A stretch of DNA of 64,000 nt, from the NCBI GenBank assembly GCA_002269645.1, contig NIVC01000038.1, positions 868,001-932,000 of the forward strand, in the 5' to 3' direction. This DNA is from Macrostomum lignano. Taxonomy: Eukaryota. Each line of letters opens with the position of its first letter. The stretch's first letter is position 1. Shown piece after piece: positions 1-64,000 of this stretch. The notes beneath the pieces were generated by a model. That model did no database searches and was not told the DNA's origin. It was given only the letters and a program-made list of their open reading frames with translations. Made by a program: the position numbers and the translations under genes.

Positions 1-2523
1 GTCAGTACCCTTGCGATGGGAGATGGTGAACTGAAATTCGCAGATCCTCTGGACCCATCGACCTAGAATCCCTGTAGATTCAGTCTGACGTAACAGCCAG
101 AGCAAGGCCTTATGGTCACTTCTTACTTCAAACTTCTTTCCTATTAAGTATTCTCGAAAGTGTCGCATGGCATCGACGATAGCCAGTAGCTCCCGCTTGG
201 TGACCGTGTAGCGAACTTCCGGGTCACGGAGCTTGCGACTGAAAAAGGCGATCGGTCGTTCTATTCTATCGGATTGCAGTTGTCCTAGACATGCACCGAT
301 TCGGGTGTCGGATGCGTCGGTATCCAGGATGAACTTGACCTTCGGATCCTCATTGAACTCTGGGAGGGCGAGTACTTCGGTTGAGCATAGCTTGCTCTTC
401 AGAGTCTCAAAGGCAGTCTGATGCTGCTGCGTCCAATGACGCTGGAATCCTTGCAGGTCCTTGCGTGTCAATGCGTGTAACGGGGCCGCAATGCCCGAGT
501 AATCCTCGACAAACTTCTTGTAGTAATTGGCGAGACCAAGAAAGCTTCGTAGTTGACGAACAGTCCGAGGCGTTGGCCAACTGCGTATCTGCTCAATCTT
601 GTCTTCGCTTGTCCGTAGGCCTTCCGGCGTAATCACGTGGCCTAGATAGTGGAGCTCCTTCTTGAATAAATGGCATTTCTTCGGCTTTAGCTTCAAGTTG
701 GCGGCTATGATTCGGTTTAGGACTTGTCGTAGACGGTCTAAGTGATCTTCGAACGTCACTGCGTGTACAACGATATCGTCCATGTAACCAAGAGCGGCCT
801 GCGGTGCTAGTCCTTCTAGCAGTTGGTTGATACAACGCTGGAACGATCCGGGGCTGTCGGTGAGTCCCATTGGTAGCACCTTGAAGCAGAATTGTCCACG
901 ATCGAGCACAGAGAAGGCGGTGATGTCCTGGTCTTCCTCTCGGAGAGGGATCTGGTAGAAGCCTTGTACCAGGTCGAGGCTTGAGTACCACTGCGCTCCT
1001 TTGAGTTTGGCAAAAGTTTCCTGAATGTGCGGGATCGGGTACGGATGCTTCAGCGTCACATCGTTGATCGCTCTGAAGTCGTGCACAATGCGAATCGTCT
1101 TGTCCTTCTTTGGCACTAGGATCATCGGCGAATTGTAACTGGAGTACGTTGGCCGAATGATGCCTTTCTTCAGCATATCGTCGAGCATCTGATCCAGTTG
1201 CGGTCGTAGATGCGGAGGTATCCGGCGAGGAGGAATCGCGATTGGCGTCGAGTCTGTGAGCACAATCTCATGAGTTACCAGGTGTATCAATCCGTGGTCC
1301 AGCGGAGTTAGGGAAAATGCCTTCTCGCATTCCTTGAGTACTTCCTGAACCTGGTGCTTCTGGTGGCTGTTCAGCTGGTCTCCGACGTCGACCTCGTTGA
1401 CCCAACTGTCAGTCGTTTCTTCAGTCGTTATCAGTTGACGGACTTCTGGCTCATTCGACTCGCTGAAGTACTCGAGGTCCTGGGTCTTGAGTGGCGTGGC
1501 TACTCCCATTAGCATGTTGCGACGCAAGTGACCCTCCGTGTCTGATGGGTTGAGTACTTCCATCACTCCTCGACCTTCTATCATCGTGTGCAGGACCGGG
1601 GCTGCGTCTAACTGGTGATGCTTCGCTCGCAGTCCTGATTTGAGCGGTTCGATTATCATCGGTGAACCGTAGTTCTGCTGATGACCTTCGGCTAGTTTAA
1701 TGGCGACGAGGCAGGAACATTGAGGCGGCAGAGTGCATTTTTCAGCGACGTACACTCGGCAGGCCTTCAGTTCTCTCCTTGAATAGCGTACCGGAAGTCG
1801 AGTGCCTTGTCGGAATGTGAGCATTCCTTGCTGGAAGTCCAGTCCTTGGCAGTGACTCCGCATGAAATCGATTCCTAAAAGATTTTCACAGTCTCCTTCG
1901 GCGACGAAGAATTCGGTTTCCGCGACATAGTCCCCGAATTCAATTGATAGGATAACCTTAGCGGCGAGACTTAACTCGGTCCCGTCGTACATAGCGACTC
2001 GGTTAGGATAAGCAGGTGCGACTATACAACGTGGTGAACGACGCCTAATGGCGGCCCAAGTGGACGCTCCGAGGAAGTTTCTTCTGCTTCCGCTGTCTAG
2101 CAGAAAGGCGACCTCTCGTCGAGCCACTCGTCCTGTAATAAATGGATCGGCGTCACGCGCATGGACTGTATTTACAAAGGAGGCGTCCACGAAACCTCCA
2201 TCCAACGTTTCCTCGTTTACTGACGACTCGGACGAGTCAGCTGCCGCGGCTGCGGAGCCATACTCTTCCGGGGCGTGTTCGGTGTCGGCTGCATAGCCTG
2301 GGCTGGAGCTCGGGGGGCGTTGCCGTTTACGTCCTCCGGCCGGCCGTTTCCCGTAAACTGCTGAGATGATTGGCGTCTGTACGGACAATCTCTCGCCTTG
2401 TGTCCTTCTTGCTGACACTCGTAGCACGTGTAGTGCGGCGGTCGGTTCGCTTGACCAATCACTTGATTGGCTGTGACTTGCTGAGCCAACGTGTTGAGTA
2501 GCTGCTGCTGTTGCTGCATCATT
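1..2523 (-). CDS. pol: Gypsy pol (protease, reverse transcriptase, RNase H), partial; -1 frame relative to gag
   Basis: One frame contains AFLLDSGS (Asp codon at 2097-2095), GIIRPTYSSYNSPMILVPKKDKTIRIVHDFRAIN, LDLVQGFYQIPL, YMDD (786-775), FILDTDASD (about 305-335) and RSDHKALLWL. First upstream in-frame stop is at 2524-2526. Absent from the ORF track, consistent with an open frame to the window edge. Confidence 0.93.
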
Positions 2524-3395
2524 TCAGCTTGTTTCTCAACGACTTTCTCCAACTTCGAAAGGGCGCTGTTGTTGGGCTCCTTCGAGGCTTGTCCCTCCTC
2601 GTCCAACATTCTGACCGGGGGCTCCTTCGAACGATGAGCCAGGTCTTTGGCTAATTCCATCCTCTTCAGTGCTCGCAAGGCTTCGCTGAGTGTCGTGGGT
2701 CGGATCCAGAAAAGTTTCTCGCGGCAGTCTGAGGACGTGCGAATCCCTCGCAGGAACTGGTCGATCAGCTCTTGCTCTAGATGGCGAGGCTCGAGCCAAG
2801 GGAAGGCTTGCTCTCCTAGCTCTTGCAGAGCATCGGCGTAATCTTCCGTTGATTCGTTCTTGCGCTGGCTGCGGCCTCTGAATTCCTCTCGATATTCGTC
2901 TGGTCCTGAGAGTCGTGCGAATCTCTCTATTAGTCGTTGCTGAAGCTGTCGATAGCTGATGCGGTCGGGCAGCCTCATGCGAAGTACCGCGGCGTAGGCC
3001 GAATTTAAGTCTAAATTCGCCAGCAATTGGGCCTTCTTGTCGTCTTCATCCTGTAGATCTTCTGCCTCGCATCGTAGGTCGAAAGCCTTTAACCAAACGC
3101 GGATGTCCTGCGATGGCGTATAGCTCTTCATCTTGACTTGCTTCTTAGGCTGTAGATCGAGCTGACGTTGCATGGCCTGCAGCATCCTGCTGATCATGTC
3201 CGGGTTGGTGTCACGTCCGAGGTTGTTGAGTCCTGCAAATGGATCTTCCTCCTCCTCTCTTGAGTCGTCTCTAAAATTAAATCTTAAACCACATGGTATG
3301 GGCGAACCTGCAGCAGCTGCGGCGGAGTTTCCGTTGTCCTGACGCGTGTGCTGCTGATCACCGATGAGATCTTCTCGATCACTGTCGTGAGACAT
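2217..3395 (-). CDS. gag: Gypsy Gag, 392 aa
   Basis: Capsid-like segment (FRGRSQRKNESTEDYADALQEL...LIDQFLRGI) and zinc knuckle CYECQQEGHKARDC (C-x2-C-x4-H-x4-C). Confidence 0.93.
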   Translation of the reverse strand: MSHDSDREDLIGDQQHTRQDNGNSAAAAAGSPIPCGLRFNFRDDSREEEEDPFAGLNNLGRDTNPDMISRMLQAMQRQLDLQPKKQVKMKSYTPSQDIRVWLKAFDLRCEAEDLQDEDDKKAQLLANLDLNSAYAAVLRMRLPDRISYRQLQQRLIERFARLSGPDEYREEFRGRSQRKNESTEDYADALQELGEQAFPWLEPRHLEQELIDQFLRGIRTSSDCREKLFWIRPTTLSEALRALKRMELAKDLAHRSKEPPVRMLDEEGQASKEPNNSALSKLEKVVEKQAEMMQQQQQLLNTLAQQVTANQVIGQANRPPHYTCYECQQEGHKARDCPYRRQSSQQFTGNGRPEDVNGNAPRAPAQAMQPTPNTPRKSMAPQPRQLTRPSRQ

Positions 3396-3583
3396 CTTGA
3401 TGCTGACTTAGTCGTGGTAGGCGTGACTGATGACGTGTCCGAAAGGGTGATAGTTGAGTGACGTTGACGTCGATTCGGTGACGTTCTCCTGCTTGCTTGT
3501 TGTATCCCGTATCTCGAATCTCGAATCCTTTGTCTCGAATCTCGAATCCTTTGTCTCGAATCTCGAATCCTTTGTCTCGAATC

Positions 3584-3605
3584 TCGAATCCCACCGCTGC
3601 CACCA
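3584..3605 (-). promoter_or_regulatory. Primer-binding site for tRNA-Leu
   Basis: Element strand reads TGGTGGCAGCGGTGGGATTCGA, one base after the LTR 3' CA. It is complementary to the 3' end of eukaryotic tRNA-Leu(AAG-type), ...TCGAATCCCACCGCTGCCA-CCA. Confidence 0.9.
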
Positions 3606-3606
3606 G

Positions 3607-4514
3607 TGAAGTACTTCTCCTTCTCGGGTTCTCGAAGATGTTCCTAGAAAATAGAACCCGCTGCTCCTGAAGAAGCTAGATAGAACCGCAGTACTACCTA
3701 TCGATTTGCCTGAAAATGAACCTAAAGCGTTGCCGTTACTTGGTAGGGTTGCTGCCACCTTGGTGTGCGGACTCGACGCGTCGACAGAGTTGTCTATCCG
3801 TCACCTGAAAGAAAATTAACAAAGTCGCTCGGAGCAAAGGCAAATCTGAAAAATGTCTCGACAGTCGGTCGTCTTAGTAAATGCTGCTCGAACCTGAAAA
3901 CCTGTAAAACCTGAAATGAGAGAGGAGAGCTCGGAGGCAGTGGCAGCTCCAATCTAGGAAGCTCCCGAACGCGGCTCACGATCTGGAGAAAAACGGCTCT
4001 CAGATACTCCGTATTTATAGCCGAGCGGACCCCCAAAAGTCACGTGAGTTTCATGCGGTGAGCGCGTGAAACTTCCTTATTTGGGCATTAAAATCATGCG
4101 AACGACGCGTGATTCAAGGCCAACTTCCAAATAAGGCAACCCTGTCACGCAGCAGTGGCGTGACTCAAGGTCAGTGGCCACGCACAGCGTGCGTGCACAG
4201 TCACGTGCTTATTCTGTGCTAAAAATAGAACATGGGCGGATGAGTCATCCTGTTTACTCCTCTAGGCAGCCATTATACTCCGCGCAGGTGATGAGTCATC
4301 CTGCAACGCCTCCTCAGCGCGAGTGGGAAGACATTGAGTGTGGCTGCCCGCGCCCGCTCAGGCGATGAGTCATCGGGCAGTAAACACTTAGGCCCAGCAC
4401 AGGGTAACTCTCTCACTAGCTCAGGTGGACTGAGATACTGTGCAGCGGATCACAGCACTCTTAAGGGAAGCTAGTGAATGCTGCTGAATAGCCAGTTAGC
4501 AGCCAGTCACTACA
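3607..4514 (-). repeat. 5' LTR, about 908 bp
   Basis: Element strand begins TGTAGTGAC (4514) and ends TACTTCA (3607) next to the PBS; TATAAATA at about 4012-4019. The second LTR is outside the window, so the outer boundary is inferred. Confidence 0.8.
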
Positions 4515-4789
4515 CTATAATGTAAAATTTAATATGGTCTCCTAAAAATATGTATATTTCCTTAGTTGTTAGACTGATATAGACTGCAATTAGGTTGAAG
4601 ATATAGAAATTCTTTTTTGGGCAACATATTGGCTAGAAAAATGATATTATCAAAGCATAAAAACAACAATGAAAGTATTATGTCCCATAAACTGGCTTTC
4701 CAAGTAGGGATAAATAGCCTTTTACCTCAAAGGCCAGATAAAAAGGCTGAGAAGCAGATAAGAATAGAAATAAAAAGGAATAGGCAATT

Positions 4790-6140
4790 AAAAGAGTAGA
4801 AAAAGGTGAGAGAAGGGATAAAAAAGATAGAAGAAAAAAGGATAGACAATCAAGGGATAAGGATTATGAGAGAGAGAGAGAAAGAGAGAAGAAGGTGGAG
4901 AGAAGTAAAAAAAGTGTAAAAAAGAAAGGGAAAGAAAAAAGAGAAAGAAAGAGAGACAAGAGAAGCTAAAGGAAAGAATAGAGTTAAGAAAAAGGAGAGA
5001 ATAGATAAGAGAGATAGGAGAGAATAGATGAAACATGATAGAGTAAAGAGGTGAAAAGCCAGGATAGAGTGATAGAAAAGAGGAGAAGAGTAATAAAAAG
5101 AAGAAAAGAAAAGAAAAGAAAGATAAGAGAGCAAAGATGGGAAAGATAATGAGACAGGATAGAAAAGAGAGGGAGAGCCTCCAATCCCAAAGGTACTAAC
5201 TATTGCAAATACAAAAATATCAAATAATCCCTAACTAATAGAAATACAAACTAATAGCTTGAAGATAAATTGTTTATAATTATAGATAAGCAAAAATATC
5301 CTTTGAATAGAACAGTGTGTTTACTAATATAGATTTTATTTGTTTATTGAAATATATATTTTATATAGTTATTATTTTATAAATTTTATATGCTATGTTA
5401 TTAAAGACATATACACATATAGTGCAAAGGCTATTTTGTACTTTATTTTCTTAGGATAAATTGAGTATTTTACTTTTGTTTTATTATATTCTTGCAACAA
5501 GCTGTTGAAACCTGTGGATTTTCAACCCAGGGTATTCCAATCCCCGGAACTACTTTTGCATGTATTCTGAAATCTAAGGCCATACACAAACAAAAACTTG
5601 TTAATAGTTAGTAGGATAGAGGTATACATAAAATGGAGCACATTTGCATAAAATTAGGATTTGAGGCAAACATTGATATTGTTGGCTGGGCCGCTGGGGT
5701 ACTTCGCAGAATGTCAGGCAATGTCTGTCTGACTCTAAAACATGTATGGGCAAACTCTGGCCTCTACCTGCCTCTCCCTACATCCTTTGGATCCTTTAAA
5801 ATTTCTATTGTCTCTTCTGTTTCCTCTCTTCTCTCTCGTCCCTTGTCTCTCCTCTCTCATCTCTCCCTTCTTCTCTCGTATCTTCCCTCATCTCTCTTCT
5901 CTTTCATGTCTCTTATCTCATCTCGTGTCTCTTCTTTTCTCTCTCCTCTCCTCTCTCCTCTCTACTCTTTCGTTTTCTCTCTCCTCTCTCCCATCTTTTG
6001 TCGTATCTTCCCTCATCTCTCTTCTCTTTCATATCTCTTATCCACTTATCACATCTCTTCCCTCTTCAGCTCTTCTTTTCTCTCTTCTCTTAACTGTCTC
6101 CTCTACTCTCTCATCTCTCCTCTCTATTTGTTCCTCTCTA
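4790..6140. repeat. Purine-rich (about 4790-5180) and pyrimidine-rich (about 5800-6140) low-complexity tracts
   Basis: GA-rich and CT-rich runs that produce spurious L/S/F-rich ORFs. Confidence 0.85.
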
Positions 6141-6603
6141 TAGACATAGACACTATAGACACTTATATATTTTAGACACTAAGTTTATATAGAAAACTAA
6201 CCTTTCTTAAGTCTTATGAAACCAAAATTAGTCAAAAATGGCTGCAACAGTTATTTACCCCTGAGTCTCATTATATTGATAACAAAAAATTACTCATTTG
6301 TACACAAAGCAAGAAAATCGTTTACATAGGTTTAATAATAGTATTATAATGCTGGTTTAGCATTCTTATGTTACCTATGCATAGAACTTTAGGTATGTGT
6401 GCTCTAGACTTCCTGGAGGGGTTGGAAGCACTATTTTCATGTTTAAAAATCCAATTTTATTTGAACACTGTTTTTAAATTTAAAAAGTTAAAGCAAGTTT
6501 TTTAAATTATTCACATTTTTATCTTGGTCAACCTATTTGATCATTTCTAAAAGGCTTTAAAATGTGCTTCAATATCGTTTTTTGTATTCAATTTTCTGAA
6601 AAC

Positions 6604-7671
6604 ATGTCCAGTTTAGAATCAACTTCTGACAAGCCTGATACCAAAAACAGGGAAAGCGATGAGTTATCCAAAATGCTTCCCCTGCCAACAGTGGAGGCAT
6701 CTGGTACCTCCTCAGCTGCTCCAGCAGCCACATCATCATCCCGAGATTTTGCACTATTTGATACAAACTTCGATTTAAACTCGCAGCCAGCCAATTATTT
6801 TCGCCAACGCTCCAGCCTTGAAAAGCTTGTGTTTCAAGCTAGCAGAGAATCCACAGAGAAACTCGATCCGCAGTACAGTATTCGATTGGCATCGAAATTT
6901 CCCAAGCTGGTTGGCAATGTTGACGTCATATCTGCATCTAGGAATGTTAAATCGCTGCTTAAAATGCCTTACTCGCCTGGCAATCACGTATCCTTGATGG
7001 TGCATCGAGTTGGCGATTCCCTTCTGCTTGACGAGTTCGACCTGTTCGCCTTCATGCTTCGTCAGGACTTTGAGAACTGGCACTGGCTGAGGCACTTTGC
7101 CGCCAGCAACAACATGGCTGTAAGACCTACTGGTTACAAGCGAGACGATGTTAGCAATAAAAGGTTGATGACTAAGTTTCTTTATCATACAGCGTCAGTT
7201 TCCGATGAAGCTAGCGGGCAGAGTCGTACATTGCAGCAGCAGCAGCAGCAGCAACAGCAGCAAGTGCCAGCTTCATCAGCTGCATCATCAGCTGACGCCG
7301 GCCTTGAAGATCCATTGAAATGTATGGTGTGGAATTTCGAAAATGTTCGAATGCTATTAGGCACAAATTTGCCAATATTTGGCGGGCCGAAGCATCCCTG
7401 CATCAGTGTCAGACTGAGAGACTCATCTAAGCCAATCAATGTGCTGACCGGCATTGACTACTGGTTGGATAACATGATCAATGGAGTGCCAGAGCTGGCC
7501 ATGTGCTATCACTCCAACGGCTTATTCAAAGGCTTTGACATATTCAGCACAGACAATTTTCCTAGGGTTGCCGGCTTCGATCCGGACTCGGTTCGCGAGA
7601 TTGCCAGGTCGCTGGTTTGGTTTCTTAAAGCCAATGCCACCAAGGAAGGGCATACCTATTGGCTGTTTAAG
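6604..7671 (+). CDS. EDRF1: EDRF1 coding exon 1
   Basis: VDVISASRNVKSLLKMPYS..HVSLMVHRVGDSLLLDEFD and LRDSSKPINVLTGIDYWLDNMINGVPELAMCYH...KEGHTYWLFK match recalled EDRF1 motifs. Donor AAG|GTGAGG at 7672, phase 0. The start could instead be the in-frame ATG at 6562. Confidence 0.9.
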
Positions 7672-8349
7672 GTGAGGCTTTTTCAAGTTAAAGACAAACT
7701 TTCTGGGTCTCCGGACGGGATACAGAACTACACCCGTTAGAGAATTGCTGAAGAGTCATTGCAAACAACTCACTAGCGTGAGGCGACTGCTGAGTCATAA
7801 GTGCATCACTTGAGTTGCAGAATCGTAAAATAGTCGCGAAAGAGTGTCGTCCAAAAGTCGTTGTGTACGCGCTAAACTTTCTACTGACTTAAGTAGACTA
7901 AATAGAGTTATTATAAATGCGTAATGGGATAGTGCGATTCCAATTCATAAAGTGACATCGTTTTATAGTCGTCTAGAGTCACTTCCCTAATTTAGCTGTG
8001 TTACCTGCAATGCCTGTGAGCCGCAAGTGACTGATTTTCTTCTTGGCCTTGGTACCGTTTAATACAGCTTTTGTAATCTGGTTTTGATAAAAAGGTTCTA
8101 CCATTTGCTAGATCTATCTTGTAGGAGAGGTCAGAGTAACGACCACACGACTCTTATAGTTCGATTCCATGTGCATGGGTAGAATTGTCGTCAGTGTTAG
8201 TTGTTGTGGGACGATGTCACCGAAGGCGTTGCGCCAGGATGCCCACAGCCCCTCGCGCCAAAAAGTGCAATATTTATTCGGGATTTTTTTGTCCCAAAAT
8301 TTTCCGAAAACGGTTGTGATTCAATTTCAGAAACCCAACCAGTGGCTAA

Positions 8350-8672
8350 CTTAATCCCATAATCTCCTATCCATAATCCTCTACTTCCCTAATCCATAAT
8401 CCATAATCTCCTGATCTATAATACTCTATCCCCAATTCCCTAATCCATAATACCCTATCCCTAATAACCTAATCTCCTGATCCATAATACCCTATCCCTA
8501 ATAACCTAATCTCCTAATCCATAATACCCTATCCCTAATCACCTAATCTCCTGATCCATTATACCATATCCCTAATCACCTCATCTTCTAATCCATAAGA
8601 TTCTAATCCTTTATCTTATAATCTCCAATCCCTTAATCCATAATCCCCTAATATCCTAATCCCTAATCCCCT
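8350..8672. repeat. Degenerate CCTAAT/CCATAAT low-complexity repeat (EDRF1 intron 1)
   Basis: Visible C/A/T repeat running up to the acceptor. Confidence 0.8.
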
Positions 8673-8680
8673 ATCCACAG

Positions 8681-9498
8681 GCGCCAAACAGCGACATTGT
8701 GAAGCTATACGATCTCACCAGCCTATGCGAGAATCCAGCTCAGTATACCGGTGGCTCCGCCGCTGATACTGGTCGGACCTCCTCACCCGCCGGTGACAGC
8801 AGACCTTCCAGTCAGGACAGCAGTGATCGCGGTGGCTGCCCAACAGGTACAGCCACTGGATCAGGCCAGGATCCTGAGGACAACCCGTTCGCCACGCCGG
8901 TCGGCATGCTGTGCTATCGAGTTGCTCGCAGCTGCTTTGAAGACGCGGACTCGCGCAGTCAGCTGAGTTTGCGGGAGCGTAGTCGACTGCGCCGCCTGTT
9001 GGCCTGCTCACTGCAGCTGCTCAATCAGTCTAGTCAGCATCGCGCTGTGCTGGCCTCTTGTAATCTGCTTCTGTCGGAGTTGCTTCTGTTTGATGGACAA
9101 CAAGAACGTCTGGAGCTTCAGCACCAGCGTCGGCAGCAGCGGCAGAATCAGCAGCCGCAGCAGAAGCAGCAACGTATGCGACGTCAGCCTCATCGGCGAC
9201 CTCATCGACAGGCTCTGCTAGCCGTCACAGACTCCTCAGTTACCATGGACTTGCGTCAGCTGATGCAGAGTCTGCAATCTGATCAGCCTCCGACTCACAA
9301 TGAAGAAACGGAAGCTTCGTCCGCTGTGGAACCGGACAATGATGAAGCTGACGAGGATGATGAAGATGCTGAATCTGGCGGCAGCGGCAGCTCCGACTCA
9401 GTTTACTCGACGCCGTTGGCCAGGGCGCGGGCTTCGCTGAGTCACGCGGTGGCCGCCGCGCGGCTGCTGCTTCTGGCTCCGTCTGGGACGGCCGATGG
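8681..9498 (+). CDS. EDRF1: EDRF1 coding exon 2
   Basis: Acceptor CCACAG| then APNSDIVKLYDLTSLC, continuing the conserved WLFK-x-x-x-SDIVKLYDL motif; donor GG|GTGAGT, phase 2. Confidence 0.88.
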
Positions 9499-9611
9499 GT
9501 GAGTTGACAGTCTGAATGCCAATGTGACAGGCATTGATGCGCTGTGGCAGACAGGCGCTGGAACAAACACTTAGGCAAGGTTATTTTGTAGGCTGTCACG
9601 TAGCCATCAAC

Positions 9612-9871
9612 AGGCAGACAGACAGACAGACAGACAAGCACAGAGACAGACAGACAGACACTAAGACAGACAGACAGACAGGCAGAAAGGCAGACAGACA
9701 GACAGGCAGAAAGGCAGACAGACAGACAGGCAGGCAGACAGACAGACAGGCAGAAAGGCAGACAGACAGACAGGCAGAAAGGCAGACAGACAGACAGGCA
9801 GAAAGGCAGACAGACAGACAGGCAGGCAGACAGACAGACAGACAGACAGACAAGCAGACAGACAGGCAGAG

Positions 9872-9916
<45 letters not shown>

Positions 9917-9975
9917 CTAAGACAGACAGACAGGCAGGCAGACAGACAGACAGACAAGCAGACAGACAGGCAGAG

Positions 9976-10028
<53 letters not shown>

Positions 10029-10118
10029 TACAGGCAGACAGACAGACAGACAGAGAGACAGAGAAAGACAAGCAGACAGACAGACAGACAGAGAGACAGA
10101 CAAACAGACAGACAGACA
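9612..10118. repeat. (ACAG)n microsatellite (intron 2)
   Basis: Direct reading. Confidence 0.97.
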
Positions 10119-10203
10119 TTATGACACGGGTGCAGGGCAGCAGACAAATGAAAGCTCTCAGTTTTCGTTTATAAAATCCAAATTTCACATTCCAACCATG
10201 CAG

Positions 10204-10606
10204 CCAATCCAGCCAGGTCATGTCAGACCTGGACGCCATCCCGATGGCCAAGTCTGGCGTGGCGATTCCTCTGCCTCCGCCGTCCACAACGACAGCCGCG
10301 GTTTCCTCGGCAGTGTCGGTGACTGCCGGCGGTTCACTGGGAGAGTTGGCGACCGCCCTGTGCGTTGTTGCTAAGTCCTGTCTGCAGGTAGCTGATCATC
10401 TTGCTGGCGATGTCTCCGATAGGGACTCCAGCGATAATACAGAAGAGCAGAAGGAATGTGAGGAAGCTTTGAGTGCGATTTTAAACCGGAATCAATTGCT
10501 GCTGACTTGCTTACGAGTGGCTGCGGCTTCTGTGGGTATTGCTTTGGTGCAGCAGCAATCTGTACAGGCTTCGGCGAGACAGGAATTGGCTAGTTTGGAA
10601 TTGCAG
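10204..10606 (+). CDS. EDRF1: EDRF1 coding exon 3
   Basis: Acceptor ATGCAG| at 10203 (10212 is also phase-compatible) restores the frame of ORF 10220-10630; donor CAG|GTAAGT, phase 0. Confidence 0.75.
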
Positions 10607-10629
10607 GTAAGTGACTACAGTTATTCATA

Positions 10630-11140
10630 GCTTCATCACTGATTGGTTGGTGAGGGTTCTGGTAGCTTTATCACTGATTGGTTGGTGAGGGTTCTGGTAG
10701 CTTCATCACTAATTGGTTGGTGAGGGTTCTGGTAGCTTTATCACTGATTGGTTGGTGAGGATTCTGGTAGCTTTATCACTGATTGGTTGGTGAGGGTTCT
10801 GGTAGCTTCATCACTGATTGGTTGGTGAGGGTTCTGGTAGCTTCATCACTGATTGGTTGGTGAGGATTCTGGTAGCTTCATCACTGATTAGTTGGTGAGG
10901 GTTCTGGTAGCTTCATCACTGATTGGTTGGTGAGGATTCTGGTAGCTTCATCACTGATTAGTTGGTGAGGGTTCTGGTAGTTTTATCACTGATTGGTTGG
11001 TGAGGGTTCTGGTAGCTTTTTCACTGATTGGTTGGTGAGGATTCTGGTAGCTTTTTCACTGATTGGTTGGTGAGGGTTCTGGTAGCTTTATCACTGATTG
11101 GTTGGTGAGGGTTCTGGTAGCTTCATCACTGATTGGTTGG
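10630..11140. repeat. 35-bp minisatellite, about 14.5 copies (intron 3)
   Basis: Unit GCTTCATCACTGATTGGTTGGTGAGGGTTCTGGTA. Confidence 0.95.
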
Positions 11141-11268
11141 TCGGAGTTTTGTACTTTTGAGATATGGAGATATGGAGGCTTCCTTGCTTTATTGATTTCA
11201 TCCAGACTTAACGGAGAGCTTAACTTAATCGCTCATAACAATCACAAATATAATTTTTAACCAATCAG

Positions 11269-11793
11269 ATCGCGGAACGCTCAGCGGACGCCATGATGCA
11301 GGTATACCGGTCTCAGGACAGCTCCAGCAGCCATAATTCCGAGCCGCATCAGCAGCAGCAGCAGCAGCACTCCACCGCAGCCGTGGCATCGAGCTCTGCA
11401 GCTGGCAGTCTAGCGGAGGTTCTCAACGAAGCTGATAAATTACTAAACGAACGGCTGTTGATGTACCTGACAGATTCTGCATCAAATTCTATAGCGATTC
11501 GTGCGCACTCAACCCTGACCAGCTGGTTGGCTATTCAAGGAGCCGCCAGTGCTGACTGCCTCAGCCAGCTGGTTAGTCTGTACCGCCTGCTCTGCGATCG
11601 GTGCAAGCTGCAGAAACGGCTTCTGCAGCTGAGAGACCGCCTGGCCTCGGCTGTTAACGAGTGGTGCCTGAGAATTCTGGTTGAGGTGAAGCATGGCATG
11701 GCGCAGGCTGAGGCTGACAATGCGACTGGTGATGATGAAGTGTGGAAGAAGATGGAGAAACGATTAGAATCTGCGTTGGACGCTGTGAAACAG
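11269..11793 (+). CDS. EDRF1: EDRF1 coding exon 4
   Basis: Acceptor CCAATCAG|, IAERSADAMMQVY..., donor CAG|GTGAGC; phase 0/0. Confidence 0.78.
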
Positions 11794-11814
11794 GTGAGCG
11801 TTGTATCTGTTTGA

Positions 11815-13690
11815 TTAGATTTAGAATAGTAGAAGATCTACTGCTAGATTAGACTTAAAGTAGATCTACAAAATTATATTTAGAGTAGTAGATCTACTGC
11901 TAGATTAGATATAGAGTAGATCTTATAGATTAGATTTTGGGAAGATCTACTATTACATTAGATTTAGAGTCGATCTTCAAGACTATATTTAGAGGAGATC
12001 TAATTTATTATATTTAGATTAGATCCACTTCATTTGATTTAGAGTAGATATACTACTAGATTAGATTTAAAGTAGATCTATTGTTAGATTAGATTTAGAG
12101 TAGATCTACTACTAGATTAGATTTAGAGTAGATCTATTACTAGATTCGATTTAGAGTAGATCTACTACTAGATAAGATTTAGAGTAGATCTATTACTAGA
12201 TTCGATTTAGAGTAGATCTGCTACTAGATTAGATTTAGAGTAGATCTATTACTAGATTCGATTTAGAGTAGATCTACTACTAGATTAGATTTAGAGTAGA
12301 TCTATTACTAGATTCGATTTAGAGTAGATTTACTACTAGATTAGATTTAGAGTAGATCTACCACTAGATTAGATTTAGAGTAGATTTACTACTAGATTAG
12401 ATTTAGAGTAGATCTACTACTAGATTAGATTTAGAGTAGATCTACTACTAGATTAGATTTAGAGTAGATCTACTACTAGATTCGATTTAGAGTAGATCTA
12501 CTACTAGATTAGATCTAGAGTAGATTTACTACTAGATTAGATCTAGAGTAGATTTAGAGTAGATCTACTACTAGATTAGATTTAGAGTAGATCTACCACT
12601 AGATTAGATTTAGAGTAGATCTACTACTAGATTAGATTTAGAGTAGATCTACTACTAGATTCGATTTAGAGTAGATCTACTACTAGATTAGATCTAGAGT
12701 AGATTTACTACTAGATTAGATTTAGAGTAGATCTACTACTAGATTAGATTTAGAGTAGATCTATTACTAGATTCGATTTAGAGTAGATTTACTACTAGAT
12801 TAGATTTAGAGTAGATCTACTACTAGATTAGATTTAGAGTAGATTTACTACTAGATTAGATTTAGAGTAGATCTACTACTAGATTAGATTTAGAGTAGAT
12901 CTACTACTAGATTAGATTTAGAGTAGATCTACTACTAGATTAGATTTAGAGTAGATCTACTACTAGATTAGATTTAGAGTAGATCTACTACTAGATTAGA
13001 TTTAGAGTAGATCTACTACTAGATTCGATTTAGAGTAGATCTACTACTAGATTAGATTTAGAGTAGATCTATTACTAGATTCGATTTAGAGTAGATCTAC
13101 TACTAGATTAGATTTAGAGTAGATCTATTACTAGATTCGATTTAGAGTAGATTTACTACTAGATTAGATTTAGAGTAGATCTACCACTAGATTAGATTTA
13201 GAGTAGATTTACTACTAAATTAGATTTAGAGTAGATCTACTACTAGATTAGATTTAGAGTAGATCTACTACTAGATTAGATTTAGAGTAGATCTACTACT
13301 AGATTAGATTTAGAGTAGATCTACCACTAGATTCGATTTAGAGTAGATCTACTACTAGATTAGATCTAGAGTAGATTTACTGTACTAGATTAGATCTAGA
13401 GTAGATTTACTACTAGATTAGATTTAGAGTAGATCTACTACTAGATTAGATTTAGAGTAGATCTAATACTAGATTCGATTTAAAGTAGATCTACTACTAG
13501 ATTAGATTTAGAGTAGATCTATTACTAGATTCGATTTAGAGTAGATCTACTACTAGATTAGATTTAGAGTAGATCTAATACTAGATTCGATTTAGAGTAG
13601 ATCTACTACTAGATTAGATTTAGAGTAGATCTAATACTAGATTCGATTTCGAGTAGATCTACTACTAGATTAGATTTAGAGTAGATCTAT
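11815..13690. repeat. 28-bp minisatellite, about 60 copies (intron 4)
   Basis: Unit TAGATTAGATTTAGAGTAGATCTACTAC with a 12-bp palindrome AGTAGATCTACT; degenerate on the left. Confidence 0.95.
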
Positions 13691-13744
13691 TAGTACTAAT
13701 AGGGCGGACCCATCCTGGAGTTTAATGAATTTAAAAACCATCAG

Positions 13745-14125
13745 GTGCAACAGCAGCCAAGCAGCCGCGCAACAAAGGACGCTGTCTACCTGTTAGCAAC
13801 TAAAGCGCTGCTCCTCCGAGCTCTAAACGAGTGCCGGCACAGCCGACCAAGGCGGCTGCACAGTCGGCAAAAACAGCAGCAACAGCAGGCGCCGCCAACA
13901 GTCAGCTGGGCTGAAATCCAGCTTCACGATGCCGCTATGCAGACCTACCAGGCTGCTCTGGACCGGCTTGGGCCAAGGAATCAATTGGATGATAGCAGCC
14001 AGTCTGACCCCAGCGGCAGTGCATCTGCGCTGTGGGACAATTTAGCATGGCAGAGGCTGATGGCTCTGGTTGATAAAATTGAAGCCCTGACCACCGCTAC
14101 GGTTGAAGGATTCAGCGAAGCTGAG
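13745..14125 (+). CDS. EDRF1: EDRF1 coding exon 5
   Basis: Acceptor CCATCAG|GTG, donor GAG|GTATGC; 127 codons, phase 0/0. Confidence 0.78.
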
Positions 14126-14269
14126 GTATGCATGCGTTTCTTGTGCGCCCTTCTTAACAATAAATTTCAGTTTGTACTACTTCATAGTAGCAAATATTGG
14201 ACTGTGCTTTAATGCCCCCCCGTGCAAACTTATTCTGGCTCAAAGAATTAGGGTGCCTTGGATTAGCTC

Positions 14270-14622
14270 TTCTAGATGGCGCCCTCTCTGTAGCTGGCGC
14301 TCCTCTGTAGATAGCAGCCTCTCTGTAGATGGCGCCCCCTCTGTAGATCGCGCCCCCTCTGTAGCTGGCGCCCCCTTCTGTATCTGGCGACCCCTCTGTA
14401 GCTGGCGCCCCCTTCTGTATCTGGCGACCCCTCTGTAGCTGACGCCCCCTCTGTAGCTGGCGCCTCCTCTGTACTGTAGCTGGCGCTTCCTCTGTACTGT
14501 AGCTGGCGTCCGTCTGTAGATGGCGCCCCCTCGGTAGCTGGCGCCCCCTCTGTACTGTAGCTGGCGCTTCCTCTGTACTGTAGCTGGCGTCCCCTCTGTA
14601 GATGGCGCCCCCTCTGTAGCTC
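14270..14622. repeat. GC-rich 18-24-bp minisatellite (intron 5)
   Basis: Unit approximately GGCGCCCCCTCTGTAGCT. Confidence 0.9.
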
Positions 14623-15270
14623 CTTAAAAATTATCGAATAAAACAAGAAAATATTCTGCTGAAATCTACTATCAAATCTTGTGTTAATAGAAAAACCTTA
14701 AACTTTCACAATTGAAGCTTGAAAATTGCTTTGCTGAGTGCTACGAACAGGAAAATCTTATATAAACACGAAGGCTAAAAATCGTTATTTTAAGATCAAA
14801 TTTTTCTTTCTCAAGTTCCAGGAAAAGAGTTTTACTGACGAAAAAACAACAACTAATGTATTTCATTTAAATCAATGAGGCGGCGAAGTCTTTTTAGGGT
14901 TCTAATTTATTAAAAGGTGCATTTAAGCGCATTAATGAGGCAGTGAATTCCTGTACACGGCTAGAATCGATGATTGATGAGTTTGTCCTGACCGCGGCAT
15001 ATGAGACGCCAAGTTTGATTGAACTCTAAGTACTTGGGTTTGCATTCATTCATAGGACTTTTAGCGCACATATATGAGCATGCGTACTGTGTTTATAGGG
15101 TCACATGAGGTAGTGCTACAATAGTTGTTAATATTCATAAAGCATTTGGTTTATGGCTGCAGACATAAATCGGAATAGTCGTATATTACTTCATACTTAT
15201 CTTGTTTATCCTACTACTTACTGAAAGAGCATCATAAATTAGAACGGGAAAAGAAAATACAACTAAAGTG

Positions 15271-18200
15271 TCACAGAGTCAGATGCACAGTCACAAGGAT
15301 TATCCAGCCTAATAACAGCTTTATTACCTGTTCCATCTGTAATACGTTGGCCCTGTTAAAATCGCAAGGAATAGTCACATTGTTCAATGCTGGACAGTTT
15401 CTGTCAGCGTCCTGGCCATTGTCGCTGGAGCTGGAAGCGCCACCGCTGCCGCCGCTTGCACCGCCAGTGTCGCTAACCTCGCCGCTCTGATCGTGGGCGC
15501 AAGTTCCATTAATAATTCTTGAAGCGCCCGAGGCCACCAGTTTGCGGGTTAGCAGGCAGTTAAAATTAAACGGAGTCTTGCTGCGATCTCTCCAGTTCTC
15601 TATCACTAGTAAAAATAGATTGGTGTCCTTCAGCGAAGTGACATAATAGAAGCCTTGCATGCAGGGCCCGGATACATTTCCAACCAGCATCCGACTCCTG
15701 CCCAGAGCTGTTTCGTTTACCTCGAATGAGATCACATCCTGAATGCAGCCGTACGAGTTTGAGAAGCCAGGAATTGGGCCTCTGGTTTTGTATAGATTGT
15801 CGCTCTCTTCCGGAGTAGTAGGGATGCCGTTCATTGTCACCCTGGGCGCGCCGGCTGTGAAACTGCACGTGCCTTGAAAATCAACCGATTCATCTCGCTG
15901 GAAAAGTTTCTGACGGAAGACCAGATTCATCATCACCTCGCCTTCCTTTTGTCCCAGCGTTACGCCTTTGTAACGGCCTTCGTCTAGATCGGTGGCTTCA
16001 ATAAAATCTGCGGCCATAATGACGTTGGCCCGATTGTCAAACACGTAGCATACCGTTTTACAGTTCGGCGAGCCATCTGGGCATTTGTACTCGGCATTGC
16101 AAGACTTAACACCGTCCGAGGCTTGCATCAAATTGTAGACTTTGCGGTGAAAGTTATTGTAGCCCAAGTCCAGGCTAGTAATCGCTTCTATTCGCTCTGT
16201 AGCGCAACGTTTGCCCTGTTGAATCTCTTTAGTGGTGGCTTTTGCCGCGCTGATGTAGCAGTAGCCGCTGGTGCACTCGTCGCCTTCCTCGCAGGGACAA
16301 CCTCCGGGCTTCTTTGTTTTACCTGTAACGTTGCATCCATCTGTTTTATTGTCCATGCCTTCAAATACAGCCTGCGAAATAGTGATAATCTTGCCGCTGC
16401 CTGCCGAATCATAATAGGGCGTCGATATTGAAGTCTTTGTTGGCGAACTCTTTGTCCGACTGTACCAGGGCCGTTTCGTTGGGTCATATGGTCTTACCGA
16501 GCGGTGCCCGGGATAAGTGCGGAACACGCCGCTGCGCATGCCAACGTAGGTCCAGATTACCTCGTCAATCCAGCTAAACTTGCGCTCTCGCCACCGCTCT
16601 TCAATTGGCTGCGTGACCAGCACGTAGGCTCTTGAGCCGGCTTCGAATATGGCTTGGTCGGTGGCTTTGCTATCCGGACTGTGGCACCCAGTGTCCGGCT
16701 TTCCCGTGTTCATGTACTCGTGTGCGTCCAACGTTTTTCTGGCTAGATCATCATCGAATAAGTAGCGAAGTGGCTCACAGTAGCACTTTGGCGCAAAAAA
16801 TATACTGGAATGTAGCTCGGTGATTCGAAGCTTTTGAAACTTCTTCGACATATTGTACTTTACGTTCAAATATTTGAAGACATCCGGGTAGTGTTTCAGC
16901 ACTGTGCTGCTGTTATATTCAATTAGCAAATTGAAATAGCTGCGATTTCGCGGCACAAGTTCTTCGAATTCTATTTTTGGCTCAATTAACTTACGGTAGA
17001 CTTTGTCGGTTTTAGAGAGGACGAATGCAACGGAATATTCAGAGTCCTCTATATTAGTGAAGTAATATTCGAGAGGCATGGTTTCGTATTTGACACCGGC
17101 TCTGTAATCGCCCTTTGAGATTCCTCGCCTACCATTCTCAATAGCAATCATTCCGGTCTCTCCATTTATCATTTTCTGTGTGACCTTGTTGAATTCTTTC
17201 GGTATACTCTTTTTATTTTGCTCCATTCGCTGGATGTGTATAAATATCGGGTCATCCTTTAAACTGGCACTACCCTTCAATAACGGATGGTATATCGTCT
17301 GGCCTTCCTTATCGATTAGAAAGGACGTCACTGAGCCCCACTGCCGCCGTGTCACATAAGTTTCAATTTCCTCTAGAGTGGCGTCCACGCCAACAACTCC
17401 AATAGTTCTGGGCTTGCCAGTATCGATCGTGCTAATTACTGGGACCGCGTGGGTGACCATAGTGCCCAAGCCAAACGCGTCAATGTATGGCGACGTCCAC
17501 AGGCCCTTTGAGTTTTGCGCCACCCTGGCCAAGAAGTCGAAATAGTTGTCCATGCGCGAAATGAGATTCTCGCCGTCCTCCAGCTTTCTGAGGCTGCCGC
17601 TGTGATTGCAGGCTAGCGCCCCGGGAAACATCTGCCCGTCGTCTTTAATTAAATAGCTGAATATTCTAGCAGGCGGCTTGCTGTCAGCGTTTGTGGCGTT
17701 CACTACTGACCAGACCTTCGTCCAATTGTACTTGCACACTGGGCCTGGCACGTAGCCAGACCGCGTGTAATAGCCCGGACCGCAGCGCACTGTCTCTCCG
17801 TCCGTATCCTTGCCATCGGTGATGAACACTAAGATTGACAGACAGCCTGTTCTCGGCTGCGAGTTCAACAATTCAAAGCCCATCTGGAAGCCGTGCTCGA
17901 GTTCGCTAGTACCGCCCGGTTTTAACCCGTCAATCTTCTCCATGAGGTCTTTTCTGAATTCAATAGTAGCGGGAACCATTTTTGTCTCCTGGCAGCTGAG
18001 TACCTCGGATTTGAAGTAGTGCCACTTGCCAACCTCGTCCCAATGGCTAGCTCTTGCGCAGACAACATTCATGTAATCCTGTTTGGTGAGAGTTCGGATC
18101 ACCGCCTTGGCAACTGATCTGGCTATACCGAATTTCTCACCTTCCATGCTGGCACTGCAGTCTATTATTATCACCACATCCTTTGGTCCGCTTGTAGCAG

Positions 18201-18996
18201 CAATGTACCACGGCCGTATTCGAGGATCGTAGTCTGTATAAAAGCCTACAAAATTAGAACTCCATTCCCGGCCTGGATACAATCTGGTAACTCCGGTGCT
18301 TGATCCAAAGTACAGCCACCGAATGCTGCTATCATTCTGATAAGTCTCATTGAAAATTCTCTCCAGCTCGTAGGTCCACTCGACCGTAAAGATAGTCTCA
18401 TTTAGGTCACGCGGCACATCGTCTGGTATTTTAATAGTGGAGAAATTGTACGTGATGTGCTGCCGAAAGAATGGCACCAGAGTCATGCCTGAATTTGCCA
18501 GTCGATGCGGAATGTCCGAGTCTCGATAGATATCAACACTGAGGTCGCTCAGGCTTGCTGCAATTTTCCTTTGGCCGCTTCTAACTTGTCGGTAGTGTCT
18601 GTTGTAGGCCTCAGCCGCTGCCTCGGCAATTCTGTGCGCCGTTGCTTTCTTCTTGCGAAAATAAGCGCTTAGCTCCTGCTTAACCTGCATCGTCACATTA
18701 GTGCCGTTCTTTTTCTCATAAAGATATTCGGCTTGGTCGAATAGCATCTGAGTCTGGTCCCGTTGAATGCCGTCGGCCGCCACCTGTTGAATGTAATTCT
18801 GTATCATGTCTGCCCAGTTGTACACGTCGCCGTACATTGTGCCATCCTTGGTGCTCTCCTTAATTCGATCGTCTGATCCACTCGCCGAATAGATGGAAGC
18901 CACCTCCGTTATGGAATATGCCATGGTCGGTTGCATCGGCAAGTGATCAACTGTGCTCAAGCCTATGGCTATCAATACCAGAAGAAGTCGCTGCAT
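15271..18996 (-). CDS. Intronless alpha2delta/CACHD1-family protein (VWA plus two dCache domains), 1241 aa, nested antisense in EDRF1 intron 5
   Basis: N-terminal signal-like MQRLLLVLIAIGLS; WLYFGSSTGVTRLYPG...YDPRIRPWYIAATSGPKDVVIIIDCSASM (VWA MIDAS DxSxS, with GGT and ITDG); WTSPYIDAFGLG; second Cache WTYVGMRSGVFRTYPG...YDPTKRPWY; C-terminal hydrophobic tail with no cytoplasmic extension. Confidence 0.93.
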   Translation of the reverse strand: MQRLLLVLIAIGLSTVDHLPMQPTMAYSITEVASIYSASGSDDRIKESTKDGTMYGDVYNWADMIQNYIQQVAADGIQRDQTQMLFDQAEYLYEKKNGTNVTMQVKQELSAYFRKKKATAHRIAEAAAEAYNRHYRQVRSGQRKIAASLSDLSVDIYRDSDIPHRLANSGMTLVPFFRQHITYNFSTIKIPDDVPRDLNETIFTVEWTYELERIFNETYQNDSSIRWLYFGSSTGVTRLYPGREWSSNFVGFYTDYDPRIRPWYIAATSGPKDVVIIIDCSASMEGEKFGIARSVAKAVIRTLTKQDYMNVVCARASHWDEVGKWHYFKSEVLSCQETKMVPATIEFRKDLMEKIDGLKPGGTSELEHGFQMGFELLNSQPRTGCLSILVFITDGKDTDGETVRCGPGYYTRSGYVPGPVCKYNWTKVWSVVNATNADSKPPARIFSYLIKDDGQMFPGALACNHSGSLRKLEDGENLISRMDNYFDFLARVAQNSKGLWTSPYIDAFGLGTMVTHAVPVISTIDTGKPRTIGVVGVDATLEEIETYVTRRQWGSVTSFLIDKEGQTIYHPLLKGSASLKDDPIFIHIQRMEQNKKSIPKEFNKVTQKMINGETGMIAIENGRRGISKGDYRAGVKYETMPLEYYFTNIEDSEYSVAFVLSKTDKVYRKLIEPKIEFEELVPRNRSYFNLLIEYNSSTVLKHYPDVFKYLNVKYNMSKKFQKLRITELHSSIFFAPKCYCEPLRYLFDDDLARKTLDAHEYMNTGKPDTGCHSPDSKATDQAIFEAGSRAYVLVTQPIEERWRERKFSWIDEVIWTYVGMRSGVFRTYPGHRSVRPYDPTKRPWYSRTKSSPTKTSISTPYYDSAGSGKIITISQAVFEGMDNKTDGCNVTGKTKKPGGCPCEEGDECTSGYCYISAAKATTKEIQQGKRCATERIEAITSLDLGYNNFHRKVYNLMQASDGVKSCNAEYKCPDGSPNCKTVCYVFDNRANVIMAADFIEATDLDEGRYKGVTLGQKEGEVMMNLVFRQKLFQRDESVDFQGTCSFTAGAPRVTMNGIPTTPEESDNLYKTRGPIPGFSNSYGCIQDVISFEVNETALGRSRMLVGNVSGPCMQGFYYVTSLKDTNLFLLVIENWRDRSKTPFNFNCLLTRKLVASGASRIINGTCAHDQSGEVSDTGGASGGSGGASSSSDNGQDADRNCPALNNVTIPCDFNRANVLQMEQVIKLLLGWIILVTVHLTL

Positions 18997-20409
18997 GACT
19001 TTGTTTCTTTGCCACAGAGTACAATTGGAGATCGAGGCTTCTCAACTTGATTCTGTGTTGTCAACTTCTTTAAATCTCTCAAATAAGCCGGTTGCAGTCT
19101 CAGCCGACCATCTTAAGAAGACTTTTGACTGTAGCAACCAATATATAACCAATATGTCAAGCTACCTTTTTTATCTTGTCCAGGAAGCTCAACTGGGATC
19201 TATGCTATGCATGTATATTGTATATTGTATATTGCTGCGCAAACTTAATCCCGCGGCGGTACTGGAGGGGGAAGGTCGGTTAGGGGGAGGGCAGGGTAGA
19301 ACTTGCAGTCCCGTTTCCGCCACCTATTCGCTGAGCCTCTCCTTCTCCGCCCTCGAAGCCGCCCGGGCACAGCAGCCCAATCCGACTGTCGGTGCGGAGG
19401 GAGACTCAGGAATTCCCGGCTTCCTCCTTTCCTCCCTCAATCCATCTCCTCCGTCTCTCTTTGTGCGTCTGCCTGCCTGTGTGTGTGAATGAAAGGAACT
19501 GCGGGCCTGGACTTAAGGCGCCTCTCTTGTCGCTAGCAAATTCATCCTCCACCGCTCAACTCGCTCTACCGTATGTGTTTTTTGTGTCCACCTACCTTCG
19601 TTTTTCCTCTTGTATTCCCTGAATTCCTGGCTTCTATTTCCTTCACAATCTTCGGCCAAGCCTGCAGACAGCCAGTTTTAGAATTTTTTCCCTAAATCTC
19701 CAGGCTTTTTCAGACCCTGACCACTCTTTCCCCGCCTCTCCAGTGCCCATTTTGTCCCTCTATGCGCGTCAATAGAATTTATAGCGTATTAAGTTCTCTT
19801 TGATCCCTCCTCTAGGCCTGGCCGATCAGATATATATACATATAGCCAGAAAAAAGTAGAATAGATTTTTTGTTAGTCAAAGAAATAAGCTGAAAACTTG
19901 GCCCCCTAGGGGATAGGGAAAGATTTTCTCGCTCCGATAGAGGGTGAGTGGGAAGGATCAAAAATAGAGTAGCGGATAAGTATGCAAACCTGATTAGGGT
20001 GCAGCCCTGTCTCTCCCCCCCCTTACTGCCCATCCTCCATATATACGCCCCTCTGTACACTTAGAGTCCGACCCTGGGATTTTTAGAGGCCCAGCTTTAG
20101 TATACATGTAGGGAAGGCTAAGGACCTAGGTCCTAGAATAATCTAATATGGCCACACTCGGCCTTCTTAAGTGGCGAGATTGTGTATGTAAATATTTTTA
20201 TTTCTATAATGTAAGCCTGGTATAAAAGCAACTTGGCTTTTTCCTATTCAGCCACTTAGTAGAATCCAAATGTGGCTGTTGGGCATGGGAATTTATTGAT
20301 CCGATTGAAGCAAGTAGTGCCTAGTTATTCTTTTCATTTCCAGGCTAGCATAGCTTCGATTTTCAGTTTCAGGGTTGGCCTCGCACCAGTATCGAATTGG
20401 TCCAGTTTG

Positions 20410-21160
20410 AAGATTGGCCCCATTGTAGTATTGAGATTAGCGCCATTATATTGCATCTAGATTAGCCTCGCTATATATACTATGAAGATTGGTGCCACTT
20501 TAGTATAGAGATTTTCATCACTAGTATCCAGATTAGCGCCACTATAGTGTAAAGATTGGCGCCACTATAGTATAGAGATTGGCGCCACTTTAGTAGCGAG
20601 ATTGGCGCCACTAAAGTAGCGAGATTAGCGCCACTATAGCCTTAAGATTTGTGCCACTATTAGCTAGATTGGCGCCACTATAATATAAAGATTAGCGCCA
20701 AAATAGTGTAAAGATTGGCGCCACTATAGTATAGAGATTAGCGCCACTTTAGTAGCGATATTGGCGCCACTATAGTAGCGAGATTGGCGCCACTATAGTA
20801 GCGAGATTGGCGCCACTATAGTATAAAGATTAGCGCCACTATAGTGTAAAGATTAGCGCCATTGTAGTATAGAGGTTAGCGCCACTATAGTATAGAGATT
20901 GGCGCCATTATAGTATAGAGATTATCATTACTATACTATCGAGATTAGCGCCACTAGTAGCGAGATTGGCGCCACTATAGTAAAAAGATTAAGACCACTA
21001 TAGTCTAAATATTAGCGCCACTATAGCCTAAAGATTGGCGCCACTATAATATTAAGATTAGCGCCACTATATTATAGAGATTGGCGCCACTATTGTATAA
21101 AGATTAGCGCCACTATAATGTAAAGATTGACGCCACTATAGTATAGAGATTGGCGCCACT
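20410..21160. repeat. 23-bp minisatellite, about 30 copies
   Basis: Unit ATTGGCGCCACTATAGTATAGAG with internal palindromes TGGCGCCA and ACTATAGT. Confidence 0.93.
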
Positions 21161-22054
21161 TTCGTACCGATTTCTCCTTCAATTTGCCACTGAGCAATAT
21201 CCCAGGCTCACACTAATCTCTTTGCTAAGTCCCCAGCTCCATAGTCATATATCGAATAACTACTACTCCGTGATCTACTGGGCTAAGCAGATAGGCCATA
21301 GGAATCGTTTGATCAGAATTTATGGATTAATGCACTGGCGATCATATTATCTAGTTAGCTGTGCGCTATTAACCAAACGGTTTACGATTCAATGCTTCAT
21401 CTGACAGGCTGTAATTTTTCCTGCATCTTATCCTCCGGTCCCCAAGGCGAAAGGTTTATATGGTTAATAATAGTGTAACTACTAAATATGCTAGCTGCAG
21501 GCGGCACTCTACTAAATCTATCTTGTTCCAAGTGGACTTCTGATGCAAAAAAGATAAATTATAGGCCTAAATAGGAACCCCCTCTCTCTCTCTCTCTCTG
21601 CTCCGTCTTCCTTCATTCTTGCTCTGAAATTTCTTCTAAGAGGCTATTTTTAGCATCAGAAGATAGAATTCGAAATTGAGGCTGTATGCTATGGGAGGGA
21701 GTTCAACGAATGCTGGCAATGGCATACTCGCTCACTTTGACCATCGAAGCTTCTGTGACCCTTTCCTCAACCCAAGGAAATTCCTCTTAGTTTGAAAACT
21801 GTCCCAACCTACGTCCGCTTCTCGCCATCCTCCTTCCCCCGCTTCCTGTCTAAGGTCAGCCGAGGCCATGAATGCTTTGAAAATTGGCACAAATTTATTA
21901 CGCTTTATTAAATTTTAATACATGAATATTGTATATTCTGTTAGTAGGAGATCGGCGTCAACAGACTAGTAAAGTATTAATTTTTCCGGATTCAATTCTT
22001 TTAGGTGACAAAAAATTTATAAAATTACTCATAAAGCAGAAAAATAGCATTCTT

Positions 22055-22399
22055 AGTGTCTGTCTGTCTGTCTCTGTCTATCTGTCTGTCTGCCTGTCTG
22101 TCTGCCTGTCTGTCTGTCTGTCTCTGTCTATCTGTCTGTCTGCCTGTCTGTCTGTCTGCCTGTCTGTCTGTCTGTCTCTCTCTATCTGTCTGTCTGCCTG
22201 TCTGTCTGTCTGTCTCTCTCTATCTGTCTGTCTGCCTGTCTGTCTGTCTGTCTCTCTCTATCTGTCTGTCTGCCTGTCTGTCTGTCTGTCTCTCTCTATC
22301 TGTCTGTCTGCCTGTCTGTCTGTCTGTCTCTGTCTATCTGTCTGTCTGCCTGTCTGTCTGTGTGTCTCTGTCTATCTGTCTGTCTGCCTGCCTGTCGGT

Positions 22400-22439
<40 letters not shown>

Positions 22440-22470
22440 ATGTCGGTCTGTCTGTCTGTCTGTGTCTGTC

Positions 22471-22518
<48 letters not shown>

Positions 22519-22532
22519 CATGCCTGCCTGCC

Positions 22533-22579
<47 letters not shown>

Positions 22580-22585
22580 ATGTCG

Positions 22586-22619
<34 letters not shown>

Positions 22620-22668
22620 GTCTGTCTGTCTGTCTGTCTGTCTCTGTCTGTCTGTCTGTCTGTCTGCC

Positions 22669-22717
<49 letters not shown>

Positions 22718-22738
22718 GTCTGTCTGTCTATCTATCTA
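22055..22738. repeat. (CTGT)n microsatellite
   Basis: Direct reading. Confidence 0.97.
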
Positions 22739-23091
22739 GTTGACCAGCGTTCTCAGAACGCGTGCTCAATAACATTCGATCATCTGACCAGGCGATCGAT
22801 ACAGCCTGTGTGTAGCGATGATCCTCTTTTGTATTGGGATTGATTTCTCTCTTTGATATGCCCAAGCGCGTGTAGCACTCGGTCCTTTGGATTTGATACT
22901 CCTAAAAAATCGGTTTGTAACGCTTTAAATAGAACGATTTAGTTTATCTCTTAGACCCTGTATAATTTGATACTGCTGAGAGCAGTGTCTCGATCACATT
23001 CACTATTGAATGCTGCCAATTCTTGCGGTCAGCAAGCAGTCATTACTTCTGGGATCGGTGCACTAACAGTACTAACTCATTCTGTACGAGT

Positions 23092-23290
23092 ACTGTCTGT
23101 CTGTCGTTCTGTCTGTTTTTCTGTCCTGTCTGTCTGTCTGTCTTTCTGTCTGTCCGTCTGTCTTAGTGTCTGTCTGTCTGTCTATCTGCCTGTCTGTCCG
23201 TCTGTCTTAGTGTCTGTCTGTTTGTCTATCTGCCTGTCTATCCGTCTGTCTTTCTGTCTGCCCGTCTGTCTTAGTGTCTGTCCATCTGAC

Positions 23291-23337
<47 letters not shown>

Positions 23338-23384
23338 CTGTCTATCTGTCTGTCTGTGTCTGTCTGTCTGTCTCTGTCTGTCAT

Positions 23385-23417
<33 letters not shown>

Positions 23418-23480
23418 GTCTGTCTGTCTCTGTCTGTCTGTGTCTGTCTGTGTCTGTCTGTCTCTGTCTGTCTGTCTGTC
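23092..23480. repeat. (CTGT)n microsatellite, degenerate
   Basis: Direct reading. Confidence 0.95.
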
Positions 23481-23708
23481 CATTCTCAAACTTTTCCGAT
23501 AACTGATATCGGGTAAAAGTAGCGTGCTTTTATACATGTACAATAAATGCGCAAACAGCCAACAAACAGCAATACATCCACGTCATAAATCACCCGAGCT
23601 CAAGTTGCATTCAAATGCCAATTTAAATGTCCTGCGCGATTAATCATGCGTCCCACCAGTGCCAGTACAAACTCGCTGATTTCCAATCCGTTTCTACTCC
23701 ACCCGCAG

Positions 23709-23855
23709 CGCTGTAAAGAGGTGATCCGGCTGAGCCGCCAGGCCCTGACCATGTGCGACACGGAGACCCCCGGCGACAGGCGGGACAGCTTCCGCTACCA
23801 GGCCGCTCAGGCGCACAAAAACGTTGCCGACATGCTGCTGAGGGCCTACTTGGAG
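23709..23855 (+). CDS. EDRF1: EDRF1 coding exon 6
   Basis: Acceptor CCCGCAG|, RCKEVIRLSRQALTMCD...FRYQAAQAHKNVADML resembling the EDRF1 C-terminal helical region; donor GAG|GTAGGA. Confidence 0.75.
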
Positions 23856-23864
23856 GTAGGAGAG

Positions 23865-24360
23865 TGCTCCCATCTCACCCCATCTTATCTGAATCTCTAC
23901 CTCCCATCTCACTCTGAACTCACTCCACCTCAACTCCATCTCACCCCTATCTCACTCAATCTCAATCCCATCTCACCCCACCTCACCCCCATCTCTTTCC
24001 AATATCACTCCATCTCACCCCCATCTCATACCAATCTCACCCATCTCACCCCCATCTCATACCAATCTCATCCATCTCACCTCTATCTCACTCTTATCTC
24101 ACTCCATCTCATCCCTATCTCACTTTATCTCGATCACCCCCATCTCACTTCGATCTCACTTTAATCTCACTCCATCTAACCCCCATCTCATCCACCTCAC
24201 CCCCACTCACTTCATCTCACCCCATCTCACTGAATCTCACCCCCATCTCATCCCTATCTAACCCCATCTCACTCTGATCTCGCTCCTTCTCATTCCATCT
24301 CATCCTTCAACCTCAACCACCCCATCTGACCCTCCAATCTTACCTATCCCTCCCTATCTA
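23865..24360. repeat. CCCCATCTCA-type low-complexity repeat (intron 6)
   Basis: Begins about 10 bp after the exon 6 donor. Confidence 0.85.
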
Positions 24361-25169
24361 ATCAAATAGAGCAGTTTATTTATCTTGGTTCCGGAGTGCG
24401 CACAGGCGGCACGGCACACTGCGTGGAAATTTAATTGCCTTTTTTATTAGCTATCAGTTTTCGTAAGTCTCCACGCAATCATTCCTACAACAGGGAATTC
24501 TGTAGCCTAATCATTTTACTTACCTCTGTGAACCGGCAAGGGGGGGGGCAGAGCTCTGACATGATTAAATATTTAGTCAGTATTGATTGGAAAATTCCCT
24601 CTAGTGGAACCGAGAGGGGAGGGTGGAGGTTCGGCTGTTTTCAAACGCCATAAGAAAAATTGATTTCCTAGGCGAGACTATCGTGTGTGTTTGTGTGTTA
24701 GGCCCGCCCAGTGTTTCCTTTGCTGAGGTAGCGCTTTTTTGCCCATAATTCTGCGTGGTTTTTATATTCTTTTATTGCGTGCAAAACAGTTACGTTAGTT
24801 AGCCTTTGTGCGGCCTGGATCTGTCTTGTTTTGTCTTTGTAGTGAATGCCTTTGAGGCAGTGTTAGTATTTTTAGATTGTGTCCGGAAAGCCATCGAACT
24901 AATAAAAGGTCCAATTAAGGTGACAATATTCATCACATTAATTGTCTTGCTGATTCCCCCAGGGTGTCTGTAATTTTACATTAACTTCCAGAGACCTAAG
25001 ATCTTTAAAATGCCTTTATAGTCCCTCAGAACTACGTTTATTCCCTTTAGGGTTATTTTAGTCCCCTTACAATAGCCATAGTTCCTTAATGATATGCACA
25101 AACCCCTTTAAAGAACTTTAATCCTTTTGGGATCATCCTAATCCTTTGATAAAATTGATCTAATCCCTT

Positions 25170-25700
25170 TAGAATCTTGCTAATCCCCTTAGAATCGTGC
25201 TAATCCCCCTAGAAACGCACCAATCCCCTCAAAATCGCGCTAATCCCCTCAAAATCGCGCTAATCCGCTTAGAATCGCACAAATCCCCTCAAAATCGCGC
25301 TAATCCGCTTAGAATCGCACAAATCCCCTCAAAATCGCGCTAATCCCCCTAGAATCGCGCTAATCCCCTTAGAATCACACCAATCCCCTCAGAATCGCGC
25401 TAATCCCCTTAGAATCACACCAATCCCCTCAGAATCGCGCTAGTCCCCCTAGAATCGCGCTAATCCCCTTAGAATCGCACCAATCCCATCAGAATCGCGC
25501 TAATCCCCTTAGAATCACGCTAATCCCCTTAGAATCACACCAATCCCCTCAGAATCGCGCTAATCCCCCTAGAGTCACGCTAATCCCCTCAGAATCGCGC
25601 TAATCCCCCTAGAGTCACGCTAATCCCCTTAGAATCGTGCTAATCCCCTCAGAATCGCGCGAATCCCCCTAGAATCACGCTAATCTCCTTAAAATCGCTC
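25170..25700. repeat. 20-bp minisatellite, about 26 copies (intron 6)
   Basis: Unit AATCCCCTTAGAATCGCGCT. Confidence 0.93.
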
Positions 25701-25738
25701 CATAGTGAATGGTTCCCTGGTAACCGGTTGACCCGCAG

Positions 25739-26404
25739 GGCTGGTCCACAGCAAAAAGCCTGTCTGACTGCCGGTCGAAGTGGATGTCAGGCTACACGAG
25801 CTGCATCAGTCTGCTGCTCAGCATCCGAGCAGACAAGCAGTTGCGCAATCCTCACATGTGCTTGGAAGCCATCGGCAAGCTGGCCAAGTTCCAGATGGAC
25901 CGGGCCGACGAGCACAGGAAGCGAGCCGCTGCCACCGGAGCAATTCTCGGGCCCAATCAGCGACGCTACCGTCACGAATTAGCGTTGCTAAGGATACTAG
26001 CCGTTGCTAGGCACCCGTTGGAGGAGCTGCTAGCGGACAATGCCGATCTAGATTGGTCCGTGGTTCGCTCCCTGATTCGTGTGGTGTCTCGCGAAGCTCT
26101 GGACGCTGTTCGAGGCCTGCTGCAACTGGCTCGAATTTTGCGCGACTCGGAGAAGTTGGACCAGGTGAAAAATCTCTACGCTGCCCTGCTGAGACGGCTG
26201 AACAGTGTGGTGTCTGATAGTGAGACAGGATCTACCGAGAGAGATCTTCTGACTGCCGCTAGGGAGGCGTTCTGCATTCTGTCAGACTGGTGCACAGAGC
26301 ATGCCGCGCCTTCGACAGCCGGCGCCACCTGTCAGTCTGGAGATGATGAAGTCGACTCGATGCCAGATTTCGTGGAACCGCCGGCAGCTGCTCTGAGAGA
26401 CTGA
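25739..26404 (+). CDS. EDRF1: EDRF1 terminal coding exon
   Basis: Acceptor CCCGCAG|GGC in frame with ORF 25784-26404, helical TPR-like sequence, stop TGA. The spliced total of 4008 nt (1335 aa) is plausible for EDRF1. Confidence 0.75.
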   Translation, partial: GWSTAKSLSDCRSKWMSGYTSCISLLLSIRADKQLRNPHMCLEAIGKLAKFQMDRADEHRKRAAATGAILGPNQRRYRHELALLRILAVARHPLEELLADNADLDWSVVRSLIRVVSREALDAVRGLLQLARILRDSEKLDQVKNLYAALLRRLNSVVSDSETGSTERDLLTAAREAFCILSDWCTEHAAPSTAGATCQSGDDEVDSMPDFVEPPAAALRD

Positions 26405-26934
26405 TTCTTTGACATTAGCAATGACCGTTCTTTCGTGTCTACTTTCAGTAGCTGATCATTTATTGCAACATATTTTTCTAATCAAAATCGCATTTTTTCT
26501 GTGTCATCTTTTTTATTAAGACAAAATATTCATATTCAGGCTTCATAGTATAATTATTAATTACTTGTTATTATTCCAGAGACTTTAATTGTAAATTTTA
26601 TCATAAGATAAACACACAAAGTAAACAGTTACAGCCTATTGGAAACATGAAAATTGCTGTGTCCCCCATTGTTCGAGTTATTTGTTTAAACTTTTTGTAC
26701 TCATTTCTAGTAGCTAAATGAGTGACTGGTGTACTGTCTTTAATTGTTTTTCTAAGTTAATAAATTCATCGTGCGGTTCACAGCCACGATCGGGGGGCCA
26801 AGCTTCCAAGGCTTAACTTGTAGGTGCGCTAAGAGTCAACGGATGGGCGGGAACTGCCTCATGAATGTTCATCGAATTTTCCAATAATAATTGTAGCACC
26901 TTATACGAGACATGGATTTTTTTATTCATAAAAT

Positions 26935-27250
26935 TCAATGCAGAACATTTTTGTTGATAAATACTCCAGGTGGAATGAAAGTCGCATCGCATTGGTCCAG
27001 GAGCAGACCCCCCCTGGTCTCGGAGAGGGCACTTTCGCAGATGCTCCGCAACTCCTGCAACGAGGCGTCTTCAACCTCTTGACAGCTGTTGAAGGTCATG
27101 TCCCGGAGTGCGTTCTTCAGCCAGAGGAATAGAGTTTGGTTCCACAGGTTCAGATCGGGACTGTAGGGCTCTGCCAAATCACGGTGACCGAGCGATCGTG
27201 CAGGAAATCTCGAAAGAGATTCGCAACGTGCGGTCGAGCATTAATTGTCT
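26935..27250 (-). mobile_element. Tc1/mariner transposase C-terminal remnant
   Basis: DN..ARPHVANLFRDFL...PYSPDLNL..LFLWLKNALRDMTFNSCQEVEDA, disrupted by frameshifts. Confidence 0.8.
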
Positions 27251-27539
27251 TTTCAGGCCCCATGCTTTGACTGCGCTTTTACTATAGGCTCGTTGCATGC
27301 ACTATTAGCATGGACAATTAGAGTAGCAGCTACTCTAGTTGTCCATGACTAATAGACACTAAAGGATTTTAAGCCTCACTCTAAGTGAGTGTTGCTCTTA
27401 GAAAGCGACTTTTATTGGCAGCTAGTTCGTTCTTGGCCAAACGACAAGATTTTGTTCAACCCGAGTACAAACCAGCAAGGAGTAAATAAACAAGAAGGCA
27501 ACAATAAATAAAGCTAGTTACTAAACGCCGTCGGTCTCT

Positions 27540-28650
27540 GGTTCACACTGATTCACACTGGTCACTGGTTCACACTAGTCACTGGTTCACACTGGTCACT
27601 GGTTCACACTGTTCGTCACTGGTTCACACTGTTCGTCACTGGTTCACACTGGTCACTGGTTCGCACTGGTCACTGGTTAGTTTACACTGGTCACTGGTTC
27701 ACACTGATGGTCACTAGTTCGCACTGGTCATTGGTTCACACTGGTTACTGATTCACACTGTTCGTCACTGGTTCACACTGGTCACTGGTTCACACTGATG
27801 GTCACTAGTTCGCACTGGTCACTGGTTCACACTGGTTACTGATTCACACTGTTCGTCACTGGTTCACACTGGTCACTGGTTCACAGCCTTCAACTCAACC
27901 CATGCTTCATCGCCAAAAATAAGGTTTAGCAAGTCGTTAATAAATTACGAGTAAAAAAGTGACACGGTTGTGGCGTTATTGATTGAGGAAAATAAACAGA
28001 TCTCTGCATGTGCTCTTTTAAATTAATTTTCTATAGAGTAAATTAATGAATAAGGACAATCAGAGCAAACTCTTATCTCTATCAAAAATCTAAGCGCGTT
28101 CAGGCCCAATGTGAAGAAAGCAAACATGTACAGCCAAGGTATTAGACTCGCAAGAGGCGTAACAGAGAGAGAGAAAGAGCTGGCTGCTGATGCTGCAGGC
28201 TTGAAGAAGCTGATGCAGGTGCCCTCCTTATTTCAGGATGGTTAGTGGCGTAGCCGGTTGATTTGCGAAATCCCCAGCTTTTTTGGAGCCCAAGGTCGCT
28301 CCCGTGACTCTCTCTCTCTCTCTGATTGGCCTCTGGTCTTCAGACGTCACTAGCATGTTTCTAAAAATAGAATTGTCACGTGGGGCACACGGGGAAGGTG
28401 AGGAAAAACGTGGATTCAGATTGTATTGACGCATTCAGATAGCTAGTGTTGCAAATCTGGGAGTCGAGTAGACAGGTTCAGCGAACAACAGAAGCAAAAG
28501 GCGAGAAAGATAGAGGAAAACAAGAAAATTCGGTTGCGAAACTAATTAACAGCGAATAAAATTATTATCCATATTAGGTAAAAAGCCGCACAAAAAAGAG
28601 AAAGCTTCATAAAATCGAAAGCATTTAAAATCTCGAATAAAACTTTGTAC
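27540..28650 (-). repeat. Inverted copy of the 3'-flank module of the lectin-like genes, including a 17-bp minisatellite (27545-27885)
   Basis: The reverse complement matches 39.6-40.6 kb, 45.4-46.4 kb and 49.5-50.1 kb; same 17-bp unit GGTCACTGGTTCACACT. Confidence 0.85.
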
Positions 28651-28827
28651 TGGAAAAACTGAAAGCCACCAAAGGTTAAGATTAAGCCTGTGCATTACAG
28701 AAAGTATAGGAATGGATGATTCCTGCACGCCGATGAGTGTGTCAATGGCCATTGACGCACGAGTCGGCGTGTTGGAATCCCATTGTCGATTGACTATTAA
28801 GTTGCATCATAAATTTGAGTGAGTGCA

Positions 28828-28990
28828 CAGAGAGGGGTCAAGGGGGCGAAGCCCCCTTGTGGGGGTGTGGGGGCAGAGTCTCCAGAGAGGGGTTAAGGGG
28901 GCGAAGCCCCCTTGCGGGGTGTGGGGGCAGAGTCTCCAGAGAGGGGTTAAGGGGCGAAGCCCCTTGCGGGGTGTGGGGGCGGAGCCCCTA
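28828..28990. repeat. Three 54-55-bp GC-rich units with GGGGGCGAAGCCCCC hairpins; possibly a Helitron/Helentron-type terminus
   Basis: Tandem units seen directly; the family assignment is a weak recollection of similar terminal hairpins. Confidence 0.45.
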
Positions 28991-29632
28991 CATACTAACA
29001 TTAAGAAGTTTTATCAAAATGCTGCGCTTGTCAAAATAATTGACTAGCTCGTATGTGTGGCGGCCAGACTGTACGCGACCGGCAGCATCCGGTGCAGCCA
29101 CACTGCAGCCTTTTTAGGGGGTGTCAGACAGGCGCGGCTAAGGGTAGAAAATATTTTATGGCAGACGCAGCGAGGGCTTGGGGGAGGTGGGTCTAGGACT
29201 CACGTGACTCACGATCGATAATTAATGGCTGTGAAATGTACAGTAAGCGAGACGGCCTGAAGAAGTTCATCAAATTCCACGATAGTATACTGTCTACTGT
29301 CTATCTATCGGTCCTCAGTTCTTATCTCACAAATCAGTTCTCTAATCTCCTCAAACGCAATGCCAGTTTTACGAGCGTAAAAGGATCCCCCGCCTCTCTA
29401 ACTTGCACGAATAAAACTTCGTGCAGGAATAAAATCTTGCACGCGTGGTCAATCGACAATGAATATGAGCACACAAGAGCACACATTGTCATAGTCATCA
29501 CCCAAGCACTGAAAACCAGTTTTAACACAAGCGATACGACAATAAAACAAACTATGCTCGTATTATTTTATTTCAACAAATTTAAGTGCATCAAAACGAA
29601 TCACAACGAATATGGGGGCTAGAGGTTCCCAT

Positions 29633-30894
29633 TGGGGGTGTTCGGGTCGGCCATTTTTTCGGGAACCCGGTACCCCTACCCCGAACCCCGTCCCGAACAT
29701 TTCTTCCAACCCCGAACCCCGAACCCGGTACCAAAACCCGACCCGACCCCGAACGTAACCCCGAAAATTTTCACGCTTATTTTGGTCAATCATTTTAATA
29801 AATTCAGTTTTCAGTTTTCAATTTTTCAGTTTTCAGTTTTGAATTTCAGTTTTAAATTCAGTTTTATATATTGAGATGTGCCTTAACAGCTTCAACCACT
29901 TAGCCTTGTGGTTTTATTTCCCTTAGCTACTCTACAACTAGGAAAAGAAATATGAAACACTTATTGCAATGGGATTGGGATTGAGATGGAAGGAATACCA
30001 AGACCCAAGATCTAATAGTAAGATACATGAAAGTTCACAACTAAAATCAGGACCATTTCGTACCTATACTTACAACGAAATTGCTTTCATAGTAATATTA
30101 CATCTATGAGTTTATTTAAGCTGCAAAAATAGAGTACAATAAAATTAGATTATACCCTGTAGTGTAGATATCAGTAGAGATAGAACTAGAGCGATAAAGA
30201 TATAGCACAGATAAAACAATGATGCAATGAAACAGGAGAGTTAATCACAAATATATATTTATTTTTACTTTTGACTACAGTTAACAGTAAGTCAGTAGTG
30301 GTATAACAGAATTGCTATGTAAAAACTAAAGTGACGTCTTTACATAAAATTGTATGCTGATATGAGTAGGTAATCATTGTGATAATTGATTATTGGCGAC
30401 TGATGCGTGGAGAATATTAGTGTATTTATAAATTTTAAGCTTCCTCATCCAATCCAGAAGTTCAGACCATGTTACACGTAGCACATGTAAAATTATTACT
30501 GAACGTAATTTTTTAAATCATCAACTGCAAGACTGAATGGGTCGAAAAACGACAATCGTTATTTACCAGAAAGTGTAAATGGATCCATGGTTCTATCTGC
30601 TATTTCCGTTTCAAATTGTATGTAAAATATAACTTAAGTTGTACCTGAAACTCAATGCATATCTTTCGCATTGTGGATTTTTCATAAGGAGTAAAAAGTG
30701 CTTGAAAATACTCTTGAGAATGATAATTGTTCAAAACCCCGAAAACCCGGTGGCCAAACCCGACCCGATCACCCCGAACCCGGTACCCCTACCCCAAACC
30801 CCGAACCCGACCCGGAACACCTACCCCGAACCCCGAACCCGGTACCAAAACCCGACCCGAAACCCGACCCGACCCCGAACCCCGAACACCCCTA
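29633..30894. mobile_element. Non-autonomous hAT-type element, 1262 bp
   Basis: 14-bp TIRs T(G/A)GGGGTGTTCGGG, 8-bp TSD GTTCCCAT/GTTCCAAT (7 of 8 match), CCCGA(A/C)CC subterminal repeats at both ends, no ORF. Confidence 0.85.
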
Positions 30895-31140
30895 GTTCCA
30901 ATTAATTAATAGCGCCAGAGGTGCACGCATTGCTGCTGTTTGCTCACCAGAGCAGTAGCTCTTGCTTAATGCTCAATCTTTTAAAGAGATCATTAATGAA
31001 GCATCACTACAAAACGTCAATTACGACGAATCATAATTTTTGTATAGTCAGTTGGTTGCTTAAATCGTAGTTCTTTTTAAGAATTGTTGTTGACAACTAT
31101 TTCTGGGCTTGATTATGAAGCTGTCCGCTCGTACTGAGTT

Positions 31141-31404
31141 TCACACTCCAAAGAAAATTTTATTGATGGTTTCTTCCGGCAGATTCGTATTAGAAACGGC
31201 CACGGCTCTGACCAAACCTTGCAGCATGTAGTTGCCGTTGTACCGCCAGCCCACGTGGACGCAGGCTCCGGCTTGGTTGAAGCTGTTCGTCCGAGCGAAG
31301 ACGCCGAGCTTTGACATTTTCAGCTTCGTGATTTGGAGGCTCTTTTGAGCATTGCAGCTGACTAGCAGGGCACTCAAAACTATTAAGAAGAAGACAGTAT
31401 TCAT
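31141..31404 (-). CDS. Lectin-like family copy F: 87-aa in-frame internal-deletion derivative of copy D
   Basis: The first 32 aa are identical to D (MNTVFF...KMSK) and are joined to D-like C-terminal residues (GVFARTNSFNQAGACVHVGWRY...); net 246 codons missing; upstream region homologous to D. Confidence 0.75.
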   Translation of the reverse strand: MNTVFFLIVLSALLVSCNAQKSLQITKLKMSKLGVFARTNSFNQAGACVHVGWRYNGNYMLQGLVRAVAVSNTNLPEETINKIFFGV

Positions 31405-31627
31405 TTCGAGTGTCTTTTTAAAGCTTCTATACGAATGTTTGATTTCGCGTCTCATGAAACTCAATTTCAAAATTCATTTATTTATAGGGACGGAACTCAG
31501 GATTTTTTTTGCTGAAAATGTTCCGATTGGCTGAGACAGTTTGCAGCTATTTGTAGATCATGGACAGCTGAAGTACACAGCACTTCTGTTGTCCCTGTAA
31601 ATAAGATGAGACGTGAGGGGCAGGGGA

Positions 31628-33003
31628 GCTGGAGTGTGTGTTGCAAGGGACAGGAGAGCTGCAGTGTGTGTTGCAAGGGACAGGAGAGCTGCAGTGTGTG
31701 TTGCAAGGGACAGGAGAGCTGCAGTGTGTGTTGCAAGGGACAGGAGAGCTGCAATGTGTGTTGCAAGGGACAGGAGAGCTGCAGTGTGTGTTGCAAGAGA
31801 CAGGAGAGCTGCAGTGTGTGTTGCAAGGGACAGGAGAGCTGCAGTGTGTGTTGCAAGGGACAAGAGAGCTGCAGTGTGTGTTGCAAGGGACAAGAGAGCT
31901 GCAGTGTGTGTTGCAAGGGACAGGAGAGCTGCAGTGTGTGTTGCAAGGGACAGGAGAGCTGCAGTGTGTGTTGCAAGGGACAAGAGAGCTGCAGTGTGTG
32001 TTGCAAGGGACAAGAGAGCTGCAGTGTGTGTGTTGCAAGGGACAAGAGAGCTGCAGTGTGTGTTGCAAGGGACAAGAGAGCTGCAGTGTGTGTTGCAAGG
32101 GACAGGAGAGCTGCAATGTGTGTTGCAAGGGACAAGAGAGCTGCAGTGTGTGTTGCAAGGGACAGGAGAGCTGCAGTGTGTGTTGCAAGGGACAGGAGAG
32201 CTGCAATGTGTGTTGCAAGGGACAAGAGAGCTGCAGTGTGTGTTGCAAGGGACAAGAGAGCTGCAATGTGTGTTGCAAGGGACAAGAGAGCTGCAGTGTG
32301 TGTTGCAAGGGACAGGAGAGCTGCAGTGTGTGTTGCAAGGGACAAGAGAGCTGCAGTGTGTGTTGCAAGGGACAAGAGAGCTGCAGTGTGTGTTGCAAGG
32401 GACAGGAGAGCTGCAGTGTGTGTTGCAAGGGACAGCAGAGCTGCAATGTGTGTTGCAAGGGACAAGAGAGCTGCAATGTGTGTTGCAAGGGACAGGAGAG
32501 CTGCAATGTGTGTTGCAAGGGACAAGAGAGCTGCAGTGTGTGTTGCAAGGGACAGGAGAGCTGCAGTGTGTGTTGCAAGGGACAAGAGAGCTGCAATGTG
32601 TGTTGCAAGGGACAGGAGAGCTGCAGTGTGTGTTGCAAGGGACAAGAGAGCTGCAGTGTGTGTGTTGCAAGGGACAGGAGAGCTGCAGTGTGTGTTGCAA
32701 GGGACAAGAGAGCTGCAGTGTGTGTTGCAAGGGACAGGAGAGCTGCAATGTGTGTTGCAAGGGACAGGAGAGCTGCAGTGTGTGTTGCAAGGGACAGGAG
32801 AGCTGCAGTGTGTGTTGCAAGGGACAAGAGAGCTGCAGTGTGTGTGTTGCAAGGGACAAGAGAGCTGCAGTGTGTGTTGCAAGGGACAAGAGAGCTGCAG
32901 TGTGTGTTGCAAAGGACAAGAGAGCTGCAATGTGTGTTGCAAGGGACAGGAGAGCTGCAGTGTGTGTTGCAAGGGACAAGAGAGCTGCAATGTGTGTTGC
33001 AGA
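31628..33003. repeat. 30-bp minisatellite, about 46 copies
   Basis: Unit GTGTGTGTTGCAAGGGACA(G/A)GAGAGCTGCA with occasional +2 bp units; stop-free in all six frames. Confidence 0.97.
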
Positions 33004-33869
33004 AACTCACCATAAAGTAGAGAGCAGAGCAGCCAACACGCACGAAATTTAAGAAGAGTAAAGAAATTGCCCGAGAGTTGGTGACGCGCCAGCGACCACA
33101 GACTGTTTCCCGGCATCAGGCACGCGTTATCAGGCACAACGGAGCTCAGCAATAATTTATTTATTCAAGCTTCAATTGTATTCTTGCCAAGACAGTTCTC
33201 TGGAAAACCTACAGAGATGCAACAGCTTGCGAAACTCTCACGGAAGCCACTCGCTTGCAGGAATGCAGGAGCAGAGGCATGCATGAGTTGGGCTCACAAG
33301 CAAGATGCTGTGAAGCCTCCTTGGCTTCTAACCCTCATCAAACATCCGCTGTGAAACCAAATTTGAGCCCAGCAGCTTCAAACGTAAAGACTTCGACGTT
33401 AAATTTTAAATAAATTTTACCTAAAGCATTTTCAGAGAAAACTCAGCTCTAATGGGAAGCTAGAGTGCGTTGAAAATGATTAATAAACACCTGCATAGGT
33501 TTAGCACTAGCCGGGATAATTTTTATTATATAACCTTGTATTTATAAAAAAATAACCTCGTTGCAGATCTCCGTTGCAGATCGCTTAATCAGAACTGGGA
33601 CTCCGGCAAACCGTGGCCATAACAGCGACGTTTTCAAAAACCATGTAGGTCTGGGTAATGCATGGGTACGCGGATACGCCAAAAGTTTTAGCAAAAAGCT
33701 GACTGCAAGCAAGAAACCGCTTAGTCACTCGCGACATTTTGTGCCCTATAAAGCCCCAAATTCAGGCCCTTAATGGCGCCGTGGTACTGATCCGAAGCCG
33801 GGATTTTCCATCTAACTAGTCCACGCTTAACGCCAACTTGTCAACAACAACAACACGAGCAACAACACC

Positions 33870-35192
33870 AGTGGGGAGGCACTCGTCTCCCCACTAAGAG
33901 AGAAGTCCGCTACATTGGCGTCTGGATAGACGATGGCCTTACCTTCAAGCGTCAGGCGGCCGAAGTTGTTTCGAAGATGCACCGCCGATGCAGCATCCTC
34001 CGCGCCCTGGCCCCCAGAAAGTGGGGCTGGGACTGCAGCACCCTCCGCACTGTCTACAAGGCAGTCGTCGAGTCCGTCGCCTGGCATGCGGCCACGGCTT
34101 GGATGCCTTGGCTGCCCAAAACGCGGTTGGAGGAGCTGGAGCGAGCACAGCGAGAAGCCCTAAGACGTGTTACCGGCCTGCCAAAGTTAAACTCCTGTGC
34201 GGCTGTCTATAAGGAGGCAAATTGCGATCCTATTAGCGCCCAGGCCAAACTGAGAGCCCTCACCGCCGTTGAAAAGTCCAAAAGAAGACGGTTAGCAACA
34301 CCTGGCGCAAGATTTGCGAGCGCAAAACCGATGTCCGCCTCAAAGCTAACCGGGGACTCCGTGAGCAAGCCAGCAAAATTCTGGCCAACCTCCTCCCGTT
34401 CGAGAGGCTGCCGAACTCCTGGATTCGTGCGCCCCAGGGGAGGCGCTCAATGGCTTGAAGCGACTCCGCCTCTTCCCCGAGCTCCTCCGCCACTGCAGCA
34501 AGTCCGAAGACATCCAGGCCAGGCGTGACCTCATCGAGGAGATCCGCAGGAAGTGCCTTCCGGACACCTGCTACTACAACGATGGATCAGCCACCAGCGG
34601 TACTCAGCTTGGCGGGGCGGCCTGGATACTGTACTGCAGCCGCCATGACCTGATCATTCGTTCGGGGCGTGCTGCGGCCTGCAAATGGTGCAGCTCCTTT
34701 GTAGCTGAGCTCCGGACCCTTTGACTGGCCCTGGGCGACATATTAACGGAAGAACCGCCGAAAGCCACAATCCTGACTGACAGCCAGGCCGCCATCCAAG
34801 CCGACTGCACCACTACGAACAGCCTCCTAGAACACTCAAGAATCTCATCTGACGTGCTATCCGGGTCACAGCCATTACCATCCAGTGTATCCCTGGGCAC
34901 GTGGGCGTTAGCGGAAATGAGCTGGTCGACCTGGAGGCCAAGCGGGCTGCGTGCCTGCCTCAACAGCACATCCCCCTTGCGCTTGCTGCGTCCAAGAACC
35001 TACTGCGCAGGTCCGTCGGGTACCAGCCCGTCCTTGAGGGCCACCTGGAAGCAGTTTAATCCGGGCGCATCACCTTCCATGATGGCCCCAGAAACCAGAA
35101 AGTCCTAGTCTCGCAGGTCCACGCCACTGCCGGCCACTGCCCGGCGTCGGTCTACTACAAGAAGCGCATCGGGACGACCAACGATGCTCCCC
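33870..35192 (+). mobile_element. Degenerate RNase H-encoding non-LTR retrotransposon fragment (I-group-like), truncated at both ends
   Basis: EVRYIGVWIDDGLTF, RT thumb (ILRALAPRKWG..TLRTVYKAVVES), RNase H motifs YNDGS, SSFVAEL, ILTDSQAA, CIPGHVGVSGNELVDLEAKRA, then GHCPA..YKKRIG; frameshifts and stops present. Confidence 0.88.
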
Positions 35193-35595
35193 TGTCTCCG
35201 ACCCACACAGCGCTGAAGTGCTTGTTCGCAGCGATCGCGTCGTACTCCGAGTCCACCACGGTCTCGCAGCTGCTATCAGCGGCCACTCCCTCAGTCGATG
35301 TCGTGGAGGTCAAGCTGAGCGGGCGACACACCTCACCGAAGCGGAACAGCGCGCACGAGGCGTCTCGCTTGTTCCACTGCACCACGCCGACGCTGCCGAG
35401 ACGGAACGACCGACTCGACACGAAGCAGTCGAGCAGAGAGGCGGAGGGTCGCGGCAGTTGCCACACCGACAGTGACAAGTTCAGACACCCCTGATTGACT
35501 TCTTTATATTTCGTAATGCTGGAGAACTTTTTGCATTCGCAGCTGGTGCAGAAGACGGTCAGAGCTGCCAGAACCGCCGCCAGGGCTGCCTTCAT
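35155..35595 (-). pseudogene. Lectin-like family copy E, 3'-truncated and fused to the LINE
   Basis: Own signal peptide MKAALAAVLAALTVFCTSCEC, then the family core up to SAVWVGDRG, then 11 residues read from LINE antisense. Confidence 0.85.
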
Positions 35596-35894
35596 GTTTA
35601 GCATGGCGGTTTGAAGGATTATTTCAGTCTATTGGGTAATACGGTGGGGAACAGATGCGGTTTTCGTTTTGGGAATCGTTTTTAAAGGTGAAATTGGCTC
35701 GACTCTGATTCGCTCTCAGACTTGTAGCAAATCTTGCGATTATTTCCACAATTTCGTCAGGCTATAATTTTATATTATAAAACTAATTGGTAACAGTCTT
35801 TGTCCGTTAATTCGATAGTTCACCAGCATGCTGTCAATCCTCTATGCGAGATTAATGTCAGGGACTCAAATATAAACACTTGCGTCACAAGTTT

Positions 35895-36245
35895 GTCCAC
35901 ACACGGAGAAATTTTGTCCGCACACGGAGATATTTTGTCCGCACACGGAGATATTTTGTCCGCACACGGAGATATTTTGTCCGCACACGGAGAAGTTTTG
36001 TCCGCACACGGAGATATTTTGTCCGCACACGTAGAAGTTTTGTCCGCACACGGAGATATTTTGTCCACACACGGAGATATTTTGTCCGCACACGGAGATA
36101 TTTTGTCCGCACACGGAGATATTTTGTCCGCACACGGAGATATTTTGTCCGCACACGGAGATATTTTGTCCGCACACGGAGAAGTTTTGTCCGCACACGG
36201 AGATATTTTGTCCGCACACGGAGATATTTTGTCCGCACACGGAGA
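35895..36245. repeat. 21-bp minisatellite, about 17 copies
   Basis: Unit TTGTCCGCACACGGAGATATT. Confidence 0.95.
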
Positions 36246-37821
36246 AAGTTTGTATACTGACTTAAACCCAGTTTCCTCAGTAAACCGTGTAATGCCGAAA
36301 TTTCTATAAAAATGCTGCTTGCTTTAAAGAAAATAAAAAGATAGTTTCCGTGACTGTTGAATTTGTTTTGTAGCTCAATGAAAGTCTGTGAGAATATTGT
36401 CTGCTTTTGTTTCCTAATTCTTTAAAAACTTCAATTTTTATTACGTGATTGTATTTTTTTCAATTTGTTAAGCACTTCAAGAGCGAACTTTAATTGAAAA
36501 TTTCATTTTGCAATATTCCATTCTGTTTACTGGAAGTAGAGTGTAAGGAAAACGGTACTGTTTTTTATTAGTAGAGACAGGAGGCTGTGTGCGCATTGTC
36601 GCACAGCCGGCGAGAGGCATTACTACGAGCAGAGGCACACACTCACACAGGAGTGTACAGCGGCCCTAACTTTATTTATCGTCAGACATGTGCACTTCAC
36701 TGTGCTTTGGAGTTGGCCCTCAAAGCCGTTAATATCACGAGCAGAGGCAATTAAGCCAAAGTTAATTTGACTGCACTTGGAATCACGCCCCCCCCCCGAA
36801 ATAAAATTGGTACAATAATTTTGCTTTGTCAGCTGAGCATTGATGGTTGAGTCTATTAACATAAAAACATTTTATTGTCGCTAAACCTATTATTTACATC
36901 GCTACTATTTGTGAGTAGCGATCTCCTACTCTTTACGTAGCCATATCAGATCGATACGACACCCAACTCAGGTCACTTCATCCTTGGAGCGACGTATGTC
37001 ATCGAATGCTGTTAGCCTGTACCACAATTCAAACAGGCATGCGGTATGATTTTCTCAACTCTCCTTTTGATACCAATATGATCGCAGTGTTGGACTTTGC
37101 TCTGCCTCTAAAAAAAAAATAATAACTGGTTGCACCTGCCCTAATGGAGGCTGCTGCAAACGACAGCTCAGCCGCAACTGTTGCGCGACGCATCTGAAAG
37201 CTGCGTACGACTTGACTTGCGGGACTGATACAAGAAGCCAGTCCTTCGGGGGCAGCCGTTAAAAATCTTTAGCCTTGACAATTCCCACCATACAGGAAGT
37301 CTTCTCGAAAAGTGGAGCTGCAGAAGGGTTTGCATTTTTCAACAATGCGCTCTGAAACGTGTCTATCAATCTGCTGCGTGTAAACGATGAAAACTACTCG
37401 TAGAGGAGCCTAAACATCTTCAGCAAGTCAAGAAAGACGCTTTTGTAGCACAGGTGCCCTGTCAAGTGTTGACAACGAGATTCTTCTCTCAAGATTCCTG
37501 CTGCCTGGATTGACAGGCCTCCCTTTGTGCTCAAAGTTTTCGAACCGAATCCAACAATCCAGAAGCGAAATACTTTGAGAGGGCTCGGTTTTCAGCACGT
37601 CAATCTGATAAACAGCAACGCTGTTTGCTTACCTTTAGATGAACCGTGAGCGATGGGCTGTTGACCTCGCGACAATGCGCTCGGTAAACTTGTTTTAAGA
37701 TGAGGAGGAATCCGCTGCACTGACAGCAGAAGCTCTAGGACGCTACAGTAATTTACAGCAAAACTTACAGCCATGCAGCATTTGTCGAGTTTTGCAGAGC
37801 AAACCGAAGCCACCCAGCATG

Positions 37822-37878
37822 GATACCTACCTACTTACCTACCTACCTACTTACCTACCTACCTACCTACCTACCTAC
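37822..37878. repeat. (CTAC)n microsatellite
   Basis: Direct reading. Confidence 0.9.
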
Positions 37879-38037
37879 CGACAAACCATGTTTAGTATAT
37901 TGGATTCAAGACAAACTGAAAATAGTTATTTTCGAGCTTGGGCCACTTTACGCGTAGGCTTTTTCCATCAGTGACTCTAAAGCTACCATAATAAGGCAAT
38001 GTCCCCGGATAGTTGATTCTGGAATTCAATAAAAAGT

Positions 38038-38230
38038 TATACTGGAAACAGACACCGCGTCTCTCCTGTTAATAAACTTAATTCACAAAAGTGGCTTCAG
38101 AATGAACTGGACGCCTCCTAATGATCCGCAATGGTCCAGCCCAATGAAGCGCTGAGCCCTGGGAGTTCTCTTCAGGTGCAGGACCCAGGTGCAAGACGCC
38201 GTAAGTTCCAGACCTGTGGCGGGGCTGTCC
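38038..38230 (-). pseudogene. Inverted ~190-bp fragment of the lectin-like gene spanning the core/variable boundary
   Basis: Reverse complement reads ..TGLELTASCTWVLHLKRTPRAQRFIGLDHCGSLGG.. and aligns with copy C 48805-48985. Confidence 0.85.
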
Positions 38231-38384
38231 TCAAATGAACAAGCAAAAAAGTCTGCATTTTGTTTAACATGTCCCTCTTGCTTATTTTATGAACTCATGT
38301 GATCGTTGCTTCAAAGTTAGGGCAACTCAACAGCAATTGTAGCGTCAAGGTAAACAAGCCGTCAAAGTTAGAAACAAGCTGCAA

Positions 38385-38412
38385 GAGCCAATGGGAAACT
38401 AAAACCAATCAG
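38385..38412 (+). promoter_or_regulatory. Tandem CCAAT boxes upstream of copy A, conserved upstream of B and C
   Basis: GAGCCAATG...ACCAATCAG here; GAGCCAATG...GCCAATCAG at about 43815-43842 and 48132-48158; ATTGGCT upstream of the minus-strand copies (31525, 35692, 55741). Function is inferred. Confidence 0.55.
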
Positions 38413-38534
38413 AACACCTAAGCTGATCAGCAGAAAGTTAAAAACTCCGATGTGATCTGATGCTGAGGCTCTCCATACTGGCAGACTTCTCTTCTACTGA
38501 CTGACAGAAGCTTACAATACATGTACGTCACAAA

Positions 38535-39548
38535 ATGTCCAGCCTCCTACATCTCGCTGTTCTGTGCGCCCTGCTCTCGGACTCTGACTGTGTAAACGGA
38601 GACAAAATTACACAGCACAGAGTAGCCAACAATCACTGCCTGAACTTTTCTGTGTCTTCTTGGCAGAAGCCTTCGCCCTCTGCATCAATGCTCGACTGCT
38701 TCGTGTCGAGTCGGTCGTTCCGTCTCGGCAGCGTCGGCGTGGTGCAGCGAAACAAGCGAGACGCCTCGTGCGCGCTGTTCCGCTTCGGTGAGGTGTGCCG
38801 CCTGCTCAACTTGACCAGCTCGTCTACATCGACTGAGGCAGTGGCCACTGAGAGCACCTGCGAGACCGTGGTGGACTCGGAGTACGACGCGATCGCTGCG
38901 AACGAGCACTTCAGCGCTGTGTGGGTCGGAGACAGGGGACCGGCGCTGGAGAACCTGGTGTGCGGCTCCAAGGGACAGAGGAACCCCATGAAGTCGCTCA
39001 ATGTGACCTGGACGAGTGAGGGCGCTCGCATGGACGGAGTCTCGTCTCGGCTGTGGGTGGACGACCCCACAGGTCTGGACTTCACGGCGTCCTACACCTG
39101 GTTGCTGCACCTGAAGAGAACTCCAAGGGTTCAGTGCTTCATTGAGCTTGACAATTCTGGATCAATAGGAAGCTCATTCTTAAGCCACTTTTGGGAATAT
39201 TGCCGTGGTTCATCAGAAACGCGATGTCTGTTTTCCAATATTGGCTACCTAAACTGGCTCCAGACGGGCACTGTGCTGCCCGCCGACCCTGAGCGCTTCT
39301 TCATCGCTGGCTTGAAAACCGATAAGCCGTCTGGTGAACGCCGATTTCTGCTCGGATCCGCGTTCTTGACCGAGCCGCTGTACTCTGGCGGCGGTTCCGC
39401 ATTTAAATATAACAATGCTGGCGCCTGCATCAAGATCGGCTGGCGGTCTCCAGGCCAGTTCATATTGAATGGCGTCATTCGCGCCGTCGCTGTGGCCAAC
39501 TCGGCTGTGACTGAGCAGGCGGTGCGACAGCTGCTTCAGCAGCCCTGA
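38535..39548 (+). CDS. Secreted PAN/apple-like plus LamG/ConA-like protein, copy A, 337 aa, single exon
   Basis: Signal peptide; CLN..DC..SCALF..C..C module; jellyroll signature ARMDGVSSRLWV..LDFTASYTW..LK ... KIGWR..LNGVIRAVAVANSAVTEQAVRQL. Domain calls are by pattern only. Confidence 0.85.
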   Translation: MSSLLHLAVLCALLSDSDCVNGDKITQHRVANNHCLNFSVSSWQKPSPSASMLDCFVSSRSFRLGSVGVVQRNKRDASCALFRFGEVCRLLNLTSSSTSTEAVATESTCETVVDSEYDAIAANEHFSAVWVGDRGPALENLVCGSKGQRNPMKSLNVTWTSEGARMDGVSSRLWVDDPTGLDFTASYTWLLHLKRTPRVQCFIELDNSGSIGSSFLSHFWEYCRGSSETRCLFSNIGYLNWLQTGTVLPADPERFFIAGLKTDKPSGERRFLLGSAFLTEPLYSGGGSAFKYNNAGACIKIGWRSPGQFILNGVIRAVAVANSAVTEQAVRQLLQQP

Positions 39549-40459
39549 AGCTTTGGCTTGGTTGTTGTGAGAAGTTGAAAAATTAATAATTTGTTGCAAC
39601 AATATTTTATTTGAGCTTTTATGTTCTTTACGATTATCTTAACTGTTATCTGTGCTTCTTTATGCGGCTATTTTACCCACTATCGTAAATGTATCTAATC
39701 GCTTTTAATTACGGATAGCGTAACGATTTGTTTTTTTAATTCTCTTTAGTAAGCTCTGTGTTATGTCTCTTGAGAGAGAGCTATTGGTGTAAATCACAAG
39801 GGCCGATGGTGATTTTGGTCATGAGAAGTCTCGTATTTCAGTCGCTTTGTGTTTTGAAGCAATAATAGTTTTGTAGTGGAAGATTTTCATTTTAATAACT
39901 ATTGATTTACATATCATTATCAATGCCTTAGATTTTTTAATAAAGGGCAAAGCTTTATCATTGCTATTGACAGCTCTTGACATGCTGTAAACCCAATTTC
40001 TGCATGCGCTTTAATATGTACGGTACTACGAAGTTGAGTTAAAAGTACTGCTGTAGCCTCGGTCTGAGCGCAGGAGCCAAATCTTTTTTTGTTTTACGTG
40101 GCTCCAGTGCTCGGGCCGGGGGTTTTAGACGCTGGCGGATCTGGTCTGATCTGATCTTTATCTCTATTATTGCCCCTATTTTTCTTTGGCGAGTCTGTAA
40201 TCCTGTCTTAACATGCTCGTATCACAAAGTGCCTTAGCGAACTTAGCTCTTTGCTATAGATAACAGTATGCTCCTATTGTCCTTATCTATTTATTTACTC
40301 TACGGAAGATTTATTGCGTCGTAAAAGAGCTCATGCGCAGAATTACTTTTTCTGTTTATTTTTCTCAATCATTAAAACCATCAACCGTTTCAATTTTGTG
40401 CTCGTAATTTATTTAATGACTTGCTGAACCTTACTTTTTGGTAATGAAGCAAATGGAAC

Positions 40460-40602
40460 CATTGACCAGTGTGAACCAGTGACCAGTGTGAACCAGTGAC
40501 CAGTGTGAACCAGTGACCAGTGTGATCCAGAGACCAGTGTGAACCAGTGACCAGTGTGATCCAGTGACCAGTGTGAACCAGTGACCAGTGTGAACCAGTG
40601 AC
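40460..40602. repeat. 17-bp minisatellite in the flank module of copy A
   Basis: Unit AGTGTGAACCAGTGACC. Confidence 0.9.
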
Positions 40603-41019
40603 TTGCGGCGCAATTAGTGTGACAGTGAGCTCACAGGTTATAGCATTGAAAGGCCAGAAGTGTCAAAAGCTCTGGACATATGACTCTTTTTGCACTGAGC
40701 AGCTGGAAACGATGGAGTTCACGTTCCCCCGTACTACTCTTTAGTAGTCTAGCAGCCACAAGGTATAGGGCGTTCTCATCTCCACACAGTTCATCACACT
40801 CTCGCCGTGAATTGTTTATTATTTAGTAATTCTTGATCTATCAGGCATCTTTTCTGCTTACACCCTCTGCCTATCTTGGCGGAGTCAATAAAATGCAAAG
40901 ATCACTGCTGAAAGATATTCGCTGAAATCAGGAAGCACAGCGACACTTTATTGAAAGTTGCAGAGATGATTTGCTGTAGGCAAGGTGCACTTAGCCGTAG
41001 GTTCCCATTTAAGACTGTA

Positions 41020-41825
41020 GCTTAGGATGTAAACTACTAGAAATATCGAAACCCTGCTAGCTAGGCTCAAGGACTACTCAAGTAACATATATATAGGACG
41101 CTACACTCGAAATCTATGGTAAATGTTTTGAAGGCAACTTTTCGCCGAAAAATACACTACAGAGATAGGAGATTTCAATTTTTAAAGAAAAAAATTGTTA
41201 TTGCTTTTGATAGGAGGCAGATCCAGTGTTTATCTTTTGATCTGTTGTGCCTTTCTTATTGCTCTATCGATATTCATAAAGCTTTTCGTTCAGAAATAGT
41301 TTTACACGTAAAGGCAGGTTTCACCGGAAAAATACACTACGGAAATAGGAAATTTCACGATTTTCAACCCTAAAACAGTGATTGGGTCTCTTAACAGTGT
41401 CAGAGAAAGTCCTAATCGCACTATTTTGTGCCTCACATTCTGCTCTAACGACGCATTAATCGATTTTTCATGTTAAATTGGTCTTGTCATTATTTTAAGT
41501 GACAGACCAATTTAACCGGTAGTGTATTTTTCCGGTGAAACCTGTCTTTAAAACTATTTCTGAACGAAAAGCTTTATGAATATCGATAGAGCAATAAGAA
41601 AGGCACAACATATCAAAAGATGAACATTGGATCTGCCTCCTATCGAAAGCAATAACAATTTTTGTGCTTAAAAATGAAAACTTCCTATCTCTGTAGTGTA
41701 TTTTTCGGCGAAAAGTGGCCTTCAAAACATTTACCATGGATTTCGAGTGTTGCGTCCTTCTACTTAAGTTGTCCTGGGCTAGGCTGTCGGGAGGATGGCG
41801 TTATATTTTTAATTTATCCTAGCAA
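41020..41825. mobile_element. Foldback/MITE-like long inverted repeat
   Basis: Arms 41095-41345 and about 41515-41758 are close reverse complements, with weaker pairing out to about 41020/41825. A fragment recurs at about 46725-46805. Confidence 0.8.
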
Positions 41826-43957
41826 ACTCGAAAAGATACTTTTTTTAGTGTTGAGGGTTTTTACTATTAAATGTCTGTCTGGAAGGTGACAAAATTGTCG
41901 AGAGCATGCACCGGTAGTTGAATAAACTGTAACCAGACATCTTTTCTTGATTATTAAAAGGATTATTCACTCGAAAAATGTCATATGGATCAACTACTTT
42001 CTTTTATTGTTATTCCAAAGCTCTGAGCAAATATATAATTCTTTGTTATGCGTTATGACTAACCATAAGCACAATATAAATTTGTTGGCACGCATTTTTC
42101 TAAGAGCTGTGCATGGCCAGTTATTGACACAGAAATAACTGCTTCTGACATTCTGAGAAGTTGACATTTTGTTTTTCTTCAGCAAATTGTGCTCAAACGA
42201 GATTCTATTGTCTGAGAATGTCTGAAAATTGTGATTAAATCAGACTTCAGTAAGGAAATGGTTTTTTAGTATCGGCTACTAACAGTAGCATGCTAGACTA
42301 CTAAAAGTAATATAACGGAACCTAAACTCCAAGTTATCCAGATGTGAGCAGTGCTGAAGTACACAGTTTGGTGATTTGATCCAAGGCATTTCTCATTTTG
42401 CAGACTTGATATCAGGTAATACCTGAAAAGTCGAAAAATTCCATCAAAGTTTCTTTTTTTTAATTATTCCATAGAAAAATGGTATATGATTTTCGGCGAT
42501 TGCACGTCAGTAAATAGTACCAGTAAATAATGCATTGGATCAAGCATGAGTAGGAGAGTGAAATAGGATAATCCACGAGTCCAATAGGTTTAAGATAAAC
42601 ATACTTTTAGGGGTAAAAGGTCACGGGAGACACAGAAACCTTATGTGATTAATGGCCTGTCAAAAAAATGAGAAAAAATTACTGTAATCATGTGATTTTC
42701 CCAGTGCGCACGGGTCCGAATGCGAGGTTGGTCGGCTGATACCTTAACACATGTGGTTATTTGTGATCCGCAAATTAATAAGTGACACAAAAGGTAAGAA
42801 GAGAATATACATGTAGGAGAGAGGAAAGGATATGAGAAGACATGGCTGGAAAAAGAGAGTGCCATTCCTACTGAAAGTAGCAAGTAAAGTGCAAAGGAGC
42901 GATCTCATGGAGGAAAAAGCTTTAATGACGCTTAAAGTGACGAAATAAAGCCCACTTTCTAGCCTACTCAGAATGCTTGGTTATTTCAGACTACTAGCAA
43001 AAGTAGTGATTAATGAATATTAGGAGAAAATGTACCGAAAACAAATGCAAAATATTTGATGCTTGATTTTGATTTGACTTTGATTTGATTCAACTTTTTA
43101 AAGCTGAATATGCAATTTGATTTAATTTTTGCAAGAGATTTATCACACGTACTACTACGCGATCATATATAAAAATTCCTGATTAAACCTCGGGAAGCTC
43201 CGTCCTTCGCTCCAAAGCTCCGGCTTTGACGATGTACCTATCGGAAGATATCAGTATGGTAGCTGACATCTTAGACAAATCATTTGCAAGTATAGCAGCT
43301 TTGCAAGATGCTGATTTAGGAAGTTGAAAAGTCGCCTGCTTGGTACGTAGCAGCTAGGAGCAAACTCATTCATAGCCGAAAAAGCAGGATTGATTTGAAT
43401 CTCAGCAGGACTTCTTACGATGCAAAAAGCGTTCTCTTTCAAGAAAGTAAAATCCACCAACCCCGAAACTTTTTCTCCATCAAACCCGCAGCTTCGCGGA
43501 AGCCATCCTTTGTTGGCTCGGCAAACTACCGTTGCGAGTGAGAGGAAGCGAGTTTGCCTTGCAAGACAAAGAAGATGGATTTCTAGAATTCGCGAACAGT
43601 CAGGAAACATCACTGCTTCCGCTAAATATGTTGCCTCGTTAGGAGGCTGTGAACATGAAAAAAAGCCTGTATTGTTCAAGCTACAATGCATCTCGCTTGC
43701 TTTTCTTTGACTCGAATGGTGATCGATCGTTGCCTCAAAGTCAGAACTCTGGCAACCCGAAGCAGAAGTTGCAGCATCAAGAAAAACAGGCCGTCAAAGC
43801 TATAGACAGGTTGCTGGAGCCAATGAGCAACAAAGCCAATCAGGACAATTTCACTGATCTGATCAGTGAACTATATCTGTGACAAAACAGATACCCACAC
43901 TTTCAAGACACGTGGCTTTTCTTCTACTGACTCACAGAAGCTTCATCACGCCACAAA

Positions 43958-44971
43958 ATGTCAAGGCTCCTACATCTCGCTGTTCTGTGCGCCCTGCTCT
44001 CGGTCTCTGACTGTGTGAACGGAGACAAAACTACAAAGCACAGAGTAGCCAACAATCACTGCCTGAACTTGGCGCTCTCGGTGTGGCGGCTGCCGCGACC
44101 CTCCGCCTCCCTGCTCGACTGCTTCGTGTCGAGTCGGTCGTTCCGTCTCGGCAGCGTCGGCGTGGTGCAGCGGAACAAGCGAGACGCCTCGTGCGCGCTG
44201 TTCCGCTTCGGTGAGGTGTGCCGCCTGCTCAACTTGACCAGCTCGTCTAAACCAACTGAGGGAGTAGCCGCTGAGAGCACCTGCGAGACCGTGGTGGACT
44301 CGGAGTACGACGCGATCGCTGCGAACGAGCAGTTCAGCGCTGTGTGGGTCGGAGACAGGGGACCGGCGCTGGAGAACCTGGTGTGCGGCTCCCATGGACA
44401 GAGGAACCCCATGAAGTCTAGCGGTGTCTCGTGGACGAACGAAGGCGCTCGCATGGACGGAGTCTCGTCTCGGCTGTGGGTGGACGACATCGAAGGTCTG
44501 GACTTCACGGCGTCCTACACCTGGCTGCTGCACCTGAAGAGAACTCCCAAGAAACAGTGCTTCATCGAGCTGGACAATTGCGGATCAATAGGAAGCTCAT
44601 ACTTAAGCCACTTTTGGGAGTATTGCCATGGTACAGGGGAGACGCGATGTCTGTTTTCCAATATTGGCGACAAAAACTGGCTCCAAACCGGCTCTGCGCT
44701 GCCCGCCGACCCTGAGCGCTTCTTCATCGCTGGCTTGACGAACGATAAGCCGTCGGGTGAACGCCGATTTCTGCTTGGATCCGCTTTCTTGACCGAGCCG
44801 TTGTACTCTGGCGGCGGTTCCGCATTCAAATATAACGACACTGGCACCTGCATCAAGATCGGATGGCGGTACCCAAGCCAGTTCATATTGAATGGCGTCA
44901 TCCGCGCCGTCGCCGTGGCCAACTCAGCTGTGACTGAGCAGGCGGTGCGGCTGCTGCTTCAGCAGCCCTGA
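43958..44971 (+). CDS. Secreted PAN/apple-like plus LamG/ConA-like protein, copy B, 337 aa
   Basis: Colinear with copy A; intact ORF. Confidence 0.85.
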   Translation: MSRLLHLAVLCALLSVSDCVNGDKTTKHRVANNHCLNLALSVWRLPRPSASLLDCFVSSRSFRLGSVGVVQRNKRDASCALFRFGEVCRLLNLTSSSKPTEGVAAESTCETVVDSEYDAIAANEQFSAVWVGDRGPALENLVCGSHGQRNPMKSSGVSWTNEGARMDGVSSRLWVDDIEGLDFTASYTWLLHLKRTPKKQCFIELDNCGSIGSSYLSHFWEYCHGTGETRCLFSNIGDKNWLQTGSALPADPERFFIAGLTNDKPSGERRFLLGSAFLTEPLYSGGGSAFKYNDTGTCIKIGWRYPSQFILNGVIRAVAVANSAVTEQAVRLLLQQP

Positions 44972-46074
44972 AGCTTAATTTTGGTTTTGAGATGTTTAAA
45001 AAAGAATAATTGTAATTTACATCATACGTGAATAATTATCTGAACTGTTTTATGTGTCTTTTTTAATAGTTATTTTACCCAAGATTGAAATTACGCTATA
45101 CTCGTATTTCTTAATAGTTCTTGCTTTAAAGGTAGCTTGAAAACTATTATTTCTTTCTAACTCCATTTCTTTTGCACCATTCAATCTTTTGCTGGAAATT
45201 TTTGTTTTTATACTCGTAAATTATTGTACAACTCATATAGCCTCGGTCTGGTGACAGGAAGCCATTTTTGTTTGTGTGTGGCTTCTGTGTTCGGGCACTC
45301 GCTGGGAGATCTGATCGAGCGCAGCTCCCTGAGTCTCCGACATCTCCTGCCCAAACACTGGCAACCACTATCTTTTTTGTTGCGCAACCGATTTGTTATT
45401 GTTTTCCCTATGTTGTTCTCGATGATTGACCGGTTTTTCTCTTTTTAGATTTTTTGTTCACAGATTGTATCTAACAGACTCCCGGATTTGCGTCGTTGGC
45501 TGTCTGAATGCACCGATCCAGTATAAATCCTCATTTTTCCTCACTTTCCTGGCGTGCGCCACGTGATAATTGTATCTTTAGAAACAGGTCAGTGACGTCA
45601 GAATACCAGAGGCCAATCAGAGAGAGGGAGTCATTGCAATGACCTTTGAGAGAGTCACGTGAATTCGCCTTAACCGTCTACGAAACTGACCATACTGAGG
45701 ACGGTACCTGCATCAGCTTCTTCAAGCCTGCAGCATCTGTTCTCTCTCTCTACCTCTCTCTTTCTCTCTGTCTCTCTGTGGCTGAGTCTATAATCCTGTC
45801 TGTACATGCTTGCTTGCCTCGCATGGGGTCTTAACCCACTTGGCTCTTTGCTAGGAATAAGAGTATGCTCTGATTGTCTTAATTCATTAATTTATTTACT
45901 CTATACAGAAATAAATAAAAGATCAAATGCACCGAATTATTTATTTTCTGTTTATTTTCCTCCGTAATTACCGCCATCAACTGTCTCACCTTTTTACTCG
46001 TAATTTAATTATTATTGACTTGCTAAACCGTTTTGGTGATTAAGCATAGGGATCCTGTTGGAAGATGTTAACCT

Positions 46075-46405
46075 GTGACCATTGTGAACCAGTGACCAGT
46101 GTGAACCAGTGACTAGTGTAAACCAGTGACCAGTGTGAACCAGTGACTAGTGTAAACCAGTGACCAGTGTGAACCAGTGACTAGTGTAAACCAGTGACTA
46201 GTGTGAACCAGTGACCAGTGTGAACCAGTGACCAGTGTGAACCAGTGACCAGTTTGAACCAGTGACTAGTGTAAACCAGTGACCAGTGTGAACCAGTGAC
46301 TAGTGTGAACCAGTGACTAGTGTGAACCAGTGACCAGTGTGAACCAGTGACCAGTGTGAACCAGTGACCAGTGTGAACCAGGGACCAGTGTGAACCAGTG
46401 ACTGG
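46075..46405. repeat. 17-bp minisatellite in the flank module of copy B
   Basis: Unit AGTGTGAACCAGTGACC, about 19 copies. Confidence 0.92.
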
Positions 46406-47526
46406 CGGCGCAATTAGTGTGACAGTGAGCTTGCAGGTTAGCATTGAAAGGCCAGAAGTGTCAAAAGCTCTGGACATATGACTCTTCTTGCACTGAGCAG
46501 CTGGAAACGATGGAGTTCACGTTCCCGCATACTACTCTTAGTACATGTAGTCTAGCCGCCACAAGGTATAGGGTGTGCATTGCGCTTTCTTCTTCACACA
46601 GTTCATGACACTCTCTCGCCGTGAATTGTTTATTATTCACTAATTCTCGACCTACTAGGCATCATTCACATACACCCTCTGCATGTCTGTCTTGTCAGCG
46701 TCAGCGTAAATTGTTATTGATTTTGATAGGAGAAAGACCCAATGTTCATCTTTTGATATGTTGTGCCTTTCTTATTGCTCTATTGATATTCATAAAGCAT
46801 TTGTTTAAAAATTAGGATTCAATGTTCAATTCTTATTCTACGTACATTTGCATGTCTCCTGTGCCTAAAAATCTTTAAAATGGCACAGCTCGGCTCATTG
46901 GTTTTATGAATCCATTTTGTCATTCTTAGCTGACTGTGTAACAATATGTGTAACAGAGATGATAAAATAGATTCACAAAACCAATAAATCGAGCTGTGCC
47001 ATGCACCGGAAATGTACGTAGAATAAAAAATTAGCATAGAATCCTAATTTTCTGAACCAGAAGCATATATCTTTTGCGATTATATATAGCAAAAGTAGTG
47101 ATCAATAAATAGTAGAAAAAAATGTTAATCAGCAATTAATGGAAGTCAATTGAAATTGACAAATTGCTGATAAAACCTCTGGGAACTCCGTCTTCTGTAG
47201 GGTTTTGAGGATGTACGTACATGTATCAGAAGATATCAGGATCGTAGCTGACCTCCTAGACCAATTTATTGGCAAGTATAGCAGCTTAGCAAGATGCTGA
47301 TTTAGGAAGCTGAAAAGTCGCCTGACTACTAGGAGCTAGGAGCTATTTATAGCCAAATAAGCAGGAATGAGTTGCATATCAGCATGACTTCTTTTGACTC
47401 AAAAAGTGGTTTCTTTCAAAAAGGTAATATAATACTAATGATAATTGATTACACCTGCCTGAGCAGATGTGCAACCGACAGCTCAGCCGCAGCTATTGCG
47501 CGGCGCATCTGAAGGCTGCGTACGGC

Positions 47527-47729
47527 TGTTCAGTCCATGGACTGGGGGGTCGCCACACACACCCTCAATTACCCCAGCTAATGCTTGTACACATTCTACA
47601 GCTGGATAAACTGAAGCAATGCAGAGTTGAGTGTCTTGCTCAAGGACACAAATTTTTCCGAGTGAGTCAAGAATCGATCCCCCGACCTTCAAGTCGTGAA
47701 TCCGACGCTCTGACCACTAGGCTATAACC
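47527..47729 (-). mobile_element. tRNA-derived CORE-type SINE
   Basis: Element strand has box A TAGCCTAGTGGTC, box B-like GGATCGATTC, and CORE-like GTGTCCTTGAGCAAGACACTCAACTCTGCATTGCTTCAGTTTATCCAGCTGTA. Confidence 0.8.
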
Positions 47730-48272
47730 ATTCCTTTAAAAAACATGAAGCCATCAACTCCGGGACTTTTTCTCCATCCAACCCGCAGCTTCGCAGTCAA
47801 CTCCGCATAAACGCGGAAGCCATCCTTTGTTGGCTCGGCAAACTACCGTTGCGAGTGAGAGGAAGCGAGTTTGCCTTGCAAAACAAAGAAGATGGATTTC
47901 TAGAATTCACGACCAGTCAGGAAACATCACTGCTTCCGCTAAATATGTTGCCTCGTTAGGAGGCTGCGAACATGCACAAAAGCCTGTATTGTTCAAACTA
48001 CAATGCATCTCGCTTGCTTTTCGTTGACTCTACGGGTGATCGATCATTGCCTCAAAGTCAGAATTCAGGCAACCCGCTGCAGAAGCTGTGCGTCAAGGTA
48101 AACAGGCCGTCAAATTATAGACCGATTGCTGGAGCCAATGAGCAACAAAGCCAATCAGGACAATTTCACTGATCTGGTCAAGAATGCATAACTGCGACAA
48201 AACAGATGCTGAGGCTTTCAAGACAAGCGAATTCTCTTCTACTGACTGACAGAAGCTACATCACGCCACAAA

Positions 48273-49304
48273 ATGTCAAGGCTCCTACATCTCGCTGTTC
48301 TGTGCGCCCTGCTCTCGGTCTCTGACTGTGTAAACGGAGACAAAACTACACAGCACAGAGTAGCCAACAATGACTGCCTGAACTTGTCGCTCTCGGTGTG
48401 GCAAATGCCGCGAGCCTCCGCCTACCTGCTCGACTGCTTCTTGTCGAGTCGGTCGTTCCGTCTCGGCAGCGTCGGCGTGGTGCAGCGGAACAAGCGAGAC
48501 GCCTCGTGCGCGCTGTTCCGCTTCGGTGAGGTGTGCCGCCTGCTTAACATGACCAGCTCGTCTACACCGACTGAGGGAGTGGCCGCTGAGAGCACTTGCG
48601 AAACCCTGGTGGACTCGGAGTACGACGCGATCGCTGCGAACGAGCACTTCAGCGCTGTGTGGGTCGGAGACAGGGGACCGGCGCTGGAGAACCTGGTGTG
48701 CGGCTCCCATGGACAGAGGAACCCCATGAGGTCCAGTGGTGTCTCATGGACGAACGAAGGCGCTCGCATGGACGGAGTCTCGTCTCGGCTGTGGGTGGAC
48801 GACCCCACAGGTCTGGACTTCACGGCGTCCTACACCTGGGTGCTGCACCTCAAGAGAACTCCAAGGGTTCAGTGCTTCATCGAGCTGGACAATTGCGGAT
48901 CATTAGGAGGCAGCTCATTCTTAAGCCACTTTTGGGAATATTGCCGTGGTTCATTAGAGACGCGATGTCTTTTTTCCAATATTGGCGGCGATAAATGGGT
49001 GGTGCACACGGGCTCTGTGCTGCCCGCCGATCCTGAGCGCTTCTTCATCGCTGGCTTGTCAACAGATAAGCCGTCAGGTGAACGCCAATTCCTGCTCGGA
49101 TCCGCGTTTTTGACTGAGCCCCTGAAATCTGGCAACGGGTCCACATTAAAATATAACGACACTGGCGCCTGCGTCAAGATCGGCTGGCGGGATGCAAGCT
49201 CGTCAGCGTTCAACGGATTTTTCCAGGGCGTCATCCGCGCAGTCGCCATGACGAACTCGGCCGTGACTGAGCAGGCGGTGCGGCAGCTGCTTCAGCAGCC
49301 CTGA
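48273..49304 (+). CDS. Secreted PAN/apple-like plus LamG/ConA-like protein, copy C, 343 aa
   Basis: Colinear with A and B, with small in-frame insertions confined to the C-terminal domain. Confidence 0.85.
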   Translation: MSRLLHLAVLCALLSVSDCVNGDKTTQHRVANNDCLNLSLSVWQMPRASAYLLDCFLSSRSFRLGSVGVVQRNKRDASCALFRFGEVCRLLNMTSSSTPTEGVAAESTCETLVDSEYDAIAANEHFSAVWVGDRGPALENLVCGSHGQRNPMRSSGVSWTNEGARMDGVSSRLWVDDPTGLDFTASYTWVLHLKRTPRVQCFIELDNCGSLGGSSFLSHFWEYCRGSLETRCLFSNIGGDKWVVHTGSVLPADPERFFIAGLSTDKPSGERQFLLGSAFLTEPLKSGNGSTLKYNDTGACVKIGWRDASSSAFNGFFQGVIRAVAMTNSAVTEQAVRQLLQQP

Positions 49305-49732
49305 AGCTTTGACACCTTTCAATGTTGTTCGGGCACTTTTTGTATTTATATTCGTAAAAATTATTGTGCAACAATTACATAGCCTCGGTCTGGGCACAAG
49401 AAACCATTTTTGTTTGTGTGTGGCTCCTGTGCTCGGGCACTCGCTGGGAGAACAGGTCGATTGCAGCTCCCTGCATCTCCGACATCTGCCCCAATATTCC
49501 CTGCCAGCTGTCTTTTTGTTGAACAACCGATTTTTCTAGTTTTCTCTCTATTTTTCTCGCTCCTTGCTTCTGTTGTTCACTGACCCTAACTAACAGACTC
49601 CCGGATTTGCGTTACTGGCTATCTGAATGCGCCAATTCAATAAATCCTCATTTTTCCTCACTTTTTCTGCGTGCCCCAGGTGACAATTCTATTTTTAGAA
49701 ACAGGTTAGTGACGTCAGAAGATTGGGTCCCA

Positions 49733-49735
<3 letters not shown>

Positions 49736-49792
<57 letters not shown>
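49736..49792. repeat. (GA)n microsatellite
   Basis: Direct reading. Confidence 0.9.
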
Positions 49793-49793
<1 letters not shown>

Positions 49794-50544
49794 TCATAGC
49801 AATAACCTTAAAGAGAGTCACGTGAGTCGCCTAAAACGGCTACGCCGATCCTACTGAAGACTTACCTGCATCAGCTTCTTCAAGCCTGCAGCATCAGCAT
49901 CAGCAGCCAGTTCTCTCTCTCTGGCGCCCCCGGTGAGTGGCGCCCCCGGTGAGTCTTTAATCCTGGCTTCAGGCCGAATCGCACTTAGATTATTGCTACT
50001 TCCTAGACATTAGAGTCTGCTCTTACTGTCCTTACGTGTATTCATTTATTCACTCCAGAGCGAACTATCAATAATTATGACAACTATCAAGAATAAAAAA
50101 TTAACTATTTCTATAGGGTTGCTTCTTTGCCCTTCTTAATTTCTTCTGGAGGTCTTAATGCCTTTATAATTTAGTTCTTAATAGCACACTAAACCTTATA
50201 TTTTCATATGCTTATACATTCATATCATATTTTCGTATTTTCGTACTGTATATACATTTCGATTTCCCTCATACTACTCTTAGTAGCAAAATGTGTAATC
50301 ACGCATCATTTCAACCACACCCTATTGTCAAAACGACGTATAACGTTATCCGTCGATGTAATGTAAAAGAACATACTTATCAGCGATGTCGATAGACTGT
50401 AGGAACGTCGGCCAGAGAGAATCTAATTTGAAATAGCTGTAGTAACTTCGACCAAAACAGAGTTGCTTCAGTTTCAATTTACAACAAAAAAATACTTCTC
50501 CGCTAGCTACACAGTGACCATAACAGGGGTGAGAAGTCAAAGAG

Positions 50545-51005
50545 AGCCTCTCTAGGCGATAGCCCTCAAAACGTCACAACCCCCTGCTTGGTCCGGGGCG
50601 CCAGCATCAATCAAAAGCCGGTCAGGGTATCTCGCCGTTCGCCCTTGGCCTCGCCTACGCGGTATCTGCTGCTTGAGCAGCAGCACTTCGTTTAGCGGCT
50701 CAGGGCAAGCGGGCCTCCGACCGGCTGGCGTGGCCAACCAGTCGAAGTCGTCTCCCGCGCAGCAGGTCAGAAGGCCGCATCAGGCCTCGCATCGCTGCCT
50801 GGGCCGCTGCGCACGCCGAACGCCTCACTCAGCTTGGCCGCATGCGCAGCGTCCAGCTGCCTCTTTTTCAGGTGTCCGTCAGGGTCCAGGTCTCGGCGTT
50901 GTACAACAAGACAGTCTCAACGACTGCCTGAAACAGCCGAGCCCCGAGCCCGTCATCCAGGGCCTCAGAATGGAGCACGAAGCTCACAGCTCGTCAGGCC
51001 ATCAA
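50545..51005 (-). mobile_element. RTE-like LINE 3' fragment
   Basis: LFQAVVETVLLYNAETWTLT and LLRGRRLRLVGHASR, motifs typical of the RTE RT C-terminal region; stops and frameshifts. Confidence 0.75.
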
Positions 51006-54000
51006 GCAGCTAATTAAATTTATAAATTTAGTTACTACAATAAGGTTGAGCTGTTGTCAAGTTATATTGCTCAAAATTCTAATCTGGCTAGTACTTTCTA
51101 AATCGACCTACAATTAAAATCGCATGATAGACAGAACAGAGGGCTTTCAGTTTTAAGCACCAATTCATCAAACCTTCGTCAATACTAGCTAAAATTTCTG
51201 AATTGTAACTTTAGAAAGTATGATTTGTTTACTGTAGGGTAAAGGCATTGTTAATTTCGATAAAAGCATTTCTCTGCTTTTGTTATCGGTCGTTTAAAAT
51301 GCGGGCTGAAAGCAAATAGTCTGGCCCTCAGAAACCCGCCTGCTAAACCCCCATGCAGCATGCAGTCGGAATTACGGTCTTGTTGCTGCTACGGTTATGC
51401 TGAGTCTTAGATTTAGGCTTATTTTGGATTTGCCGATGTGTTTATCCTAATATTGGCTTTGCTGGCTTTCTGACTTTGGTACATCGCTGTCTGAGGCCTG
51501 ACGTTCCCCCTAACCCTATTAGTATGTAAAAATTAAAGAACGAACCACGACAATCCAATTCTAACTTAAAAAGTAGACAATAACCAAAAGATGTTGAGAA
51601 TAGATAAAAAATGTTTGGCAAGTCTCATAGCTGTATTAAGTAAATTAATCCCCAATTTCGCCCAGAATTGTCATGCAGAGTAAAAAAAATTGCGAGAAAC
51701 AAGGTGGGAGGGACGTCAAATATATTGAGAGCATGAGACCATATGGTGCACAGTAGTAGGTCATAATTAGTCATTTATATTTTGCTTCACTCTTACCATG
51801 TATCTAGCAAAATATGGTACTCACTATTTTTAGTGAGATCTATAACTCAACTTTGTGACGAACAGAAGCATTAGGGTCACAAAAGATTATCATGCTTATC
51901 AAGTAGGTTGATATTACAGCTAGGTAATACCCTATTTGAAATTAATGTTCAGTAAGTTCAGATCAAATGCATTACGATACTCCGCATTGCATACGGCTTC
52001 AAACTTCTGAAAAGCAGGTCGGTCCTTTGAAAGGTCGTTTTTTTGTTACAATATATGTTGGCAATGACAATTTTTGGTACAATATATTCCTATAAGATAC
52101 TGGTGTGATGCTTTTTCTACTATTTCATTTACTGTAAATTACTGTCCAACAAACTATTACTCAACTTTGCTCAACTGGACACTGGCTGGAAAAAAAGACG
52201 ATATTGTACGACTAATCAGTGTCCGGGCCATGGTTCTTCTAGTTTATGAGAACCCAGGCACTGGATTCTGGGTCGAGCGCTGTTTCACCGGCCTCCCCAA
52301 CATCTCTTTCACTAACGCCCTTCGCCCTCACAGAATTGCGAAGGTCTCACAGGCAGGATAATGCGAGGGAAAGACAACCATGATAGGAATGGCAACTTGT
52401 CACTCAAGCTTTCTCGCTTTCTCAAAGAAACAGGGGATGCTTTTCCTTGCAACTTACATGTACCATATTTATACTGCGCGGAGCAATCTCAGCTGTATGG
52501 TCTTGTTAAAAATTTTGTACATGTATCTAATCCACTATTTGTGAGGTTCTTCAGCCATTCAGAAGGCACCGGTTCGAATTTGGTACTCACATTGTGGCTC
52601 TTTGATACTTCTAAAACTAACTTTATTATGCTTGCAGTGAATGGCTTGCATTCGACTGTTATAGGCAAAAATATTCAGGCTGCGGTCGATGAGATAAAGA
52701 GGCGGGCGACTTAGACACTTAAGGATTTAAACACCCTTGCTAGTTAGCAATTGACTCAGCTAAAATGAATAGACGGGTTATTGGTATGAGTTCGTAAGTG
52801 AGTCACCTACTCAAAAGCTTTTAAAGCTTCAAGTCCATTATAATACATGCAGCATGCAGCCGACAAAAGGCCAAGTGCCTGTCTGTCCTCGTCAGCAGCA
52901 GAGACGACAATTCGACAAAATATAAAAGTATGTATTGTACTTCCGTGCTGAAAAATGGAACAGCACCTATCTCCATACAGTGGTGCCATTTTTTCGTAAA
53001 GCCAGCTTCATGAGCAGTTGGCATCGCCATGAATTTTATGACGGTTGGACAAAGGCGAGAAGTCTGCATGATTAAATTCCTACATTATTTTAAGAATCGG
53101 TGTTGATTGCTTATTTTGGCGCCGAAGGCGCTCTATTTTGGGGCCCTGAGGCAAAATTATTGACTTACAAAACGGTACACAAATTGGGTGGGGCGGGGAG
53201 ACAAAGCATTATGGGAAGCCCCCCCCCCATAGCTTTCTGGGCGGGGGCATGGACAGGCCGACGGGGCGATAGCTGTAAACATATTCATGGCCAAGAGCTG
53301 TTTTTCATATCCTAATTATCATTTTTGAATATATTTAAGTCGGCCAATTTGCAAATTTGATGACATTATCGTTTTCAACGAGATGGACTTTTTGCTTCCC
53401 CGTCCCCCATTTGTTTGTTTATGCGGCCTTTAAATGAATGCATACAAGCTTTCAGCAAAATTAGATTCTTTCTTGCTTCAGGAGAAGCAAGTCAACAATT
53501 AAATTAGTGAATTTAAAAGGGCCCCACTTATTTGGGAACTTCGATTTAAATTTCGTTGCTCTTTTACTTGGAGCAGTGGTTACAAGCCTCTTAATAGATT
53601 TTTTGTTTATTCAGCAGTTGAATTACGTAGTTTGGACGAAGCAACTAAAGATAATAGTATAGGAATATAGGAATATTTTGTATTACTGTAGCTCAATGTT
53701 AGGTCGTGAAATAATCACAATGGCATGTGTGAGTACTAAATTTAAGAATAGTTTAATTACATGCTTTTTGGGACTGTGCATCCGGTTATAGAGTATCCTG
53801 TACAGCAATCTGATTTAAATCATGCGACAATCAGCCGACGGATGGCGTCGTTATACTTCGGTGTAAGATAGAAGTATCATTTTGCCAACAATGTCCATTG
53901 ACGTCGGGTTGTAGGCGGACGTCCTGTTGCTGCACGGGTATGCAAAAATTTGTGCTTGCCGTTCCAGCCTGCGGCGCCCTAATACGAGTTCCTTTTCGAC

Positions 54001-54612
54001 AGCTACCTGTTCTGTCGGTTGACTCTATTGTGGAATGAAAGCAATTTGAAACTCCTCCATTCAAGAACGGCTGATTTAGGCCCCAAATCACCTTGATAAC
54101 AAGGTAATACTTGACAATAAGGATGTATATTATAATTTTGACTCTGAAAAGCCTTTGTTAGAGCTTCCATCCTGAAATTTTAATTACAAATTATTGTTAA
54201 AGCCGAGAAAAAATAAACCGGGTCTACAATAAGCAATTAAACAATAAAGCTGATATTTAAAGGTTATTTATAGCGTTCATATATTACAGCAAGTCTGTAG
54301 GTACACAAGACTATTTAATTAACAGCATCACGGACGGGTAGCTATTTTTTGCAAGGAACGGTCTCGATCGTTTGATGTTAAAATGTTTACAAAATTCATA
54401 TAGATACTCGTAAAAGAACAGATAAAAAAGCGTTCCTGGGCTCATGAAAAATTCAAAAATAGATCGGGAAAACTTGAACAAAATTAACTATAGATCTTTC
54501 CAGAGGGAGTTGGTATAACTGATTTTTCAAATATATCAAATATATAAATTCAAATATTTCAAAAAATAGTTGTTCAAAACCTTTTGTTAATTCCTGACGT
54601 TTTACAATCAAT

Positions 54613-55614
54613 TTACACTCCGAAGAAAATTTTACTGATGGTTTCTTCCGGTAGATTCGTATTAGAAACCGCCACGGCTCTGACCACACCATTAAGCATG
54701 CAGGTGCCGTCATACCGCCAGCCCACATGGATGCAGGCTCCGGCTTGGTTAAAGCTGTTCGTCCGAGCGAAGACGCCGGCAGTCGGTAGAAACTTTGATC
54801 CATAGAAGAAGCGAGTCAGGTTCTGCTGCCTCCTGAATGAGACGCCAGCGATGAAGAACTCGTTCGGGTCCGCAGGCAGCACCGAGCTGGTCTGGAATCT
54901 GGCGAAGTAACCCGGGTTCAGGAAGAGGGCGCGACTCACTCCGGACATTACTGAGTATTCTTGCAGGTGGTCGAGCATGCTGCCGGATCCGATGCAGCTG
55001 CTCAGTTCTAGAAAGCTAGCTAAACCTGGGGTTCTCTTCAGGTGCAGCACCCAGGTGTAGGATGCCGTGAAGTCCAGACCTGTGGGGTCGTCCACCCACA
55101 GCCGAGACGAGACTCCGTCCATGCGAGCGCCCTCACTCGTCCAGGTCACATTGAGCGACTTCACGGGGTTCCTCTGTCCCTCGGAGCCGCACACCAGGTT
55201 CTCCAGCGCCGGTCCCCTGTCTCCGACCCACACAGCGCTGAAGTGCTCGTTCGAAGCGATCGCGTCGTACTCCGAGTCTACCACGGTCTCGCAGCTGCTC
55301 TCAGCGGCCACTCCGGCAGTCGGTGTCGTCGAGGTCATGTTGAGCAGGCGGCACACCTCACCGAAGCGGAACAGCGCGCACGAGGCGTCTCGCTTGTTCC
55401 GCTGCACAACGCCGACGCTGCCGAGACGGAGAGAGCGACTGGACGAGAAACAGTTGATCATTGAGGCCGAGGGCTGAGGCCTCTGCCACACCGCCAACGA
55501 CAAGTTCAGGCACTTACGCTTTGACATTTTCAGCTTCGTGATTTGGAGGCTCTTTTGAGCATTGCAGCTGACTAGCAGGGCACTCAAAACTATTAAGAAG
55601 AAGACAGTATTCAT
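54613..55614 (-). CDS. Secreted PAN/apple-like plus LamG/ConA-like protein, divergent copy D, 333 aa
   Basis: Signal MNTVFFLIVLSALLVSCNA from ATG 55614 (the track ORF extends 27 codons further upstream); core near-identical to A; C-terminal domain strongly divergent. Confidence 0.85.
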   Translation of the reverse strand: MNTVFFLIVLSALLVSCNAQKSLQITKLKMSKRKCLNLSLAVWQRPQPSASMINCFSSSRSLRLGSVGVVQRNKRDASCALFRFGEVCRLLNMTSTTPTAGVAAESSCETVVDSEYDAIASNEHFSAVWVGDRGPALENLVCGSEGQRNPVKSLNVTWTSEGARMDGVSSRLWVDDPTGLDFTASYTWVLHLKRTPGLASFLELSSCIGSGSMLDHLQEYSVMSGVSRALFLNPGYFARFQTSSVLPADPNEFFIAGVSFRRQQNLTRFFYGSKFLPTAGVFARTNSFNQAGACIHVGWRYDGTCMLNGVVRAVAVSNTNLPEETISKIFFGV

Positions 55615-55989
55615 TTCGAGTGTCTTTACAAGTTTAAATATATAGATCGTATATTTGGTTTGGTGTTTTACAGAAATGCATTCAGAATTTATCAATTTAT
55701 TGGACGGAGCTCAGGACTTAGAGATGTTGAAAATGTTTTGATTGGCTGAGATAGTTTGCAACGAATTTCCACAGAGCGGGATTGCTAGACCAAGAGCATC
55801 TGAGGTATACTGCACTTCAGTTGTCCCTGGTTGCATGGTTTAGAATACGCAACAAGCTTTAGCAACAAGTTGTCTACAAGCAAGAAAATGAATAATCACT
55901 AATGCCAATTTGTGTCCTAAAGCTCCAAATTCAGGCCTTAATAGCGCCATGGTACTCTGAAGCCGGGATTGTCCTCCGAAAACTCCACT

Positions 55990-56100
55990 CCAACTTGTCC
56001 ACGCTTAACTCCAACTAGTCCACACTTAACTCCAACTAGTCCACACTTAACTCCAACTAGTCCGCACTCAACTCCAACTAGTTCATGCTAGACTCTAACG
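55990..56100. repeat. 21-bp tandem repeat AACTAGTCCACACTTAACTCC
   Basis: Direct reading; a related sequence lies at about 33815-33840. Confidence 0.8.
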
Positions 56101-56109
56101 AGTTCACTC

Positions 56110-56345
56110 TCACCCAAGTGAAACGGGACCCGCCAATCTTGTGTGTCAACCTCGGAGCCGCCCCTGCGATCCCTGCTCTGGGCAGCCGATCACAGCTGTG
56201 GCCGAGAGCAGCATCGTCCCAGGTCGATCGCTGGTAGACTCTGGTCAATTATGTCATGGTCGCCTAGCTTGGTCAGCCAGACCCTCTGTTTGCGGCCAGC
56301 TCCAAGTGACTTGATGTAGTGCGCGACTGTGCAGCATGCACTACG
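56110..56345 (-). mobile_element. Possible LINE 3'-end remnant
   Basis: RVWLTKLGDHDI.. resembles LINE C-terminal LTKLR..H motifs; weak. Confidence 0.3.
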
Positions 56346-56834
56346 AAGGCGTGTGAAAGGCAAAATTTTCAGACATTACATACAACTAGTTGTCAAGATG
56401 ACAGTGCTGGGACAAAAGTACGCAAAAATAGCCTTCCCCTGAGATTAACATCTTCTAAAACATAATGCCCTAACACTTAAAACCAACCACCCCATCACAA
56501 TACCTACAACCTCTCATCTAAGAGTGAAAAAAGTCAAGCACCCCAACCAAATTCCAGATCAACATCTACTAAAATCTATCTAAACATGATGCTCTAACAC
56601 CAACCACCCCATCGCAATACTTGCAACTACTGATCTACTGATTATAAGGCTTAAAAACATTCATTGTATTTTATGCATCTGAAAAACTAAACCTGAAGAC
56701 GACTGTGAGGTCGAATTTTCACTCGAGACCAAAATTCTTCTCGCATAGTTTTAAAAAAAATCTGCTCCACCCGAGGCCAAAATTCTTCTTGCATCGTTTA
56801 AAAAAATCGGCTCCACCCGAGGCCGAAATTCTTC

Positions 56835-57015
56835 GCAACCTCAGACTCTGTGTACAGAGAAAATCTCTCTCTCCCCACCTCCGCAACCTCAGGCTCTGTG
56901 TACAGAGAAAATCTCTCTCTCCCCACCTCCGCAACCTCAGGCTCTGTGTACAGAGAAAATCTCTCTCTCCCCACCTCCGCAACCTCAGGCTCTGTGTACA
57001 GAGAAAATCTCTCTC
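56835..57015. repeat. 48-bp tandem repeat, about 3.5 copies
   Basis: Unit CTCCGCAACCTCAGGCTCTGTGTACAGAGAAAATCTCTCTCTCCCCAC, next to the Polinton remnant. Confidence 0.9.
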
Positions 57016-57220
57016 CTGCGCAGCCAGCCTCTTGGCTAATTTTAGAACAAGAGAGATTTTCACCGATTTAACGTCACATTCTCTCAATCACAATCGTTAG
57101 CGCAAACTCTTCACCATTGAAATCAGCGCCGACTCCATCGTCTGTTTCAAACTGCATGAAGAGCAATCTCATTGATTTCTTTATTACTCAAAACAACCCT
57201 CTTCACTGGATTGGGTTTCT

Positions 57221-57790
57221 CTACCAACATATGACCGCCAGCAACAGAATTTGAAATATTAAAAAGTACATTTTTCCGTTTACCTTTAAAATCCAATCGA
57301 GACTCAAATTACTACGAATTAAAATTAACGTATTTAAACCTTTGACAATGTCAGCAATATTTGGGGCTAAGAACAAACCCTCTTTATAAACTTTCGCCTC
57401 AAAACCCAACTCTCTGTACCACGTGTCGTTTTTAAACTCACTCTCAGCATCCTTATGAACTTGCGGGGTCACTCTCATTACAGTGAGATCATAGGATAGT
57501 TTAACAAGGAACAGTTTATTCTCTGGTCTAGCCGCATCGGGTGTCTCAAAATGCTTTCCTTTGGTAAAAACATTTTCCAAAAAGTAATTTTATCCACACC
57601 CTGAGTGCTCACGGGAAGGGAAATTACCTCTGCTGTCGCACCTTTCCATTTGTAATAGAACTTGTTATTAGCCAGAGCCACATTAAGGACATTCGACCAG
57701 CCTGTAAAATCATTCAGATAAACATGATAATTCGCCTCAGCATCCAATCGAATAGGTTGCTCTAGTTTTTCCATAAACACTCCATTTGGT
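57221..57790 (-). pseudogene. Polinton minor capsid (penton)-like protein, frameshifted
   Basis: PIRLDAEANYHVYLNDFTGWSNVLNV..NNKFYY ... RELGFEAKVYKEGLFLAPNIADI, split over two frames. Confidence 0.7.
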
Positions 57791-57979
57791 TCAGTAATTC
57801 TTCCAGTAACAGCAATAGGAATGCTTATTTTAGAGTGTGAAACGATATTATTTAATCTTTCAACAATGGCTTCAATCTTTCAATTAACTTTTTTAGTTTT
57901 ATTTTTATCTTAAACTCTAGTGACAATAGTGAATTATCTCATGTTGAATTGATCGAACATTTCCATGTACATAGCGACC

Positions 57980-58417
57980 GACACTAGTCGTACTCCTCAT
58001 AGTGACACCCCTCAGGGTTGTCAATCAAACACTGGGTATCATAGACCACACCAAAGTTGGCTATTCTCTCCAACTCTGTGCTTCCATTCGACACGCTAAA
58101 CTCTTTGAACATGTACGCCCAGAAGTTACTGATCAGTGCCACGTTTGCATTGTGCTTATCATCATTGGCTTGAGCAGCATCGTCTCCACCTTTTGTCTTA
58201 AATTGGAAAGTCTTTTAGAATCCACTTGTTAGACTGTGGACACTGACCAATGACGAGCAACCGTTGTATGTGAATATCAGCCTTTGACCTGGACCCAAAT
58301 TAGTTTCATTCTGGTTCTCATGACTAGGAATTCTAACTTGTGACGCTTTAATGGTGCTGTAATCGCTTAAAATTGGTTTGTTAATCTTGAGAAAACTGTT
58401 GTCAAAGGATCGTTCAT
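57980..58417 (-). pseudogene. Polinton major capsid protein, N-terminal fragment
   Basis: FLKINQPILSDYSTIK...NLGPGQRLIFTY and VALISNFWAYMFKEFSVSNGSTELERIANFG resemble Polinton MCP N-termini; stops and truncation. Confidence 0.55.
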
Positions 58418-59716
58418 TTTAAAAAATTATTTTCAACAAAAATAAAAATATTTAAAATGAAACAGAAAAGTTTAAATCATATCGTTGAACTAGATAAGCT
58501 AGCACAAGCAGAGAAACAGGTCACTAACTTAATCAACAAAGAGCAACAGTCATACAATGAGTTCATTCAAGCGGCCACCAAGTCAAAAGCCCGGATGCAC
58601 AGAAGCAAAGAAAAACATTGAAACAGTAAATGAAACTATAGATGATATTCAAGAGAGTCAGTTGCAAAACGTCTTGTCTAAAATTCCAACAACCCCACAG
58701 CAACCATCTCAACAACCATCTCAACAACCATCACAACCATCTCAGCAACCATCTCAACAACCATCACAACCATCTCAACAACTAAAGTGACTGATAACTT
58801 TTTTGGTCCTGTAGGGGAGCAAGCAGCCGGCGGGTTAAAATACGACTTTGGAATTAGCAACTGGTGAGAATAAATTACTAATCAACCAGCGGAATATCAC
58901 CTAGAAGTCACAAGACAAAGTATATCAGTCATTAAAGATCAAAATTCTAAACGAATCCCTTTCACTCAAACTTTACTGGACTACATGACTAAAAATCAGG
59001 AAAAATATCCGAGAAACATTTAAACAATTACAGAGATCTGGTTACCTTCGCTTTCGAGAGGGACATAGATATTCTCAAGAACCTAGAAGTTTTGAGATTT
59101 TTACATGACAGCGGAGTTTTCTTCAACACGTTTAGAAAATATAAACACTTTAAACAATGGTTTAATTTGCCAGATCAAGAAAAGGTCATAAAGCAACTAC
59201 AGAGGGTTCCTCAAACCACATCACAAACTCCCACATCACAAACAACTGTATCCCAAGCAACCAAAACCGCATCACAAGCAACCAGATACCAAACTCTTCA
59301 ACTCCTCAAAAGCAACCTACAACCGAAAAAGTACTAGAAGCACTTGAAAAAGCAGAACCAAATATGGTTGCCCAGTACAGAAAACAACACCCAAATGAAT
59401 GGCAGCTTTTGCAGCAAATCTCTCCAGAACGAATGAAGCGAATCAGTGATAGAGCATTTACACCTCGACAACAGTCTCCAGGAACTTCCACTTCGGATCA
59501 ATCTTTTGAATCACCATCGGAAGGTATTCGGATGCTTACAAGCGGTTAGCTGTTCTCCTTGGTGCAGCAAAAACAGGGATGAAGGATGAGAATAGGAAAG
59601 AGTTTGTTCACATCCTAGACAAAATGTTAGAGAAGAAGTACATCGATAAAAGAGCGCGAGAACTTTTACTTTCACGGTTTAACAAAAAATAAAATTTCTA
59701 TTTAAAAAGATACAAA

Positions 59717-59938
59717 ATGCCAATCATTTTCGAAAAGGACATCCAAAAATACTACGACGAAGAGGAACTCAATCTCATGACACGGGGATCTGGGCTATTC
59801 CCTGCAGGTCACTATCCAAGAAAAGAGCGCTCTGGGAATGGCCTCGCCGATCTGATCGCACGAGGGGCCCGGATCTTTAAAGTAGTTGGTGAAAACAAAG
59901 AGAACATAAAAAAATTACTGAAGCAGCCAGTAGTTTAG
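59717..59938 (+). pseudogene. Small Polinton ORF with GSG/GNG motifs (core-protein-like)
   Basis: MTRGSGLF...RSGNGLADLIARG, preceded by LLGAAKTG..EFVHILDKMLEKKYI at about 59555-59690, a motif recalled from Polinton ORFs. Confidence 0.4.
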
Positions 59939-60325
59939 CCACAGAGGCTAAAAAGATTAAGGATACAGTCAAAGAAAACAAACGAGACACTTCATTAGAT
60001 GTCCAACCGCTTGTTCCGCTTGCTCCAACTGCTGACAGTATTGATTCATCTATCTACGCAAAATTGAGAGCCGAACTTAAGAAAGGAAGTGGCTTCAAAT
60101 TCAACTAAGGAAAAGGGACCTGTTGAAAAAAGACACACAAGTGACAGATAAAGAGTTAAGAGATAAGAGACAAATCTCCAAAACATAGGTGACAGATAAG
60201 GAAATAAGAGACAAATCCTCAAGACAAACAGGTGACAGATAAAGAGATAAGAGACAAATCCCCAAAACATACGTGAAAGATAAACAGACACAAACCCGGT
60301 CTTAAAAAAATAATTAAACACAAAA

Positions 60326-61200
60326 ATGAACTTTTCAAGCGACTTCTATTCCCATTGGACACGCACTCAGATAAAATTTGCTCACAACAAGTCAATTCCA
60401 GAGCACTTCAGATGCATTGTTGTTGGCTCATGTGGGTCGGGGAAAACCTTCAGTCTTTAACATGCTCCTCAGACCTGGATTCCTCGATTATGACACACTA
60501 CATATCTATTCACCTACTCTGTACCAGGATGAATATAAGATATTAATAGCAGGACTGCAAACAAACTCAACAAGGAAGATATTATTCAGTGTTTTAAACA
60601 TCAAAAATACCTCAACAGCAACCCAGAAGTTGTAGCAACTGAATATGCAAAATACATCCTCGACAATGGAACCAACGCAAAATAGACTTTAAAATTAAAA
60701 AAAAAATTAATAAAAAGTGGCAAAGCATTGAAGTTTTTACTTATGGAGATCCACAGATAGATCCTAAAACTAAAATCTTGCCAACAACCTGATGAACTAG
60801 AAAAGGAGAAAGCACCTAGCTGATTGTCTTCGATGACTGCGTGACCGGTCCTCAGAAACAGATAGAAAATTATTTCACCCGGGGTAGGCACAATAACTGC
60901 AATGTGATTTATATTGCCCAAAACTGGTTTGAGTTGCCAAATAAAACAATTAGAGGTAACTGTAACTTGATTCTCCTTTTCCCAACGATAGCTACCACAG
61001 GTTCGACTAAAAAGATTTTCTAACGAGGTCATTACCCTATCATTCTTTATTATAATCACACCGAACACAACTCCCAGCACAACTCCTAACACAACTCACA
61101 ACACAGAAAAGTATCACAGGAGGAATTTGTTAGCCTGTGCTATGAAAGGTGGAGCCAACCCTATCAGTTTGTCATGATTAACAAGGAAGAAAGTTTTACT
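60326..61200 (+). pseudogene. Polinton DNA-packaging ATPase (A32/FtsK-like), frameshifted
   Basis: FRCIVVGSCGSGKT (Walker A, 60425-60448), LIVFDDC (Walker B, 60820-60840), YFTRGRHNNCNVIYIAQNWFELPNKTIRGNCNLILLF. Confidence 0.9.
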
Positions 61201-61847
61201 TAATGTTTTTTTTCAATGTTTCATTTTAAAATGTCAGTTAATTTTGCAGGTGAGTCAACTACAGGCAATAGCGCTCTCACAACATCCTTTCTTGACAGGC
61301 GCTGTATTACACTGATGAAGAGATCCCAGAGATTAGGTCAATAAACAATCGACTAAAACAATTGGAACGATTGATACACCAACTGCGAATAAACATTGAC
61401 GATCTCCGAGTTAAAGCAGCCAGGCAGAAGTTCAAAAGTGATTAGCTTTATGTGCAGTTTGTTCACAGCACTAACGAACTAACAGTCACTCTAAGATCAG
61501 AAATCGCTGCGACAATCAATCTCCTGAGAAATGCCACTGCTAGGCGAATGCATATTGTTGAAGGAAGAGTTTCACAAACACGATTAAAGCGAGGGATTTA
61601 GAAGAGTTCATGACTCAGTCAACAGCATTGCATGATAGAATAAAAGAAAGAATCGATCCAATGGAAAGAAAAATCACAGCACATGTAAACTATCTCGATG
61701 GAATTTATAACCAATGGGGGAAATCATTGAGAAGAATCAGTCGGTTGGAGAACTTGCATAAGCTCATAGACATTGACACTGAAGAGGCGCCATAGATCAC
61801 ATCGACAGCAGGAACCAAGTTGTCAATTTTTTTAAAATTCCCTAAAA

Positions 61848-62397
61848 ATGGACGCTCAAAATTCACTTTATGATCCGAACGCTGCTCCCAATGCAGCTAA
61901 TTCTCCCACAATTCTCCCACAATTCTCCTACACCTCCCACAACACCTTTCACAGCAACTAGTGCACCTCAATATGAGCAACAAAAACTCTACCCTGTCAT
62001 TACTTGTAACTCTCAACAATTCCGATTGGTGGAGATATAAAAATGCGAGATGACATTAAAAATAAAATTGAACATATTGCAAAGAAACTTAACGCTACAA
62101 TACTCACTGCAGATATTTTGAGTACAGTAATATTACTCTCAAGTCTGTATCCGTTCTCCGTGCATGGGCGCCGCATGCGGTCTTATTTCAGCAATTAGTG
62201 GAGCGTTGGCACGTAATCGGCGAATAAATGAGAAAGGGGTTCACACATCAATCATCGGGTACATTTCAAAAGCTATTGAGGACAAGTTCATCTCAGAAGA
62301 TGAGTTTAAAACCATCCAAAATCTTTATAATGAAACAAATAGAAAAAATCCAAGCAACTCGAATATTGAGATAAATCAGCTAAGAAATGAAATTTAA
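61848..62397 (+). pseudogene. Polinton accessory ORF with hydrophobic segments, decayed
   Basis: LYP..QFRL...GAACGLISAISG...ISKAIEDKFISEDEFKTI; the pattern is recalled from Maverick ORFs of unknown function. Confidence 0.45.
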
Positions 62398-62524
62398 AAA
62401 CATTATGTATCTTCAAGAAAAGCGTAAAAATCGAGAAAGAATTTAGAGAAAACTTAAGTAATTTTTTTAACCCCAATTTTTTTTCAACTGCCTTCCCATT
62501 TCTTTACTTAGTACTTTATTTCAC

Positions 62525-62795
62525 TAGGTTGTAAGGTTACAAAAGTTCACAGGGTCCTCGCTTTTACAGAAGAAGCGTGGCTGCGGTCTTATATAGAAAA
62601 AAACACCCAATTTAGGACAGAAGCAATCGATAATTTTGATAAAGACCTGTTCAAACTGGCTATAATAACTCCGTCTACGGTAAGAATCTAGAAAACGAAC
62701 GAAAAAGGGCAAACCTGAAGCTTGTTAAGTCGTCCGAGTCGGATGTTATTTTAACGAGCTTATCTGCAAAGCCCACTTTTAAAGAGTTGCACCAA
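62525..62795 (+). pseudogene. Protein-primed DNA polymerase B fragment
   Basis: GCKVTKVHRVLAFTEEAWLRSYIEKNTQFRTEA..FDKDLFKL..NNSVYGKNLENERKR (polB motif B KLxxNSxYG), with a frameshift. Confidence 0.88.
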
Positions 62796-63070
62796 TTCAA
62801 GTCAACTGGCAGTCCCGAGAGAAAGCCGCACACTGCTCGTCGGGATCAAATTCGGACATCTCGCTTCCTGGCCGGACTGAAACGGTCGATTCATGCAGCA
62901 TCAGGCACAGCCATGTCCGAGCTGGCCAAGAAGCGGGCAGTCAGTCGGCCAACGATCTCGCGAGCTGTCAATCGAGACCTCGGATGCCGCAGCTTCCCGC
63001 TGAAGGTCCGGCAGCTGCTGACGGCGCAGCAGAAGGTGGCCAGAGTTGACAAGTCCTTAAACAAGTCCAT
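62795..63070 (+). mobile_element. Tc1/mariner transposase N-terminal (HTH) fragment abutting pPolB
   Basis: FKSTGS..RK...AMSELAKKRAVSRPTISRAVNRDLGCRSF..RQLLTAQQKVARV. Confidence 0.75.
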
Positions 63071-63905
63071 AGTAGCTATGGGCTATAGTAGCACCCAATA
63101 AGGCACTCATTCCAGGTCTTGAGTCCTGGTCCCAATCTGGGCTGCTCAGGCTATATCCCCTGGTAGGCTAGATAAGCCCCCTAAGCTATAGCGGCGGAGC
63201 CCTAGCTTCCTTGGGCTGATCCGCAGTTAGCTCCCGGCTTCCGGCCTTCCTTCGTTTAACAGCATTTATCCTAAATCGGTGCCGAAACGAAAAATGCGGG
63301 ACATGCACGCAAGGACTTCTAGACTAGAAGCTAGTCTAGAAGTCCTTGCATGCACGCCCAGATTATGCTGCTAATTCTTGTTCTAAGCTTTTAAAAATGT
63401 GTTTGTATTGTATGCATAAGTCGTACTGCCCCCGCAGGGTGCAGGGAGTGCTGCTGCTAACGCGTACTTGCAGACACCTTGTGCCATGAAGTGAGGACTG
63501 CTGGCTTAAGAAAGTTTTGGTATTTTTATTGTCTTTGATGGGCCACTCTCGTTATTAGAGCTTAACTGTTAAATTATTTTATTGAACAGGCTTTTGGTGA
63601 TGGATAAGCTCAGTAGCTCATTCCTAATTATTGTACTTATACATTTCGAATTATAATCGTGGGATTAAAATCTTTCACATGCGGTACGGAACCGCCTTGG
63701 CTACGACATATGTTGCTTTAGATTTGTTTAAAGTGTTATAATAGCCGCGAATTTATGATTTTCCTACAATCTTCGAAATAAAACTTCTTTTTCGATTCAA
63801 CACAGAGATACGGATGTTAATCGAAGGTTCTAGGAATTTGGAAACGCCTTAGCGAGTTCAATTTTTCTTATTTAGGGCCTGCTATATCCTACTTATACAG
63901 GTAAA

Positions 63906-64000
63906 ATGGCCTTATTAATTGGTCCCTCTAGCGTTGGTAAAAGTTTGCTCCTTAAACGACTTACCACAGACGAAAAAGATAAAGAACTAGTTGCGACTGT
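63906..64000 (+). CDS. ARL16: Start of an ARF-like small GTPase, most similar to ARL16 (partial)
   Basis: MALLIGPSSVGKSLLLKRL: P-loop directly after Met, as in ARL16. Preceded by an acceptor-like CTTATACAG at 63892-63900. Only 31 codons are visible. Confidence 0.55.
   Translation, partial: MALLIGPSSVGKSLLLKRLTTDEKDKELVAT

What the first reader, a model, noticed from the sequence alone, without database searches (positions are those of the whole stretch)
38691..55430. Constant-core/variable-tail architecture: homogenised core with a sharp boundary at LHLKRTP
Seen: codons from about LDC to LHLKRTP (A 38691-39124, B 44114-44547, C 48429-48862, D about 55030-55430, and E as far as it extends) are near-identical, including synonymous sites. 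About 100 bp (GAAGTCGCTCAATGTG...CTTCACGGC) is identical between A and D, although D's leader and tail are highly divergent. Sharing is mosaic: KSLNVTWTSEG in A+D versus SSGVSWTNEG in B+C; DDPTG in A+C+D; RVQC and CRGS in A+C; identical tail ends in A+B. Substitutions and indels cluster after the boundary (YLNWL/DKNWL/GDKWVV/YFARF; RSPG/RYPS/RDASSSAFNG/RYDG). Inference: ectopic gene conversion keeps the core constant while putative ligand loops diversify and reshuffle, like a germline variable-receptor system.
Basis: partly seen in the sequence, partly recalled or inferred. Interest (0 to 1): 0.8.

Follow-up and report, generated by a model that had tools for sequence, protein, structure and literature searches.

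The report
Flatworm lectin-like genes with homogenised core
A cluster of uncharacterised secreted lectin-like genes in the flatworm Macrostomum lignano keeps its front two-thirds nearly identical between copies by gene conversion. The last 140 codons are anciently divergent, and related gene groups switch at the same codon position; this is a clean new example of a known evolutionary process, not a new kind of system.

Summary
The window is Macrostomum lignano. It holds four intact intronless paralogs (A, B, C on +, D on -) and three gene fragments.

- **What the genes encode:** a secreted protein with a Cys-containing N-terminal module, a Ser/Thr linker and a ConA-like/LamG jelly roll.
- **The core/tail contrast:** between D and A/B/C, core dS is 0.10-0.21. 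Leader dS is about 1.1 and tail dS is saturated.
- **Breakpoints:** they sit at about alignment nt 102-126 and 585-591 (max chi-square 187-223).
- **Identical tract:** A 38989-39088 is exactly the reverse complement of D 55064-55163.
- **Best explanation:** region-restricted ectopic gene conversion. D is inverted, so exchange with it must be non-crossover.
- **New here:** the same constant/variable junction (LxLKR) recurs in a second M. lignano subfamily and in a third subfamily on environmental contigs. It lies inside the jelly roll, not at a domain border.
- **Not supported:** adaptive loop diversification. Among A/B/C, pN/pS stays below 1 wherever pS is above zero. Variable sites are not loop-enriched. 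The tails are old rather than fast-evolving.
- **Excluded rivals:** antisense ORFs and RNA structure do not explain the conserved core.

This is a new member of a known kind; the closest analog is regional conversion in teleost protocadherin clusters. Moderate interest.

The parts
38535..39548 (+). Paralog A: intact single-exon ORF of 337 aa with signal peptide. Homogenised core 38691-39125.
43958..44971 (+). Paralog B: 337 aa. Core 44114-44548.
48273..49304 (+). Paralog C: 343 aa. Core 48429-48863.
54613..55614 (-). Paralog D: 333 aa from ATG MNTVFF, in inverted orientation. Core 55027-55458. Leader and tail are saturated in divergence from A/B/C.
38989..39088 (+). 100-nt tract of A identical to D 55064-55163 (reverse complement), read as the most recent A-D conversion patch. 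It carries the NVT-type cassette (KSLNVTWTSEG).
35155..35604 (-). Copy E: truncated. It has its own signal peptide (MLNMKAALAAV...), then a core 88-92% identical in nt to A-D over 35188-35487. Homology ends after VWVGDRG.
38046..38229 (-). Fragment F: degenerate pseudogene piece spanning the core/tail junction (about residues 176-234), C-type, with stop codons.
31141..31404 (-). D-prime: D-type copy with an in-frame internal deletion of residues 33-279, which removes the whole core. An 87-aa ORF is retained. Its 5' flank up to 31545 matches D's flank 55518-55760.
38301..38534 (+). About 230 nt of upstream sequence shared by A, B (43725-43957) and C (48042-48272). B and C share about 500 nt. 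D's upstream is unrelated.

Best explanation
**What is there.** This is a tandem, birth-and-death cluster of an uncharacterised flatworm gene family. Each gene encodes a secreted protein: signal peptide, a small Cys-containing N-terminal module, a Ser/Thr-rich linker and a ConA-like/LamG-type beta-sandwich.

**How the pattern arises.**
- Recurrent non-reciprocal ectopic recombination (gene conversion) homogenises one segment between paralogs.
- That segment runs from about codon 35-52 to the turn after strand SYTWLLHLK (codon 197).
- It acts even between copies whose leaders, tails and flanks diverged long ago, and between inverted copies (D versus A-C).
- Conversion tracts stop where homology stops.
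- The last 140 codons, two-thirds of the beta-sandwich, therefore persist as old distinct tail types. A short N-terminal block and the linker also stay variable.
- Among the close copies A/B/C, conversion or unequal exchange also shuffles tail segments.

**Shown:**
- the island of synonymous-site identity;
- sharp breakpoints;
- significant tracts;
- mosaicism;
- the fold;
- recurrence of the same junction in three subfamilies.

**Inferred:**
- the junction is held in place by homology-dependence plus selection against erasing tail differences;
- this gives a constant module with a ligand-facing variable module;
- the proteins bind glycans or other ligands.
For: **Organism and gene set.**
- A neighbouring alpha2delta gene clusters at 90% or more with Macrostomum lignano PAA66888.1.
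- The only close relatives of A-D are M. lignano UniProt entries.

**Conversion signal in the window.**
- D versus A/B/C: core dS 0.10-0.21, leader about 1.1, tail saturated.
- Sliding p-distance is 0.00-0.2 in the core and 0.45-0.6 outside it.
- Max chi-square 187-223.
- Synonymous codon differences at identical residues: 7-12% in the core, 59-65% in the tail.
- blastn finds only a 489-nt island between D and A/B/C and no flank similarity.
- Tract tests: A-D p=1e-4, A-C p=0.003, B-C p=0.005.
- GC3 is 0.79-0.83 in the core and 0.61-0.68 in the tail.

**The core is not simply more constrained.**
- P0003, a paralog whose core is not homogenised, has 45% core and 31% tail identity to A.
- Other distant relatives show 31-49% core and 17-36% tail identity.
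- D and P0001 show 89-92% core and 30-45% tail identity.
- At least five leader types and three to four tail types share one core.

**The junction recurs.**
- Six environmental-contig paralogs are near-identical in nt up to LRLKR, then unalignable. Their core dS is 0.02-0.60 and tail dS 1.4 to saturated.
- M. lignano P0006 and P0029 are 100% identical through MKRQPQVQ, then diverge.
- Identity profiles fall at A residue about 198-201 in all three subfamilies.

**Fold.**
- AF2 gives pLDDT 75-90 over most of residues 150-337.
- Foldseek hits are ConA-like lectin domains.
- Pfam Laminin_G_3 matches 7 of 19 relatives.
Against: - Only four full genes, plus fragments, were available at the DNA level in M. 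lignano.
- The other subfamilies come from protein models of an older assembly and from short environmental contigs of unknown species.
- No orthologs were available. The classical test (paralogs within a species closer than orthologs between species) could not be run.
- GC3 is also higher in the core of distant relative L001 (0.63 versus 0.49). The GC3 signal is therefore not specific evidence for biased conversion.
- Selection maintaining the junction is inferred from its recurrence only.
- No positive selection was detected.
- Expression, ligand and function are unknown.
Confidence: 0.8

Rival explanations
1. Adaptive constant/variable recognition family. The tail is under diversifying selection for ligand recognition. 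The junction is actively maintained because the core serves a common function. Fragments E, F and D-prime act as donor cassettes.
For: - The same junction occurs in three subfamilies.
- Tail segments are reshuffled among A/B/C.
- Indel and substitution clusters lie at YLNWL and RSPGQF, partly in predicted loops.
- A two-state cassette (NVT-type versus SGV-type) is kept in two subfamilies.
- The fold is lectin-like.
Against: - Tail omega is 0.30-0.42, and every window with pS above zero has pN/pS below 1.
- Variable sites are not loop-enriched (p=0.33).
- Tail types are saturated at synonymous sites, so they are old, not recently generated.
- The fragments look like ordinary pseudogene debris.
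- There are no data on expression or polymorphism.
Confidence: 0.25
2. One-off chimeric events. D, P0001 and E each acquired the core once by a single replacement or recombination. There is no continuing homogenisation.
For: Core divergence between D and A/B/C is not zero (dS 0.10-0.21). That could date a single past event.
Against: - A 100-nt exact A-D tract is nested in an older, 7-12% diverged core, which implies at least two events of different age.
- Different pairs are closest in different sub-segments.
- The same pattern occurs in three subfamilies and in many paralog pairs with a range of core dS, 0.02-0.60.
Confidence: 0.1
3. There is no conversion. The core is conserved by constraint acting on the nucleotide sequence itself: an overlapping antisense gene, an RNA structure or a regulatory element.
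For: Two antisense frames are open for 140-187 codons across the core in every copy.
Against: - Synonymous-codon shuffles give antisense open runs as long or longer (p 0.07-1.0).
- The core RNA folds no better than shuffles (z=+0.73).
- There is no Rfam match.
- Paralog P0003 and the other subfamilies have diverged freely in the core.
Confidence: 0.03
4. Assembly or polishing artefact. Paralog cross-mapping of reads homogenised the cores in the assembly.
For: The M. lignano genome is repeat-rich and partly duplicated. Environmental contigs of the related subfamily break exactly at the core, showing it behaves as a repeat for assemblers.
Against: - The cores keep copy-specific substitutions and a 3-nt indel.
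- UniProt entries P0001 and P0002, whose sequences match none of the window's paralogs, carry the same core with other tails.
- Independent metagenome assemblies show the same architecture.
Confidence: 0.03

Closest known systems
Regional gene conversion in clustered protocadherin variable exons of teleosts (fugu: PMC1852091; zebrafish: Noonan et al. 2004, Genome Res 14:354, cited there)
   Same: - Tandem arrays of large single-exon coding units.
- One part of the exon is near-identical between paralogs, synonymous sites included, and the rest is divergent.
- GC3 is raised in the homogenised part.
- The homogenised part is interpreted as a constant module and the divergent part as a specificity module.
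   Different: - Here the homogenised part is 5'/central and the divergent part 3'. In Pcdh the homogenised part is the 3' end of the variable exons (EC4-EC6 in some genes, per PMC1852091).
- The junction cuts through a single beta-sandwich domain rather than lying between repeated domains.
- The family is an unrelated, uncharacterised secreted ConA-like protein.
- Exchange also occurs with an inverted copy.
ConA-like lectin/glucanase superfamily, LamG_3 / CBM40-type domains (Pfam PF13385; PDB 5fre, 1ms0 C-terminal domain)
   Same: - Predicted beta-sandwich matches these structures (Foldseek E about 1e-6 to 1e-5).
- The C-terminal motif G-T-V-R-A-V-x-I-x-N-x-x-[LM]-T-x-x-E-I resembles the LamG_3 end motif.
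- There is a weak profile hit to CBM40 (E=0.008).
   Different: - A-D themselves have no Pfam hit.
- Sequence identity to any solved structure is about 10-16%.
- No ligand-binding residues could be assigned.
- An extra N-terminal Cys module of unknown fold is present (AF2 pLDDT 42).
Invertebrate diversified secreted recognition families (sea-urchin Sp185/333, snail FREPs, schistosome SmPoMuc); from my own knowledge, not tested here
   Same: - Clustered, intron-poor paralogs.
- Mosaic block structure.
- Recombination between members.
- Repeats near the genes.
   Different: - No evidence here for immune expression, for dN/dS above 1 or for somatic or individual-level diversification.
- The variable part is old and stable rather than hypervariable.

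Membership tests
Region-restricted gene conversion (partial concerted evolution) in a multigene family | Paralogs are physically clustered. | tested here: met
   A, B, C, D plus three fragments lie within 24.5 kb.
Region-restricted gene conversion (partial concerted evolution) in a multigene family | Synonymous-site similarity is confined to a segment, with sharp breakpoints. | tested here: met
   Core dS 0.10-0.21 versus more than 1 or saturated outside; max chi-square 187-223.
Region-restricted gene conversion (partial concerted evolution) in a multigene family | Statistically significant shared tracts and mosaic relationships. | tested here: met
   Permutation p=1e-4 (A-D), 0.003 (A-C), 0.005 (B-C); 100-nt exact tract.
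Region-restricted gene conversion (partial concerted evolution) in a multigene family | Raised GC3 in the converted region (GC-biased conversion). | tested here: inconclusive
   Core 0.79-0.83 versus 0.61-0.71 outside (p 8e-6 to 0.012). A distant relative shows the same direction of difference.
Region-restricted gene conversion (partial concerted evolution) in a multigene family | In the converted region, paralogs within a species are closer than orthologs between species. | not testable with these tools
   No orthologous cluster from another Macrostomum species was reachable. The environmental contigs belong to another subfamily.
ConA-like lectin / Laminin_G_3 superfamily | Beta-sandwich jelly-roll fold. 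| tested here: met
   AF2 model with pLDDT 75-90 over most of residues 150-337; top Foldseek hits are all ConA-like domains.
ConA-like lectin / Laminin_G_3 superfamily | Significant match to the Pfam model. | tested here: inconclusive
   A-D have no hit. Seven of 19 relatives hit PF13385, best E=1.2e-5. PDB profile hit to CBM40 at E=0.008.
ConA-like lectin / Laminin_G_3 superfamily | Carbohydrate or Ca2+ binding site. | not tested
   No residue-level mapping was possible at 10-16% identity.
Diversified immune-type or variable receptor systems (FREP, 185/333, VLR-like) | Diversifying selection (dN/dS above 1) in the variable part. | tested here: not met
   Tail omega 0.30-0.42; the highest window ratio with pS above zero is about 0.9.
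Diversified immune-type or variable receptor systems (FREP, 185/333, VLR-like) | Variable residues concentrated on exposed ligand-binding loops. | tested here: not met
   Strand versus loop Fisher p=0.33 among A/B/C. Solvent exposure itself could not be computed.
Diversified immune-type or variable receptor systems (FREP, 185/333, VLR-like) | Somatic or individual-level diversification; immune expression. | not testable with these tools
   No reads, transcripts or population data were available.

The most novel reading that the evidence does not exclude
The family may be a germline-encoded constant/variable recognition repertoire of free-living flatworms. A common N-terminal module, including the first third of a lectin-like beta-sandwich, would be deliberately kept uniform. 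Anciently diversified C-terminal two-thirds would supply specificities. The junction and a two-state N-glycosylation cassette (NVT versus SGV) would be maintained by selection across subfamilies for a very long time. On this reading it works like an innate immune or mating/self-recognition lectin repertoire.
Probability: 0.25. Interest if true: 0.75.

Novelty: new member of a known kind. Interest (0 to 1): 0.5.

Why it matters
The cluster gives a very clean, compact natural example of partial concerted evolution. A roughly 435-490-nt island of near-identity sits inside genes that are otherwise saturated in divergence. The end-point falls in mid-domain and recurs in three subfamilies.

That recurrence makes one question testable: are conversion boundaries set only by homology, or held by selection? 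It also flags an unannotated, lineage-specific secreted lectin-like family in a genetically tractable flatworm model. Candidate roles are in recognition (immunity, reproduction, adhesion).

On the practical side, the homogenised core breaks short-read assemblies and will confound orthology and phylogeny for this family.

Tried and rejected
- **Antisense coding in the core.** Long antisense ORFs are what the codon usage predicts.
- **RNA structure or a known RNA family.** z=+0.73, and no Rfam match.
- **Pfam on A-D.** No family found.
- **N-terminal module fold.** A dedicated AF2 run gave pLDDT 42, which is unusable, so I made no fold search and dropped my PAN/apple guess.
- **Ancestral intron at the junction.** Contig L002 shows only frameshifts after the junction, which is uninformative. 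The P0004 gene model that joins two leader+core copies at the junction is most likely a prediction artefact.
- **Exact-protein look-ups.** A, D, P0001, P0002 and P0003 are not on record, so no extra M. lignano DNA could be fetched.
- **Literature searches.** I searched Macrostomum with gene conversion, laminin G, concanavalin and lectin. Nothing on this family turned up.
- **Core as a mobile insertion.** Rejected, because leader and tail are homologous across the whole family.
- **GC3 as proof of biased conversion.** Downgraded after a distant relative showed the same trend.
Full report
**1. What is in the window**

The region holds four intact, intronless ORFs:
- A 38535-39548 (+)
- B 43958-44971 (+)
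- C 48273-49304 (+)
- D 54613-55614 (-, from the ATG of MNTVFF)

Each is 333-343 aa and starts with a signal-peptide-like sequence.

tblastn and blastn also find three remnants:
- **E** (35155-35604, -) has its own signal peptide plus a core, and is truncated after VWVGDRG.
- **F** (38046-38229, -) is a degenerate piece spanning the junction.
- **D-prime** (31141-31404, -) is a D-type copy with an in-frame deletion of residues 33-279.

The organism is Macrostomum lignano:
- The neighbouring 1241-aa alpha2delta-like gene clusters at 90% or more with PAA66888.1 (BOX15_Mlig015658g3).
- The only close relatives of A-D are M. lignano UniProt entries.

**2. Checking the observation**

| Comparison | Leader | Core (LDCF..LHLKRTP) | Tail |
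|---|---|---|---|
| dS, D vs A/B/C | about 1.1 | 0.10-0.21 | saturated |
| p-distance, 60-nt windows, D vs A/B/C | 0.45-0.6 | 0.00-0.2 | 0.45-0.6 |
| Synonymous codon differences at identical residues, A-D | 8/18 | 9/124 | 33/56 |

- Fisher p for the core/tail row is 2e-13 for A-D and similar for B-D and C-D.
- A two-breakpoint max chi-square gives 187-223, with breaks at alignment nt 102-126 and 585-591.
- A 38989-39088 is exactly the reverse complement of D 55064-55163.
- In that stretch B and C differ from A at 17 consecutive polymorphic sites (permutation p=1e-4).
- Further significant tracts link A-C (p=0.003) and B-C (p=0.005).
- Different pairs are closest in different segments.
- Among A/B/C the core is also more similar than the tail, but modestly (dS 0.10 versus 0.25-0.32; p 0.01-0.05).
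- D shares no flanking similarity with A-C. Only a 489-nt island matches.

**3. What the protein is**

- A-D have no Pfam family.
- An exhaustive profile-free search found 20 relatives.
- An alignment-based search added more, all unnamed.
- Seven of 19 relatives match Pfam Laminin_G_3.
- AlphaFold2 with the family alignment gives a beta-sandwich at pLDDT 75-90 over most of residues 150-337.
- Its Foldseek matches are ConA-like lectin domains: trans-sialidase lectin domain, BoNT Hc-N/NTNH, calreticulin, neurexin LNS, pentraxin and CBM40.
- A profile search of PDB sequences gives a marginal CBM40 hit (E=0.008).
- The N-terminal roughly 100 residues, with conserved cysteines, could not be modelled (pLDDT 42).

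The junction LHLKRTP lies in the turn after strand 187-195. It is inside the beta-sandwich, not at a domain border. The 'tail' is therefore two-thirds of the sandwich, not a set of loops.

**4. Constraint cannot explain the core**

| Relative compared with A | Core identity | Tail identity |
|---|---|---|
| P0003 (M. lignano paralog, not homogenised) | 45% | 31% |
| Other distant relatives | 31-49% | 17-36% |
| D and P0001 | 89-92% | 30-45% |

- At least five leader types (ABC/P0002, D, E, P0001, P0003) exist.
- Three to four tail types exist.
- All except P0003 carry the same core.
- P0002 appears to combine an ABC-type leader with a D-type tail. Its gene model contains a frameshifted stretch, so I give it little weight.

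**5. The architecture is family-wide**

*Environmental contigs.*
- Six JGI environmental contigs (L001, L003-L007) encode paralogs of another subfamily. Its closest M. lignano relative is P0015.
- At the nucleotide level they are almost identical from VWVMSDD to LRLKR, then abruptly unalignable.
- Core dS is 0.02-0.60 and tail dS is 1.4 to saturated.
- Synonymous differences at identical residues are 2-22% in the core and 44-62% in the tail.
- The short contigs all begin inside the core. That is what an assembler does at a repeat.

*A third subfamily.*
- In M. lignano, P0006 and P0029 are 100% identical through MKRQPQVQ and then diverge.

*Shared profile.*
- Identity profiles in common coordinates fall at A residue about 198-201 in all three subfamilies.
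- All three also have an N-terminal variable block at about residues 21-60.
- A two-state cassette occurs in both the window subfamily and the environmental subfamily:
  - NVT[WF]TSEG, which carries an N-glycosylation sequon;
  - SGV[SE]WT[NK]EG.

**6. Mechanism**

The simplest account is recurrent non-crossover gene conversion limited to the segment that is still similar enough to pair.

- D is inverted relative to A-C. Exchange with it cannot be unequal crossing-over without inverting the interval.
- Nested tracts of different ages argue for repeated events: a 100-nt exact patch sits inside a 7-12% diverged core.
- Raised GC3 in the core (0.79-0.83 versus 0.61-0.71) agrees with GC-biased conversion. 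It is not specific, because a distant relative shows the same direction.
- Homology-dependence alone would keep a boundary once it exists.
- Its coincidence in three subfamilies suggests either an ancestral state faithfully inherited or selection against erasing tail differences. That step is inference.

**7. What is not supported**

- Every 15-codon window among A/B/C with pS above zero has pN/pS below 1. Four core windows have zero pS.
- Tail omega is 0.30-0.42.
- Variable sites are not enriched in loops.
- Antisense ORFs over the core are expected from codon usage.
- The core RNA is not unusually structured, and there is no Rfam hit.
- I found no literature on this family.

**8. Comparison and verdict**

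The closest described phenomenon is regional gene conversion in teleost clustered protocadherin variable exons. There, too, one part of tandem single-exon units is homogenised at synonymous sites with raised GC3, and the rest stays divergent (PMC1852091).

This case differs in three ways:
- the family is different;
- the polarity is reversed;
- the junction lies in mid-domain.

It is a new member of a known kind: solidly real, moderately interesting. An open possibility of about 25% is that it is a selected constant/variable recognition repertoire.

Noticed in passing
window 38989-39021 (A), 55131-55163 (D) versus B 44412-44444, C 48727-48759; loci L001, L003-L007: A two-state cassette occurs in two subfamilies whose cores are otherwise only about 38% identical. 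One state is NVT[WF]TSEG, with an N-glycosylation sequon. The other is SGV[SE]WT[NK]EG. It could be an ancient dimorphism kept despite conversion, or convergence.
   Followed up: partly
window 31141-31545 (-): D-prime is a D-type copy with an in-frame deletion of residues 33-279. It still reads as an 87-aa ORF (signal peptide plus the last 54 residues). Its 5' flank matches D's flank.
   Followed up: partly
window 35155-35604 (-): Copy E carries a fifth, distinct signal peptide/leader on the same core. It is truncated after VWVGDRG. An RT-like ORF (33977-34528) and a 21-nt minisatellite (35892-36253) lie nearby.
   Followed up: partly
loci L003, L005, L006, L007 (positions 1-50): Environmental contigs of the related subfamily all start within a few dozen bases of the beginning of the identical core block. 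The homogenised core behaves as an assembly-breaking repeat.
   Followed up: yes
window 40456-40602 and 46066-46402: The same 17-nt minisatellite lies about 0.9-1.1 kb downstream of A and of B, as part of the duplicated unit. An (AG)29 microsatellite lies downstream of C at 49736-49793.
   Followed up: no
window 41095-41340 / 41519-41758: A 246-nt inverted repeat (91% identity) lies between A and B. Each arm has an 80-85-aa ORF (MVNVLKATFRRKIHYRDR...). It is possibly a transposon remnant.
   Followed up: no
window 15271-18996 (-): A 1241-aa alpha2delta-like gene (VWA_N, VWA, Cache) reads as one uninterrupted ORF. It is 58% identical to annelid and 57% to brachiopod and nemertean orthologs. A second M. 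lignano copy at 90% or more (PAA66888.1) exists elsewhere, consistent with duplicated genome segments.
   Followed up: partly
window 6562-14212 (+); 9240-10287; 21929-23506: An EDRF1-like multi-exon gene (EDRF1_N hit at 6562-7740) is interrupted or flanked by long CTGT-rich simple repeats. These read as SVCL... in several frames.
   Followed up: no
window 2217-3395 (-); 31616-33001: A retrotransposon gag-like ORF with a CCHC zinc knuckle, and a 30-nt minisatellite of 46 copies next to D-prime.
   Followed up: no
protein P0004 (M. lignano UniProt A0A1I8H4S8): The gene model joins two leader+core copies head to tail, exactly at the MKRQP junction. This is either two tail-less tandem copies or a predictor splicing at a CAG|GT that happens to sit at the junction. 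D has CCAG|GT at the same place.
   Followed up: no
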